46,033 nt of DNA, from NCBI GenBank assembly GCA_035650735.1, contig DASRGZ010000171.1, forward strand, positions 1-46,033, written 5' to 3'. Below the pieces are notes generated by a model, which saw nothing but the letters and a program-made list of their open reading frames with translations, had not been told where the DNA came from and searched no databases. The position numbers were made by a program, and so were the translations under genes. This stretch comes from Chthonomonadaceae bacterium. GTDB lineage: Bacteria; Armatimonadota; Chthonomonadetes; Chthonomonadales; Chthonomonadaceae. Numbering within the stretch: the first letter of the stretch is position 1; every line of letters starts with the position of its first letter. Of this stretch, positions 1 through 46,033 are shown piece by piece.

Positions 1-946
1 CATGATAGGTCAGGATGATGTCGGCTCCGGCGCGCTTAAAGGCGGTCAGGATTTCGTCCACAACGCGCGCTTCGTCGATCCAGCCGTTGCGAGCGGCGGC
101 CTTGACCATGCTGTACTCCCCGGAGACGTTATAGACGGCGAGCGGCGTGTCGAAGTGATCACGCGCTTCCCGCAGAACATCCAAGTACGCCAGCCCCGGC
201 TTGACCATCACGATGTCCGCGCCCTCCTCGATGTCGAGCGCGATCTCGCGCAGGGCCTCGCGGCGGTTGGGCGGGTCCATCTGATAGGTACGCCGGTCGC
301 CGAACTGCGGCGCGCTGTCTGCCGCCTGGCGGAACGGGCCGTAAAAGCCGCTTGCGTACTTGGCGCTATAGGCCATTATCGGCATATTCGGGAAACCATT
401 GGAGTCCAGCGCGGCGCGAATGGCGGTGACCCGTCCATCCATCATGTCCGACGGGGCGACCATGTCCGCTCCCGCTTCAGCATAACAGACGGCGGCGCGG
501 GCCAGAAGTTCAAGCGTGGGATCGTTCGCCACGTCGCCATTCTGGATGACGCCGCAATGGCCGTGCGAGGTGTATTCGCACAAGCACACGTCGGGCACGA
601 TCAGCAACGCATCACCGACCGCTTTCCGAACGGCGCGGATGGCGCGCGGCACGATCCCCTGCTCCGCGTAGCCGCCGCTGCCGACCTCATCCTTCTCCTC
701 CGGGATGCCGAAGAGCATGATGGCGGGCAGACCGAGCGCGGCGGCCTTCTCGGCCTCCCGGCAAAGGTCGTCCACCGTCAGCCGGAAGATGCCCGGCATG
801 GAGGGGATCTCCTTACTCTCCCGCTCGTGCGTGACGAACATGGGATAGAGCAGATCGTTTTTCGTTACTAGCGTTTCCCGCACCAATCGGCGCATCGCCT
901 CACTGCGGCGCAGCCTGCGCGGGCGCTTAATTAGTTCTTGCATCAT
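1..946 (-). CDS. hemB: Porphobilinogen synthase (delta-aminolevulinate dehydratase); 3' end runs off the window
   Basis: Own translation of the minus strand: [25 protein letters not shown]...[14 protein letters not shown]...[10 protein letters not shown]...[14 protein letters not shown]...YQMDP...[10 protein letters not shown]...YNVSGEYSM. Missing from the ORF track because its stop lies outside the window. Confidence 0.97.
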
Positions 947-1392
947 GCTTTTCCAGCGGAATGTAAATGGCACCCAATCGCGCATCCTCGTCCAGGGAAA
1001 TTCTTGCCCCACCTGGCACTAATATCAGAGTCGGATAGCCGGAGGGCTCTTTAACGGTGAAAGTCAAGCCATTCTCCCGTAGGTAGGCTTGAATGTCGTC
1101 CCGGTGCATGCCCGGCGCAAGCGCCCAATCCTCAATCTTACATATAGATGGCAAGCGCAGTGCGCCCTTCTCCCCCGCCTCCCAAAAGATAGAGGTCAAC
1201 CCCCAGGGGGGCGACTTTGCGAACCAGAGTTCTATACTCCCATACAGATAGATAGATGGTCTGCTATATTGCCGTGAGGTTCCCCCAATGGCGTCGGGCG
1301 CCAAGCAATCTGCGAACCTGCTCTGCCGACATACCGGATCGCAAGTCGCCGAAATTTCCAGTCCTAAGAGCCTCAAGCCAAGAGATATTCAT
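927..1392 (-). pseudogene. Hypothetical protein with apparent frameshift near 1296-1300
   Basis: GGAGAG RBS then ATG at 1392 gives MNISWLEALRTGNFGDLRSGMSAEQVRRLLG, which soon stops. The reading continues in the next frame as APDAIGGTSRQYSRPSIYLYGSIELWF... to the stop at 927. Lower GC than the flanking hem genes. Confidence 0.6.
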
Positions 1393-1448
1393 GCTCTCCC
1401 GTATAACGCATATAAAGTATCAGGCTTACTCTCCACCTTCGGTTCCGC

Positions 1449-3029
1449 TTATGCGGACTGGGAGTGAAAATGTGCCTCCAGCGCTGCGACGAGGCCGGGG
1501 ATGGTGTGCTCCTCGGCGACGATGTGCGGCGTCAGGCCAAGCTCACGCGCCGTCTCCGCCGTGATGGGGCCGATGGCAGCGATCAGGGCGTTCCCGACAA
1601 GCGCCGGAAGCTGCGTCCTATCGCCTTCCGTGATGGCCTGGGCGAAGTTGCGCACCGTAGAGGAGGAGGTAAACGTCAGCACGTCCAGCTCGCCGTGTTG
1701 CAGTTGGGCGCGCAGGCTCTCGGCAGCGGAGGCATCCAGCACCGTCTCGTAGACGAGCAGCACGTCCACCTCCGCGCCCTGCGCGCGCAGCTTCTCCGGC
1801 AGGATCTCGCGGGCCTCGGCGGCGCGCGGCAGCAGCACCCGCTTGCCCTGTATCTCCGCCTCCGGCCACTGCGCGATGACGGCCTCCGCTACCGCCTCCG
1901 TCGGCACGAAGTCGGCGCGCAAAGCCAGTTGCCGGCGCAGGGCTTCCGCCGTCGCCGGGCCGATGGCCGCAATTCTCGTCCTGCCGAACGCCCGCGCGTC
2001 CCTCCCCAGCGCCTCCAGCCGCTCAGCGACGATAGGGACGGAGTTCGCGCTGGTAAAGACGGCCCAATCGTACTCCTGCAAGCGTGCCAGGGCGGCATCC
2101 AGCGCCGCGTTCTCTTCTAATCGCTTTATCTTAATTACGGGAAATTCGACCGGTTCCGCTCCCTTCGACCGCAGCAGATCGGAAAGGGCGCTGGCCTGCT
2201 CGCGCGCCCGCGTCACCAGCACCCGCTTGCCAAACAGAGGCCGTGCCGTCGGGTCGTCAAACCATCGCAGCGTCTCTCGCAGCCGCACGACCTCGCCGAC
2301 GACGCAGACGGCGGGCGGCGTCAGATTGGCCTGCTGCGCCTCGTTCACAATGCTTGCCAGCGTTCCCGTCACCACGCGCTGCCGGGGCCAGGTGCCCCAC
2401 TGCACCAGGGCGACCGGCGTTTCGGGGTCGCGCCCGTGTTCCTGAAGGCGCACGGCGATCTCCGGCAGTGCCTCCACGCCCATCAGAAAGATCAGCGTAT
2501 CGGCGGCGTGGGCGATGGTCGCCCAGTTGCGCCGTCCCTCCGCCGCGCCCGGCTCCCGCGTTCCCGACTCGCGGGCCTCGTCGCGCTCATGGCCGGTGAT
2601 GACGGCAAACGAGGAGGCCCTCTCGCGGTGCGTGACCGGGATTCCTGCATAGGCGGGCGCGGCGATGGCCGATGTGACGCCCGGCACGACCTCGAACGGC
2701 ACGCCTGCCGCCCGGCACGCCTCCGCCTCTTCCCCACCCCGCCCGAACACGAACGGGTCACCGCCTTTCAGACGCGCCACCGACTTCCCCTGTCTGGCCC
2801 GCTCGACCAACAGAACGTTAATATCCGGCTGCTTCATGGCGTGTTGCGCGCTGGCCTTGCCGACATAGATGCGCTCGGCATCGGGCCGGACGTGCTCCAG
2901 CAGCGCCGGGGGGGCCAGCCGGTCGTAGACGACAACATCTGCCGCGCGTAAAAGCTCCAGGCCGCGCGCCGTAATCAGGCCCGGATCGCCAGGCCCCGCC
3001 CCAATAAGATAGACCGTTCCAATCGCCAT
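1449..3029 (-). CDS. cobA: Bifunctional uroporphyrinogen-III C-methyltransferase / uroporphyrinogen-III synthase (CobA-HemD)
   Basis: MAIGTVYLIGAGPGDPGLIT, RLKGGDPFVFGRGGEE and VPGVTSA, followed by a HemD domain (KRVLVTRAREQA, FTSAN, AAIGPATA). Start trimmed to ATG 3029, just after the nadB stop. Confidence 0.95.
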   Translation of the reverse strand: MAIGTVYLIGAGPGDPGLITARGLELLRAADVVVYDRLAPPALLEHVRPDAERIYVGKASAQHAMKQPDINVLLVERARQGKSVARLKGGDPFVFGRGGEEAEACRAAGVPFEVVPGVTSAIAAPAYAGIPVTHRERASSFAVITGHERDEARESGTREPGAAEGRRNWATIAHAADTLIFLMGVEALPEIAVRLQEHGRDPETPVALVQWGTWPRQRVVTGTLASIVNEAQQANLTPPAVCVVGEVVRLRETLRWFDDPTARPLFGKRVLVTRAREQASALSDLLRSKGAEPVEFPVIKIKRLEENAALDAALARLQEYDWAVFTSANSVPIVAERLEALGRDARAFGRTRIAAIGPATAEALRRQLALRADFVPTEAVAEAVIAQWPEAEIQGKRVLLPRAAEAREILPEKLRAQGAEVDVLLVYETVLDASAAESLRAQLQHGELDVLTFTSSSTVRNFAQAITEGDRTQLPALVGNALIAAIGPITAETARELGLTPHIVAEEHTIPGLVAALEAHFHSQSA

Positions 3030-3033
3030 AGGG

Positions 3034-4617
3034 TTAGGTGGTGGGCAGCAATACCGTGTCGTGGCGCTCGCTTTCGACCGGCTCCGGGTAGTCCAGGGTG
3101 AAGTGGAGGCCCCGGCTCTCGTGGCGGTGCAGCGCACATCGGATGATGAGCAGGCCGACCTGGGCGATGTTACGCGCTTCCCAGGCTTCGACGGAGGTTC
3201 CCAGGGCGCCCTCCAGTTGACGGAGCGCCGAGCCGACCGTCTCCTGCGCACGCTGCAACTCTGCGGTCGTGCGCACGATGCCGACGTAGCGCTGCATCGT
3301 CTCCTGAACGGTGGTACGCAGGCGGCCTATCTCTTCTCTGTCGGGAGCGGGCGTCTCCGAAGGGAACGGTAGGGAGACCGCCCGGCCATCGGCAGGCAGC
3401 GCCGCGCTGGCGTGGGCGATGGTGTGCTTTGCCGCACGATAGCCGAAAACCAGCGCTTCCAGCAGCGAGTTGGAGGCAAGGCGGTTGGCGCCGTGGACGC
3501 CTGTACAGGCCACCTCCCCGGCAGCATAGAGGCGGGCGATGTTGGTCGCGCCGTCCAGGTCGGTCACGATGCCGCCGCACTGGTAGTGCTGGGCGGGCGT
3601 GACGGGAATGGGCTGGCGCGTGATGTCAATGCCCACGCTCAGGCAGCGCTCGTAGACGGTCGGGAAGTGGCTTTTGAGCAGTTCGGGGTCGAGATGAGTC
3701 ACGTCCAGATAGACGCAGGGCGCGTTGCGCCGCTTCATCTCGCTGACAATGGCGCGGGCCACGATGTCGCGCGGGGCCAGTTCCGCCAGCTTATGGTAGC
3801 GGGACATGAACGCCTCGCCGTCGGCGTGCCGCAGGATGCCGCCCTCGCCGCGCAGCGCCTCGGTGATCAGGAAGGCGCGGGCTTCCGGGTGATAGAGCGT
3901 GGTCGGATGGAACTGGATGAACTCCATGTTCGCCATCACCGCGCCCGCCCGCCAGGCCATCGCCACGCCGTCGCCGGTGGCGACCAGCGGGTTCGTCGTG
4001 TGCAGGTAGACGTGACCGCAGCCTCCCGTCGCCAGAAGCGTCGCCTTCGCATGAAACGTTATTTGCTCGTCGGTCTCGGCGTTGAGCGCGTAGGCGCCCG
4101 TGCAGGCCCGGCCCTGCGGCGTCTCTTGCAGGATTAGATCGGTAACGAAGAAATGCTCATAGACCCTGATCTCAGGGCGGGACTTGACCGCTTCCAGCAG
4201 CGTCCGCTCACACTCCCAGCCAGTATAATCGGCGGTATGGACGATGCGGTTGCGCGAATGGCCGCCCTCCCGTCCCAGCGCGAGCACGACCTTTCCCGTC
4301 TCGTCCACCTCCGTATTGAACTGCGCGCCGAGCCGTATCAGGTCGAGGATACGCTCCGGCCCCTCCCGCACCAGCACCTCGACGGCGTCCTCGTGGCACA
4401 GGCCCGCGCCCGCGACGAGCGTATCCTGCTTGTGCAGCTCAAAGGAGTCGTCTTCGGCCAGCGCGCCCGCGATGCCGCCCTGCGCCCAACTGCTGTTGGC
4501 GTCGGCGCGCGTCTTTTTCGTCAACAGCGCCACTGAGCCGTAGGGCGCGACGTTGAGGGCATAGGTCAGCCCGGCCAGGCCGCTGCCGATAACGAGGAAG
4601 TCCACCTCGACATTCAT
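3034..4617 (-). CDS. nadB: L-aspartate oxidase
   Basis: GSGLAG FAD motif, SSWAQGGIA, REGGHSRNRIVH, EFIQFHPT, LITEALRGEG, ELAPRDIVARAI, HYQCGG, GVHGANRLASNSLLE, ESRGLH. Confidence 0.96.
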   Translation of the reverse strand: MNVEVDFLVIGSGLAGLTYALNVAPYGSVALLTKKTRADANSSWAQGGIAGALAEDDSFELHKQDTLVAGAGLCHEDAVEVLVREGPERILDLIRLGAQFNTEVDETGKVVLALGREGGHSRNRIVHTADYTGWECERTLLEAVKSRPEIRVYEHFFVTDLILQETPQGRACTGAYALNAETDEQITFHAKATLLATGGCGHVYLHTTNPLVATGDGVAMAWRAGAVMANMEFIQFHPTTLYHPEARAFLITEALRGEGGILRHADGEAFMSRYHKLAELAPRDIVARAIVSEMKRRNAPCVYLDVTHLDPELLKSHFPTVYERCLSVGIDITRQPIPVTPAQHYQCGGIVTDLDGATNIARLYAAGEVACTGVHGANRLASNSLLEALVFGYRAAKHTIAHASAALPADGRAVSLPFPSETPAPDREEIGRLRTTVQETMQRYVGIVRTTAELQRAQETVGSALRQLEGALGTSVEAWEARNIAQVGLLIIRCALHRHESRGLHFTLDYPEPVESERHDTVLLPTT

Positions 4618-4627
4618 GCGTGACGAT

Positions 4628-5554
4628 CTATCCTTTCAACAAGGCTTCTCCGCCCATGCGGAGCAGGCGCGCGGCCAGTTCCGCGCCGATTTGCCCCGCC
4701 CTGGCGCGATGTCCCGTCGCCTCACTGCGCAGCACGCTCGAGCCGTCCGGGGCGGCGATCATGCCGCGGATAAGGACCGCGTTGCCCCGCACGGCAGCCA
4801 GCGCGCCCGCCGGAACGGAGCATCCGCCGTTGAGCGCCGCCAGAAACCCGCGCTCGGCGGCGACGGCGTCGGCGGTATCCGGGTCGTGCAGGGGCGCGAG
4901 CAATGCACGCGTTTTCGTATCGCCCTGGCGCGTCTCCAGCGCCAGCGCGCCCTGCCCCACCGCCGGCATGCAGAGGTTGGGGTCCAGCCGCTCGGAGATG
5001 CGCCCTTCCAGCCCCAGTCGGTTCAGCCCGGCGCAGGCCAGCATAATTGCATCGTACTCTCCCGCGTCCAGCTTGCGCAGGCGCGTATCCAGATTGCCCC
5101 GCAGCGTTACCAGCCGGAAATCCGGGCGGTGAGCGAGCAACTGGGCCTGCCGACGCAGGCTGCTCGTCCCAATGACGGCCTCCGGCGGCAGATCGACCAG
5201 CGTCTTTCCGCCGCGGGTCAGCAGGGCGTCGCGCGGGTCTTCGCGCGGAGGAACGCAGGCCAGTTCCAGGCCCTCCGGCAGTTCGCCGGGCATGTCCTTG
5301 AGGCTATGGACGCCCAGATCGATCTCGCCCGCCAGCAATGCCTGCTCGATCTCCGTGACGAACATGCCTTTGGCGCCGACCTGGGTGAACGGCACGTCGC
5401 GCCGCAGGTCGCCGGTCGTCTGGATGGTCACCAGGACCACCTCTAGCTCCGGGTGCGCCTCCCGCAGCCGCTCCACCACCTGTTCCGTCTGCGCGCGCGC
5501 CAATAGACTCCCGCGCGTCCCTACCCGCAATGGTTGTCGCCGTTCCCTGCTCAT
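4628..5554 (-). CDS. hemC: Hydroxymethylbilane synthase (porphobilinogen deaminase)
   Basis: GTRGSLLARAQ, KGMFVTEIE, VHSLKDMP, GTSSLRR, RGNLDTRL, PAVGQGAL, GGCSVP. AAGGAAGG RBS before ATG 5554. Confidence 0.96.
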   Translation of the reverse strand: MSRERRQPLRVGTRGSLLARAQTEQVVERLREAHPELEVVLVTIQTTGDLRRDVPFTQVGAKGMFVTEIEQALLAGEIDLGVHSLKDMPGELPEGLELACVPPREDPRDALLTRGGKTLVDLPPEAVIGTSSLRRQAQLLAHRPDFRLVTLRGNLDTRLRKLDAGEYDAIMLACAGLNRLGLEGRISERLDPNLCMPAVGQGALALETRQGDTKTRALLAPLHDPDTADAVAAERGFLAALNGGCSVPAGALAAVRGNAVLIRGMIAAPDGSSVLRSEATGHRARAGQIGAELAARLLRMGGEALLKG

Positions 5555-5660
5555 GCGATTTCCTTCCTTACTACGTTGAGTATACCTGAAATTGCCGTTC
5601 GGCCTTACCCCAACAGGACCGCGCAGTAGGGCCAATGCCTTTGAATTGATGCGACAATAG

Positions 5661-5888
5661 CCCTCACCCCCGGCCCCTACTGCAAGGGTCGGGCCTCAAC
5701 GGTTCGGCCCTCCGCCGACCTCCACCGATCAGGCCCTCGGCAGGCACCGGATCTTGCTGCATCGTCGGGCCTCAACTGTGCGGTTTCGGCGGAAACTCAC
5801 GAGGATAGGGCATACCGGATCTTGCTGCATCGTCGGGCCTCAACGGTTCGGCCCTCCGCCTTGCGATCCACGCTGCGGGAGAGGGGAG
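5661..5888. repeat. REP-like hairpin (CCCTCACCCCCGGCCCCT...GGGAGAGGGG) interrupted by an ACTGCAAGGG...CCTTGCGA unit carrying internal direct repeats
   Basis: Left end at 5679, right end at 5866. 29-bp direct repeat at 5688-5716 and 5832-5860; 31-bp direct repeat at 5746-5776 and 5814-5844. Confidence 0.75.
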
Positions 5889-5960
5889 AGGCGTTCTCAT
5901 GCGAGAGGGTGCGCCCCGCGCAGGGAGGACTGGTTAGAAAGCCTTCGCAAAAATAGGGGA

Positions 5961-5989
5961 TTGTCACGGAGGGGCGGATGGTTTATACT
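5961..5989 (+). promoter_or_regulatory. Sigma70-type promoter upstream of the small peptide gene
   Basis: TTGTCA-17 bp-TATACT. Confidence 0.65.
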
Positions 5990-6012
5990 TTGCGTGGGTA
6001 GAGGAGGGACAG

Positions 6013-6045
6013 AAAAAAGAGAGCGAGACTGCCATCTCGCTCTCT
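6013..6045 (-). terminator. Intrinsic terminator on the minus strand (candidate end of an antisense RNA)
   Basis: Minus strand reads AGAGAGCGAGA-TGGCAG-TCTCGCTCTCT followed by a T run. Confidence 0.55.
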
Positions 6046-6163
6046 CTGTCAACTTCTGCCTTGCACGGCAGGTCCTGGCGCGCCTGGCGTGTAGCCTAGC
6101 GGGGTCTGTGTTCTGAGCACAGACCCCGCCCTGCGCCAAAACTAAAGGAAGGAGGAAGCAGCT

Positions 6164-6268
6164 ATGGAGCTAGCATACCTGCTCCTCGGCATCGTGTTCT
6201 ACACGATGGGCATTGCCTACTACGCATATGCGTGGTATCGCATACTGCGCAAAGAGCGCAATATCTAG
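6164..6268 (+). CDS. 34-aa single-TM peptide, candidate type I toxin (MELAYLLLGIVFYTMGIAYYAYAWYRILRKERNI)
   Basis: Strong AAGGAAGGAGG RBS, hydrophobic helix with basic C-tail, downstream hairpin at 6286-6320. Below the ORF-track length cutoff. Confidence 0.7.
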   Translation: MELAYLLLGIVFYTMGIAYYAYAWYRILRKERNI

Positions 6269-6387
6269 GGGCTAAGGTCCCTGCCACAGCCTCGCCGGAA
6301 ATCTACTCCGGTAGGGCTGTCTTTCATTTAGCCCGTGCTTTGTTAGACGTGTAGTTTGCCCATCGGGTTTCTACACGACACATAGTT

Positions 6388-6416
6388 ATTTTAGCACTCC
6401 GCAACCATTTTGACAA
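6388..6416 (-). promoter_or_regulatory. Convergent sigma70-type promoter (candidate antisense RNA promoter)
   Basis: Minus strand TTGTCA-17 bp-TAAAAT with an extended -10 TG. No sizeable ORF downstream on that strand. Confidence 0.6.
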
Positions 6417-6542
6417 GAGCGAAGAACTCTATTTTCTCCGAATCTCTTCCGTTTTGGAAGTGGCGCCTCCAGCAAGTTCGCTGCCCTTTCATGACGGTGC
6501 CTTTCCCGCCCACGTAGGTGGGCGGCAGGCCGCAGGCCCCAC

Positions 6543-6565
6543 AGCGGCAGGGTTTAGCCTGCCGC
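6543..6565. repeat. REP-like hairpin family A (GCGGCAGGCTAAACCCTGCCGCT), reverse copy
   Basis: Same motif at 18647, 26211, 26338 and 45870. Confidence 0.85.
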
Positions 6566-6579
6566 AAACCAGAGCCGCC

Positions 6580-7716
6580 TTACCGCCGATGCTTGTCGGG
6601 AACGACAACCGTGAGCGTCAGGTCGGCGCGGTTGCGGCTGACGACCAGCAGCGGGTTATAGAGGTAGGGCTTCTTGAGGTCCCAGAGGCCCGCGCCTTCG
6701 ATGGCGCGCTCGGTATCCGGGCGGCGTCCGGGCGCGGTGCTCTGCGCGGCATAGGCTAGAATGCTGATGACCTGATCATCGCGCGGGAACCGCTTATCCA
6801 CCTCAAACTCGGCCTCGAAAAGTCCGTCGCCAATCGGCATGAGCTGCCAGGTCTGCCCGGTGCGATTGTTGCGGGCTACGACGACCACATAGACGGGCGG
6901 ATCGGGCGGCAGCGGAAACTTCGCCACGATGCGCACGCGCTGCCCCGGCTCCGCCAGGCTCGGCTCCAGCCGCGCTGCCGTGAAGCGCATATACCGGGCT
7001 TCGACCGCCGAAGGCTTCTCCGAGTCGACCGACGAGAGGCAGACGGGATCGAGCCAAGCCGCCAGCGTGCGCTGCTGCTTGCCGCCCGCTTTGAAGACCT
7101 CCTGCTGTACCCAGTAGACGCGGGCGACGCCGACCATATCATTGCTGCCGCGCGTCACCACCTTCATCAGCAGCGCGCCCGGCTGCTTGCGCTCCTCCTG
7201 CGGGGTCGGCTTTTTCTCGCGCGGCGACACCGCAAAGAGCAGTTGATCCGCCACGGCCCCGCCCGCCATGATCTCGCCTTTGGTCAGCGGGTCGGCAAAG
7301 TTGGATGCCTGGCTGGAAGTGATGGCGTGCACCCCGGCCCGCAGCGGGTTGGCGACGAAGCCTACCGCGCCGCCCACGAAGCGCGTAATGCCGCCGAAGA
7401 CCTCCGTGAAAAAGCCCTTCCCGCGCTTCTCCAGGTGGAGAACGCGCCTGGGCACAGCCAGCGCATAGTCGCCGTTCTTATCCGTGCGGGCGTAGTCCAC
7501 GACCTTGTTGGAGTCGTCATAGACGGCGACCAGCGCCCCCGCCAGCGGTCGGTTGTCCGCGCCGACGACGTGGCCCGTGACCCAGACCAGATCCTCAGCC
7601 CGCGCCGGCCCTTGCCCGCCGATAGCCAGCAACGCCAGCAGCAGCACCAGCGCCCATGTGCTGCCGGGCTTTAAGGTTGCTCTTCTGCTGGCTCTGTCCT
7701 CCCGTGCGCCAGACAT
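6580..7716 (-). CDS. Secreted protein with a carboxypeptidase-regulatory-like (Ig-fold) N-terminal domain
   Basis: Signal peptide (LVLLLALLAIGG..ARA), VTGHVVGADNRPLAGALVAVY...TDKNGDY. AAGGAG RBS before ATG 7716. Confidence 0.75.
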   Translation of the reverse strand: MSGAREDRASRRATLKPGSTWALVLLLALLAIGGQGPARAEDLVWVTGHVVGADNRPLAGALVAVYDDSNKVVDYARTDKNGDYALAVPRRVLHLEKRGKGFFTEVFGGITRFVGGAVGFVANPLRAGVHAITSSQASNFADPLTKGEIMAGGAVADQLLFAVSPREKKPTPQEERKQPGALLMKVVTRGSNDMVGVARVYWVQQEVFKAGGKQQRTLAAWLDPVCLSSVDSEKPSAVEARYMRFTAARLEPSLAEPGQRVRIVAKFPLPPDPPVYVVVVARNNRTGQTWQLMPIGDGLFEAEFEVDKRFPRDDQVISILAYAAQSTAPGRRPDTERAIEGAGLWDLKKPYLYNPLLVVSRNRADLTLTVVVPDKHRR

Positions 7717-7881
7717 CTCCTCTTCTCCTTTGACCGATGACTCTGTGCGCGCGCCGCCTCCGGGGATGCTGCCCGAAGGGTCAGGGAGTGTCGAACCCGT
7801 TGCAAGCAGGTTGGCGCCTTGACTACGTAGAACCGCACTTACCTGCAAGGTGCTTGCCACTCCCAGGGGCTACGCGCAAGT

Positions 7882-9186
7882 TTATTTCCAGGCCTCGCTA
7901 CTCTTGTCATCCAGCTTTTGCCGCAGGTTATCCATGCCCGCCACGCGCGTGATCTTATTGCTGGGCGAGATGATAAAGAAGGTGGGCGTCATGGAGGCGC
8001 CGCCGGCGGTGGCGGCCATGCGATCCTGGTTGACTCGCTGCATGTACTTGGGGTTCTGCATGTCAGCCTCCAGGCGCTTGACATCAATGCCGGCAACCGA
8101 GGCTCCCTTGAGGAACTCCTTCGGCGAGAAATCTGGCATTTCCGTCTGCGTCTGGTGATCATAGATATAGTCGTGCATCTGCCAGAACTTGCCCTGCCCC
8201 TCCGCCGCTTCGGCGGCTACCGCCAACTGCGTCGAATACTCATGCATGGGCAGCGGCAGGTTGCGGAAGGCCAGCCGGACCTTGCCTTTGTACATGGAAA
8301 GGAAGTCGTCTATATGGTCGTGGACGTTCTTGCAGCTCGGGCACTGGTAGTCGGCGAACTCGACGACCAGGATGGGAGACTTGGGGTCGCCCCGGAGATG
8401 CATGCCCGCCGGCGCGATCAGCTCGCGCAGCGTCGTCGGCATACGCACGGCGCCTTCCCGCATGTTCTTCTGGACTTTACCCCATTGATCGGCGATCTGC
8501 GGCATGGCCATGAAGGCAAACAGGATAGCGATGAAGGCGCAGACGCCGGCCAGCATCTTTTGCTCTCCGGTCAGTTGGCGGCCATCCAGCCAGTAGTCCC
8601 GGGAGGCCAGCAGAAAGATCAGCGTGATAAGGATCGCAGAAGAGAAGCAGTAGGGACAGAAGCTAAAGAGAACGAAGAAGGCCACATATTGCAGCCACCA
8701 GGAGATCGCCACGCCTGCCAGCGACAGCCACCAGATCGCGCCATCCAGCCGGTTCAGGGCGGCGCGCTCGGCAAGCGGCTCTCCCACCTTTCCGTCGGTT
8801 CCCCGCATGGTCGAATCGGAGCGGCCCGGCGTGGGGGGCAATTCCGCCTCCGCGTCGGCGGCAGCCGGGGCTTCCGGGGCGATCCCGGCTGTGGCGTAGG
8901 CGGCAGCACGGGCGGCTTCGGCCTCCCGCAGCGCCTGCAGCCGGTTGCGGCGGACCAGACAGAGCGCGACCAGCGCCAGGTACATCAGCAATCCGAACGT
9001 CGCCGTCGGGATCGGCCCGATATGGCCGTAGGTGCTTCCGAGGGCGCCCTTACATCCCCCGCCCACGGCGCCGCAGGGCAGGCTAAAATCGGGGCGGAAG
9101 TGCTCGTAGGTTAACAGAGAGGCCACGATGACGCCGGCGCCCGCCAATCCTAGCGTCACGTAATTGGAAAGAGATCGAGTATTCAT
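7882..9186 (-). CDS. VKOR-family membrane oxidoreductase fused to a DsbA-like thioredoxin domain
   Basis: VKOR loop cysteines (PCGAVGGGC..S.Y) and CPYC; C-terminal VEFADYQCPSC, FRNLPLPMH, GKFWQMHD and TPTFF. Confidence 0.9.
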   Translation of the reverse strand: MNTRSLSNYVTLGLAGAGVIVASLLTYEHFRPDFSLPCGAVGGGCKGALGSTYGHIGPIPTATFGLLMYLALVALCLVRRNRLQALREAEAARAAAYATAGIAPEAPAAADAEAELPPTPGRSDSTMRGTDGKVGEPLAERAALNRLDGAIWWLSLAGVAISWWLQYVAFFVLFSFCPYCFSSAILITLIFLLASRDYWLDGRQLTGEQKMLAGVCAFIAILFAFMAMPQIADQWGKVQKNMREGAVRMPTTLRELIAPAGMHLRGDPKSPILVVEFADYQCPSCKNVHDHIDDFLSMYKGKVRLAFRNLPLPMHEYSTQLAVAAEAAEGQGKFWQMHDYIYDHQTQTEMPDFSPKEFLKGASVAGIDVKRLEADMQNPKYMQRVNQDRMAATAGGASMTPTFFIISPSNKITRVAGMDNLRQKLDDKSSEAWK

Positions 9187-9375
9187 GGTGGTATTATACA
9201 GTAACCTGCCTCAAACCGCAACAGGGCCTGGCCGCGCGGCCAGGCAGGAGGCGGAGAAACGGCGCGGGCGGACCGCTTGCGGCCATCGCTCGCACCCTCC
9301 AGAGCAACAAGGAAGAGAAATACGCGGAAATCCACGGGAGGAAAAGCGCGGCGAACAACATTTCGGAACATATCG

Positions 9376-9403
9376 GGGGCATGGGCTAGCTAGCCCATGC
9401 CCC
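9376..9403. repeat. Perfect 28-bp palindrome
   Basis: GGGGCATGGGCTAG|CTAGCCCATGCCCC, just downstream of the peroxiredoxin stop. Confidence 0.85.
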
Positions 9404-9432
9404 GGCAACAGGCGCGCTAGAGCGCGGCAGAG

Positions 9433-10092
9433 CTAGAGCGATTTCTTGGCGAAGTACCAGTCCTTGGCTTCTACCCCCGGCTCATGCATCCGCTTGTCGG
9501 CGCCTTCGGTAGTCTTGGGCGCCGGAACGATGACCGGCTCGCCCGGCTTCCAGTTGACCGGGGTCGAGACGGCGCTCTGATCGGTGGTCTGGAGCGCCTT
9601 GACCAGCCGCAGGATCTCGTCCACGTTGCGCCCGTTGGTCAGCGGGTAGTAGATCATGGCGCGCACGATGCCCTTATCGTCAATGATAAAGACGCAGCGC
9701 ACGGTGGCGGTGCTGCTGGCGCCGGGATGGATCATCCCATAGAGTTGGGCCACTTTCGTATCGAGGTCGGCGATCATCGGGTAGGGGATCTTGACCCCGA
9801 AGTTCTCCTCCATGTTGCGAACCCAGGCGATATGCGAGTAGACGCTGTCTATGCTCAGGCCGACTAGCTGGGCGTTGAGCGCCTGGAATTCGTCGTTGCG
9901 CCGGGCAAACTCGACGAGCTCGGTGGTGCAGACGGGGGTGAAGTCGGCGGGATGGGAGAAGAGCACGACCCATTTCCCGCGCAGGCTAGATAGGGTGAGC
10001 GTTCCCTGAGTGGTCTCGGCGGTGAAATCCGGGGCCGGTTCGTTCAGGCGCGGCAGGGAGCGCGGCGCGGCCTGGACAGTCTCGTCCGACAT
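9433..10092 (-). CDS. Peroxiredoxin (1-Cys/Prx6 type)
   Basis: LFSHPADFTPVCTTE, YYPLTNGRNVDEILR, TPVNWKPG. Confidence 0.95.
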   Translation of the reverse strand: MSDETVQAAPRSLPRLNEPAPDFTAETTQGTLTLSSLRGKWVVLFSHPADFTPVCTTELVEFARRNDEFQALNAQLVGLSIDSVYSHIAWVRNMEENFGVKIPYPMIADLDTKVAQLYGMIHPGASSTATVRCVFIIDDKGIVRAMIYYPLTNGRNVDEILRLVKALQTTDQSAVSTPVNWKPGEPVIVPAPKTTEGADKRMHEPGVEAKDWYFAKKSL

Positions 10093-10276
10093 GGCAATCT
10101 CTCCTTTTCTACTTTCAGATCGTATCTTCAGCCGACCAGGGCAGGTCCGCCTGCAGACGTGCCCTCGCCGGGGACACGCCGTCCCCGATGGCAGGGCCGG
10201 CGGTCTTGGCGAAGCGCACCTTGCGTGCTGGCAGGGCGGTTACTGGCCGCACAAATGGCGACTATCCTGACGGAAT

Positions 10277-10306
10277 AGTATAGAGTAAACCAATCCAGTT
10301 TGTCAA
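10277..10306 (-). promoter_or_regulatory. Sigma70-type promoter of the peroxiredoxin, with a ~180-nt leader
   Basis: Minus strand TTGACA-18 bp-TATACT. Confidence 0.6.
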
Positions 10307-10487
10307 GCAGCGCTATGCCCAGATCGGCCTCCCTGAAACAGTGGTTTGAGATTGCGTTATTGAGCCTCGGAAGGCAGCCATGCTTTCTTACCCTACCGGG
10401 GCGCGGCGAACGCTTCTGGCAGGTTGGGCTGCCGGCAAGGAGAAACGCCGGCCTGCGCCCTGTATACCTTTCGCCTCGAAGGTGGTC

Positions 10488-11474
10488 CTACTGCGCCGAG
10501 ACGCTCGCGCTTGCCGTCCGGCCCGCCTGGATCGCGTGCATCAGGGTCGCGGCAGCCGCGCGGTTGGGATAGCCCGTGTCCTGGGCCAGGTTGCCCAGGA
10601 GCTGGAGCGTTTTCAAGTAATCCCTGCGGATCATGGCCGGGCTGACAAAATGGCCCAGCGATATCAGCGAGCGCGGCTCGTGGGCGAGGGCGTTGACGAC
10701 CTCGCGTGGATGGGCCAGCAGCAGAGTCGTCTGCGCTTCGGCGGAGGCTTCGCCCAGTCCGCCGATGCCGCGCATGGCCAATATGTACTTTAGTACGTTG
10801 GTATCCCCGTTATGCTCATAAAGCCGCAGAAACAGATTCGGCGCGGCTAGTGCCTCAAAGAGCGAGTCGCCCGCCTTCTTCTGCAGCGCCGCCCAGCGGC
10901 GTGTGGCGGCAGTGGGGCGGGGAGCAAGCAGCGCGATCTCTTCGACATAGGGCCGGAGCAGCGCGCGCAGGTTGACTCCGTAATCCAGGTTGAAGTAGGC
11001 CAGGGTAAAGTTAATCGCGACGTTCTGCCAGGTCGCCGGGTTGGAGTAGGTCTGGCGCAGGCGCAGCAGCCGAAGCTTCAGATCGTCAGGAGACACGGCT
11101 GCCAGGTCGGCATCCGAGATGGGATCGTCCATATTGACGCCCATCGTCTGGTAGATGTCGCCATAGCTGCAGGCGCGGGAAAAGGCCAGCAGGCGCTTGA
11201 GCACCTCCCGGTCGCCGATGCCCTCTAGAGTCGCGCAGGGCGCAGACGGCATCCCGGATTCGGCCTGCTTTGTCTGCTGGGCCGGATTCTTTGCCGGAGC
11301 CGAAGCGGTAGGATGCGCCTTGGGGCTGGCTGCCTCTTTGTTGCTCTGGGATTGCGCATGGGCAGGCGCCGTCGCCGTGGGAGCGACGACCATACCGACG
11401 GCGAGGGTCAGGGTGCAGGCGGACAGGGTGACGAGCGAGAGTCGATGCGGGCGTGGGGTTGCAGGATGTTTCAT
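10488..11474 (-). CDS. Hypothetical secreted helical protein
   Basis: Long ORF with signal peptide (LSLVTLSACTLTLAVGMVV...AHA). No family recognised. Confidence 0.7.
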   Translation of the reverse strand: MKHPATPRPHRLSLVTLSACTLTLAVGMVVAPTATAPAHAQSQSNKEAASPKAHPTASAPAKNPAQQTKQAESGMPSAPCATLEGIGDREVLKRLLAFSRACSYGDIYQTMGVNMDDPISDADLAAVSPDDLKLRLLRLRQTYSNPATWQNVAINFTLAYFNLDYGVNLRALLRPYVEEIALLAPRPTAATRRWAALQKKAGDSLFEALAAPNLFLRLYEHNGDTNVLKYILAMRGIGGLGEASAEAQTTLLLAHPREVVNALAHEPRSLISLGHFVSPAMIRRDYLKTLQLLGNLAQDTGYPNRAAAATLMHAIQAGRTASASVSAQ

Positions 11475-11737
11475 ACGGAATCGTTCCTTTAAGTCTTCCT
11501 TTACGTGTGACAAAAGGTGAGATGGGAAAGGGCACTGCGCCGAGAGCCGTCAAGAGTCGGGGCGATGCAAAGCTTTGCGTCAGGACAGAGAGCCGGGCTG
11601 GTCCCTGTCTCTTAACTATTACAGCCGCTAGCGGGCTATGTGACAGTGACATTTGCTATTTTACCCGGCAATTCCTCTTTTTGGTAGCCCTCCACAGGGC
11701 CATTCTGTTTTCTTTTTGGCCCCCACCCCCTGTTCCC

Positions 11738-11868
11738 ACTGCCAGGGCCGGGGCTGCAACGGACTGCAAGGGTCGGCCCTGCCATGGTTCGGGCTACTGC
11801 TAGGGTCGGCAAGGTTACGGCCCTTGCCTCCGCCTTGCGATACCTTGCGACAGCCCTCCGCCTTGCGA
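11738..11868 (+). mobile_element. Three nested ~45-bp ACTGCnAGGG...CCTTGCGA units inside a REP-like hairpin
   Basis: Left ends at 11738, 11763 and 11796; right ends at 11840, 11850 and 11868. Un-nested lengths are 45, 43 and 43 bp. Confidence 0.75.
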
Positions 11869-12019
11869 CCCCTAGCTTTAGGAGAGGGGGAACCGAGAAG
11901 CTTTGACTCTCCCCTTCCCTGTTCTTGGGGGAGGGGTTTGCTCAGAGGGGTAGATAAGTTCGCCCGGTCTATCTCGACGACGGGCTAAAGCCCTTCGCTT
12001 TGTGGCGTTCCGCCCAGTG

Positions 12020-12064
12020 ACTGCTAGGGTCGGAACTGCGCACGCTCGTTCCTCCGCCTAGCGA
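12020..12064 (+). mobile_element. Single 45-bp unit ACTGCTAGGG...CCTAGCGA
   Basis: Outer stem GCTAGG/CCTAGC, inner stem GGAAC/GTTCC. Confidence 0.75.
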
Positions 12065-12245
12065 CGCCCTTGCGGACACGTACCGCCTGAGAGCCTGGTA
12101 CGTCTCCCCGTAGGGGCAGACTGGGCCGTAGGCCACACAGCGAGGGAATGGATTCCCTTGTGGCAGAGGCACCGAACGGGCATACCTGCCCCTCTGAGGG
12201 AGGGGGTTGGAGGTGGGGGCCAGAGTGGATTTCGCCCAACGCTGC

Positions 12246-14711
12246 TTAGGCGCTATCGCCGGGCAGCAGCGCAAGGTTGAGCACCTCGTCCATGTGCGCC
12301 ACATGCCGGAAGCACATCTCCTCCCGCACGTTCTCCGGCAGCTCTTCCAGGTCTTTCTCGTTCTCCTTGGGCAGCAGGACGGTGCGGATACCGGCCCGGT
12401 GCGCCGCCAGCGCTTTCTCCTTGACGCCGCCAACCGGCAGCACGCGCCCGCGCAGCGTGATCTCGCCGGTCATCGCCACATCTTTGCGGACGGGGCGGCG
12501 CGTCAATGCCGAGGCGATGGCGGTGGCGATGGTGATGCCGGCGGAGGGGCCGTCTTTGGGCACGCCGCCCGCCGGGACGTGGACATGGACATCCAGCTTA
12601 CGATAGAAATCCTCGTCCACGCCCAGCGCTGCCGCCCGGGAGCGCACGAACGAGAACGCCGTCTGCGCCGACTCCTTCATCACGTCGCCTAGCTGGCCGG
12701 TCAACTGTACGCGCCCTTCGTGGCCCTTGAGCAGGCTCACCTCAATGGTCACGATGTCGCCGCCAAACTCGGTATAGACCAGCCCGGTCGCCGCCGCGAC
12801 CTCGTCCTTCTCCTCCATCACGCCGTAGTGATAGCGGCGCTGGCCCAGATATTCCTTTAAATCCGGGGCATCTATGGTCACGTGGCCCACCTGGCCGCCC
12901 GCCACCTGCCGCGCCACCTTGCGGCACAGCGTCGCTATCTCGCGCTCCAGGTTGCGAACTCCCGCCTCGCGCGTATATTCCCGAATCAGCTGGCGCAGCG
13001 CCGCTTCGGTGAGGGTCAGGTGCTCGGCGGTAAGGCCGTGATCTTTGCGCTGCTTGGGCACCAGGAAGCGGGTGGCAATGGCTAGCTTCTCCTCCTCCGT
13101 ATAGCCCGAGAACGCGATGACCTCCATGCGGTCCTTGAGGGCGGCGGGGATGGGATCGAGGAGGTTGGCGGTCATCACAAACATCACGTCCGAGAGGTCG
13201 AAGGGCACCTCCAGGTAGTGGTCGCTAAACTCGTGGTTCTGCTCCGGGTCGAGCGCTTCCAGCAGGGCGCTGGAGGGGTCGCCCCGAAAGTCCATGCCGA
13301 GCTTATCAATCTCGTCGAGCATGAAGACCGGGTTGCGGACGCCCGTCTGCTTGATTCCCTGGATGATCCGGCCCGGCAGCGCGCCGATATAGGTGCGGCG
13401 GTGGCCGCGTATCTCGGCCTCGTCGCGCACGCCGCCCAGCGACACGCGAATGAACTTGCGCCCCAGGGCGCGGGCAATGCTCTTGCCCAACGAGGTCTTG
13501 CCGACTCCGGGCGGGCCGACAAAGCAGAGAATGGGGCCGCGCGTCGTGCCGGTCAGCTTGCGCACGGCCAGGAATTCGACGATGCGCTCCTTGACCTTTT
13601 CCAGCCCGTAATGGTCTTCCTCCAGGACGTGCGCCGCCTCTTCCACATCAATGTTGTCCGGCGTGATCTTGTTCCAGGGCAGCGCCACCAGCCAGTCCAG
13701 GTAGGTGCGGATGACCACGCCCTCCGGCGCGGCAAACGGCATCTTCTCCAGGCGGTCTACTTCCCGGTTGGCCCGCTCCACCGCCGCCTCGGGCATGCCG
13801 GCAGCGGCGATCTTGGCGCGGTACTCCTCCAGTTCGCCGCCGCGCTCGTCGCGCTCACCGAGCTCCTGCTGGATGGCCCGCATCTGTTCGCGCAGGATGA
13901 ACTCGCGCTGGGTCTCGCCCATCTCCTTCTCAACGCGGGTGCGGATATGCTTCTGAATTTCGAGTATCTCCGCTTCCTTCTTGAGAACCAGGGAGAGCTT
14001 GTTCAGCCGCTCCTTGACATCCAGCGTTTCTAGGATCTCCTGTTGCTGATCGACGCGCATCTGGCGCAGATAGGGCGTGATGACATCGGCCAGCCGGCCC
14101 GGCTCGTCCGTGTTGACGACATTGATCAGTGCTTCCGGCTGGATGTTCTTGCCGATGCTGACCACGTGCTCGAACTGAGCCACGACGTTGCGCATCAGCG
14201 CCTCGGTGGGCAGGTCTTTGGACTCGTCGGTGGGCAGCGGCTCGACCTGGACGCGATAGAACGGCTCGGCTTGCAGATACTTGGTGATGCGGCAGCGCTC
14301 CAGTCCCTCGAACATCACGCGCACGGTGCCGTCGGGCACGCGCAGTATCTGCATGATCTCGGCGACAATGCCGATGGAGTAGATGTCTTCCGGGTCGGGG
14401 TCTTCGGCCTGCAAGTTCCGCTGCGCGACAATGAAGATGCGGCGGTGCCCGGCGGCGGCCTCTTCCAGGGCGCGCACCGACTTTTCCCGTCCGACAAGCA
14501 GCGGGAAAATCATATGGGGAAAATAGACCTGATCGCGTATGGGCAATAGCGGCAGCGCCAGCGGGAATGCCGGGGTAGCGGGCTCGATCTCCGCCCCGGA
14601 TGGCGCCAGCGCTCTGGCATTTCGGGAGGACGCCGTTCCCGGGGTGGGCGCGGACGTCTGCAGGGTCTGCTCTGCCTTGCCGGCAGGGCCGCTCTGTTTT
14701 TTGCGGGGCAT
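12246..14711 (-). CDS. lon: ATP-dependent Lon protease
   Basis: LON N domain ([10 protein letters not shown]), [34 protein letters not shown] catalytic Ser, GGVKEK. Confidence 0.98.
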
Positions 14712-14806
14712 GGTTAAGCTCTCCCCTCCTGTCTGGTTTGCCTGGCAAATTTCGCGAAAGCAGGGCCGAATTCCTTTTCAAGAGCCTTAAAGACAGATCC
14801 TTCAGC

Positions 14807-14905
14807 CGGGCCATGAATGAACCGTCTGCGTGGCCTACGGCCAAGCGACTGCAAGGGACGCCGCTCAACGGCTCGCGGCTCGGCCTTGCGACTAGCGGAC
14901 GCACC
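14807..14905 (+). mobile_element. Dispersed host repeat (GGGCCATGAATGA..CCGTCTG..GGCCTACGGCCAAGCG / ACT.GCGGACG) carrying a 44-bp unit at 14848-14891
   Basis: Homologous copies at 35466-35637 and 43034-43109. Confidence 0.75.
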
Positions 14906-15138
14906 GTTTCGGAAGGGTCTTCCCGTTCTACAAAGATATCCACCTGCCGATAGGCCCGTTTTCCCGTCCGAAGGACGGTTGGCGGCGTAGCCGTCCCCCA
15001 GACGGGTATTTCAATGCCCGGCTGGGTGGCCTGCAACAACTGGCATGGTTTATGCAAGCCTGCATTATTACAGGTAACCAGGCTCTATCTGTGTATCCCT
15101 GCATGCAGTCAACCGAGCTTACGAAAGGAGACCCATCC

Positions 15139-16050
15139 ATGCGTAGCAAGTCCTTACTCACAGTGATTTGCTCTGTCATGCTCGGCAGCCTCGTGCTAGG
15201 ACCGACCCATGCACAGCAGATCTTCAGCGGCGTCGGCGCGGGCGCAGCCACAGCCTTTCAGGACATGAAAAACGCTATCGGCGGCGTCAATAACGGTGGC
15301 GGAGGCGGGCCGCAGGTTGGCGGCTTCCGCACCATTGACTGGGACGCCGTCAAGCTCGACGGCACCGATTTTGGCGGCAACACCACCGTCATTGACCTCA
15401 ACCATACCATCGGCATCCCTACCAACCGATTCCAGGCGCGCGGCCTCGTCTTCGCGGAGGAATACTCCGTCAGCGGCGACCAGTTCGCCACCGTCAACCC
15501 GGACACGGCGACAAATTTTAACTTCTTCAGTCCCAGCAACACCTTCGTTATGTTCGATGCCTCCAGCGATAAGTTCGATGACCGCTTCATCGATCAGCAC
15601 TTTACCTTCGCGGGCACGCCCAACCAGGCCGGCACGCGCGGCTTCGGCGCGATCTTTAACGATGTAGAGCGGGCCGGTTCCAGCAGCATCGAGTATTTCG
15701 GCCACGACGCCAACGGCAACTTGGTCAGCCTGGGCAAATTCGATGTGCCGGTTGGAGCCAGCGGAGAGTCGGAGTTCCTGGGCGTGCTGTTCGCTCAGCC
15801 TATCGTCACGGATGTCACCCTGACCGTTGGCGACAAAACGCTGTTTAATTTCGACGGCGCCACCTTCCACTCGTTTGGCCCAGAAGATCCAGCGGGTGGC
15901 ACTGACCTCGTGATCACGGATGACTTCCTCTTTGCGGAGGCGACCACGTTCGTCACCGTTGTGCCGGAGCCTTCGGCAGCGGCAGTGCTGGCCTGCGGGG
16001 TTCTGCTGCTAACGGCGCAGCGGGTTCGCCGCCACCGGCGACGCCGCTAA
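15139..16050 (+). CDS. PEP-CTERM sorting-domain surface protein
   Basis: AAAGGAG RBS, signal peptide ending THA, C-terminal VPEPS + TM helix + Arg cluster. Confidence 0.92.
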   Translation: MRSKSLLTVICSVMLGSLVLGPTHAQQIFSGVGAGAATAFQDMKNAIGGVNNGGGGGPQVGGFRTIDWDAVKLDGTDFGGNTTVIDLNHTIGIPTNRFQARGLVFAEEYSVSGDQFATVNPDTATNFNFFSPSNTFVMFDASSDKFDDRFIDQHFTFAGTPNQAGTRGFGAIFNDVERAGSSSIEYFGHDANGNLVSLGKFDVPVGASGESEFLGVLFAQPIVTDVTLTVGDKTLFNFDGATFHSFGPEDPAGGTDLVITDDFLFAEATTFVTVVPEPSAAAVLACGVLLLTAQRVRRHRRRR

Positions 16051-16082
16051 CCATTCGTCTCGCAAGAGATAGAGCTGCCCTG

Positions 16083-16114
16083 TAGGCACCGTCCTGAATT
16101 CAGGACGGTGCCTA
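16083..16114. repeat. Perfect 32-bp palindrome with GTAG at the left end (REP-like)
   Basis: TAGGCACCGTCCTGAA|TTCAGGACGGTGCCTA, with a second hairpin at about 16123-16155. Confidence 0.85.
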
Positions 16115-16548
16115 GCGAAAAAATGGCCCGGCGTTCTGCTGACAGCGCCGGGCCAAGAACCAACAGAAGAGACAGAACAGATTGCAAATCAAACACCACT
16201 GATGTTATGCCCGTTTTGAGGCTCACCCTGATTCATCACAAATGCCAGTTCTTTAGTAGACATTTTCCCCTGCTGCCGGTCTTTGGGCAAAATTCCTGGT
16301 ATCCGTGCTCGTTTTGGGCCTAACTCCCGCCCCACAGACCTCATCCTCGCACTTGTGCTATCCGCTTCCGCCTCCCTCCGATGGAACGACAGAAACGACT
16401 CCGGTAGGTAGTCCTTTCGGCCCTGTGCTCTCTCCTGCGGTTGCGGCGTGCTATTGCCTGCGTCCGCGACAGGAAGACCGAAACGGACTGTCTGGAGCCC
16501 AATCTGTAGATTACCGTTTTCTGTTGCGACCCTACGGAGGAGCCCGAA

Positions 16549-18042
16549 TTGGCTTTGCAATTCAATACCAATCTGGACGCCCTCACGGCGACCTTCAACC
16601 TGCTCAAAGTTTCGTCCGCCATCAGCACATCCATCCAGCGGCTCAGCTCCGGCCTGCGCATCAACAGCGCCGCCGACGACCCGGCCGGGCTCGTTATCGC
16701 CAACAGCCTTCAGGCGCAGGTAGATGGCCTCAACCAGGCCCTAGAAAATAACCAGGATAGCATCAACCTGGTGAAGACGGCTTCGAGCGGAATGGATGAG
16801 ATCAACTCTCTGCTCGATACTATCCGGCAGAAGGCGCTGGATGCCGCCAACACGGGAGCGACCGATCCCACCGCTGCCCAGGCAGACCAGACGGCCATCC
16901 AATCGGCCATCCAGTCCATCAATAACATCGCCTCCAGCACCCAATACGGCTCCAAGAAGCTGCTGGATGGCTCTGCGGGCGTCACCGCCGCCGTCACCAA
17001 CAGCACTCTGATCGGCGGCATTAACTTCGGCGGCACCTATGGCGGCGGCGTGACGCAGGCCGGCAACGTGACCATCACCGTCAACAACGCCGCCACCCGC
17101 GCCCAGGTCAGCGGCGGCACGGCGGCCACCTATGCCAGCGTCAACGCCTCCATTTCGACGGTGAACGGCACGACGACTGGCACCGGAGGCACGGTGGTCA
17201 TCAACGGCCAGACCGTCACCGTTAGCGGCACGGATACCGTCCAGACCCTCATTGACAAAATCAATGCGCTGACCGGCACGACCGGCGTCGCGGCCAACTT
17301 TGTGTCGGCCAACGGCTCCGGCAGCATCACCCTGACCAACCAGAACTATGGGGCCAATTTCAAAATCACCGAGTCGGAAACGGCGGCGTTGATCGCCGGC
17401 ACGGCCGGCACGACGGTGGCCGGGCTGAACGCGACGGTGACGGTGCAGGCCTCTACGCTGGTAGGCGGCAACGTGACGACGGTGGTGGCGACCTTTACCG
17501 GCGGGCGCTATGCCTCCGATTCTGGGTTGCGCGTTACCGATACCAACGGCAATTCCATCCTGTTGACGGAAGCGGGCAACAACACCAGCACCTCCAGCAA
17601 AGCAGTGGGCGCGGTGACCGCCAACTCATTGCAGTTCCAGATCGGCGGCGGCGTGGGCCAGACGGCCAACATCGCGCTCAACAGCGTCTTTGCCTCGAAC
17701 CTGGGCACCACCTCCGTGCCCGGCCAGACGCTCGCCACCATTGATGTCACGACCACGACCGGCGCCAACAACGCCCTGCAGATCGTCGGCGAGGCCCAGA
17801 ATCAGATCAACCAGTACCAAGCGCAATTGGGCGGATTCCAGGACAACGTACTCCAGGCCACCAACGACTATCTCAACAATAGCGTGCTGAACCTGACCGC
17901 CTCCATCACTAATATCACCGGGGCCAACATCGCTCAGGAGGTCATGAACCTGACCACCAACCAGTTGATCCAGCAAGCAGGCGCCTCGGCGCTGGCTACA
18001 GCCGAGAACCTGCCCGCCATCTATCTCAAGCTCCTCTCCTAA
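16549..18042 (+). CDS. Flagellin (orphan, divergent C-terminus)
   Basis: FNTN, RLSSGLRINSAADDPAGL, QFQIG. TTG start after GGAGGAG; Thr/Gly-rich variable region. Confidence 0.93.
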   Translation: MALQFNTNLDALTATFNLLKVSSAISTSIQRLSSGLRINSAADDPAGLVIANSLQAQVDGLNQALENNQDSINLVKTASSGMDEINSLLDTIRQKALDAANTGATDPTAAQADQTAIQSAIQSINNIASSTQYGSKKLLDGSAGVTAAVTNSTLIGGINFGGTYGGGVTQAGNVTITVNNAATRAQVSGGTAATYASVNASISTVNGTTTGTGGTVVINGQTVTVSGTDTVQTLIDKINALTGTTGVAANFVSANGSGSITLTNQNYGANFKITESETAALIAGTAGTTVAGLNATVTVQASTLVGGNVTTVVATFTGGRYASDSGLRVTDTNGNSILLTEAGNNTSTSSKAVGAVTANSLQFQIGGGVGQTANIALNSVFASNLGTTSVPGQTLATIDVTTTTGANNALQIVGEAQNQINQYQAQLGGFQDNVLQATNDYLNNSVLNLTASITNITGANIAQEVMNLTTNQLIQQAGASALATAENLPAIYLKLLS

Positions 18043-18083
18043 AGGCCGTTGCGAGGCGGCTTGCCTGCCCGCTAGTCCGTTGG

Positions 18084-18614
18084 CTATAGCCCGGCTGCCG
18101 CCAGCAGCCGGGCGATGATCTCAGCCCAGCGTTCCGGGTGCGACTCATGGCGGTGCTCCGGGACGAAGCCCAGGTTCTGATAGGTCTTGATGGCCGCCAG
18201 GCGGTGATCATCCGTTTCCAGCACGGCATCCTTGCAGCCGCGCCGGACGAACTCGTGGAGTACGGCCAGCGTGACGGCATAGCCGAGGCGCTGCCCGCGA
18301 TGGTCCGGGTCTGCGGCGACCCAATGCACGTAGCCGGAACCGGGGTACTGATCCGGCAAAAGCCGCGCCGAGGCGGTGGCGACAGGTATGCCCTGATAAT
18401 CAATCACGAACGTCTTGACGACGTCGGGCGCATTTATCAGGGCCTGACGCACTTTTTCCGGCGTCCACTGCGGGTCCTCAAAGGCTTTGCGCATCAGCGC
18501 GGCCAGCCCCTCCAGGTCGCCTGGCTGATATTCGCGCAGCGTGTAGCCGGGCGGCAAGGGAGGTATAGGAGGCAGGTCGTCCAGGTTGGGACGGCGCATC
18601 AACAGTTGGTGCAT
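18084..18614 (-). CDS. GNAT acetyltransferase
   Basis: VHWVAADPDHRGQRLG motif A; AIKTYQNLGF. Confidence 0.9.
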   Translation of the reverse strand: MHQLLMRRPNLDDLPPIPPLPPGYTLREYQPGDLEGLAALMRKAFEDPQWTPEKVRQALINAPDVVKTFVIDYQGIPVATASARLLPDQYPGSGYVHWVAADPDHRGQRLGYAVTLAVLHEFVRRGCKDAVLETDDHRLAAIKTYQNLGFVPEHRHESHPERWAEIIARLLAAAGL

Positions 18615-18646
18615 GGTGTTTCCTCACAGCTATAAGCAGCTTTAAC

Positions 18647-18830
18647 GCGGCAGGCTAAACCCTGCCGCTGTGGGGCCTACGGCCCAGGCGCCCGGCCCTA
18701 AAGGACCGGGCTGCGGACGGCAGCCCCATAAATGGGGCTGCCAGAGGTCGGTCAGTCCTCTTCAAGGGCTACCAGAAAGGAGAGCCCCCTTCAGGGGGCT
18801 TGCCGTCCGCAGCCCACCCCTTCAGGGGTG
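18647..18830. repeat. Cluster of REP-like hairpins
   Basis: Family A copy at 18647-18669; inverted repeat GGGCTGCGGACGGCA at 18708-18722 and 18801-18815; AGCCCC..GGGGCT hairpins. Confidence 0.8.
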
Positions 18831-18873
18831 ACTGCCAGCAATTACCGTAGACACTCTAAGAGAGCGGGAGAAC

Positions 18874-20046
18874 TCATCCGGATTTCTCCTCTCTGGCGAA
18901 GCGGCGTTCCCAACCCTCCGCGAACAGGTTAAAAAAGGTGGTCTGGAACGGATGCTGGCCGATGACCTCTCGATTGAGTTGAACGCCTAGCCCCGGCCTT
19001 GAATCCAGGGCGGCGCGGGGAATCTCGCTCTCTATTACGTTGGGATGGCCGGGAACGGCTTCCTTGACGTGGGGCGGCATGAAATCGTCGAAGACCTCCT
19101 GCACCAGCAGATTCGGACAGGTCAGGGCAAAGTGCGCTGAGGCCGCCGTACAAACCGGTCCCTGTGAGTTGTGCGGCGCAACCATAATGCTGTAGGCGTC
19201 CGCCCAGGCGCAGAGCTTGCGCATCTCGGTCAGCCCGCCGACGTAAAGGACATCCGGCTGGAGAATATCCACGCAGCGGCTCTCGATGACCTGCCGGAAG
19301 CCGTAGCGCGTGCAGAAGTGCTCGCCGCCCGCAATCGGCACGTCAACCTTGTCCTTGACCTCACGCCAGGCCAGCGGGTCGTCCCAGGGGCAGGGCTCCT
19401 CAAACCAGCCGATTCGGTAAGGCTCGAGCGCGCGGCAGAGATCGATGGCCTGGCGCGGCGCAAACCGTCCGTGGCCCTCGATATAGATCTCGAAGTCGTC
19501 GCCGACCGCCGCGCGTAGGGCCTTCACAATGGCGACCGAAAGCGCAAACTCCTGCCGCGACAGCGTGTAGGAGCCGCCGCCGAACGGGTCAATCTTGGCG
19601 GCACGGTAGCCCCTGGCCTGGACGTCCTGCGCCCGCGCCGCGATCTTTTCCGGGTCGCGCCCGACCGTGTACCAGCCGTTGGCGTAGCAGGGCACCGCCT
19701 CGCGGTAGGCGCCGCCGAGCAGCTTATAGACCGGCACGCCCAGCGCCTGTCCCATGAGATCGTGGCAGGCGATGTCAATGGCGGAAAGCCCAGCACAGGC
19801 GATCATGCCGCCCCGGATGAAGTCGCCGCGATAGAGGCGATTCCAGAGGGCTTCGATATCGAAGGGATCGCTGCCGACGACGTGCCGGGCGGCGATCCCC
19901 TCCAGATAGGCCAGGACGGCCTCCGTGCGGTTGGCAAGCGTGGCCTCGCCGTGCCCGACCAGCCCCGCGTCGGTGTGCAGCGCAACGAAGATCAGGTTGC
20001 GCCAGCCGTCGTGCATCACATAGGTCTTGAGCTCGGTGATTTGCAT
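18874..20046 (-). CDS. Mandelate racemase/enolase superfamily acid-sugar dehydratase (galactonate dehydratase-like)
   Basis: SAIDIACHDLMGQALGVPVYKLLGG, YANGW, KIDPFG, WFEEP, GEH, LQPD, APHN. Confidence 0.9.
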   Translation of the reverse strand: MQITELKTYVMHDGWRNLIFVALHTDAGLVGHGEATLANRTEAVLAYLEGIAARHVVGSDPFDIEALWNRLYRGDFIRGGMIACAGLSAIDIACHDLMGQALGVPVYKLLGGAYREAVPCYANGWYTVGRDPEKIAARAQDVQARGYRAAKIDPFGGGSYTLSRQEFALSVAIVKALRAAVGDDFEIYIEGHGRFAPRQAIDLCRALEPYRIGWFEEPCPWDDPLAWREVKDKVDVPIAGGEHFCTRYGFRQVIESRCVDILQPDVLYVGGLTEMRKLCAWADAYSIMVAPHNSQGPVCTAASAHFALTCPNLLVQEVFDDFMPPHVKEAVPGHPNVIESEIPRAALDSRPGLGVQLNREVIGQHPFQTTFFNLFAEGWERRFAREEKSG

Positions 20047-20053
20047 TTTGGGC

Positions 20054-20506
20054 TTAAAGCTGCTCGTTCTGGAAGAACTCGATCACCTCGCCGTTCAACC
20101 CCTTCACGAAGGCAATGCGGAACTCCATTGGTGTGTCGCCGTTAATGGGAAGCGTCTTGGGCTCCATGGTCACGGTCGCGCCGGCGGCGCGGGCGCGCTC
20201 CAGGGCGGCGTCGCAATCCGTGGTGCGCAGGGCGAAGTGCAGGATCGCTCCCTCCGGTACCTCCTCGCCGGGCTGGCGCGTGCCGCCGGCAAAGACTTCC
20301 AGATAGTTGCCGTCGCCGGTATCCAGCATGACGGCGCGGCTGTCGCGCTCGCCCTTTGCCCTGCCATCCTCGCCCCAGCCGTAGACGCGGCGGAAGCCCA
20401 GCCCTTCGATGTAGAACCGCAGGGTGGCCTCGAAGTCATTGGCGCGAATGGCGACATGATGAAAACCGCCGCCCTGCAAGGCGGCGTTCTGACCGATGTT
20501 GGGCAT
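20054..20506 (-). CDS. VOC/glyoxalase family protein
   Basis: GFHHVAIR, YLEVF, HFALR, FVKGLNGEVIEF. Confidence 0.9.
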   Translation of the reverse strand: MPNIGQNAALQGGGFHHVAIRANDFEATLRFYIEGLGFRRVYGWGEDGRAKGERDSRAVMLDTGDGNYLEVFAGGTRQPGEEVPEGAILHFALRTTDCDAALERARAAGATVTMEPKTLPINGDTPMEFRIAFVKGLNGEVIEFFQNEQL

Positions 20507-20558
20507 GGAAGGCCCCTCCTTCTCTCAGGTTATTTTCTGTCGGAAGTTTCCGGCAGAG

Positions 20559-20846
20559 TCACGGGGTCGGCGCGCCGGATGGCTCAAGGTGGACGCGCCG
20601 GATGGGGATGCTGGCGATCAGGGCGACGGCGCCATCGGCGCGCTCCAGGCTGACATCCAGAGCCTTCTCGTCAATATCCACGTACTTGGAAAGGACGAGC
20701 AGGATCTCGCGGCGCATCTCCTCCATCATAGGCGCGGGAATATCCGCCCGGTCGTGCATCAGCACCAGACGCAGCCGGTCTTTGGCGACCATCTTGGCCG
20801 ATTTTTCGCTTTTGCCGAAGAGCCGTTCCCAGATATTAAGCGACAT
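20559..20846 (-). CDS. minE: Cell division topological specificity factor MinE
   Basis: SAKMVAKDRLRLVLMHDR, EILLVLSKYV; directly downstream of minD. Confidence 0.96.
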   Translation of the reverse strand: MSLNIWERLFGKSEKSAKMVAKDRLRLVLMHDRADIPAPMMEEMRREILLVLSKYVDIDEKALDVSLERADGAVALIASIPIRRVHLEPSGAPTP

Positions 20847-20869
20847 GATGTCGGGTTCTCCCTCTTGCC

Positions 20870-21682
20870 TTAGTTGCGTTGAAAGCGGCGCTTGAGCCGG
20901 TCGAAGAAGCCATTCTTCTCTTCCAAATTCAGGAACGGGACTTCCTCGCCCCGCAGGCGGCGCGCAATGTTCCTGTAAGCTTGCCCGGCCAGATTTCCAT
21001 CGTCCATGGCAGCCGGCTCGCCGCGATTGGTTGAGGTGATAATGGCCTCGTCGTCAGGCACGATCCCCAGCAGCTTGACGGAGTTGCCCAATACCTCCTG
21101 CACGTCTTCGACGCTCAGCATCTCTTGGTTTTTCACCATGCGCATACGGAGCCGATTGACGATCAGCATGGGATTGCAAAGCTCCTGCGCTTCCAGCAGG
21201 CCAATGATTCGATCCGCGTCGCGTACCGAGGCCATTTCCGGGTTCGCCACAACGATAGCTTCGGTCGCGCCCGCCGTGGCATTTTTGAATCCCTGCTCTA
21301 TCCCGGCGGGGCAATCAATCAGAATGTAGGTAAACTCCTCCGCCAACAGGTCGGCGACGACCTGCTGCATCTGCCGGCTATTGACGGCGCTTTTATCGCG
21401 CGTCTGCGCTGCCGGCAGTAGTACCAGATTCGGATTGCGTTTATCCTTGATGAGCGCCTGCCGAAGCTTGGCCCGTCCCTCGACAACATCCACAATATCG
21501 TAAACGATTCGGTTTTCGAGTCCCAGGGCGAGGTCGAGATTGCGTAATCCGATATCGGCATCTATGAGGGCGACCTTCTCGCCCAGAGCAGCCAGCGCCA
21601 CTCCTATGTTAGCCGCCGTCGTCGTCTTCCCGACTCCGCCCTTGCCTGACGTCACGACGATGACCCTTCCGGCTTTAGACAT
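20870..21682 (-). CDS. minD: Septum site-determining ATPase MinD
   Basis: TSGKGGVGKTT, DIGLRNLD, GLENRIVYD, DCPAGIEQG, RDADRIIG, C-terminal amphipathic helix. Confidence 0.98.
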   Translation of the reverse strand: MSKAGRVIVVTSGKGGVGKTTTAANIGVALAALGEKVALIDADIGLRNLDLALGLENRIVYDIVDVVEGRAKLRQALIKDKRNPNLVLLPAAQTRDKSAVNSRQMQQVVADLLAEEFTYILIDCPAGIEQGFKNATAGATEAIVVANPEMASVRDADRIIGLLEAQELCNPMLIVNRLRMRMVKNQEMLSVEDVQEVLGNSVKLLGIVPDDEAIITSTNRGEPAAMDDGNLAGQAYRNIARRLRGEEVPFLNLEEKNGFFDRLKRRFQRN

Positions 21683-21721
21683 TAATAAAAACTTCCTCCT
21701 CCGCTGAGAGTTGAGACCCTA

Positions 21722-22417
21722 TTATACCCGTGAAACCTGAATTGCGCCGTTCTCGATTCGGGCAACTTCCGGCAGGCGCTCCCCCGGCCCGGCGTATCCG
21801 GCCTCTTCCGGGGCACGCGCGATCTGGCCCGCGATGCGTATCTGCTGGGGACGCATACGGCCTGCAATGATACGGGCCTGCTCGTTTCCCTGACTGCCCG
21901 CATGGGCCAGGCCGCGCAGGACGCCAAAGACGAGGATATCCCCCTCGGCGACCACTTCCGCTCCGGCGTTGACATCCCCGCCGACGATGATATGCCCGGC
22001 ATGTACGATGCGCTGCCCGGAACGCACCGTTTGGGGCACATACAGCGCATTGTTCCGGGAGAGCGTGCCGCTCTCTTCCGCCGCCAGGCTGGTTCCCGGC
22101 AGCATCAGGTAGGCAGCGAGCCCCAGCTTGCGCGCCGCCTCTTGCGTTGCGCTGTCTGTTCCAACGACGGCGACAGTCAGCAGCTCGTAATCCCTTTTGA
22201 GCCAGTCTACCAGGGCCTCCAGCTCGGCCTGGAAAACCGAACGCACACCGAAGTTAATGGTTAACTGAGCGCCCCGTCCGAGGAGGCTGTTTCTGTTTTC
22301 CTGGAGTCGGGCTTCCACCTGCGTCAGCGCCTCCTGCCAGGCGCTCTCAGCGGGTATCACCAGTAACAGCTCTCTCAGCAGTCCGTTGCGCCATGCTTTC
22401 AGCTCCACCGGTTGCAA
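21722..22417 (-). CDS. minC: Septum site-determining protein MinC
   Basis: TVRSGQ..GDVNAGAEVVA.G.I.V.G.LRG.AHAG. Likely TTG start at 22417 after GGAGGA. Confidence 0.93.
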   Translation of the reverse strand: MQPVELKAWRNGLLRELLLVIPAESAWQEALTQVEARLQENRNSLLGRGAQLTINFGVRSVFQAELEALVDWLKRDYELLTVAVVGTDSATQEAARKLGLAAYLMLPGTSLAAEESGTLSRNNALYVPQTVRSGQRIVHAGHIIVGGDVNAGAEVVAEGDILVFGVLRGLAHAGSQGNEQARIIAGRMRPQQIRIAGQIARAPEEAGYAGPGERLPEVARIENGAIQVSRV

Positions 22418-22464
22418 CTTACAACGTTCCTCCCCCAAACATCCAATACTTACCTTCAAAGCTA

Positions 22465-22782
22465 TCATCGCGGGCGGGGAGCACAGGAAACCCAGGGCAC
22501 TTTGTCTTTAGCCCCGGCCCGTTCCAGCAGAACGATGACCTCAGTATGACCTCCCCACTTGGCATAACCAAGCGCGTTCAGTTCGTTGGGGTCCACTCCA
22601 GCACGCAGCAGCCGCTGGACCTCTAGGACATCGCCCTGGTAGGCGGCGTTACATAAGGCGTCTGCACGAGCCAATCGCCACACTTTGACCAGTAAGGAGC
22701 CAAGCACGGCGACCACCAATGCCAGGGTGAGCAGAATTGCAGCGGGGACAGAGACCCGCCGCAATCGGAAGGGAGAGGCCAT
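22465..22782 (-). CDS. Small membrane-anchored ankyrin-repeat protein
   Basis: TM helix, then LCNAAYQGDVLEVQRLLRAGVDPN and ALGYAKWGGHTEVIVLLERAGA. AGGAGGT RBS. Confidence 0.8.
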   Translation of the reverse strand: MASPFRLRRVSVPAAILLTLALVVAVLGSLLVKVWRLARADALCNAAYQGDVLEVQRLLRAGVDPNELNALGYAKWGGHTEVIVLLERAGAKDKVPWVSCAPRPR

Positions 22783-22815
22783 TTGGCACCTCCTGTCGAG
22801 GAGATAGGCCATGCT

Positions 22816-23094
22816 TTACTGGGCGTCCTCATAGAGCTTTTCGCGGTCAAAGGCTTCTGGAGGCAAGACGGGAAGATGGCGGTTCTTCTCGGCAAGCTCA
22901 TCCATGAGCCGAATACGCTCCTCGACGGAGAGGGCAGGGTACTCTATGCCTTCTTCAATCCGGTGCTCTTTTGGCAAAGAAACCCGCGTCAGACGGAACC
23001 GCTCCTGGGGCGGTTGCTGCTTCAAATAGCGGGCAAGCTCCTCGGCCGTTCCTGCGTATTTGGAAGCGTCCTCTATGCTTTTGGGGCGAGCCAT
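22816..23094 (-). CDS. Putative antitoxin-like protein (VapB-type C-terminus)
   Basis: GAGGAGG RBS; C-terminus LPVLPPEAFDREKLYED resembles PIN-associated antitoxins; followed 3 bp later by MAYLLD. Confidence 0.6.
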   Translation of the reverse strand: MARPKSIEDASKYAGTAEELARYLKQQPPQERFRLTRVSLPKEHRIEEGIEYPALSVEERIRLMDELAEKNRHLPVLPPEAFDREKLYEDAQ

Positions 23095-23201
23095 CTGCCT
23101 TTCCTCCTCCGGTTCCATAGTCCCCAGGTCCCTGACGATCCTGCGGGGATAATTCGCTAAGGCTCCGTCCTCATCCTCCCTGACTTTACGGGCCGAATTG
23201 C

Positions 23202-24047
23202 TCACTTAAAGGCCACGAGGCCGAACGCCTCTGGCCGGCGCTGGACGCGCCCGAACCCCGCCTCTTGCAAGCGGCGCACGGCGCCTTTGGCGACGCCGCT
23301 GCCCGAAGCGCTCTCCAGGTCGCCGATATAGTGGAACAGCCGTCCGCCGCGCTTGAGCACCCGGAACAACTGGCGGTAGAAGGCGCCGGAGTAGAGCTGT
23401 CCGGCCAGGCTGAAGGTGGGCGGGTCGTGGAAGATGCGGTGGAACGACTCGTCCTCCAGCTTTGCGATCTCTACGGCGGCGTCGCCGACAATCTGGCGGA
23501 TTTTGGGGCTTTCAAAGAGCGCCTGCGCCCAGGGATTGAGTCGCGCCACCTCCAGCGCCGTGGGATCTAGCTCGATGGTGATGACCTGCGAGGCGGTCTT
23601 GGCGGCGGCGATGGCTGTGTAGCCCAGCCCGGTACAGACATCCAGCACGCGCCCGGTGATCGGGGCGATGGCGGCGACCTTGCGCTGGGTATCCTCGTCG
23701 GGATCAATGCCTTTGATGCGGTGCATGAGGAATCCGGCCACCAGCATCGTCGGGGCGCGCTCGGTGGGCATCAGACTATAGAATCGATTCAGGGATTCGG
23801 AGAAAAATTGAATCCGTTGCGGCGTACTCCCCTGCACGAGAAAGCAGGTGGAGTCGTTATCGGCAATCGCTTCGACGTCGGCCCAGGCGAGTCGCTGCCC
23901 ATCAGGAAAGACGACGCCCTGCGGCTCCAAGCGCACTTCGCTCTGCGTCCGATTCAGATCCAGGGAGGTGAGCGCGGCGCTTTTGCCCTCCCGCCGCGCC
24001 TCCAGCAGGGGCCTGGCCTGGAAGTGTGAGAGAACGATAGACATCAT
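23202..24047 (-). CDS. Class I SAM-dependent methyltransferase (COG2521-like)
   Basis: [28 protein letters not shown]. Confidence 0.88.
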
Positions 24048-24090
24048 ACCCTTTCAAGGAGAGGGGGCGGAGGTGAGGTCTCTTGGAGCG

Positions 24091-25836
24091 CTACCACTCT
24101 GGCGGCTGGATGTCTTCCACTATGAACTGAATATAGCGCCGTCCGTTCCAGTCGTTAAAGGCCGGGCGATAGCACAGGTCGAGCGTCATGCCGGGCTCCA
24201 GCGCCTCGGCCAGTTCGCCGCGATTCCACCAGGGCGCCTGCACGATATGGCGCCCGTTGAGCCCGTCTACCTTAAGCGTCAGCCGGAGATGCTGCTTTTC
24301 AGGGCCCATGCGTATAGTCTCCAGCACCGGCACGCCCCGGCTGACAAAATAGGGCGGGTGGTTGCCGCCGCCGAAGGGCGCGAGCGTTTCGATCTGGTGG
24401 AGCAGGTCGGCGCTGATTTCGGAGGGGTCGAGATCCATCGCTACCTCGATGGAGGGCTGGCAGTCCTCCTTCGAGAGCAGCGCGCCCGCCAGGCGATTCA
24501 TCTGCGCGGCGAAGTCTTCGACCTGCGCGCCCTCGATCGCCAGCCCGGCGGCGTGGGCATGGCCTCCGTACTCCAGGAGCAGGTCGCGGCAGGCGTCAAT
24601 GGCGTCGAAGATATTGAAGGCATGAATGCTGCGCGCCGACCCGCGCCCCGCGCCCGTTGCCTCGTCTAGCGCGATCAGAATGCAGGGCCGGTGAAACCGA
24701 TCCACGATCTTGCTGGCGACGATGCCGACGATGCCCGCCGACCAGCCCGTTCCCGCCACGACCAGGCAGCGCGCCTCCATCCTGTCCTGCTGCGCTACCT
24801 GCTCCAGCGCCTCATTAAGGATGCGTTCCTGTTCCTCTTTGCGCTGTATATTGCACTCGTTGAGGCGGCGTGCCAGAAGGCGGGCCTCCGCCTCGTCTTT
24901 GGTCAGCAGCAGGTCGAGGGCGATCTGGGTTTCATCTACGCGGCTGGCGGCGTTCAGGCGCGGCCCAAGCCCGAAGCTGATGCTGCTAGAATCCAGGGTT
25001 CGCCCCGTATAGCCGCTGACCTCGATGAGCGCGCGCAGGCCCGGCTTGTTGGTGCTTTGGAGGGCCTCCAGGCCGAATTTGGCGATGACGCGGTTCTCGT
25101 CTATGAGCGGCATCATGTCGGTCACGGTGCCGATAGCCGCCAGGTCGAGAAACTTGCGGCGGAACGAGTCGGGCTTGTAGCCCAGGTAGCGGGTAAGCGC
25201 CTCGCAGAGCTTGAAAGCCACGCCCACGCCGGCCAGGTCGGGGAAGGGGTAGCGGGAGTCTTTGCGGTGGGGATTGACGACGGCGACGGCCTGGGGCAGC
25301 GCGCCGCCGGCATTGGGCGTGTGGTGGTCGCTAATGATGACATCTATGCCGTACTGGCGGGCGTGCTCCACCTCGTCCACGCGCTGAATGCCGCAGTCGG
25401 TGGTGACGATGAGCCTGACGCCTTCCTGCCGGGCCTGCTCGATGATGGGCACGCGCATGTCGTAGCCGTCGCGCTTGCGGTGGGGCACGAAGACATCCAC
25501 GCAGCCGCCGAGACTGCGCAGCACGCGCGTCCAGAGCGCGGCGGAGGTGACGCCATCGCCGTCGTAGTCGCCGTGCACCAGGATGCGCTCTTTGTTATTC
25601 AGGGCACGCTTGAGGCGCTCACAGGCGGCCTCGGCATCCGGCAGGAGGAAGGGATCGTGCAGGCGATCCAGGGAGGGGTTGAGGAAGGCATCGGCGGCTT
25701 CCGGCGTGGTCAGGCCGCGCTGCACCAGCAGGCGCGCCATGATTGGATGCACGCCCAGCTCCATCTGGAGCTTCGCTTCGGCCTGTATGTCGCCGGGCAG
25801 GATATGCCAGCGTTTGGAGACATGGGGGCGTCTCAT
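24091..25836 (-). CDS. recJ: Single-stranded DNA-specific exonuclease RecJ
   Basis: GDYDGDG, TDCG, SDHH, LAGVGVAF, GPRLNA, GSARS, GGHAHAAG, PFGGGN. Confidence 0.97.
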   Translation of the reverse strand: MRRPHVSKRWHILPGDIQAEAKLQMELGVHPIMARLLVQRGLTTPEAADAFLNPSLDRLHDPFLLPDAEAACERLKRALNNKERILVHGDYDGDGVTSAALWTRVLRSLGGCVDVFVPHRKRDGYDMRVPIIEQARQEGVRLIVTTDCGIQRVDEVEHARQYGIDVIISDHHTPNAGGALPQAVAVVNPHRKDSRYPFPDLAGVGVAFKLCEALTRYLGYKPDSFRRKFLDLAAIGTVTDMMPLIDENRVIAKFGLEALQSTNKPGLRALIEVSGYTGRTLDSSSISFGLGPRLNAASRVDETQIALDLLLTKDEAEARLLARRLNECNIQRKEEQERILNEALEQVAQQDRMEARCLVVAGTGWSAGIVGIVASKIVDRFHRPCILIALDEATGAGRGSARSIHAFNIFDAIDACRDLLLEYGGHAHAAGLAIEGAQVEDFAAQMNRLAGALLSKEDCQPSIEVAMDLDPSEISADLLHQIETLAPFGGGNHPPYFVSRGVPVLETIRMGPEKQHLRLTLKVDGLNGRHIVQAPWWNRGELAEALEPGMTLDLCYRPAFNDWNGRRYIQFIVEDIQPPEW

Positions 25837-25905
25837 GAATCGCGCCTCCCGGATAGGAGATTGGATGCCTTCGCCTGTAAGCCTTGAGTTATCCGCATCA
25901 GAAGG

Positions 25906-26184
25906 TTAGGGTCTCCCCGGATGTTCCCGCTCCCCGGCGCGAATAGTCTGAACACCTTCTAACTGGCGACCCTCCTGCGATGTGAACAGCCCCAGAAGGC
26001 TATGCCCCAGTATTCCGATCCCGACTCCCAGGCCGAAGGCAATCGCGATGACGAGGGTAAGCGGATAGTAACCCGGCAGCGGCCAGACCGGCACCCTAGG
26101 GACGTAATTCATGAACGCAAAGGAGGTCACCAATACAGCCAGGACCACCAGAAGGATAGTGCGTAGATTGATTTTACCCTTCAT
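25906..26184 (-). CDS. LapA-like (DUF1049) two-TM membrane protein
   Basis: Two hydrophobic helices around FAFMN..V.V..L; PLTLVIAIAFGLG. Confidence 0.65.
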   Translation of the reverse strand: MKGKINLRTILLVVLAVLVTSFAFMNYVPRVPVWPLPGYYPLTLVIAIAFGLGVGIGILGHSLLGLFTSQEGRQLEGVQTIRAGEREHPGRP

Positions 26185-26206
26185 CGGCCTCTCCTTTGGA
26201 CCTAAC

Positions 26207-26364
26207 CCTTCCGGCAGGCTAAACCCTGCCGCTCGGGGGCGCTTTGCGCCCGTCGCCTAACCTGCGTGGGCGAGACGTTCTGCCTGCGAAAGAAAGCATT
26301 CTGCCCGCGTAGGCGGGCAGCTAGCCGGAGGCTCTACAGCGGCAGGGTTTAGCCTGCCGGAAGG
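26207..26364. repeat. Inverted pair of family A REP-like elements (REPIN/BIME-like)
   Basis: Perfect 27-bp inverted repeat at 26207-26233 and 26338-26364, 104 bp apart. Confidence 0.88.
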
Positions 26365-26368
26365 AGAG

Positions 26369-27502
26369 TTAGGTTTTAGCAGACCGGAGCACCGCACAGA
26401 TACGTTCCGCCGCGCTGCCGTCGCCGTAGGGATTGACGGCCCGGGCCATCTGCGCGTGCGCCTCCGGGTCGGTGAGCAGACGGTGGGCCTCCGCGACGAT
26501 GGCATCCTCCTCCGTGCCGACCAGCCTGGCCGTTCCTGCCGCTACGCCCTCCGGTCTCTCGGTCGTCTGGCGCAGCACCAGGATCGGCACGCCCAGCGTC
26601 GGGGCCTCCTCCTGCACGCCGCCGCTATCGGTCAGGATCAGCGCGGCCCGCTGCATCAGCTTGACGAAAGGCACGTAGTCGGGCGGCTCGATCAGATGCA
26701 CGCGCGGCACGTTCTCCAGAATCGGGCAGAGCGTCTCCCGCACCACCGGGTTTTTATGCAGAGCGACCACGATCTCGCAGTCGGCGAACGCCTCCGCCAG
26801 CCGCGCCAGCGCCCGTCCGATGGAGGCCATCGGCGCGCCCCAGTTCTCCCGGCGGTGCGCCGTCACCAGAATCAGCCTCCTGTCCCCTTCTACGATGGCC
26901 CGCAGCTCCGGGTTCTCGAAGCGGTAAGGCCGCTCCGCCACGGATCGCAGCGCATCAATGCTGGTGTTGCCGGTAACGTAGATCGTCTCTGCCGGGATGC
27001 CCTCGGCCAGGAGGTTGGCGCGTGCCTCTTCCGTTGGGGCGAAGTGCCAGGTCGCCAAGGCGCTTGCCAGCCGCCGGTTCATCTCCTCCGGGAAGGGATC
27101 ATAGCGGTTATGGGTGCGCAGGCCCGCCTCCACATGGCCGAAGGCGACCTTGTGATAGAAGGCGGCCAGCCCCGCCACGAACGTCGTCGTTGTGTCGCCC
27201 TGTGCCAGGCAGATATCCGCCGGATGCGCGCGCAGATCGGCATCCAGCCCCTCCAGGGCGCGCGTGGTGATTTGTGCCAGCGTCTGCCCGTGCTGCATGA
27301 TCGCCAGGTCCTGATCGGGTTGGATATCAAAGACGCGCAAGACCTGATCTAGCTGCTCGCGATGCTGGCCGGTGACGACGATACGAACCTCAAAATCCTG
27401 CGGATAGCGCCGCAACTCCAGCACGACCGGGGCCATCTTCACGGCGTCCGGGCGCGTGCCAAAAACACACAGAACGCGGGTTTTGGAGTTGGCTAGAGTC
27501 AT
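26369..27502 (-). CDS. wecB: UDP-N-acetylglucosamine 2-epimerase (non-hydrolysing)
   Basis: FGTRP, TGQH, QGDT, HVEAGLR, PFPEE.NR, TGNT.IDAL, HRREN, TDSGGVQEEAP, TERPE, NPYGDG. Confidence 0.96.
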   Translation of the reverse strand: MTLANSKTRVLCVFGTRPDAVKMAPVVLELRRYPQDFEVRIVVTGQHREQLDQVLRVFDIQPDQDLAIMQHGQTLAQITTRALEGLDADLRAHPADICLAQGDTTTTFVAGLAAFYHKVAFGHVEAGLRTHNRYDPFPEEMNRRLASALATWHFAPTEEARANLLAEGIPAETIYVTGNTSIDALRSVAERPYRFENPELRAIVEGDRRLILVTAHRRENWGAPMASIGRALARLAEAFADCEIVVALHKNPVVRETLCPILENVPRVHLIEPPDYVPFVKLMQRAALILTDSGGVQEEAPTLGVPILVLRQTTERPEGVAAGTARLVGTEEDAIVAEAHRLLTDPEAHAQMARAVNPYGDGSAAERICAVLRSAKT

Positions 27503-27508
27503 GCGCTG

Positions 27509-28531
27509 CTACGGCCCAAAGCGGCCCCGGCCTGCAAAGAAGATCGCAAGCGCGGTAATGCAGAGTGTAAAGGCGACGCTGTAGATGAACCAGACGACCT
27601 GCTTCTGGTTCCAGCCGCGCTCCAGCAGGCGATGGTGCAGATGGCGCTTATCCGCAACGGTGAGCGGGGCGCGGGCGATCAGGCGCCGGGCCAGAACGTG
27701 CGTGAAGTCCAAGATCGGCACGCCCAGCACCAGGATCGGCACTAGCATGGAGACCGCAGCCGCCATCTTAAACGCGCCCAGGATCGAGATCGCGGCCAGC
27801 ACCAAGCCGAGCACCTGCGCGCCGATGGTGCCCATGATGATCTTGGCAGGGTGGTAGTTGTGGCGCAGAAAGCCCAGGCAGGCCCCGGCGATCGCTGCCG
27901 CCATCAAGGCCAGGGTCGGGCCGTCCGTGGTATGAAGCTGCGCCGACATCAGGGCCAGCGTCGCCGCGGAGATGGCGCAGACGCCCGCCGCCAGGCCGTC
28001 TACCCCGTCAATGGCGTCTACGGTCTTAGTGACGATGAAGACCCACGCCACCGTCACCAGCACCGAGGCCCCCATGCTGAAGGCGTGCCAGTTCAGCGCA
28101 GGATTATATTTTAGCCCGATGGCGCCGCCGAGGGGATTGGTGACGCCTTCGATCCGGACGCCGAACGCGGCCAGTATCAGCCCGGCCACGACAATTGCCA
28201 GCGCCTGCCATTTGGCCGAAACGTTCTTAAAGTCGTCAATCAGGCCGGCGATGGCGATAAAGGTGGCTGCTACCAGCACGCCGACCACCTGCAGCGTCCA
28301 GGTATGCTGCCCAGGGCGTGCAAAGTGGCGGCAGGTAACGGTGAGGATAACCGCGATGAGAAATCCGAGGAAAATGGCGACTCCGCCCGCGCGCGGCATG
28401 GGCTTAGTGTTAATGCGGCGCGCTTCGGGCTGGTCCACCGCGCCCATCTTCTCCGACCAGCGGCGCACGCTCGGCGTCAGAAGAGCGGTCACCACGGCGG
28501 CGACAAAGGCGGCTACGATTATCCCATACAT
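27509..28531 (-). CDS. Undecaprenyl-phosphate GlcNAc-1-phosphate transferase (WecA/TagO, MraY-like family)
   Basis: Multi-TM; PRAGG, GLIDD, IDGVDGLA, ADKRHLHH. The usual MGD motif reads MGT. Confidence 0.9.
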   Translation of the reverse strand: MYGIIVAAFVAAVVTALLTPSVRRWSEKMGAVDQPEARRINTKPMPRAGGVAIFLGFLIAVILTVTCRHFARPGQHTWTLQVVGVLVAATFIAIAGLIDDFKNVSAKWQALAIVVAGLILAAFGVRIEGVTNPLGGAIGLKYNPALNWHAFSMGASVLVTVAWVFIVTKTVDAIDGVDGLAAGVCAISAATLALMSAQLHTTDGPTLALMAAAIAGACLGFLRHNYHPAKIIMGTIGAQVLGLVLAAISILGAFKMAAAVSMLVPILVLGVPILDFTHVLARRLIARAPLTVADKRHLHHRLLERGWNQKQVVWFIYSVAFTLCITALAIFFAGRGRFGP

Positions 28532-28692
28532 GCCTGGCCCCCTCGCGCCCTGGTAAGGCGCCTGCTACAGTAGAGGAGGTACTGCCCATAAAGAACGTTC
28601 ACTCTCGTCTTCTTCCTCGTGTCGAAGGTCGTCCGTCCCTGGCAAGAAACCTATCCGTATGAAACCTCGGCAGTGGTGCCGGAGATAACGTC

Positions 28693-29607
28693 TCAGCGGC
28701 TGCCGTGCAAGAGCTCCTGCACGGTCTTGCGTTCGGTCGCGTCTTTAGGAGGGACAAACGCGAAGACCTTATCCGCAAGCGGCGGATTGGCCGTGACTAA
28801 CAGAACCGTATGGCGCAGGCGGCGCACGACCGGATACTGCCGCATCATGATCTTATTGCCCTGGCGCACCGGAACGTTCATTCGTATGTCCCGGTTCTGC
28901 GCCTCTATCTTCTCCAGCAGAAAAGTCCGTTTATTGATCCACCAGGTCCAGTATTCCGTTGAGGGAGGGAGCACCGCCTGACGTCCCTTTTTATCCCGAA
29001 GGGTCACTTTTTTGGTATGCGTTACGCCGGTTACAACATAGACCGGCTTGTTATTATACGTGGTACTGGCCTTGAGTTGCAGCGAACCAAGCGCATCCGG
29101 CAGCCGATTTTTGCTCAGGAAATAGAGCGGGTCCAGGCCGGCCTGAACGCCGGCGCGCGCAAAGAGGAGCGGAAGCAGCATCGCTTCCAGCGTCGGAGCG
29201 GTTGGGTAGCGGTTATACTGGCGAACTCCGGGGAGGTAGACGGTGAAGTTGGCGCCGTCGCTGACGATCAGGCGGCTTCCCGCCGGGCTGGAGAAGTTGA
29301 GCAGGAGCTTGTTGGGCCGCTTTACCTGCATCTCCACCTTCATGGCCTGCGTCTGTATTGGCCGACCGTTATAGAGATAGGAGACCTCCACGTTGGCGGA
29401 GCCCGTATAGCTCTGAAGGCTCTGGTAGGCGGCCACGCACTTCTGGAGCAGCGCGCGGGCATTCTGTGCCTTTGCCGGCGCCGCGCTCAGCGCGGCCATC
29501 CCCCCGAGGAGCAGGAGCGCACCCAGCCGCTTTCCAGAGCAGAAGAGGCCCTTGCCGTGCCAATGGCGCAATGCTCCGGGGCGAAGTACTGTTGGCGGCC
29601 TTATCAT
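28693..29607 (-). CDS. LolA-like / DUF2092 periplasmic protein
   Basis: Signal peptide; KRPNKL, IVSDG, WWINKRTFLL, F.F.PP.DA. GGAGGT RBS before ATG 29607. Confidence 0.75.
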   Translation of the reverse strand: MIRPPTVLRPGALRHWHGKGLFCSGKRLGALLLLGGMAALSAAPAKAQNARALLQKCVAAYQSLQSYTGSANVEVSYLYNGRPIQTQAMKVEMQVKRPNKLLLNFSSPAGSRLIVSDGANFTVYLPGVRQYNRYPTAPTLEAMLLPLLFARAGVQAGLDPLYFLSKNRLPDALGSLQLKASTTYNNKPVYVVTGVTHTKKVTLRDKKGRQAVLPPSTEYWTWWINKRTFLLEKIEAQNRDIRMNVPVRQGNKIMMRQYPVVRRLRHTVLLVTANPPLADKVFAFVPPKDATERKTVQELLHGSR

Positions 29608-29726
29608 CCATACCTCCGAGCCGATGACGGCATTGACAAACATAGGCTCAGTACTGCTGCAAGCTGTTTCAGTATAACAGACACATCTGCCCGCCGTCAA
29701 CCGCTATTCTCTCCGGGATACCGGGG

Positions 29727-29916
29727 TTGACCTAACCCCCCGGCCCCCTTCCCTGATGCGCTCACTGCGTTCGCAGGGAAGGGGGTGGAGCAAGGCTGTA
29801 TCTTCTCCTGCTAGCTCTGTCTTTCCCCTCACCTAAAGGGAAGAGGAGAGAAGAGCGCGTACCCACCTGGGTCACCCCCTTCCCTACAAGGGAAGGGGGA
29901 TGGGGGGTTAGGTCAA
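29727..29916. repeat. MITE/REPIN-like element with terminal inverted repeats
   Basis: TTGACCTAACCCCCC ... GGGGGGTTAGGTCAA, with internal CCCCTTCCCT/AGGGAAGGGG hairpins. Confidence 0.8.
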
Positions 29917-30068
29917 GAAGGAACAAGGATGAGAAAGGGAGAGCGGCCCGGGAACCGGGCATCCCTGCAATTTCGGTAGAAAAGAGGGGCGTGAAACTTT
30001 TGACAGCGCGCAAGCGTCCAATCGAACAGGAGAGCGCCGCCGGAATCGGGGAAGGGAGCTTCTAAGGT

Positions 30069-30443
30069 ATGTTTTTAAAAAACTGGCTGCTACGCTGGAT
30101 CGCCAGCGCTCTGGCCCTGTTTATTGTCACCAAGCTGGTGCCGGGAATCCATGCCGACAATCTGCCGACGCTGCTGCTGGTGGTGATTATCCTGGGGCTG
30201 ATCAACTCGTTCATACGCCCGATCATCATGTTCTTTGTCTGGCCGATCAACTGCCTGACGTTCGGCCTGCTGGGGTTTGTCATTAATGTGCTGCTGTTCT
30301 GGTTCGTGGGCAGCAACCTCGTGCCGGGCTACCATGTCAAGTCGCTGGGCGACGCGCTGATCGGCTCGATTCTGATGGGCCTGCTCAGCGGCTTCTTTAA
30401 CTTTATCCTCAAGGACAGGGGCGACCGGGACAATCGGCGCTGA
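30069..30443 (+). CDS. Phage-holin-family 4-TM membrane protein (YvlD/DUF360-like)
   Basis: GLINSFIRPI....WPINCLTFGL.GFVIN, ALIGSI. Confidence 0.88.
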   Translation: MFLKNWLLRWIASALALFIVTKLVPGIHADNLPTLLLVVIILGLINSFIRPIIMFFVWPINCLTFGLLGFVINVLLFWFVGSNLVPGYHVKSLGDALIGSILMGLLSGFFNFILKDRGDRDNRR

Positions 30444-30542
30444 CCGTCCTCCCAGCGTGGCAGTCGGCAAACGGGCGCGGAAACTTCGCAACATAGGAAG
30501 TCCGCGCCCGTTTGTCATACCAGGACAAGTGGAAAGAGGCGG

Positions 30543-31319
30543 CTACAGGCGAAATCGGGCCAGGATCGCCAGGAGCGGATCGCCAAAGCCAGGGAAGTGC
30601 AGATCCATCTCGACGCCAAGTCGGTCGGAGATGTCGCCCCCGATAAACACCTTGCCGCCAAAGCGCGTCACTTCGCCGATATAGGCGCCGATGCCCGCGC
30701 CGCCATAGAAGCGCACGCCGCCCACCGGCCCTGCGGTGATTCCCCGAGAGTAGAGCTCGTTAATGGTAATCGGGAACAGAGTGCTGATCCCGCCGAAGTT
30801 GAAGGAGGCGATGGCCTCCGCGTCCAGGCGCGTATGCCAGTACTGTCCGATGCTCACGGAGGCGGGAAGCATATAGTCAACGCCGCCGGTGAACTTGGTG
30901 CGCGGTGAGACGACAGCGCCCAACCGTATGCTCAACGGGAAGATGGATGGCGGCACAACCTGACCGCCGCCTCCGCCGCCTCCCGCAGCAGCAGAGCGTG
31001 TGAGGGCGTTCAGGGCCAGCTTCTGGGACAGAACCGCCTCCTGAATGGTAGGAGCGGTTCCGCGCAGAATATCCGGAGTGGAGGCCACGCGCGTTGCCTC
31101 CTCCGGGCGCACGGCCTTATGCCAGCGGGCCGGCGCGATTATTCTCGCCATATCGGTCGCCGGCGTGGAAGGGAGAATCGTCGCGGCCTGGTCTGCGCGG
31201 GCCGGAGCGGAGAGGCCCGCCGCGATCAGGGCCAGCAGGCCCAGCGTAAAAGCTCCAAGAAACGTAGATCGGGCGCTTGCATTTCGGACGGCCGCGGCGA
31301 GGCGATACGTCATCAGCAT
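30543..31319 (-). CDS. Hypothetical exported protein with a beta-barrel-like C-terminus
   Basis: Signal peptide ending ARA, Gly linker, amphipathic strands (FYGGAGIG), C-terminal ARFRL. AGGAGG RBS. Confidence 0.65.
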   Translation of the reverse strand: MLMTYRLAAAVRNASARSTFLGAFTLGLLALIAAGLSAPARADQAATILPSTPATDMARIIAPARWHKAVRPEEATRVASTPDILRGTAPTIQEAVLSQKLALNALTRSAAAGGGGGGGQVVPPSIFPLSIRLGAVVSPRTKFTGGVDYMLPASVSIGQYWHTRLDAEAIASFNFGGISTLFPITINELYSRGITAGPVGGVRFYGGAGIGAYIGEVTRFGGKVFIGGDISDRLGVEMDLHFPGFGDPLLAILARFRL

Positions 31320-31550
31320 GATTTTTCCTCCTGTGTGGTAAGGTTGGCGCAAACTATCCGGAATCTACAGCTCGCTCTCTATGGCAAGCACGGAAGGCTT
31401 ACGCGCTCTGTCCGATGCCGTGCGCGCCAGGGGAAGGACAGGCTCAGGCGCCAGGCGCTTCCCTGCGCGTCAAGGGCCTTTTTGTGACCCTCCGCTTCAC
31501 AGGGAAACGCGCAAACGGCGAAGGTAAGTTTCTCCTTGCCTGCCGCGCGC

Positions 31551-33413
31551 TCAGGCCGGGACAACATAAAAAGCGGTTAACAACAGAAACTTGGCGGTGT
31601 AGTCGTTGGCCGGTTCGTTGGTTACGTAGTCCTGCACCGCATCATGATAGACGCCCACCTCGCCGGGTATCTCCTCGGCGACGGGTGGGCCGGGATTCTG
31701 GGTATCGAAGTCCGCGGCAGCCAGCGCGATATTCTCGTCCTGGACGCTGCGGTAGTCGGCCGGGCCGCCCACGAGCGCACCGGAAAGCTCGACGTTCCGG
31801 ATATTGGCGATCTGGTGGTGCGGAAACAGCGGGTAGCGCGTTCCCGCTCCGATGAGGCAGCAGAGGCCGAACGGATTGCAGCCCAGCACGAAATCGCGCT
31901 GCCATCGGGCCACATCCAGATAGCCTTTTTCGCGCGAGAGTATCGCGTAGAGCAGGCAGGTCAGCGCCGCGCCGGTGGCCGCCTCCGCCGTTCCCCAGAG
32001 GTAGGGCGTGCCGAGTCCATAGGGATTGGCGGCCTGGCGGCGGATCATCTCGGCGTCCGCGCGCAGATATTCCAACAGGCGGTCGCGAAGTTTGTCCGAC
32101 GCATGGGGGTATAGGGTGTAGTGCGCCAGGGCGTGCGTGTTATAGACGCTGGTGACGGCGTGGGCGCTCTGGGCCTGACGGGCAAACTCCAGCGCCTGCT
32201 CCAGGTAACCTTTGCGGCCTGTCGCCTCATAGAGGCTGATGGCGCCCCACTCCATATCGTCGGCCCAGGTCTGTTCAGGGTAGAAGCTATAAGGCGTGGT
32301 GGAGAGCACCTCCCGATGTTGCAGGCCCAGGCGATAGGCTGTCTGCCCGGCTTTGAGGCAGCGCAGGGCAAAGCGCGGATCGTAGGGCGCATAGAGTCGC
32401 GAGGCCATCGCCAACGCTGCGGCGGTGCGGCCCGCCAGGTTCGCGCCCACGCCATAGTAGACCCGGCGCGGCTTCCAGTCCTTGTTGGCGATCAGGTTAT
32501 CCTCTTCCGGCAGCCGCCAGGACTCGTGATCGCTCTCATCGCCGACCTGGTAGTAAAACTCGTCGGGCGTCGGGTGCATCTTCAAGAGCCACTCCAGCCC
32601 GACTCGCGCCTGATCCAGCAGTTGCGGCAGCCTGCCGCGCGGCGTCTTCTGCGGAAAGGCCCGCTCAAAATGCAGGTGTGTGAATAGCAGGAGCGCGGTG
32701 ACGAAGCTGGTGGTCTCGACGAATTTCAGATAATCGCCCGCGTCGTGCCAGCCTCCGGAGGTATCCATCGGCAGGCCGTTGCGCGGGCCGCCGTAGGCAA
32801 TGCCGTCGTCGAGATGACAGGCGCCGCGCAGCGCCGAGCGCGGCAGGCCGCAGGCCTGGACATCAAAATACTGGATCATCAGGGGCGCCAGGCGGGAATA
32901 GATACCTTTGGCGAGAGTGAAGGGCGTGGAGAGCTTGCCGTCCGAGAGGCGGACGCGATAGCGTCCGGGACGGTCGAAGGCGCTAAAGTCGGCGATGAAG
33001 TGCCGGCCAAACCGGTCATAGCGACCCGGAGTTTCGGATTCCACCAGCGGGCCCTGGTAGCGGATCTGGGGCGTCACATCGTCGTCAATGATGGCGAACG
33101 CATTGCCGGGAATAGGGCCTTCGGCGGGAATGACGGCGCGCTTGGCCTCTCCCGGCAGGTAGCCGACCTGGTTGACATGGACGTGGGCATCCACATGCTG
33201 GAGCACCGGAGGCGACGTGACAACGGCAGGAGGGCGCACGGGCAAGCTGCCGGCGGAAGCGTCCTGGGCCGGGTTTTGCAGAGCGCCGAGGGTCTGTGCG
33301 CCCGCCGAGGCGCTTACTTGAGACGCCAAGCCGACTCCCATGCCGGCCATGATCCCCTGCAAGAAGCCTCGCCTTGAAATCTGCGTATGCCGTTTGTCTG
33401 CTCTCATATCCAA
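31551..33413 (-). CDS. Tat-exported glycoside hydrolase family 9 with CelD-type Ig domain
   Basis: SRRGFL Tat motif, VNQVGYLP, GGWHDAGDY, YYQVGD, PHH, YHD..DY.TNE. Confidence 0.93.
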   Translation of the reverse strand: MDMRADKRHTQISRRGFLQGIMAGMGVGLASQVSASAGAQTLGALQNPAQDASAGSLPVRPPAVVTSPPVLQHVDAHVHVNQVGYLPGEAKRAVIPAEGPIPGNAFAIIDDDVTPQIRYQGPLVESETPGRYDRFGRHFIADFSAFDRPGRYRVRLSDGKLSTPFTLAKGIYSRLAPLMIQYFDVQACGLPRSALRGACHLDDGIAYGGPRNGLPMDTSGGWHDAGDYLKFVETTSFVTALLLFTHLHFERAFPQKTPRGRLPQLLDQARVGLEWLLKMHPTPDEFYYQVGDESDHESWRLPEEDNLIANKDWKPRRVYYGVGANLAGRTAAALAMASRLYAPYDPRFALRCLKAGQTAYRLGLQHREVLSTTPYSFYPEQTWADDMEWGAISLYEATGRKGYLEQALEFARQAQSAHAVTSVYNTHALAHYTLYPHASDKLRDRLLEYLRADAEMIRRQAANPYGLGTPYLWGTAEAATGAALTCLLYAILSREKGYLDVARWQRDFVLGCNPFGLCCLIGAGTRYPLFPHHQIANIRNVELSGALVGGPADYRSVQDENIALAAADFDTQNPGPPVAEEIPGEVGVYHDAVQDYVTNEPANDYTAKFLLLTAFYVVPA

Positions 33414-33485
33414 AACGCCTGCCCGGCAACTTATTCACTGACAGGACGAACCAGACCCTATGAGAGTTCCGGCGAATAATTTCCC

Positions 33486-33581
33486 CTTCGTCGAAGAACA
33501 TGCTAACAGCTTTATATTGACTGCCCGACTTACGGCCACCTCGGTAAAAAACTTCGTCGAAGAACATACTAACAGCTTTAT
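33486..33581. repeat. Two 30-bp direct repeats 36 bp apart
   Basis: CTTCGTCGAAGAACAT(G/A)CTAACAGCTTTAT at 33486-33515 and 33552-33581. Confidence 0.9.
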
Positions 33582-33720
33582 TCCAGGTCGTCCTGGAGGT
33601 TTTCGGAGCCCTGGACTGCCTTGCTAAGAGGCAATGTAAGCTACACAAAGGTGTCGCAAGACGCCTGTGCGGGAATAAAAAATAGGCGCTCAGCCAGTTA
33701 ACGGAAAGTTGGTTTTCAAC

Positions 33721-33749
33721 TTGCGGACGCCCCGCAGATTTGCTATAAT
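33721..33749 (+). promoter_or_regulatory. dnaA promoter
   Basis: TTGCGG-17 bp-TATAAT with extended TG; a TTTTCAAC box-like site abuts the -35. Confidence 0.65.
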
Positions 33750-33890
33750 CAGCGCGTGCCAGATGCGCGCGGCCCGCACCGGAGCCAGGGGCACACCCCC
33801 CGATAAAGCGGACCGCACCCACGAGCCAAGCGATGAGAAGCCGCAATCCGGTCCCTGCCGGGCGAGCGGACGAGGGGTGGGAGGCTGAGC

Positions 33891-35450
33891 GTGAGCGGAC
33901 AACTCGAATTTGGTGAGGAGGATCGGTCCGCCACGCTGCGCCGCGCCTGGGAGCTCTCCCTTCATCTGCTCGCCAGCAAAGTCAGCAAAGTCACCTTTGA
34001 AAGCTACGTTCGCCCCATACAGCCTCTCTCCTACGTCGGCAGTCGCGTCACCCTGGGCGTAGCCAGCCCATTTGCGCGCGAGTGGCTAGAGAAGACGGCC
34101 GCCAACGCCATCCGCAGCGCGCTGGAGTTTCACCTGGACACCCAGAACCTGGAGGTCCAGTTTGTGGTGCTGCCCCGCGAGTCCCAACGCTCTCCGGAGG
34201 GCGGCGCGAGCGCCAAAAAGACGGACGGCCAGCGCGCCGCCCGGTCCGCGCAGCCGGCCCTGCCGCTCGACGCGGAGGCGGAAGCCATTGAGACGACCGC
34301 CGACGCGGTTGTCTCCGAGCCGGTGGCCGCTGCCGTCAGCGCCTCCCCGGTTCCCACCGCGCGTCCTTCGGGCCGCAGGTCGGAAGCGCGCCGCAGCCAG
34401 GGCGTCGGCCCGATTCCCTCCCTGGCGCTCAACGACCGCTACGTTTTCGGCAATTTTGTCGTGGGGCGCTCGAACCGGTTGGCGCACGCGGGCGCGATGG
34501 CCGTCGCCTCCCGGCCTGGCTCCGTCTATAATCCCCTGTTCCTCTACGGCGGGCCGGGACTGGGCAAGACGCACCTGCTGCAAGGCATCGCCCACGCGCT
34601 GCGCCAGAGCCATCCCCACCTGCGCGTCGCCTACGTCTCCGGCGAGTACTTTGCCCAACACTACATCGCCTCCCTGCGCGAGCACGCCACCGAAGACTTT
34701 CGCCGCAGCTATCGGGAAGTGGATGTCTGGCTGGTGGACGACATTCAGTTCATCGCGGGCAAGGAGCACACCAAGGAGGAGTTCTTCTACACCTTTAACT
34801 CGCTCTACCAGAGCAACAAGCAGATCGTCATCGCCAGCGACCGCAGCCCGCGCGAGCTGAATACGATGGACGAGCGGCTGCGCTCCCGTTTTCAGAGCGG
34901 CCTGATCGCCGACATCGGCGCCCCGGAGCTGGAGACGCGCATCGCCATCCTGGAGCGGTGCCGGCAACGCGAGAACGCTGCGGTGCCCGACGACGTACTG
35001 ATCTATATTGCCAGCGCGATCCAATCCAACATCCGGGCGCTGGAGGGTGCGCTGACCAAGTTGCTTGCCTACTCCTCTATTATGCAGGCGCCGGTCAGCC
35101 CGGAACTGGCGCAGAGCGTGCTGGGCGAGTACTTCATCGAGAAGCCGATTCGCACCCGCAAGGTGACCATAGAGGAGGTAGTCGCGGAGGTTGCCAAGCG
35201 ATTCGGGGTGACTCCGGAGGCCATCAAAGGCCCCAGCCGCAATAAGGATATCTCATTAGCCCGCCAGGTCGCTATCTATGTCTGCCGAGACCTGCTGCCG
35301 GAGATCAATACAACAGTGATGGGGGCGGCGTTCGGAGGCCGGGATCATGCCACCATCGTCTACGCCTGTCAGAAGTTAAAGCTGCTGCTGGACGCCGATT
35401 CGGAATTACAAAACATGGTGAACAGTTTGATCAAGAGCCTGAGTCATTGA
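33891..35450 (+). CDS. dnaA: Chromosomal replication initiator DnaA
   Basis: Y.F.NFVVG.SN, YNPLFLYGGPGLGKTHL, DDIQF, RLRSRF..GL, SNIRALEGAL, FGGRDH. GTG start. Confidence 0.98.
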   Translation: MSGQLEFGEEDRSATLRRAWELSLHLLASKVSKVTFESYVRPIQPLSYVGSRVTLGVASPFAREWLEKTAANAIRSALEFHLDTQNLEVQFVVLPRESQRSPEGGASAKKTDGQRAARSAQPALPLDAEAEAIETTADAVVSEPVAAAVSASPVPTARPSGRRSEARRSQGVGPIPSLALNDRYVFGNFVVGRSNRLAHAGAMAVASRPGSVYNPLFLYGGPGLGKTHLLQGIAHALRQSHPHLRVAYVSGEYFAQHYIASLREHATEDFRRSYREVDVWLVDDIQFIAGKEHTKEEFFYTFNSLYQSNKQIVIASDRSPRELNTMDERLRSRFQSGLIADIGAPELETRIAILERCRQRENAAVPDDVLIYIASAIQSNIRALEGALTKLLAYSSIMQAPVSPELAQSVLGEYFIEKPIRTRKVTIEEVVAEVAKRFGVTPEAIKGPSRNKDISLARQVAIYVCRDLLPEINTTVMGAAFGGRDHATIVYACQKLKLLLDADSELQNMVNSLIKSLSH

Positions 35451-35465
35451 CTCCCATGCCCCAGA

Positions 35466-35637
35466 CGGGCCATGAATGACCCGTCTGTAGGGCCTGCGGC
35501 CAAGCGACTGCAAGGGACGGCGCTACCACTGCTAGGGTCGGAACTACGCACGCTCGACTGCCAGGGACGCCGCTCAACGGTTCGCGGCTCTGCCTGGCGA
35601 CACTCGCCCCTCTGCCTTGCGACTGGCGGACGGAACC
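35466..35637 (+). mobile_element. Host repeat containing nested ~45-bp units
   Basis: Left ends at 35507, 35528 and 35557; right ends at 35600 (CCTGGCGA) and 35622 (CCTTGCGA). Confidence 0.75.
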
Positions 35638-35689
35638 ATGACTCGCCAAGAGGGCGCCTGCGCAATGGATTCATTGAGTGCGGGCCGAT

Positions 35690-36135
35690 TCATTGTTGAA
35701 AACTAGAGTCCTAGTAGCGCTAAGTTGGGCGTGAATCGGGCGCAAGAATCGGAGGCAAACCTGCACAAAAGAAGGGGTTATTGAAAACTAAGGGGATAGT
35801 TTTGAGTCCTGGACTCAAAACTAAGGGCATAGTTTTTAACAATGCGACTCAAAACTCGCTGTCAACAGTCATACAACGGTTCGATTGTTGAAAACCGGGC
35901 AGTTTTCAACAGAGTTTTCAACAAAGCTAACAGCCCTTTGTTAAAAACTACTCCTATAGTAACAGGGACAGACGTAGACTCAAGTGCGTTATCAGTAAAC
36001 GTAAGAGTCTGCTTGAATCGCGTAATAACTTGATTCAACAGTAAAGTCAATACGATTCAACAACCTACTAAGGGCTTAGTTTTGAGTCTTTTCAACAGGA
36101 TAATAATAACCAGAGTCTGATTCTATATAAAAGGC
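35690..36135. other. Probable replication origin oriC with non-canonical TTTTCAACA boxes
   Basis: AT-rich, gene-free region downstream of dnaA. TTTTCAACA on either strand at 35694, 35886, 35903, 35915 and 36089, plus near matches. ATAATAATA and TATATAAAA follow the last box. Confidence 0.8.
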
Positions 36136-36384
36136 TGTGGTAGATTCAAAGACTGTGGAAGGCTGTTTTGGTCGTCAGGAGTCGCCCTTCAGTTGAAGAA
36201 TCCCATTTTAGCCTGCGAACAGGAAAGACAAGAAAGAATCGGCGCGCTTTTTTGCTCGGAGCTTTCCCGAACAGGCGGCCAGGCCGGAGTAAGGACGTCA
36301 GGACTGTTGTCAATGTTCCCTGGAATAGCAACCGATAGAAAAGCCAATCTTCAGGAACGGACAGGAACGGAGCGGTAAAGCTTT

Positions 36385-37788
36385 ATGCGGATACGCCAGT
36401 TGAAACTGACCAACTTTCGAAATTATCGGGAGTTGGAGCTCGTTCCTGGAGAGGGATTGAATCTATTGCATGGCGCCAACGCGCAGGGCAAAAGCAACAT
36501 CCTGGAAGCTCTATCGCTGTTGGCGACCACGCGTTCCCTGCGCGCCAATCGCGAGTCGGAGATGATTCGCCACGGGGCCGAGGTGGCTCACGTCGCCGCC
36601 GAAATAGACCGCGAGCGCAAGGGTGACGTGGATTTGCAGGTCTCCATCTTTCAAAGCGACAAGAAGACGGTGCGCATCAACAGCCTGAAGCGGGCGCGCG
36701 TGATCGAGCTGCTGGGACAGTTCAACGCGGTCTATTTCGGGTCTATCAGCCTGGCTATCGTCACCGGCGAGCCTTCCGAGCGCCGGCGCTACCTGAATGT
36801 AGAAATCTCACAAATCAGCCCGCGCTACGTCTACGACCTGGAGCACTACAAGCGCGTCCTGGAGCAGCGCAACCGGCTGCTGCGCGACCTGCGGGAGCGG
36901 CCCCGCCCGCCGCAGGAGAGCGGCTTGGACGCCTGGAATGAGCAGCTTGTCATCCACGGCGCACCGCTGATGGAGAAGCGGCGCTTCTATATCGAGCGCC
37001 TGGCACCGCTAGCCGACCAGATCCACCGCGAATTGACGGATGGGCGCGAGGGGCTGGAGGTGCATTACCTGCCCAACATTCCCCTGCCGATGGAGGCGCC
37101 GCTGCGTCCGCGCCGGCCTTTCGGGGCCTCGGTGGTGCGAGAAACGCCGCCGGAAGAGGGCTATGCGCCGGCGGGGGCGGAGGGCGGCGCGGAGTCGCCG
37201 GCGGACTCGGCGGCGGTGGCCGTGCTGCCGGAAGCCCCGGAATCGCCCCTCAGCGCCACGGAGGCGATGGCACTGGCCTTTCGCCGACAGTTGAGCCTGG
37301 TGGCCGAGGATGAGCTGCGCCGGGGCGTGACCCTGGTCGGTCCGCAGCGCGACGATCTCAGCTTCCGCATTAACGGCATGGACGCCCGAATCTATGGCTC
37401 GCAGGGGCAGCAGCGCACGGTGGCGCTCTCCCTGAAGCTGGCCGAGTTCCGCCTGATTGAAGAGTACGTCGGCGAGCCGCCGGTGATGCTGCTCGACGAC
37501 GTGATGAGCGACCTGGACGATACGCGCCGCGCCCATCTGCTGGCCTGGATACGCCGGCGCTGCCAGACATTCCTGACCTGCACCAACCTGCGCTCGTTTC
37601 CGAGCGAGATCCTGGCGGAAGCCACGACCTTTAAGGTGGTCGCCGGAACCGTAACTCCCGATGGCAACAGAGAGACCAGAACCACAACGCCCGCAGTCTC
37701 CACGGAGCCGACCCAGGAGCCGCAGCCAGGCGGAGGCGAATCCTTCCCCGGCAGCGCCGGAGGCCCAGACGAATCCCCCGCGCCGTGA
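36385..37788 (+). CDS. recF: DNA replication/repair protein RecF
   Basis: FRNY, GANAQGKSN, G.P..RRRY, QRN.LL, GPQRDD, GSQGQQR, LLDDVMSDLD. Confidence 0.96.
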   Translation: MRIRQLKLTNFRNYRELELVPGEGLNLLHGANAQGKSNILEALSLLATTRSLRANRESEMIRHGAEVAHVAAEIDRERKGDVDLQVSIFQSDKKTVRINSLKRARVIELLGQFNAVYFGSISLAIVTGEPSERRRYLNVEISQISPRYVYDLEHYKRVLEQRNRLLRDLRERPRPPQESGLDAWNEQLVIHGAPLMEKRRFYIERLAPLADQIHRELTDGREGLEVHYLPNIPLPMEAPLRPRRPFGASVVRETPPEEGYAPAGAEGGAESPADSAAVAVLPEAPESPLSATEAMALAFRRQLSLVAEDELRRGVTLVGPQRDDLSFRINGMDARIYGSQGQQRTVALSLKLAEFRLIEEYVGEPPVMLLDDVMSDLDDTRRAHLLAWIRRRCQTFLTCTNLRSFPSEILAEATTFKVVAGTVTPDGNRETRTTTPAVSTEPTQEPQPGGGESFPGSAGGPDESPAP

Positions 37789-38449
37789 GGCAGGCCGTCC
37801 ACCTGGCGGCTCTGCGCCTGGCGGCAAGACCGCCGCGCCCGGAGAAAGGCCGGAAGCGCCGGCCAGAGTCACGGTGCGCGGAGGCGGCGGCGCGCTCGTG
37901 GGCATCCTCCAGAACGTCATCAACGGGATGGAGAGCGGGCCTAAGATTCGCGAGAGTCTGGCGCTGGCCTACTGGCCGCGCATCGTCGGGCCGCAGGCGG
38001 CGGCAGCCACCGAGCCGGAGACGGTGCGCGACGGCGTGCTCTTTGTCCGCACCAAAAGCTCGGTCTGGTCGCACGAGCTAACGCTGCACAAGGCGCGCAT
38101 CCTGCAAAACCTGAATCGATTGCTCGGCGGCAAGGTCATCGCCGAGATCCTCTTTCGAGCGCAGGGCGTGACTCCGAAGTCAGTAGAGGAGGAGCCGGAC
38201 GTTCCTTCGCCGGAGGAGTTGGCAGCGGTCGTATTGGAGCCACCGGAAAAGGCGGAGCTGCGCGCCCGCCTGCAAGACCTCTATACCCTGGAGGACGACC
38301 GAATCCGCAAAGCCATCGCCCTCCGGCTGACTCAGGAGGCCAAGCTGCGCCACTGGCGGCTGGAGCACGGCTGGCGTCTCTGTCCGCGCTGCTCTACCGT
38401 CCACAAGACGGATTTTCCCCTCTGCCCCATTTGTCGCCTCTGCCGCTGA
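37661..38449 (+). CDS. DUF721/DciA-family protein with C-terminal Zn ribbon (start uncertain)
   Basis: WPRIVG..AA..TEP..VRDGVLFV...SSVWSHEL; CPRC...CPIC; canonical position after recF. Confidence 0.85.
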   Translation: MATERPEPQRPQSPRSRPRSRSQAEANPSPAAPEAQTNPPRREAGRPPGGSAPGGKTAAPGERPEAPARVTVRGGGGALVGILQNVINGMESGPKIRESLALAYWPRIVGPQAAAATEPETVRDGVLFVRTKSSVWSHELTLHKARILQNLNRLLGGKVIAEILFRAQGVTPKSVEEEPDVPSPEELAAVVLEPPEKAELRARLQDLYTLEDDRIRKAIALRLTQEAKLRHWRLEHGWRLCPRCSTVHKTDFPLCPICRLCR

Positions 38450-38607
38450 GAAACCTCTCTCCTGCCTGCTTTCCGGTAAAAAATACAAGCTGGTCGAATG
38501 CCTCATTGTCCGGTATCATTAAAGATATGGGCAGGAGACTCCCTGCGTTCACGCGGGGTATCAGACTTAGGTATGGATGCCTTGGAGAAAAGAGGAGCAA
38601 AAGAGCC

Positions 38608-38850
38608 ATGACCCTGACGATAGAACTGACCCCAGAAGAGGAGGTCCGGCTGCAACGGGCGGCCCAGGCCCAGGGTGTCAACCCTAGCGAGTTCGCCCGA
38701 CGTCTACTGGATACGACCCTGCGCGAACGGGAAGAGCGCGCCGCGCGCCTACGCGCGCTCAAGGGCAAGTACGCCCATATCCCCACCAGTACCGAAGTCT
38801 ATTTCCAGGAGAAGCAAGCCGAGATCGAGCGTGAAGATGCACGCCGATGA
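38608..38850 (+). CDS. Putative RHH-type antitoxin
   Basis: MTLTIELTPEEEVRLQRAAQAQGVNPSEFARRLL; ends ...GKYAHIPTSTE.Y..EK..EIERED; ATGA overlap with the next start. Confidence 0.7.
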   Translation: MTLTIELTPEEEVRLQRAAQAQGVNPSEFARRLLDTTLREREERAARLRALKGKYAHIPTSTEVYFQEKQAEIEREDARR

Positions 38851-38885
38851 GTCCGATTATGAATGCAAGTGCCCTGCTAGCCTTC
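38847..38885 (+). pseudogene. N-terminal remnant of a PIN/VapC toxin
   Basis: MSPIMNASALLAF resembles the VapC start (..VLDASALLAF). Resemblance ends at the stop of the convergent GNAT gene. Confidence 0.5.
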
Positions 38886-39443
38886 TGCGTTCTCCAACAG
38901 GCCAACGACCCTATCCGGCCACCCCGGACGAGGAGCTTTCACCAACTGCATTCCCAACCGTCTCATCAGCTTCTGCGAACGGGTATTGGCCTCTTCCGTC
39001 TCTGCCAGAATGCGGGCAAGCTTCATTTCCACTAAAGCATATTCGACCATGGCCCGCGCCGCTTCGGTGGCATAGCCTCGTCCCCAGTAAGCCGGCGAGA
39101 GGGCGTAACCCAGGTAGTACTCCAACGTGGCGAATGGCCCTACCGGGTCCTCTTCCGGAGAGACAAACAACGCGCGCACGTCTGGCGTGAGCAGAGCGAC
39201 ATTGAGCCGAACCATTCCCATTAAGCAACGGTCCCCCTTGCCAACAATGGCTCTCCAACCGCAGGGAACATCCAGATCATAGGCGGCGATGTTGCCCTCC
39301 AGGATCTCTTGCCGATCCTGGCGTGTCAGCGGCTCGCCCGACCACTTCAGCTCAAAATCCAGGATGCGATGGAGCACTTCCAGATCGTCAAGCGCGAAGG
39401 GCCGGATGCGGAGGCGTGCTGTCTCAAGCACGGGGAAAGCCAT
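38877..39443 (-). CDS. GNAT acetyltransferase (RimJ/RimL-like)
   Basis: LETARLRIRPF, LGYALSPAYWGRGYATEA, N.RS..LM.RLGM. Confidence 0.9.
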   Translation of the reverse strand: MAFPVLETARLRIRPFALDDLEVLHRILDFELKWSGEPLTRQDRQEILEGNIAAYDLDVPCGWRAIVGKGDRCLMGMVRLNVALLTPDVRALFVSPEEDPVGPFATLEYYLGYALSPAYWGRGYATEAARAMVEYALVEMKLARILAETEEANTRSQKLMRRLGMQLVKAPRPGWPDRVVGLLENAEG

Positions 39444-39505
39444 GTCACTTCTCCATCAATCGAGCGGCGCCGTTGATACGGAATAGAGCGGCCAGGCCGG
39501 GACCA

Positions 39506-40168
39506 TCACTCGTTGAGGAGGAAGACCGGGCGGCACCATGCGCCGGAGTGGCCGCGCAGGTTGATGGGCAGCGCCATGAACGTCTGCGGCATGGGCAGGG
39601 CGTAGACTTCCGGCGGGAAGCGCAACTCCTCGACGATCCAGATGCCCTTGCCCAGCAGAATCGTATGCACCGCCGCATCGTTTTCCGGGTCCCAGCCGCC
39701 AATGCCCCAGTGATCCACGCCCAGCCCACGGATTTGCTTTTCCACCAGCCACTCGGCGGCGGCGGGCGTGAGCTTGGGCGACGCGTAGAGCCAGCGGTCG
39801 GAGCGTTCGCGGATATCGCCCCAGCCTGTCGCCATCAGCACAATGGTATCGGCAGGAAGCTCCGGTAGCGTAGCGGCCAACCGCTCCGGCGTGATGAGTC
39901 CCAATGGCTCAATGCCGCGCAGGTCGGAAATGCGCGCCGGGCCGACGAAACTCTCCAGCGGCAGAGAATCGATGGCAGCGCCGCCTGCGATCTTGTGCAG
40001 GGGCGCGTCGAGATGGCTGCCGGTGTGGCTGGCCAGCGTCAGCGTCTCCCAGTGCCAGTTGCCCCGCGCGTGGTCGGAGGTGATCTCCGAGCGCACGGGC
40101 GGATGGGCCGGGCAGTTGGGGCCGCAATCGAAGATAGGCTGAGAAAGATCGATCAGACGCAGAGGCAT
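39506..40168 (-). CDS. Cyclase family metallohydrolase (kynurenine formamidase-like)
   Basis: IDLSQP, HTGSHLDAPLH, LMATGW, GLGVD, H..LL..GI.IVE. Confidence 0.9.
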   Translation of the reverse strand: MPLRLIDLSQPIFDCGPNCPAHPPVRSEITSDHARGNWHWETLTLASHTGSHLDAPLHKIAGGAAIDSLPLESFVGPARISDLRGIEPLGLITPERLAATLPELPADTIVLMATGWGDIRERSDRWLYASPKLTPAAAEWLVEKQIRGLGVDHWGIGGWDPENDAAVHTILLGKGIWIVEELRFPPEVYALPMPQTFMALPINLRGHSGAWCRPVFLLNE

Positions 40169-40226
40169 AGAGAATATCCTCCCATTCCCGGTAGGGAGAA
40201 TCGGTGAAAGGACTCCGCGCGGTGGC

Positions 40227-41462
40227 TCAGGCCAGTTCGCGGGAGCGGGCGGTGGCACGCTCCACAGCATCTATGAGGGCGGCGCGCAGGCCGGAGTGTT
40301 CGAGGGCAGCCAGGGCGACGATAGTGCTTCCGGCGGGCGTCGTCACCATATCGCGCAGTTGGGCCGGGTGCATCCCGGTCTCGATGACCATCTGCGCCGC
40401 GCCGAGCACCGTCTGGGCGGCTAGCTGGTGGGCTACTTCGCGCGGCAAGCCGACCTTGACGCCGCCATCCACCAGCGCCTCGATCATCAGGTAGACATAG
40501 GCGGGGCCAGAACCGGAGAGGGCCGTGACCGCGTCCATCCAGGATTCGGGCACCTCGACGGCGATTCCAACCGCCTCAAAGATCGCGGCAGCCTGGGCGG
40601 TGTGGGCGTCGTCGGCATGGGTGCCCCGGCAGTAAGCGCAGGCGCCCTTGCCGACCTGCGCGGGCGTATTGGGCATGGCGCGCACCACCGGCAGCGGCGC
40701 GTTGAGATGGGCCTCCAGCTTATCAATATGGATGCCGGCGGCGATGGAGATGATCAGCGGCAGCGGCTTGCCTTCGTCGCGCTTAAGCGCGTCGCGGATC
40801 TCATCCAGGACGGTAGCGACCATGTAGGGCTTGACCGCCAGGATGATGATGTCGGTGTATTTGGCGACCTGGCTGTTGCTTTCGGCCACCTTGACGCCCA
40901 GAGTCTGCTGGAGCTTCTGGACGTGGGCGGCGTGCGGATCGCTGACCAGGATTCGGTTGGCGGGAGCGGCGCCTTCGTGGACGATGCCGCGGCAGAGCGC
41001 ACCGCCCATCGCGCCGGCGCCGATGATTCCGATGCGTTTATCGCGGAGCATAGGGTGATAGGCGCCCGTGGGCGCGGTAGTCGGCGCGGAGGTCTCTCCA
41101 GGCGGCCTGGCGGGTGGGGGGTCGGCCCGTACCTCAGGGTTGGGCGGGGAGGGTGTCGGCGCTGAGGGCGCAGGGCTTGCGGCCTCCGCAACGGTGTCGC
41201 TTTCCGGCGCGGGCGGCTCAGCGGCAGGCGCTTGTGAACCGGCAGCGCGCCTGGATGCGGACGCGGCGGGCCGGGCGCCGGACTCGGATGTCGTCGGAGG
41301 CGAGGCCGAACGCGTGCGCTCCGGCTGCGGCGCGGGCGACTCGGCGGGCGCTTCCTCGGAAGGCTCTATGGGCGGCTCGACGGCAGGGCGGCGGGAGGCT
41401 GGCTTATTCGCGTCCCTCCCCGTAGGCGAGCCGTCGGCTGGCGGTGTTGGCGGTGGCGCCAT
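40227..41462 (-). CDS. proC: Pyrroline-5-carboxylate reductase with a long Pro/Ala/Ser-rich N-terminal extension (alternative start 41051)
   Basis: IGIIGAGAMG, LAVKP, ISIAAG, RAMPNTP, ALSGSGPAY, VTTPAGST. Confidence 0.93.
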   Translation of the reverse strand: MAPPPTPPADGSPTGRDANKPASRRPAVEPPIEPSEEAPAESPAPQPERTRSASPPTTSESGARPAASASRRAAGSQAPAAEPPAPESDTVAEAASPAPSAPTPSPPNPEVRADPPPARPPGETSAPTTAPTGAYHPMLRDKRIGIIGAGAMGGALCRGIVHEGAAPANRILVSDPHAAHVQKLQQTLGVKVAESNSQVAKYTDIIILAVKPYMVATVLDEIRDALKRDEGKPLPLIISIAAGIHIDKLEAHLNAPLPVVRAMPNTPAQVGKGACAYCRGTHADDAHTAQAAAIFEAVGIAVEVPESWMDAVTALSGSGPAYVYLMIEALVDGGVKVGLPREVAHQLAAQTVLGAAQMVIETGMHPAQLRDMVTTPAGSTIVALAALEHSGLRAALIDAVERATARSRELA

Positions 41463-41892
41463 TGTCTACCTCTACGGTGATATTGGCGGGTACGAACATA
41501 TAGACCTTCTCGCCGACGCGCTCCACCGTGCCGTCAATGGCATAGCAGACGCCGTTGAGGAAATCAATGATGCGCTCGGCCATCTGGGGCGTCGCCCGCT
41601 CCAGATTGACGATCTGGTGCTCGCCGCTCTTGAGGCCGTCGGCAGCCAGCTTGGCGTCCTCAAAGACCTGCGCGTTCAGGCGCACGGCGACGCGGCCTCC
41701 GCGTGCGGTCTGCAAGCGCAGCGGCAGTTGCTGGCGGCGCGGATTCTGCGCGCCCGGCGCGCTCTGGGCCGCTCCAACGCCAAGTTCTTCCTCGTCGGGC
41801 TCTTCGACGCCAAAGAGGCCATCCCGCAGGCGTGTCAGCCAGCTCTTATGCTCGTACTCTTCCGGCATAGGTTGTGGATTCACCGTGTCCAT
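41404..41892 (-). CDS. sepF: Cell division protein SepF (start may be GTG 41883)
   Basis: FEDAKLAADGLK....IVNLE.....AERIIDFLNG..YAIDG...RVG...MFVP; yggS-sepF-proC context. Confidence 0.92.
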   Translation of the reverse strand: MDTVNPQPMPEEYEHKSWLTRLRDGLFGVEEPDEEELGVGAAQSAPGAQNPRRQQLPLRLQTARGGRVAVRLNAQVFEDAKLAADGLKSGEHQIVNLERATPQMAERIIDFLNGVCYAIDGTVERVGEKVYMFVPANITVEVDNGATANTASRRLAYGEGRE

Positions 41893-41941
41893 TCCTCCCT
41901 GATTTCTAAGAATTGCGCCCGACGGCCAGGATGCCGCCGCT

Positions 41942-42634
41942 TTACGCTCGTCTCCCAAAAATCGCCGTGCCGATTCGGACCAGATTGGCCCCTTCCTCCA
42001 CGGCCACTTCGAAATCTCCGCTCATGCCCATTGAGAGATACCGCTGTGCGGCGGGCGGTAACTGCACATACAGACGGCGCAGGTGTTGGAAATAGGGGCG
42101 GGCCTGTTCGGGATTGGCCGAGAAGGGGGCCATGCCCATCAGCCCGCAGAGGCGCAGGCCCGGCAGCGCCCCGATCTGCGCGGCAGCCTCCAGGACCGCT
42201 TCCGGCGCAAAGCCGTACTTGGTGCCGGAGGAGACATCGAGCTTGACCTCCAGCAGAATATCCTGCACGATCCCGGCCTTTTGCGCCCGCTTTCCTACCT
42301 CTTTTGCCAGCGGCACCGAGTCGATGCTTTGCAGCAGCGTGAACCGCCCGATAACGTCTTTGACTTTATTGCTTTGCAGGTGCCCGATAAAGTGCCAGCG
42401 GATATCGGGGGCATCGAGCGGCGGCTGCCCAAGCTTGGCGAACGCTTCCTGCAGGTAGTTTTCCCCAAAGTCGCGCACGCCAGCTGCATACGCCTGGGCG
42501 ATGCGCGCCGCCTCCACCGTCTTGGTGACGGCCACCAGCGTCACCGCTTCGGCAGGCCGCCCGGAGCGCGCGGCGGCCTGGGCGATCCGTTCCCGCACGC
42601 GCGCGATATTGCGGGCGATTTTTGCCTCTGCCAT
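41942..42634 (-). CDS. yggS: PLP homeostasis protein YggS
   Basis: LVAVTK, FGENYLQE, WHFIGHLQSNK, GLMGM, LSMGMSGDFE.A.EEG...VRIGTAIFG. Confidence 0.96.
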   Translation of the reverse strand: MAEAKIARNIARVRERIAQAAARSGRPAEAVTLVAVTKTVEAARIAQAYAAGVRDFGENYLQEAFAKLGQPPLDAPDIRWHFIGHLQSNKVKDVIGRFTLLQSIDSVPLAKEVGKRAQKAGIVQDILLEVKLDVSSGTKYGFAPEAVLEAAAQIGALPGLRLCGLMGMAPFSANPEQARPYFQHLRRLYVQLPPAAQRYLSMGMSGDFEVAVEEGANLVRIGTAIFGRRA

Positions 42635-42960
42635 ATTCTCCTGAATCTTGCCGGATAGCTTTGCGCAGCCCTACTCGGGGCCAGGCGTTGCGTCTAGACA
42701 TAGCCGGGACTCATAGCTCGGCCCCTATATATGCCGTTTGCCCAACAGTTTAGCAGATTTGAGTCGGCTGTGCAAGAGTCCAGACGTACATTTTTACAAA
42801 TATTTCAGAATTTTTTGCGGTTGTTGGAACTTGTCGCACTTTGGAAGGATACTGTGGGCCTGTTTTAGACTCTACCGGTAGTGGTCGCAGGGTCTTATGT
42901 ACACTACGATACATTACCGAGATCGGCGAGGCGGCCCCAGCGGGCAGGTCACGGAGCCTT

Positions 42961-43138
42961 ATAGACGAACCAGTTAAAGGTCGGATGCTGTCCGTGCCCG
43001 GCACGGATCAGAGGTTTTCAACCCCCGGCTCCAGGGCCTACGGCCAAGCGACTGCAAGGGACGGCGCTACGCTTGCTCGCGCCTTTGCCTTGCGACTGGC
43101 GGACGCACCATTGTACGAGGTGTAACTGGTTTCTCTAT
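42961..43138. mobile_element. Candidate MITE with 16-bp imperfect terminal inverted repeats; contains a host repeat and a 45-bp unit (43051-43095)
   Basis: ATAGACGAACCAGTTA ... TAACTGGTTTCTCTAT, 14/16 match. Confidence 0.5.
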
Positions 43139-43256
43139 TATATACGGCGTAGATGCGGCGTCCCACGCCTCCGGGGAGATGGGCGTGTGCTATGGCATCG
43201 CCAAAAAGAACGCCGGACGAGGTCCCGCCCGGCGTCTTTGCCAGGGAAACGACCAA

Positions 43257-44462
43257 TCAGGAGTCGCCATTAGATGGGAAGCGGGCGCCGCCAAAGGGCG
43301 AGTCTTCCCCATTCATCCCGCCAAAGCCTGCGCCCTTTTGGACCTTCCAGACCCCGCCGATCCGCTTCATTTTCAGCTTGCTGGTGGTCTCTGATCGCCC
43401 CTCGATGCTAAAGGTTGTTTTGACGGGAACGGTCGCTTCATCACCATCAATACTTGGTTCGCCTACCTCAAAGCGCATCATCTCGGACAGGCGATTCATC
43501 AAATCGACAGCCTGGGGATTCTGCTGTATTTTGGCGTTCATCTTGTTGGCGAAATCCTCGGCGGTCGGGTATTCGTTGGTATCTATCTCCGAGGTCTCAT
43601 ACAGGGCTTTCCAGTCCATCTGGGTGAGGGCGGTGAGATATTTTTGCGCCTGCGCCTGGATCTCGCCGGACACGGCGGGGGAGGCTGTGGCGGCGAAGGA
43701 TGCCTGCGCGAGGGCGCCGCCTGAGCGGGCGTAACTGGTAACGCCGCCCACAGCGATGAGCGCCAGCAGGATCGCGGATATAACGGTCCCTAAAGGCGAG
43801 GTGGAGCGGGGAGTCTCGCGCTTGCGGGCCATCATCAGAGGGCTATAGGCGGCGGGAACGGTCGGGCGCATGGGCAGGGTCGTCTGCGGGCCTGGACCTC
43901 CAGGCACATAGCCGGTCGGCTGCAACGGCGGAGTCGGGCTCAGAGGCGGCGCTTCTGGCGGCACAACTTCCCCGGTCAGAGAGACGTGCGGCGTGGAAAA
44001 GCCCAGGTTGGGCGGAATTGCCCCTGTCGGTGGGTAGGACTGGAGAGTGGGCTCAGGCAGGCCGGGAATCCCGGCGCCCGAGGTCGGCGGCGGCGCCTGC
44101 AAATAGGACGGCTCCGACGGCCCGGTCAGCGGCATCGGGGTGCGGCCTGCCGGCAGAGTCTGGGGATGGGCTGGCGGGACGTGCCCATACCCTGGCTGCG
44201 CCGGAAGCGGCGGCGCCTGAGAAGCGAGCGGCGGTGGGTTTTGCTGCGGCGACCTTTGCGGATAGCTCTGCGGAGGCGTGGACGCCGGTTGCGGCATGTG
44301 AACGGGCGCAGCCCCCGCCGCAGGCGGCAACGGCTGCGTGGTGAAAGTTGCCGGAGGCGCCTGTGGCGGCGCCGCTTGCGCCTGCACGGGCGTAAAGCAG
44401 ATCGGGCAGGTGGACCGCCGCGTCTCATCAAAGACGAACTCACAACGGAGGCATTTTGTCAT
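43257..44462 (-). CDS. Zn-ribbon / Pro-rich linker / TM / NTF2-like (DUF4878-like) membrane protein, paralog 1
   Basis: CLRC..CPIC, Pro/Gln-rich region, TM, MDWK..YE, GDEATVPV, GGVWKV. Confidence 0.8.
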   Translation of the reverse strand: MTKCLRCEFVFDETRRSTCPICFTPVQAQAAPPQAPPATFTTQPLPPAAGAAPVHMPQPASTPPQSYPQRSPQQNPPPLASQAPPLPAQPGYGHVPPAHPQTLPAGRTPMPLTGPSEPSYLQAPPPTSGAGIPGLPEPTLQSYPPTGAIPPNLGFSTPHVSLTGEVVPPEAPPLSPTPPLQPTGYVPGGPGPQTTLPMRPTVPAAYSPLMMARKRETPRSTSPLGTVISAILLALIAVGGVTSYARSGGALAQASFAATASPAVSGEIQAQAQKYLTALTQMDWKALYETSEIDTNEYPTAEDFANKMNAKIQQNPQAVDLMNRLSEMMRFEVGEPSIDGDEATVPVKTTFSIEGRSETTSKLKMKRIGGVWKVQKGAGFGGMNGEDSPFGGARFPSNGDS

Positions 44463-44507
44463 TCCGAATCGTTACCTTTTCCCTTTCGCTAACGGGACAG
44501 CCTCACA

Positions 44508-44561
44508 AAGGATAAAGGATGAAGGATGAAAAAGGCCGTGCTTTCTTCATCCTTCATCCTT
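44508..44561. repeat. Inverted heptamer tandem repeats (AAGGATG)n/(CATCCTT)n
   Basis: aggataaaggatgaaggatgaa...ttcatccttcatccttt, between the two paralogs. Confidence 0.75.
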
Positions 44562-44577
44562 TAAACAAGGGACGTCG

Positions 44578-45780
44578 TCATTGTTTCCCGCCCATGCCCC
44601 CAAAGCCGCCCATACCACCCTGGCCGGGAGCGCCCATGCCGCCCATACCTTTATCGGCATCCAGGTTGATATTCTTGTTATCGCTGGAGACTTTCCAGAT
44701 GCCACCAAAGTTTTTCATCTTGACGTTAATCGTTCCCGACTGGCCCATCTGACTGAGGTTAATGCCCGCCAGGGAGATCGTGACGGGAACGGTCGCCTCG
44801 TCGCCGTTAATCGTAGGTTCCCCGACCTTAAAATCCACTGAGCTCGCAAGCCCCTTCATCATGGCAGCAGCACCCGGATTCTGATTGATCACATCGTTCA
44901 TCTTCTTCTCAAACTCCTGGGCGGAGGCGTATTTGGTGGAAGCCTGCTCGCTGGTCTCATACACGGTCTTCCAATCCATTGTTTTTATCGCCGTAAAGAA
45001 TTTCTCGGCCTGAGTCTTCGGATGGGTGCGGTGCTGCAAGTACCACCAGCCGCCAAAGGCGCCCAATCCCAGCACGAGAATCGCGATGACGATGGCGATG
45101 GCATTGCCGCTGATGCTTCGGGAGCGTGCTCCCTCCCGCCGCAGGGGCATGGTGACCGCGCTGTGCGGCCTACCCGGGCGCGGCGGAGTCGCCGGGACGC
45201 TGCCGGGATAGCTGCTGGGGCGCGGAGGCTGCGGCGCCGGCGCGGAGAGTCCCGGATCGATAATTTCGCCGGTGAGCGAGACGCGCATACCGGGCGCGGG
45301 CGGCGCCGATTGGTATGGCTGCGGTCCGGGCTGACCTAGAGCGGGCACGTCGGGAGAGGCTCCCAGCGGCTGCGCCGTTAAGGAGGCCTGCGGAGAGCCG
45401 GGCTGCGCCTGTGGGTATCCGGGCTGAGCGGCAGGATGGCCCTGTTGCGCTGGATCAGGCAGGCCGGGAATGCTAGGCCCCGGCGTGGTCGGTTGCGGGG
45501 GCGGAACGGCCTGCGGGGAGCCGGGCTGGGAATGCTGGTATTTGGGCTGTATAACCGGCTGGCCCGATTGTGGCAGGAGCGGCACATGTGGCGCACCGGG
45601 CTGTGGGGCGGGCGGCACAAGCCTGGACGCTGCGCCCTCCGGGCCGGGCGTCGGTTCCATCAGTGGCGGCGCGGGCTGAGGCGTGGCCTCTGTGGGGGAC
45701 GACAACGGCGTGAAGCAGATGGGGCAGGTGGTCCGTTTCGTTTCATCAAAGACGAACTCACAACGGGGGCATTTTACCAT
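44578..45780 (-). CDS. Zn-ribbon / Pro-rich linker / TM / NTF2-like membrane protein, paralog 2
   Basis: CPRC..CPIC and the same conserved blocks as paralog 1; AAGGA RBS before ATG 45780. Confidence 0.8.
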   Translation of the reverse strand: MVKCPRCEFVFDETKRTTCPICFTPLSSPTEATPQPAPPLMEPTPGPEGAASRLVPPAPQPGAPHVPLLPQSGQPVIQPKYQHSQPGSPQAVPPPQPTTPGPSIPGLPDPAQQGHPAAQPGYPQAQPGSPQASLTAQPLGASPDVPALGQPGPQPYQSAPPAPGMRVSLTGEIIDPGLSAPAPQPPRPSSYPGSVPATPPRPGRPHSAVTMPLRREGARSRSISGNAIAIVIAILVLGLGAFGGWWYLQHRTHPKTQAEKFFTAIKTMDWKTVYETSEQASTKYASAQEFEKKMNDVINQNPGAAAMMKGLASSVDFKVGEPTINGDEATVPVTISLAGINLSQMGQSGTINVKMKNFGGIWKVSSDNKNINLDADKGMGGMGAPGQGGMGGFGGMGGKQ

Positions 45781-45869
45781 GGGAGGCTTCCTTTCGGGAA
45801 CGGCGCGAACGATATGCGCCAACGCAGCACGATCAGGGAATAGAACGGATTAAACCCGGCGCCCTTTTG

Positions 45870-46033
45870 GCGGCAGGCTGAACCCTGCCGCTGTGGGGCC
45901 TATGGCCCGCCGACTGCCAGGGTCGGGCCTGCAACGGACTGCCAGGGTCGGCAGGGTTACGGCCTCTGCCTCCGCCTTGCGACATCAACATCAAGGTGGA
46001 AGGGTTGCGAATACTGGCCGTCGGCAGGGTTAG
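45870..46033. repeat. Family A REP pair interrupted by nested ~45-bp units
   Basis: REP at 45870-45892; unit left ends at 45913 and 45938, right end at 45982; partner REP begins at about 46022 and is cut by the window edge. Confidence 0.75.

Follow-up and report, generated by a model that had tools for sequence, protein, structure and literature searches.

A self-nesting hairpin unit of 44-45 nucleotides, very probably a mobile micro-element, in the REP-like repeats of a Chthonomonadaceae genome

The Chthonomonadaceae genome analysed here (G000; 6.52 Mb in 224 contigs, 63% GC) carries a family of gene-less hairpin units, 44-45 nt long, which are hosted by other hairpin repeats and by their own copies, up to four deep. 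The unit takes the place of target bases without duplicating them, its inner stem is structurally constrained, and it is very probably a mobile micro-element. An earlier note on the window, the 46,033-nucleotide stretch of DNA from which the analysis set out, had proposed an ultra-short non-autonomous mobile element; the absence of genes, the duplication-free insertion into hairpins and into itself and the constrained stem all speak for that proposal, while mobility itself is deduced from paralogues only.

Results

The unit is laid out as a left end ACTGCnAGGG, a 3/4-nt internal loop, an inner stem of 5-7 bp, a loop of 7-11 nt and a right end CCTnGCGA. The window holds 12 left ends where chance predicts 0.43, and no more than three turn up in any of 100 shuffles; all 12 are on the + strand and at the positions given in the earlier note. 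Its other primary observations also held when the sequences were re-read, namely the 44-45-nt length of intact units, the identity of their inner stems and the particular copies in which the outer n/n pair is matched or mismatched. All seven sites are intergenic in a codon-model gene set. A covariance model trained on 100 distinct units finds six intact units in the window (11796-11840, 12020-12064, 14848-14891, 35557-35600, 43051-43095 and 45938-45982, all +) together with the split unit 5679/5824, and Rfam returns no match at gathering score in the window and none at E<=1 in four loci.

Among the stacks of the window only that at 11738 is a clean triple nest. Its innermost member is an intact 45-nt unit of the GGCAAGG/CCTTGCC subtype (11796-11840, +) with a 2-nt tail, TA, at 11841-11842. 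The middle unit (11763-11852, +; left part 11763-11795, right end 11843-11850, tail CA 11851-11852) is broken at the bulge 3' of its inner stem. The outer unit (11738-11868, +), with 11738-11762 as its left part and 11853-11868 as its right, is broken within the loop, where CAACGG precedes the break. The whole nest splits the 5' arm of a host REP-like palindrome comprising a C-rich tail and a stem (11720-11889, +). As had been claimed, the nest is clean, with a net loss of 2 nt and no duplication, and it peels to three 45-nt units once each unit with its 2-nt tail is swapped for 4 nt; the reported loss of about 2 nt is better put as the in-register replacement of a 4-nt window.

The remaining sites show a variety of hosts. 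An intact 45-nt GGAAC/GTTCC unit (12020-12064, +) lies in a second host family (about 11991-12079), with the CG after the unit retained, and an intact 44-nt GCCGC/GCGGC unit (14848-14891, +) lies in the host GGCCAAGCG|TCCT, which is the REP family on the flanks of the Y1 gene at locus L006. The intact 45-nt GGCGC/GCGCC unit at 43051-43095 (+) is likewise in a GGCCAAGCG host. At 35507-35622 (+) the three reported left ends (35507, 35528, 35557) are present, but only two right ends accompany them, making this a hybrid stack around one intact 44-nt unit (35557-35600) rather than a clean nest; its host family is identical to that at 14848. The unit at 5679-5866 (+) does lie inside a host REP (5661-5886), but what splits it is not another unit. 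Two foreign, spacer-like inserts are stacked there, one of 47 nt at 5717-5763 and one of 37 nt at 5777-5813, and a duplication of 29-31 nt accompanies each. Both left ends described at the composite stack 45913-46033 (+) are there, in an outer left part (45913-45937) and a unit (45938-45982), and the site additionally has a captured foreign 35-nt piece (45985-46019) followed by a duplicated unit segment, cut off by the contig end.

The genome-wide pattern search suggested in the earlier note confirmed the family. G000 has 844 exact left ends (399 on +, 445 on -) and 468 sites, at which one, two, three or four left ends are stacked in 252, 142, 64 and 10 cases, respectively. Matches running from left to right end are 44-45 nt long in 344 of 363 instances, and a slight relaxation of the right end yields 393 intact units, 200 of them distinct, with none in a reversed-genome control; 36 lone left ends viewed by eye are truncated, hybrid or chance matches. 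Thirty of the 468 sites fall inside crude ORF calls. Nineteen of these were inspected: one is a chance motif in a gene and 18 are repeat clusters, most of them at over-extended ORF ends and at least one resembling a true in-frame insertion. On contig C56 (about 60500-60850) a REP cluster with nested units stands, apparently in frame, in the middle of an ORF that by eye resembles an oxidoreductase gene (59709-61653, -), to which it adds roughly 90 residues.

That all copies are on the + strand is true within the window but not beyond it, as 221 sites of the genome are on + and 247 on -. Neighbouring sites more than 1 kb apart share a strand in 127 cases and differ in 121 (p=0.75). Strand is random among the 468 sites, and the all-plus pattern of the window is therefore chance. 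As to the strand bias relative to replichores that had been raised for testing, orientation is divided 187:182 with respect to contig GC-skew sign, a weak proxy in an assembly of 224 contigs. Nor is unit strand related to majority gene direction at the 468 sites, and between co-directional genes there is no sense bias (122:128); a 154:25 sense excess within 150 nt of stop codons was set aside, since it was measured from the left end and is so biased. Close pairs do face each other (35 '+-', one '-+', 12 on the same strand), as do those of the host repeats. The window also contains dnaA and recF (33891-37788), with no match to a DnaA-box pattern and a cumulative GC-skew minimum near 22 kb.

The proposed covariation of the inner stem was tested in the covariance-model alignment. 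The stem is 95.8% paired, with two-sided changes in four of five pairs; covariation is 0.354 against 0.080 in 500 shuffles, all of which it exceeded, slid controls reach at most 0.081, and stem pairing in 99 distinct non-A 45-mers is 0.91 against 0.71 when permuted (maximum 0.76), figures that are not probabilities as the copies are related. New inner-stem sequences in other organisms still pair. Units reach 48 nt in the relative G001. Two extra loop pairs alternate G-C/G-U and C-G/U-G, read on the top strand. The outer stem is nearly invariant, partly since the search pattern fixes it, and says little on structure. At its variable n/n pair, 47% of units have matching bases where chance would give 28%; given the mismatches in about half of the copies, the outer stem may be read as sequence.

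Seven host patterns were tested, and all have both empty and filled copies (for example 150/65, 50/44, 93/35 and 84/10, for patterns that may overlap). Orientation inside hosts is fixed, with a split of 181:6 among units that sit in the loops of other units and of 104:1 within a single host, and each of six subtypes occurs in several hosts, with preferences. The left flanks of insertions (CCCC, AYGG, GGCC, CTCG, AGCG, GCTG) reveal no fixed target tetranucleotide.

Other features of the repeat landscape were seen alongside the unit. Two smaller modules of 14 nt, one with 44 copies and the other with 25, occupy mainly the loop of the CCCT...GGGAAGG host repeat and are further micro-insertions with variable left bases; an ACT...YA end rule common to the unit and to 14-17-nt loop modules was rejected, as the left bases of the modules vary. 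G000 also avoids many 6-bp palindromes (CGATCG at 0.09, CTCGAG at 0.10 and GTCGAC at 0.14 of expectation), which suggests past restriction pressure.

The junctions follow a rule, L-n1n2n3n4-R -> L-unit-m3m4-R, in which two bases are lost and the next two are kept or rewritten. It was obtained by peeling, whereby each unit and the next 2 nt are swapped for a placeholder and the procedure is repeated level by level. A 4-nt placeholder restores 138, 33 and 2 outer units at levels 2-4 (173 in total), whereas placeholders of 0, 1, 2, 6 or 7 nt restore at most two; the partial recovery with 3 and 5 nt arises because unit length was allowed to be 44 or 45. Among 581 peeled units 222 have an empty paralogue seen at least twice, with exactly 4 nt between the flanks in 194, and in an independent junction test (379 units with 9-nt flanks) 176 of 186 fit the 4-nt window; neither test shows a target duplication at the unit junctions. 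In 36 of 39 flank classes both n1 and n2 are pyrimidines. An n3n4 of CG is followed by a CA tail in 87 of 88 cases and by TA in one, CT is retained in 34 of 38, CC gives TC in 31, CC in 19 and TA in one, GG is retained (two cases) and TG gives CA in nine, TA in four and TG in two, counts which do not represent independent events and in which the 'empty' allele is the commonest paralogue, not a proven precursor. The CA tail occurs too in the relative G010, at L184 of G001 and at the metagenome locus L043, and CG after the unit is retained at three G000 sites and at L163, L174, L182 and L229 in G001. Genome-wide depletion of CGACG, considered as the cause of the change from CG to CA, was not seen (ratio 0.88). 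Tails are nearly fixed per host class, and no excision footprint was seen in G000.

Nests are also copied as such. The composite seen at 45913-46033, whose duplicated unit segments enclose a single captured piece of 35 foreign nucleotides, is present in 15 copies in at least four host flanks. Nests have therefore been copied between loci after forming, either because the outer unit moved and took its cargo along or because one copy converted another. Frequent recombination among copies is indicated by hybrid stacks and by halves that have reassorted.

G000 further contains 115 isolated scars, each a near-unique insert of 30-45 nt between two copies of a 26-40-nt stretch whose length peaks at 30-31 and 36-38; two are in the window (33486-33581 and 5746-5844), and genome-wide 85 of the 115 lie outside ORFs. 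Their sizes match the 30-nt repeat and 34-38-nt spacers of an array beside cas1 on contig C93, and they are likely to be natural off-target spacer integrations. No enrichment of scars at units was found, with 5 of 115 touching unit clusters under a strict mask that misses some seen cases. In the Cas1 of G000 (C93:8250-9428; L018, L019) about 60 acidic, low-complexity residues are inserted in frame at position 129 of the Pfam model.

Only a small number of related genomes carry the family. The covariance model finds the unit in 4 of 42 genomes of the bacterial family, with about 400 intact units in G000 against ten in G001 and seven in G010, a burst in G000 only, and a single copy in G019. This last copy, on an rpoB contig end (L001/L213, G019:C128), is 100% identical to a G000 composite and lies at a locus that G000 does not have; the contig bearing it is probably mis-binned. 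A pattern search of 400 genomes of the phylum, a sample without G001, G010 and G019, gave no credible copy, a match in G090 being rejected as at control level. In 185,579 genomes a variant pattern with an AAAYGATT loop matched at eight places, all in one Chthonomonadaceae MAG record, which places the family in that lineage. Viral contigs gave no matches with two patterns and plasmids none. Three metagenome contigs unlike G000 carry unit variants, one of them nested (L043, with different stems), and the units of G001, of G010 and of these three unrelated contigs are in different host hairpins. A divergent unit is also carried at L189 (G000:C191, about 1079-1450), where, after a 149-bp CTAG-flanked repeat with about 35 genome copies, comes a segment present once in the genome and terminated by a right end of IS605-like type. 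L189 was rejected as the source locus of the unit, being single-copy and without an Rfam match; it reads as one more insertion.

Soil and mine metagenome runs contain a strain near-identical to G000, with 124 of 130 metagenome loci matching it at 99.9-100%; the best-matching run may be the source sample itself, and no RNA dataset appears among the runs listed. The empty orthologous sites that the earlier note had hoped for in close relatives were not seen: eight such runs, over window positions 1-20000 and 30000-46033, and other assemblies are near-identical to G000, with almost no differences in the runs and with contigs that break at units, and G001 and G010 align to G000 in genes and repeats only, their intergenic DNA not being alignable. 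The case for mobility accordingly rests on empty paralogous host repeats.

HUH/Y1 transposases had been put forward as candidate drivers. G000 has three Y1 matches, two of which score as IS200/IS605 TnpA, below the RAYT cut-off; these two genes are flanked by REP families that host the unit, and one host family is the REP flanking Y1 genes in G000, G001 and G010. The assembly contains no intact Y1 gene: that at L006 has DHVP where all five homologues compared have DHVH, that at L007 is split over two frames, and the match on C52 holds a stop. Likewise no TnpA or RAYT gene flanked by unit ends, as had been envisaged, was found, with no units in 16 TnpA or cas1 loci and a distance of 6-25 kb between the Y1 genes of G000 and the closest left end. 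Y1 genes are present in 32 of 42 genomes of the family, and close L006 homologues in 25, against four with the unit; they are too common to explain its narrow range. Two IS605/TnpB remnants in G000 have, by eye, ends that differ from those of the unit.

Profiles for other enzymes gave nine tyrosine-recombinase and four serine-recombinase matches in G000, no match to IS110 (PF02371) in this incomplete assembly, none to reverse transcriptase (RVT_1) in an assembly lacking repeats, and no stand-alone DUF559 or GIY-YIG gene, matches being restricted to 1561-aa and 618-aa frames. Just four small genes are bracketed by left ends; judged by eye, three of them encode metabolic enzymes and one a membrane protein. 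The assembly has no contig below 2.4 kb and many contigs end in repeats, and a multi-copy enzyme gene may thus be missing from it.

Discussion

We tentatively favour a reading in which the unit is a non-autonomous element pasted as folded single-stranded DNA in trans, most likely by a REP-associated IS200-type Y1 HUH transposase, and consider the chance that this is how it moves to be short of even; that the enzyme is a Y1 HUH at all is a possibility we would grade similarly. The enzyme would bind the inner hairpin and both fixed ends, and would open the target within a hairpin arm or beside one, usually where two pyrimidines adjoin, with two target bases lost. The 2-nt CA tail of the donor would then lie in register over n3n4, where it could overwrite (CG to CA) or be trimmed off, leaving CT, CC, GG or TG retained, and recombination or conversion between copies, with the spread of host repeats, would multiply whole nests. 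This fits because the hairpin covaries, the ends and orientation are fixed, there is no duplication and the hosts are REPs. PMC8266576 describes TnpA-REP as acting on single-stranded hairpins, which it cleaves at C|T or C|A; the left end of the unit contains C|T, and C|A is frequent at its right end. Against it, the lost or rewritten bases and the free target sequence are unexplained, and four host patterns showed none of the precursors (L-ACA-R) that plain cutting and joining at C|T or C|A would require. Base loss and rewriting are not known outcomes of HUH enzymes. The damaged Y1 genes, the 16 TnpA or cas1 loci devoid of units and the lack of a fixed target tetranucleotide also count against the driver that the earlier note had suggested.

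A rival, somewhat unlikely in our estimation, is templated break repair, in which a nuclease would nick or cut hairpin repeats, about 2 nt would be trimmed from the ends, and a single-stranded copy of the unit would serve as the template for a patch. The outcome would be in-register flank replacement, with the left always AC and the right often CA, without a dedicated transposase. It accords with a constant net gain, irrespective of whether the unit is followed by two target-like bases or by CA, with the absence of an excision footprint, and with the reassortment of left and right halves evident in outer n/n mismatches and in hybrid stacks such as 35507-35622. Yet orientation is fixed although no flank homology would guide the patch, and G000 has no stand-alone DUF559 or GIY-YIG gene. 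An unlikely further reading is that an undescribed chemistry replaces the 4-base window in register, the unit belonging to a cross-phylum class of 18-48-nt REP-hairpin parasites that depend on an enzyme family to which no role in mobility has so far been ascribed. If so, the enzyme would be a minimal, structure-guided, duplication-free inserter, with cargo possible inside a 45-base frame.

The near-fixation of tails per host class, the recurrence of identical composites, the damage to the Y1 genes and the lack of presence/absence polymorphism in eight runs are all compatible with a history of few founders, in which a dozen or so old insertions have been multiplied by host-REP spread and gene conversion and the unit is no longer self-mobile. 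We think this decidedly unlikely, since independent insertions are still needed at many points in G000, with further ones in G001, G010 and the metagenome contigs, and about 400 intact units in G000 stand against ten and seven in the two relatives. An RNA intermediate, whereby the unit would be transcribed, fold and be copied into nicked hairpins by a reverse transcriptase, is improbable: the wobble alternation of the two extra loop pairs on the top strand is what it would lead one to expect, but G-T wobbles form in single-stranded DNA too, there is no sense bias between co-directional genes, and the assembly, lacking repeats, has no RVT_1 match.

G000, the only genome with a burst of the unit, has cas1 and 115 repeat-spacer-repeat scars outside the array, and one could imagine a half-site reaction in which a promiscuous Cas1-Cas2 links one strand of the target to the folded unit at its 3' end, repair completing the insertion. 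This is highly improbable, as the scars have 26-40-nt duplications and the unit none, the five scars that touch unit clusters under the strict mask are near the number predicted from the intergenic share, and the target points of the unit are fixed. Assembly artefact or tandem slippage is scarcely credible: 39 of 448 contig ends lie at the left-end motif, but a locus of another assembly, which may share the source sample, is 100% identical across 10296-13564 (L098), inner and outer units differ in sequence, and another organism has a nest with different stems (L043).

Whichever route is taken, how REP-sized repeats spread is a long-standing question, and REP dissemination is called poorly understood in PMC8266576. 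In this family the ends are exact, the target points are known, a single genome provides both empty and filled paralogues, the junction rule is unusual, and the nesting order of units dates insertion events. With the ends, target points and junction rule so defined, a short synthetic substrate could test candidate enzymes directly. The weight of the finding is limited by movement deduced from paralogues only and by an uncultured host.

A close parallel is the SDR of Nostoc, reportedly described by Elhai et al. in 2008 as elements of 21-27 nt that nest in their own copies, keep their structure by compensatory changes, vary in presence and absence between close strains and are moved by an enzyme said to be unknown. 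On this description both are very short, gene-less, precisely inserted modules found in other repeats and in their own copies, and both would retain structure by compensatory change. They differ in that the unit is 44-48 nt against a reported 21-27 nt, no cyanobacterial copy of it was seen, and its targets are REP-like hairpins and itself. PMC4390886 has SDR5 inserting at an exact point of HIP1, and PMC3116915 mentions the SDR of Nostoc.

REPs and REPINs with TnpA-REP (RAYT) resemble the unit in being intergenic, high-copy hairpins with close pairs that face each other (PMC8266576, PMC3116915, PMC6006769 and PMC3733652), REPs inserted in other palindromes are described in PMC3733652, and one host of the unit is itself the REP of a Y1 gene. 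The unit differs by having no GTAG tag at the hairpin foot, by never being found beside a Y1 gene, and by a two-tier stem with fixed ends, self-nesting and replacement of target bases. In a check for a CGTC tag, GACG overlaps the foot of the inner stem only in subtypes with A at position 11, most copies having GGTC. Classical MITEs, given in PMC3733652 as 70-300 bp with 15-30-bp terminal inverted repeats and a target duplication, are likewise non-coding, multi-copy and intergenic, but the unit is shorter and has neither such inverted repeats nor the duplication. IS110/IS1111 derivatives would share a 2-nt core at both junctions; the junction dinucleotides of the unit differ, and the incomplete assembly has no PF02371 match.

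Non-autonomous IS200/IS605 derivatives (PATEs) lack a target duplication and have hairpin-defined ends and a fixed orientation, all of which they share with the unit. Unlike them, the unit has no fixed target tetra- or pentanucleotide, shows a net loss of 2 nt (194/222), has one hairpin for both ends, and does not have its ends in common with an autonomous element, judging by eye from the two IS605 remnants. On the weak proxy of contig GC-skew sign its orientation is evenly divided (187:182). IS200/IS605 cleavage is guide-based according to PMC8266576. Rfam offers no curated model that the unit matches, in the window or in four loci, and the unit does not qualify as a GTAG REP, an IS200/IS605 derivative, a MITE or an IS110 derivative. 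The literature searched, which left out most subscription papers, yielded no published description of the family. By analogy the unit may work like the SDR of Nostoc and like REPs inserted in palindromes, and its kind is known from these two.
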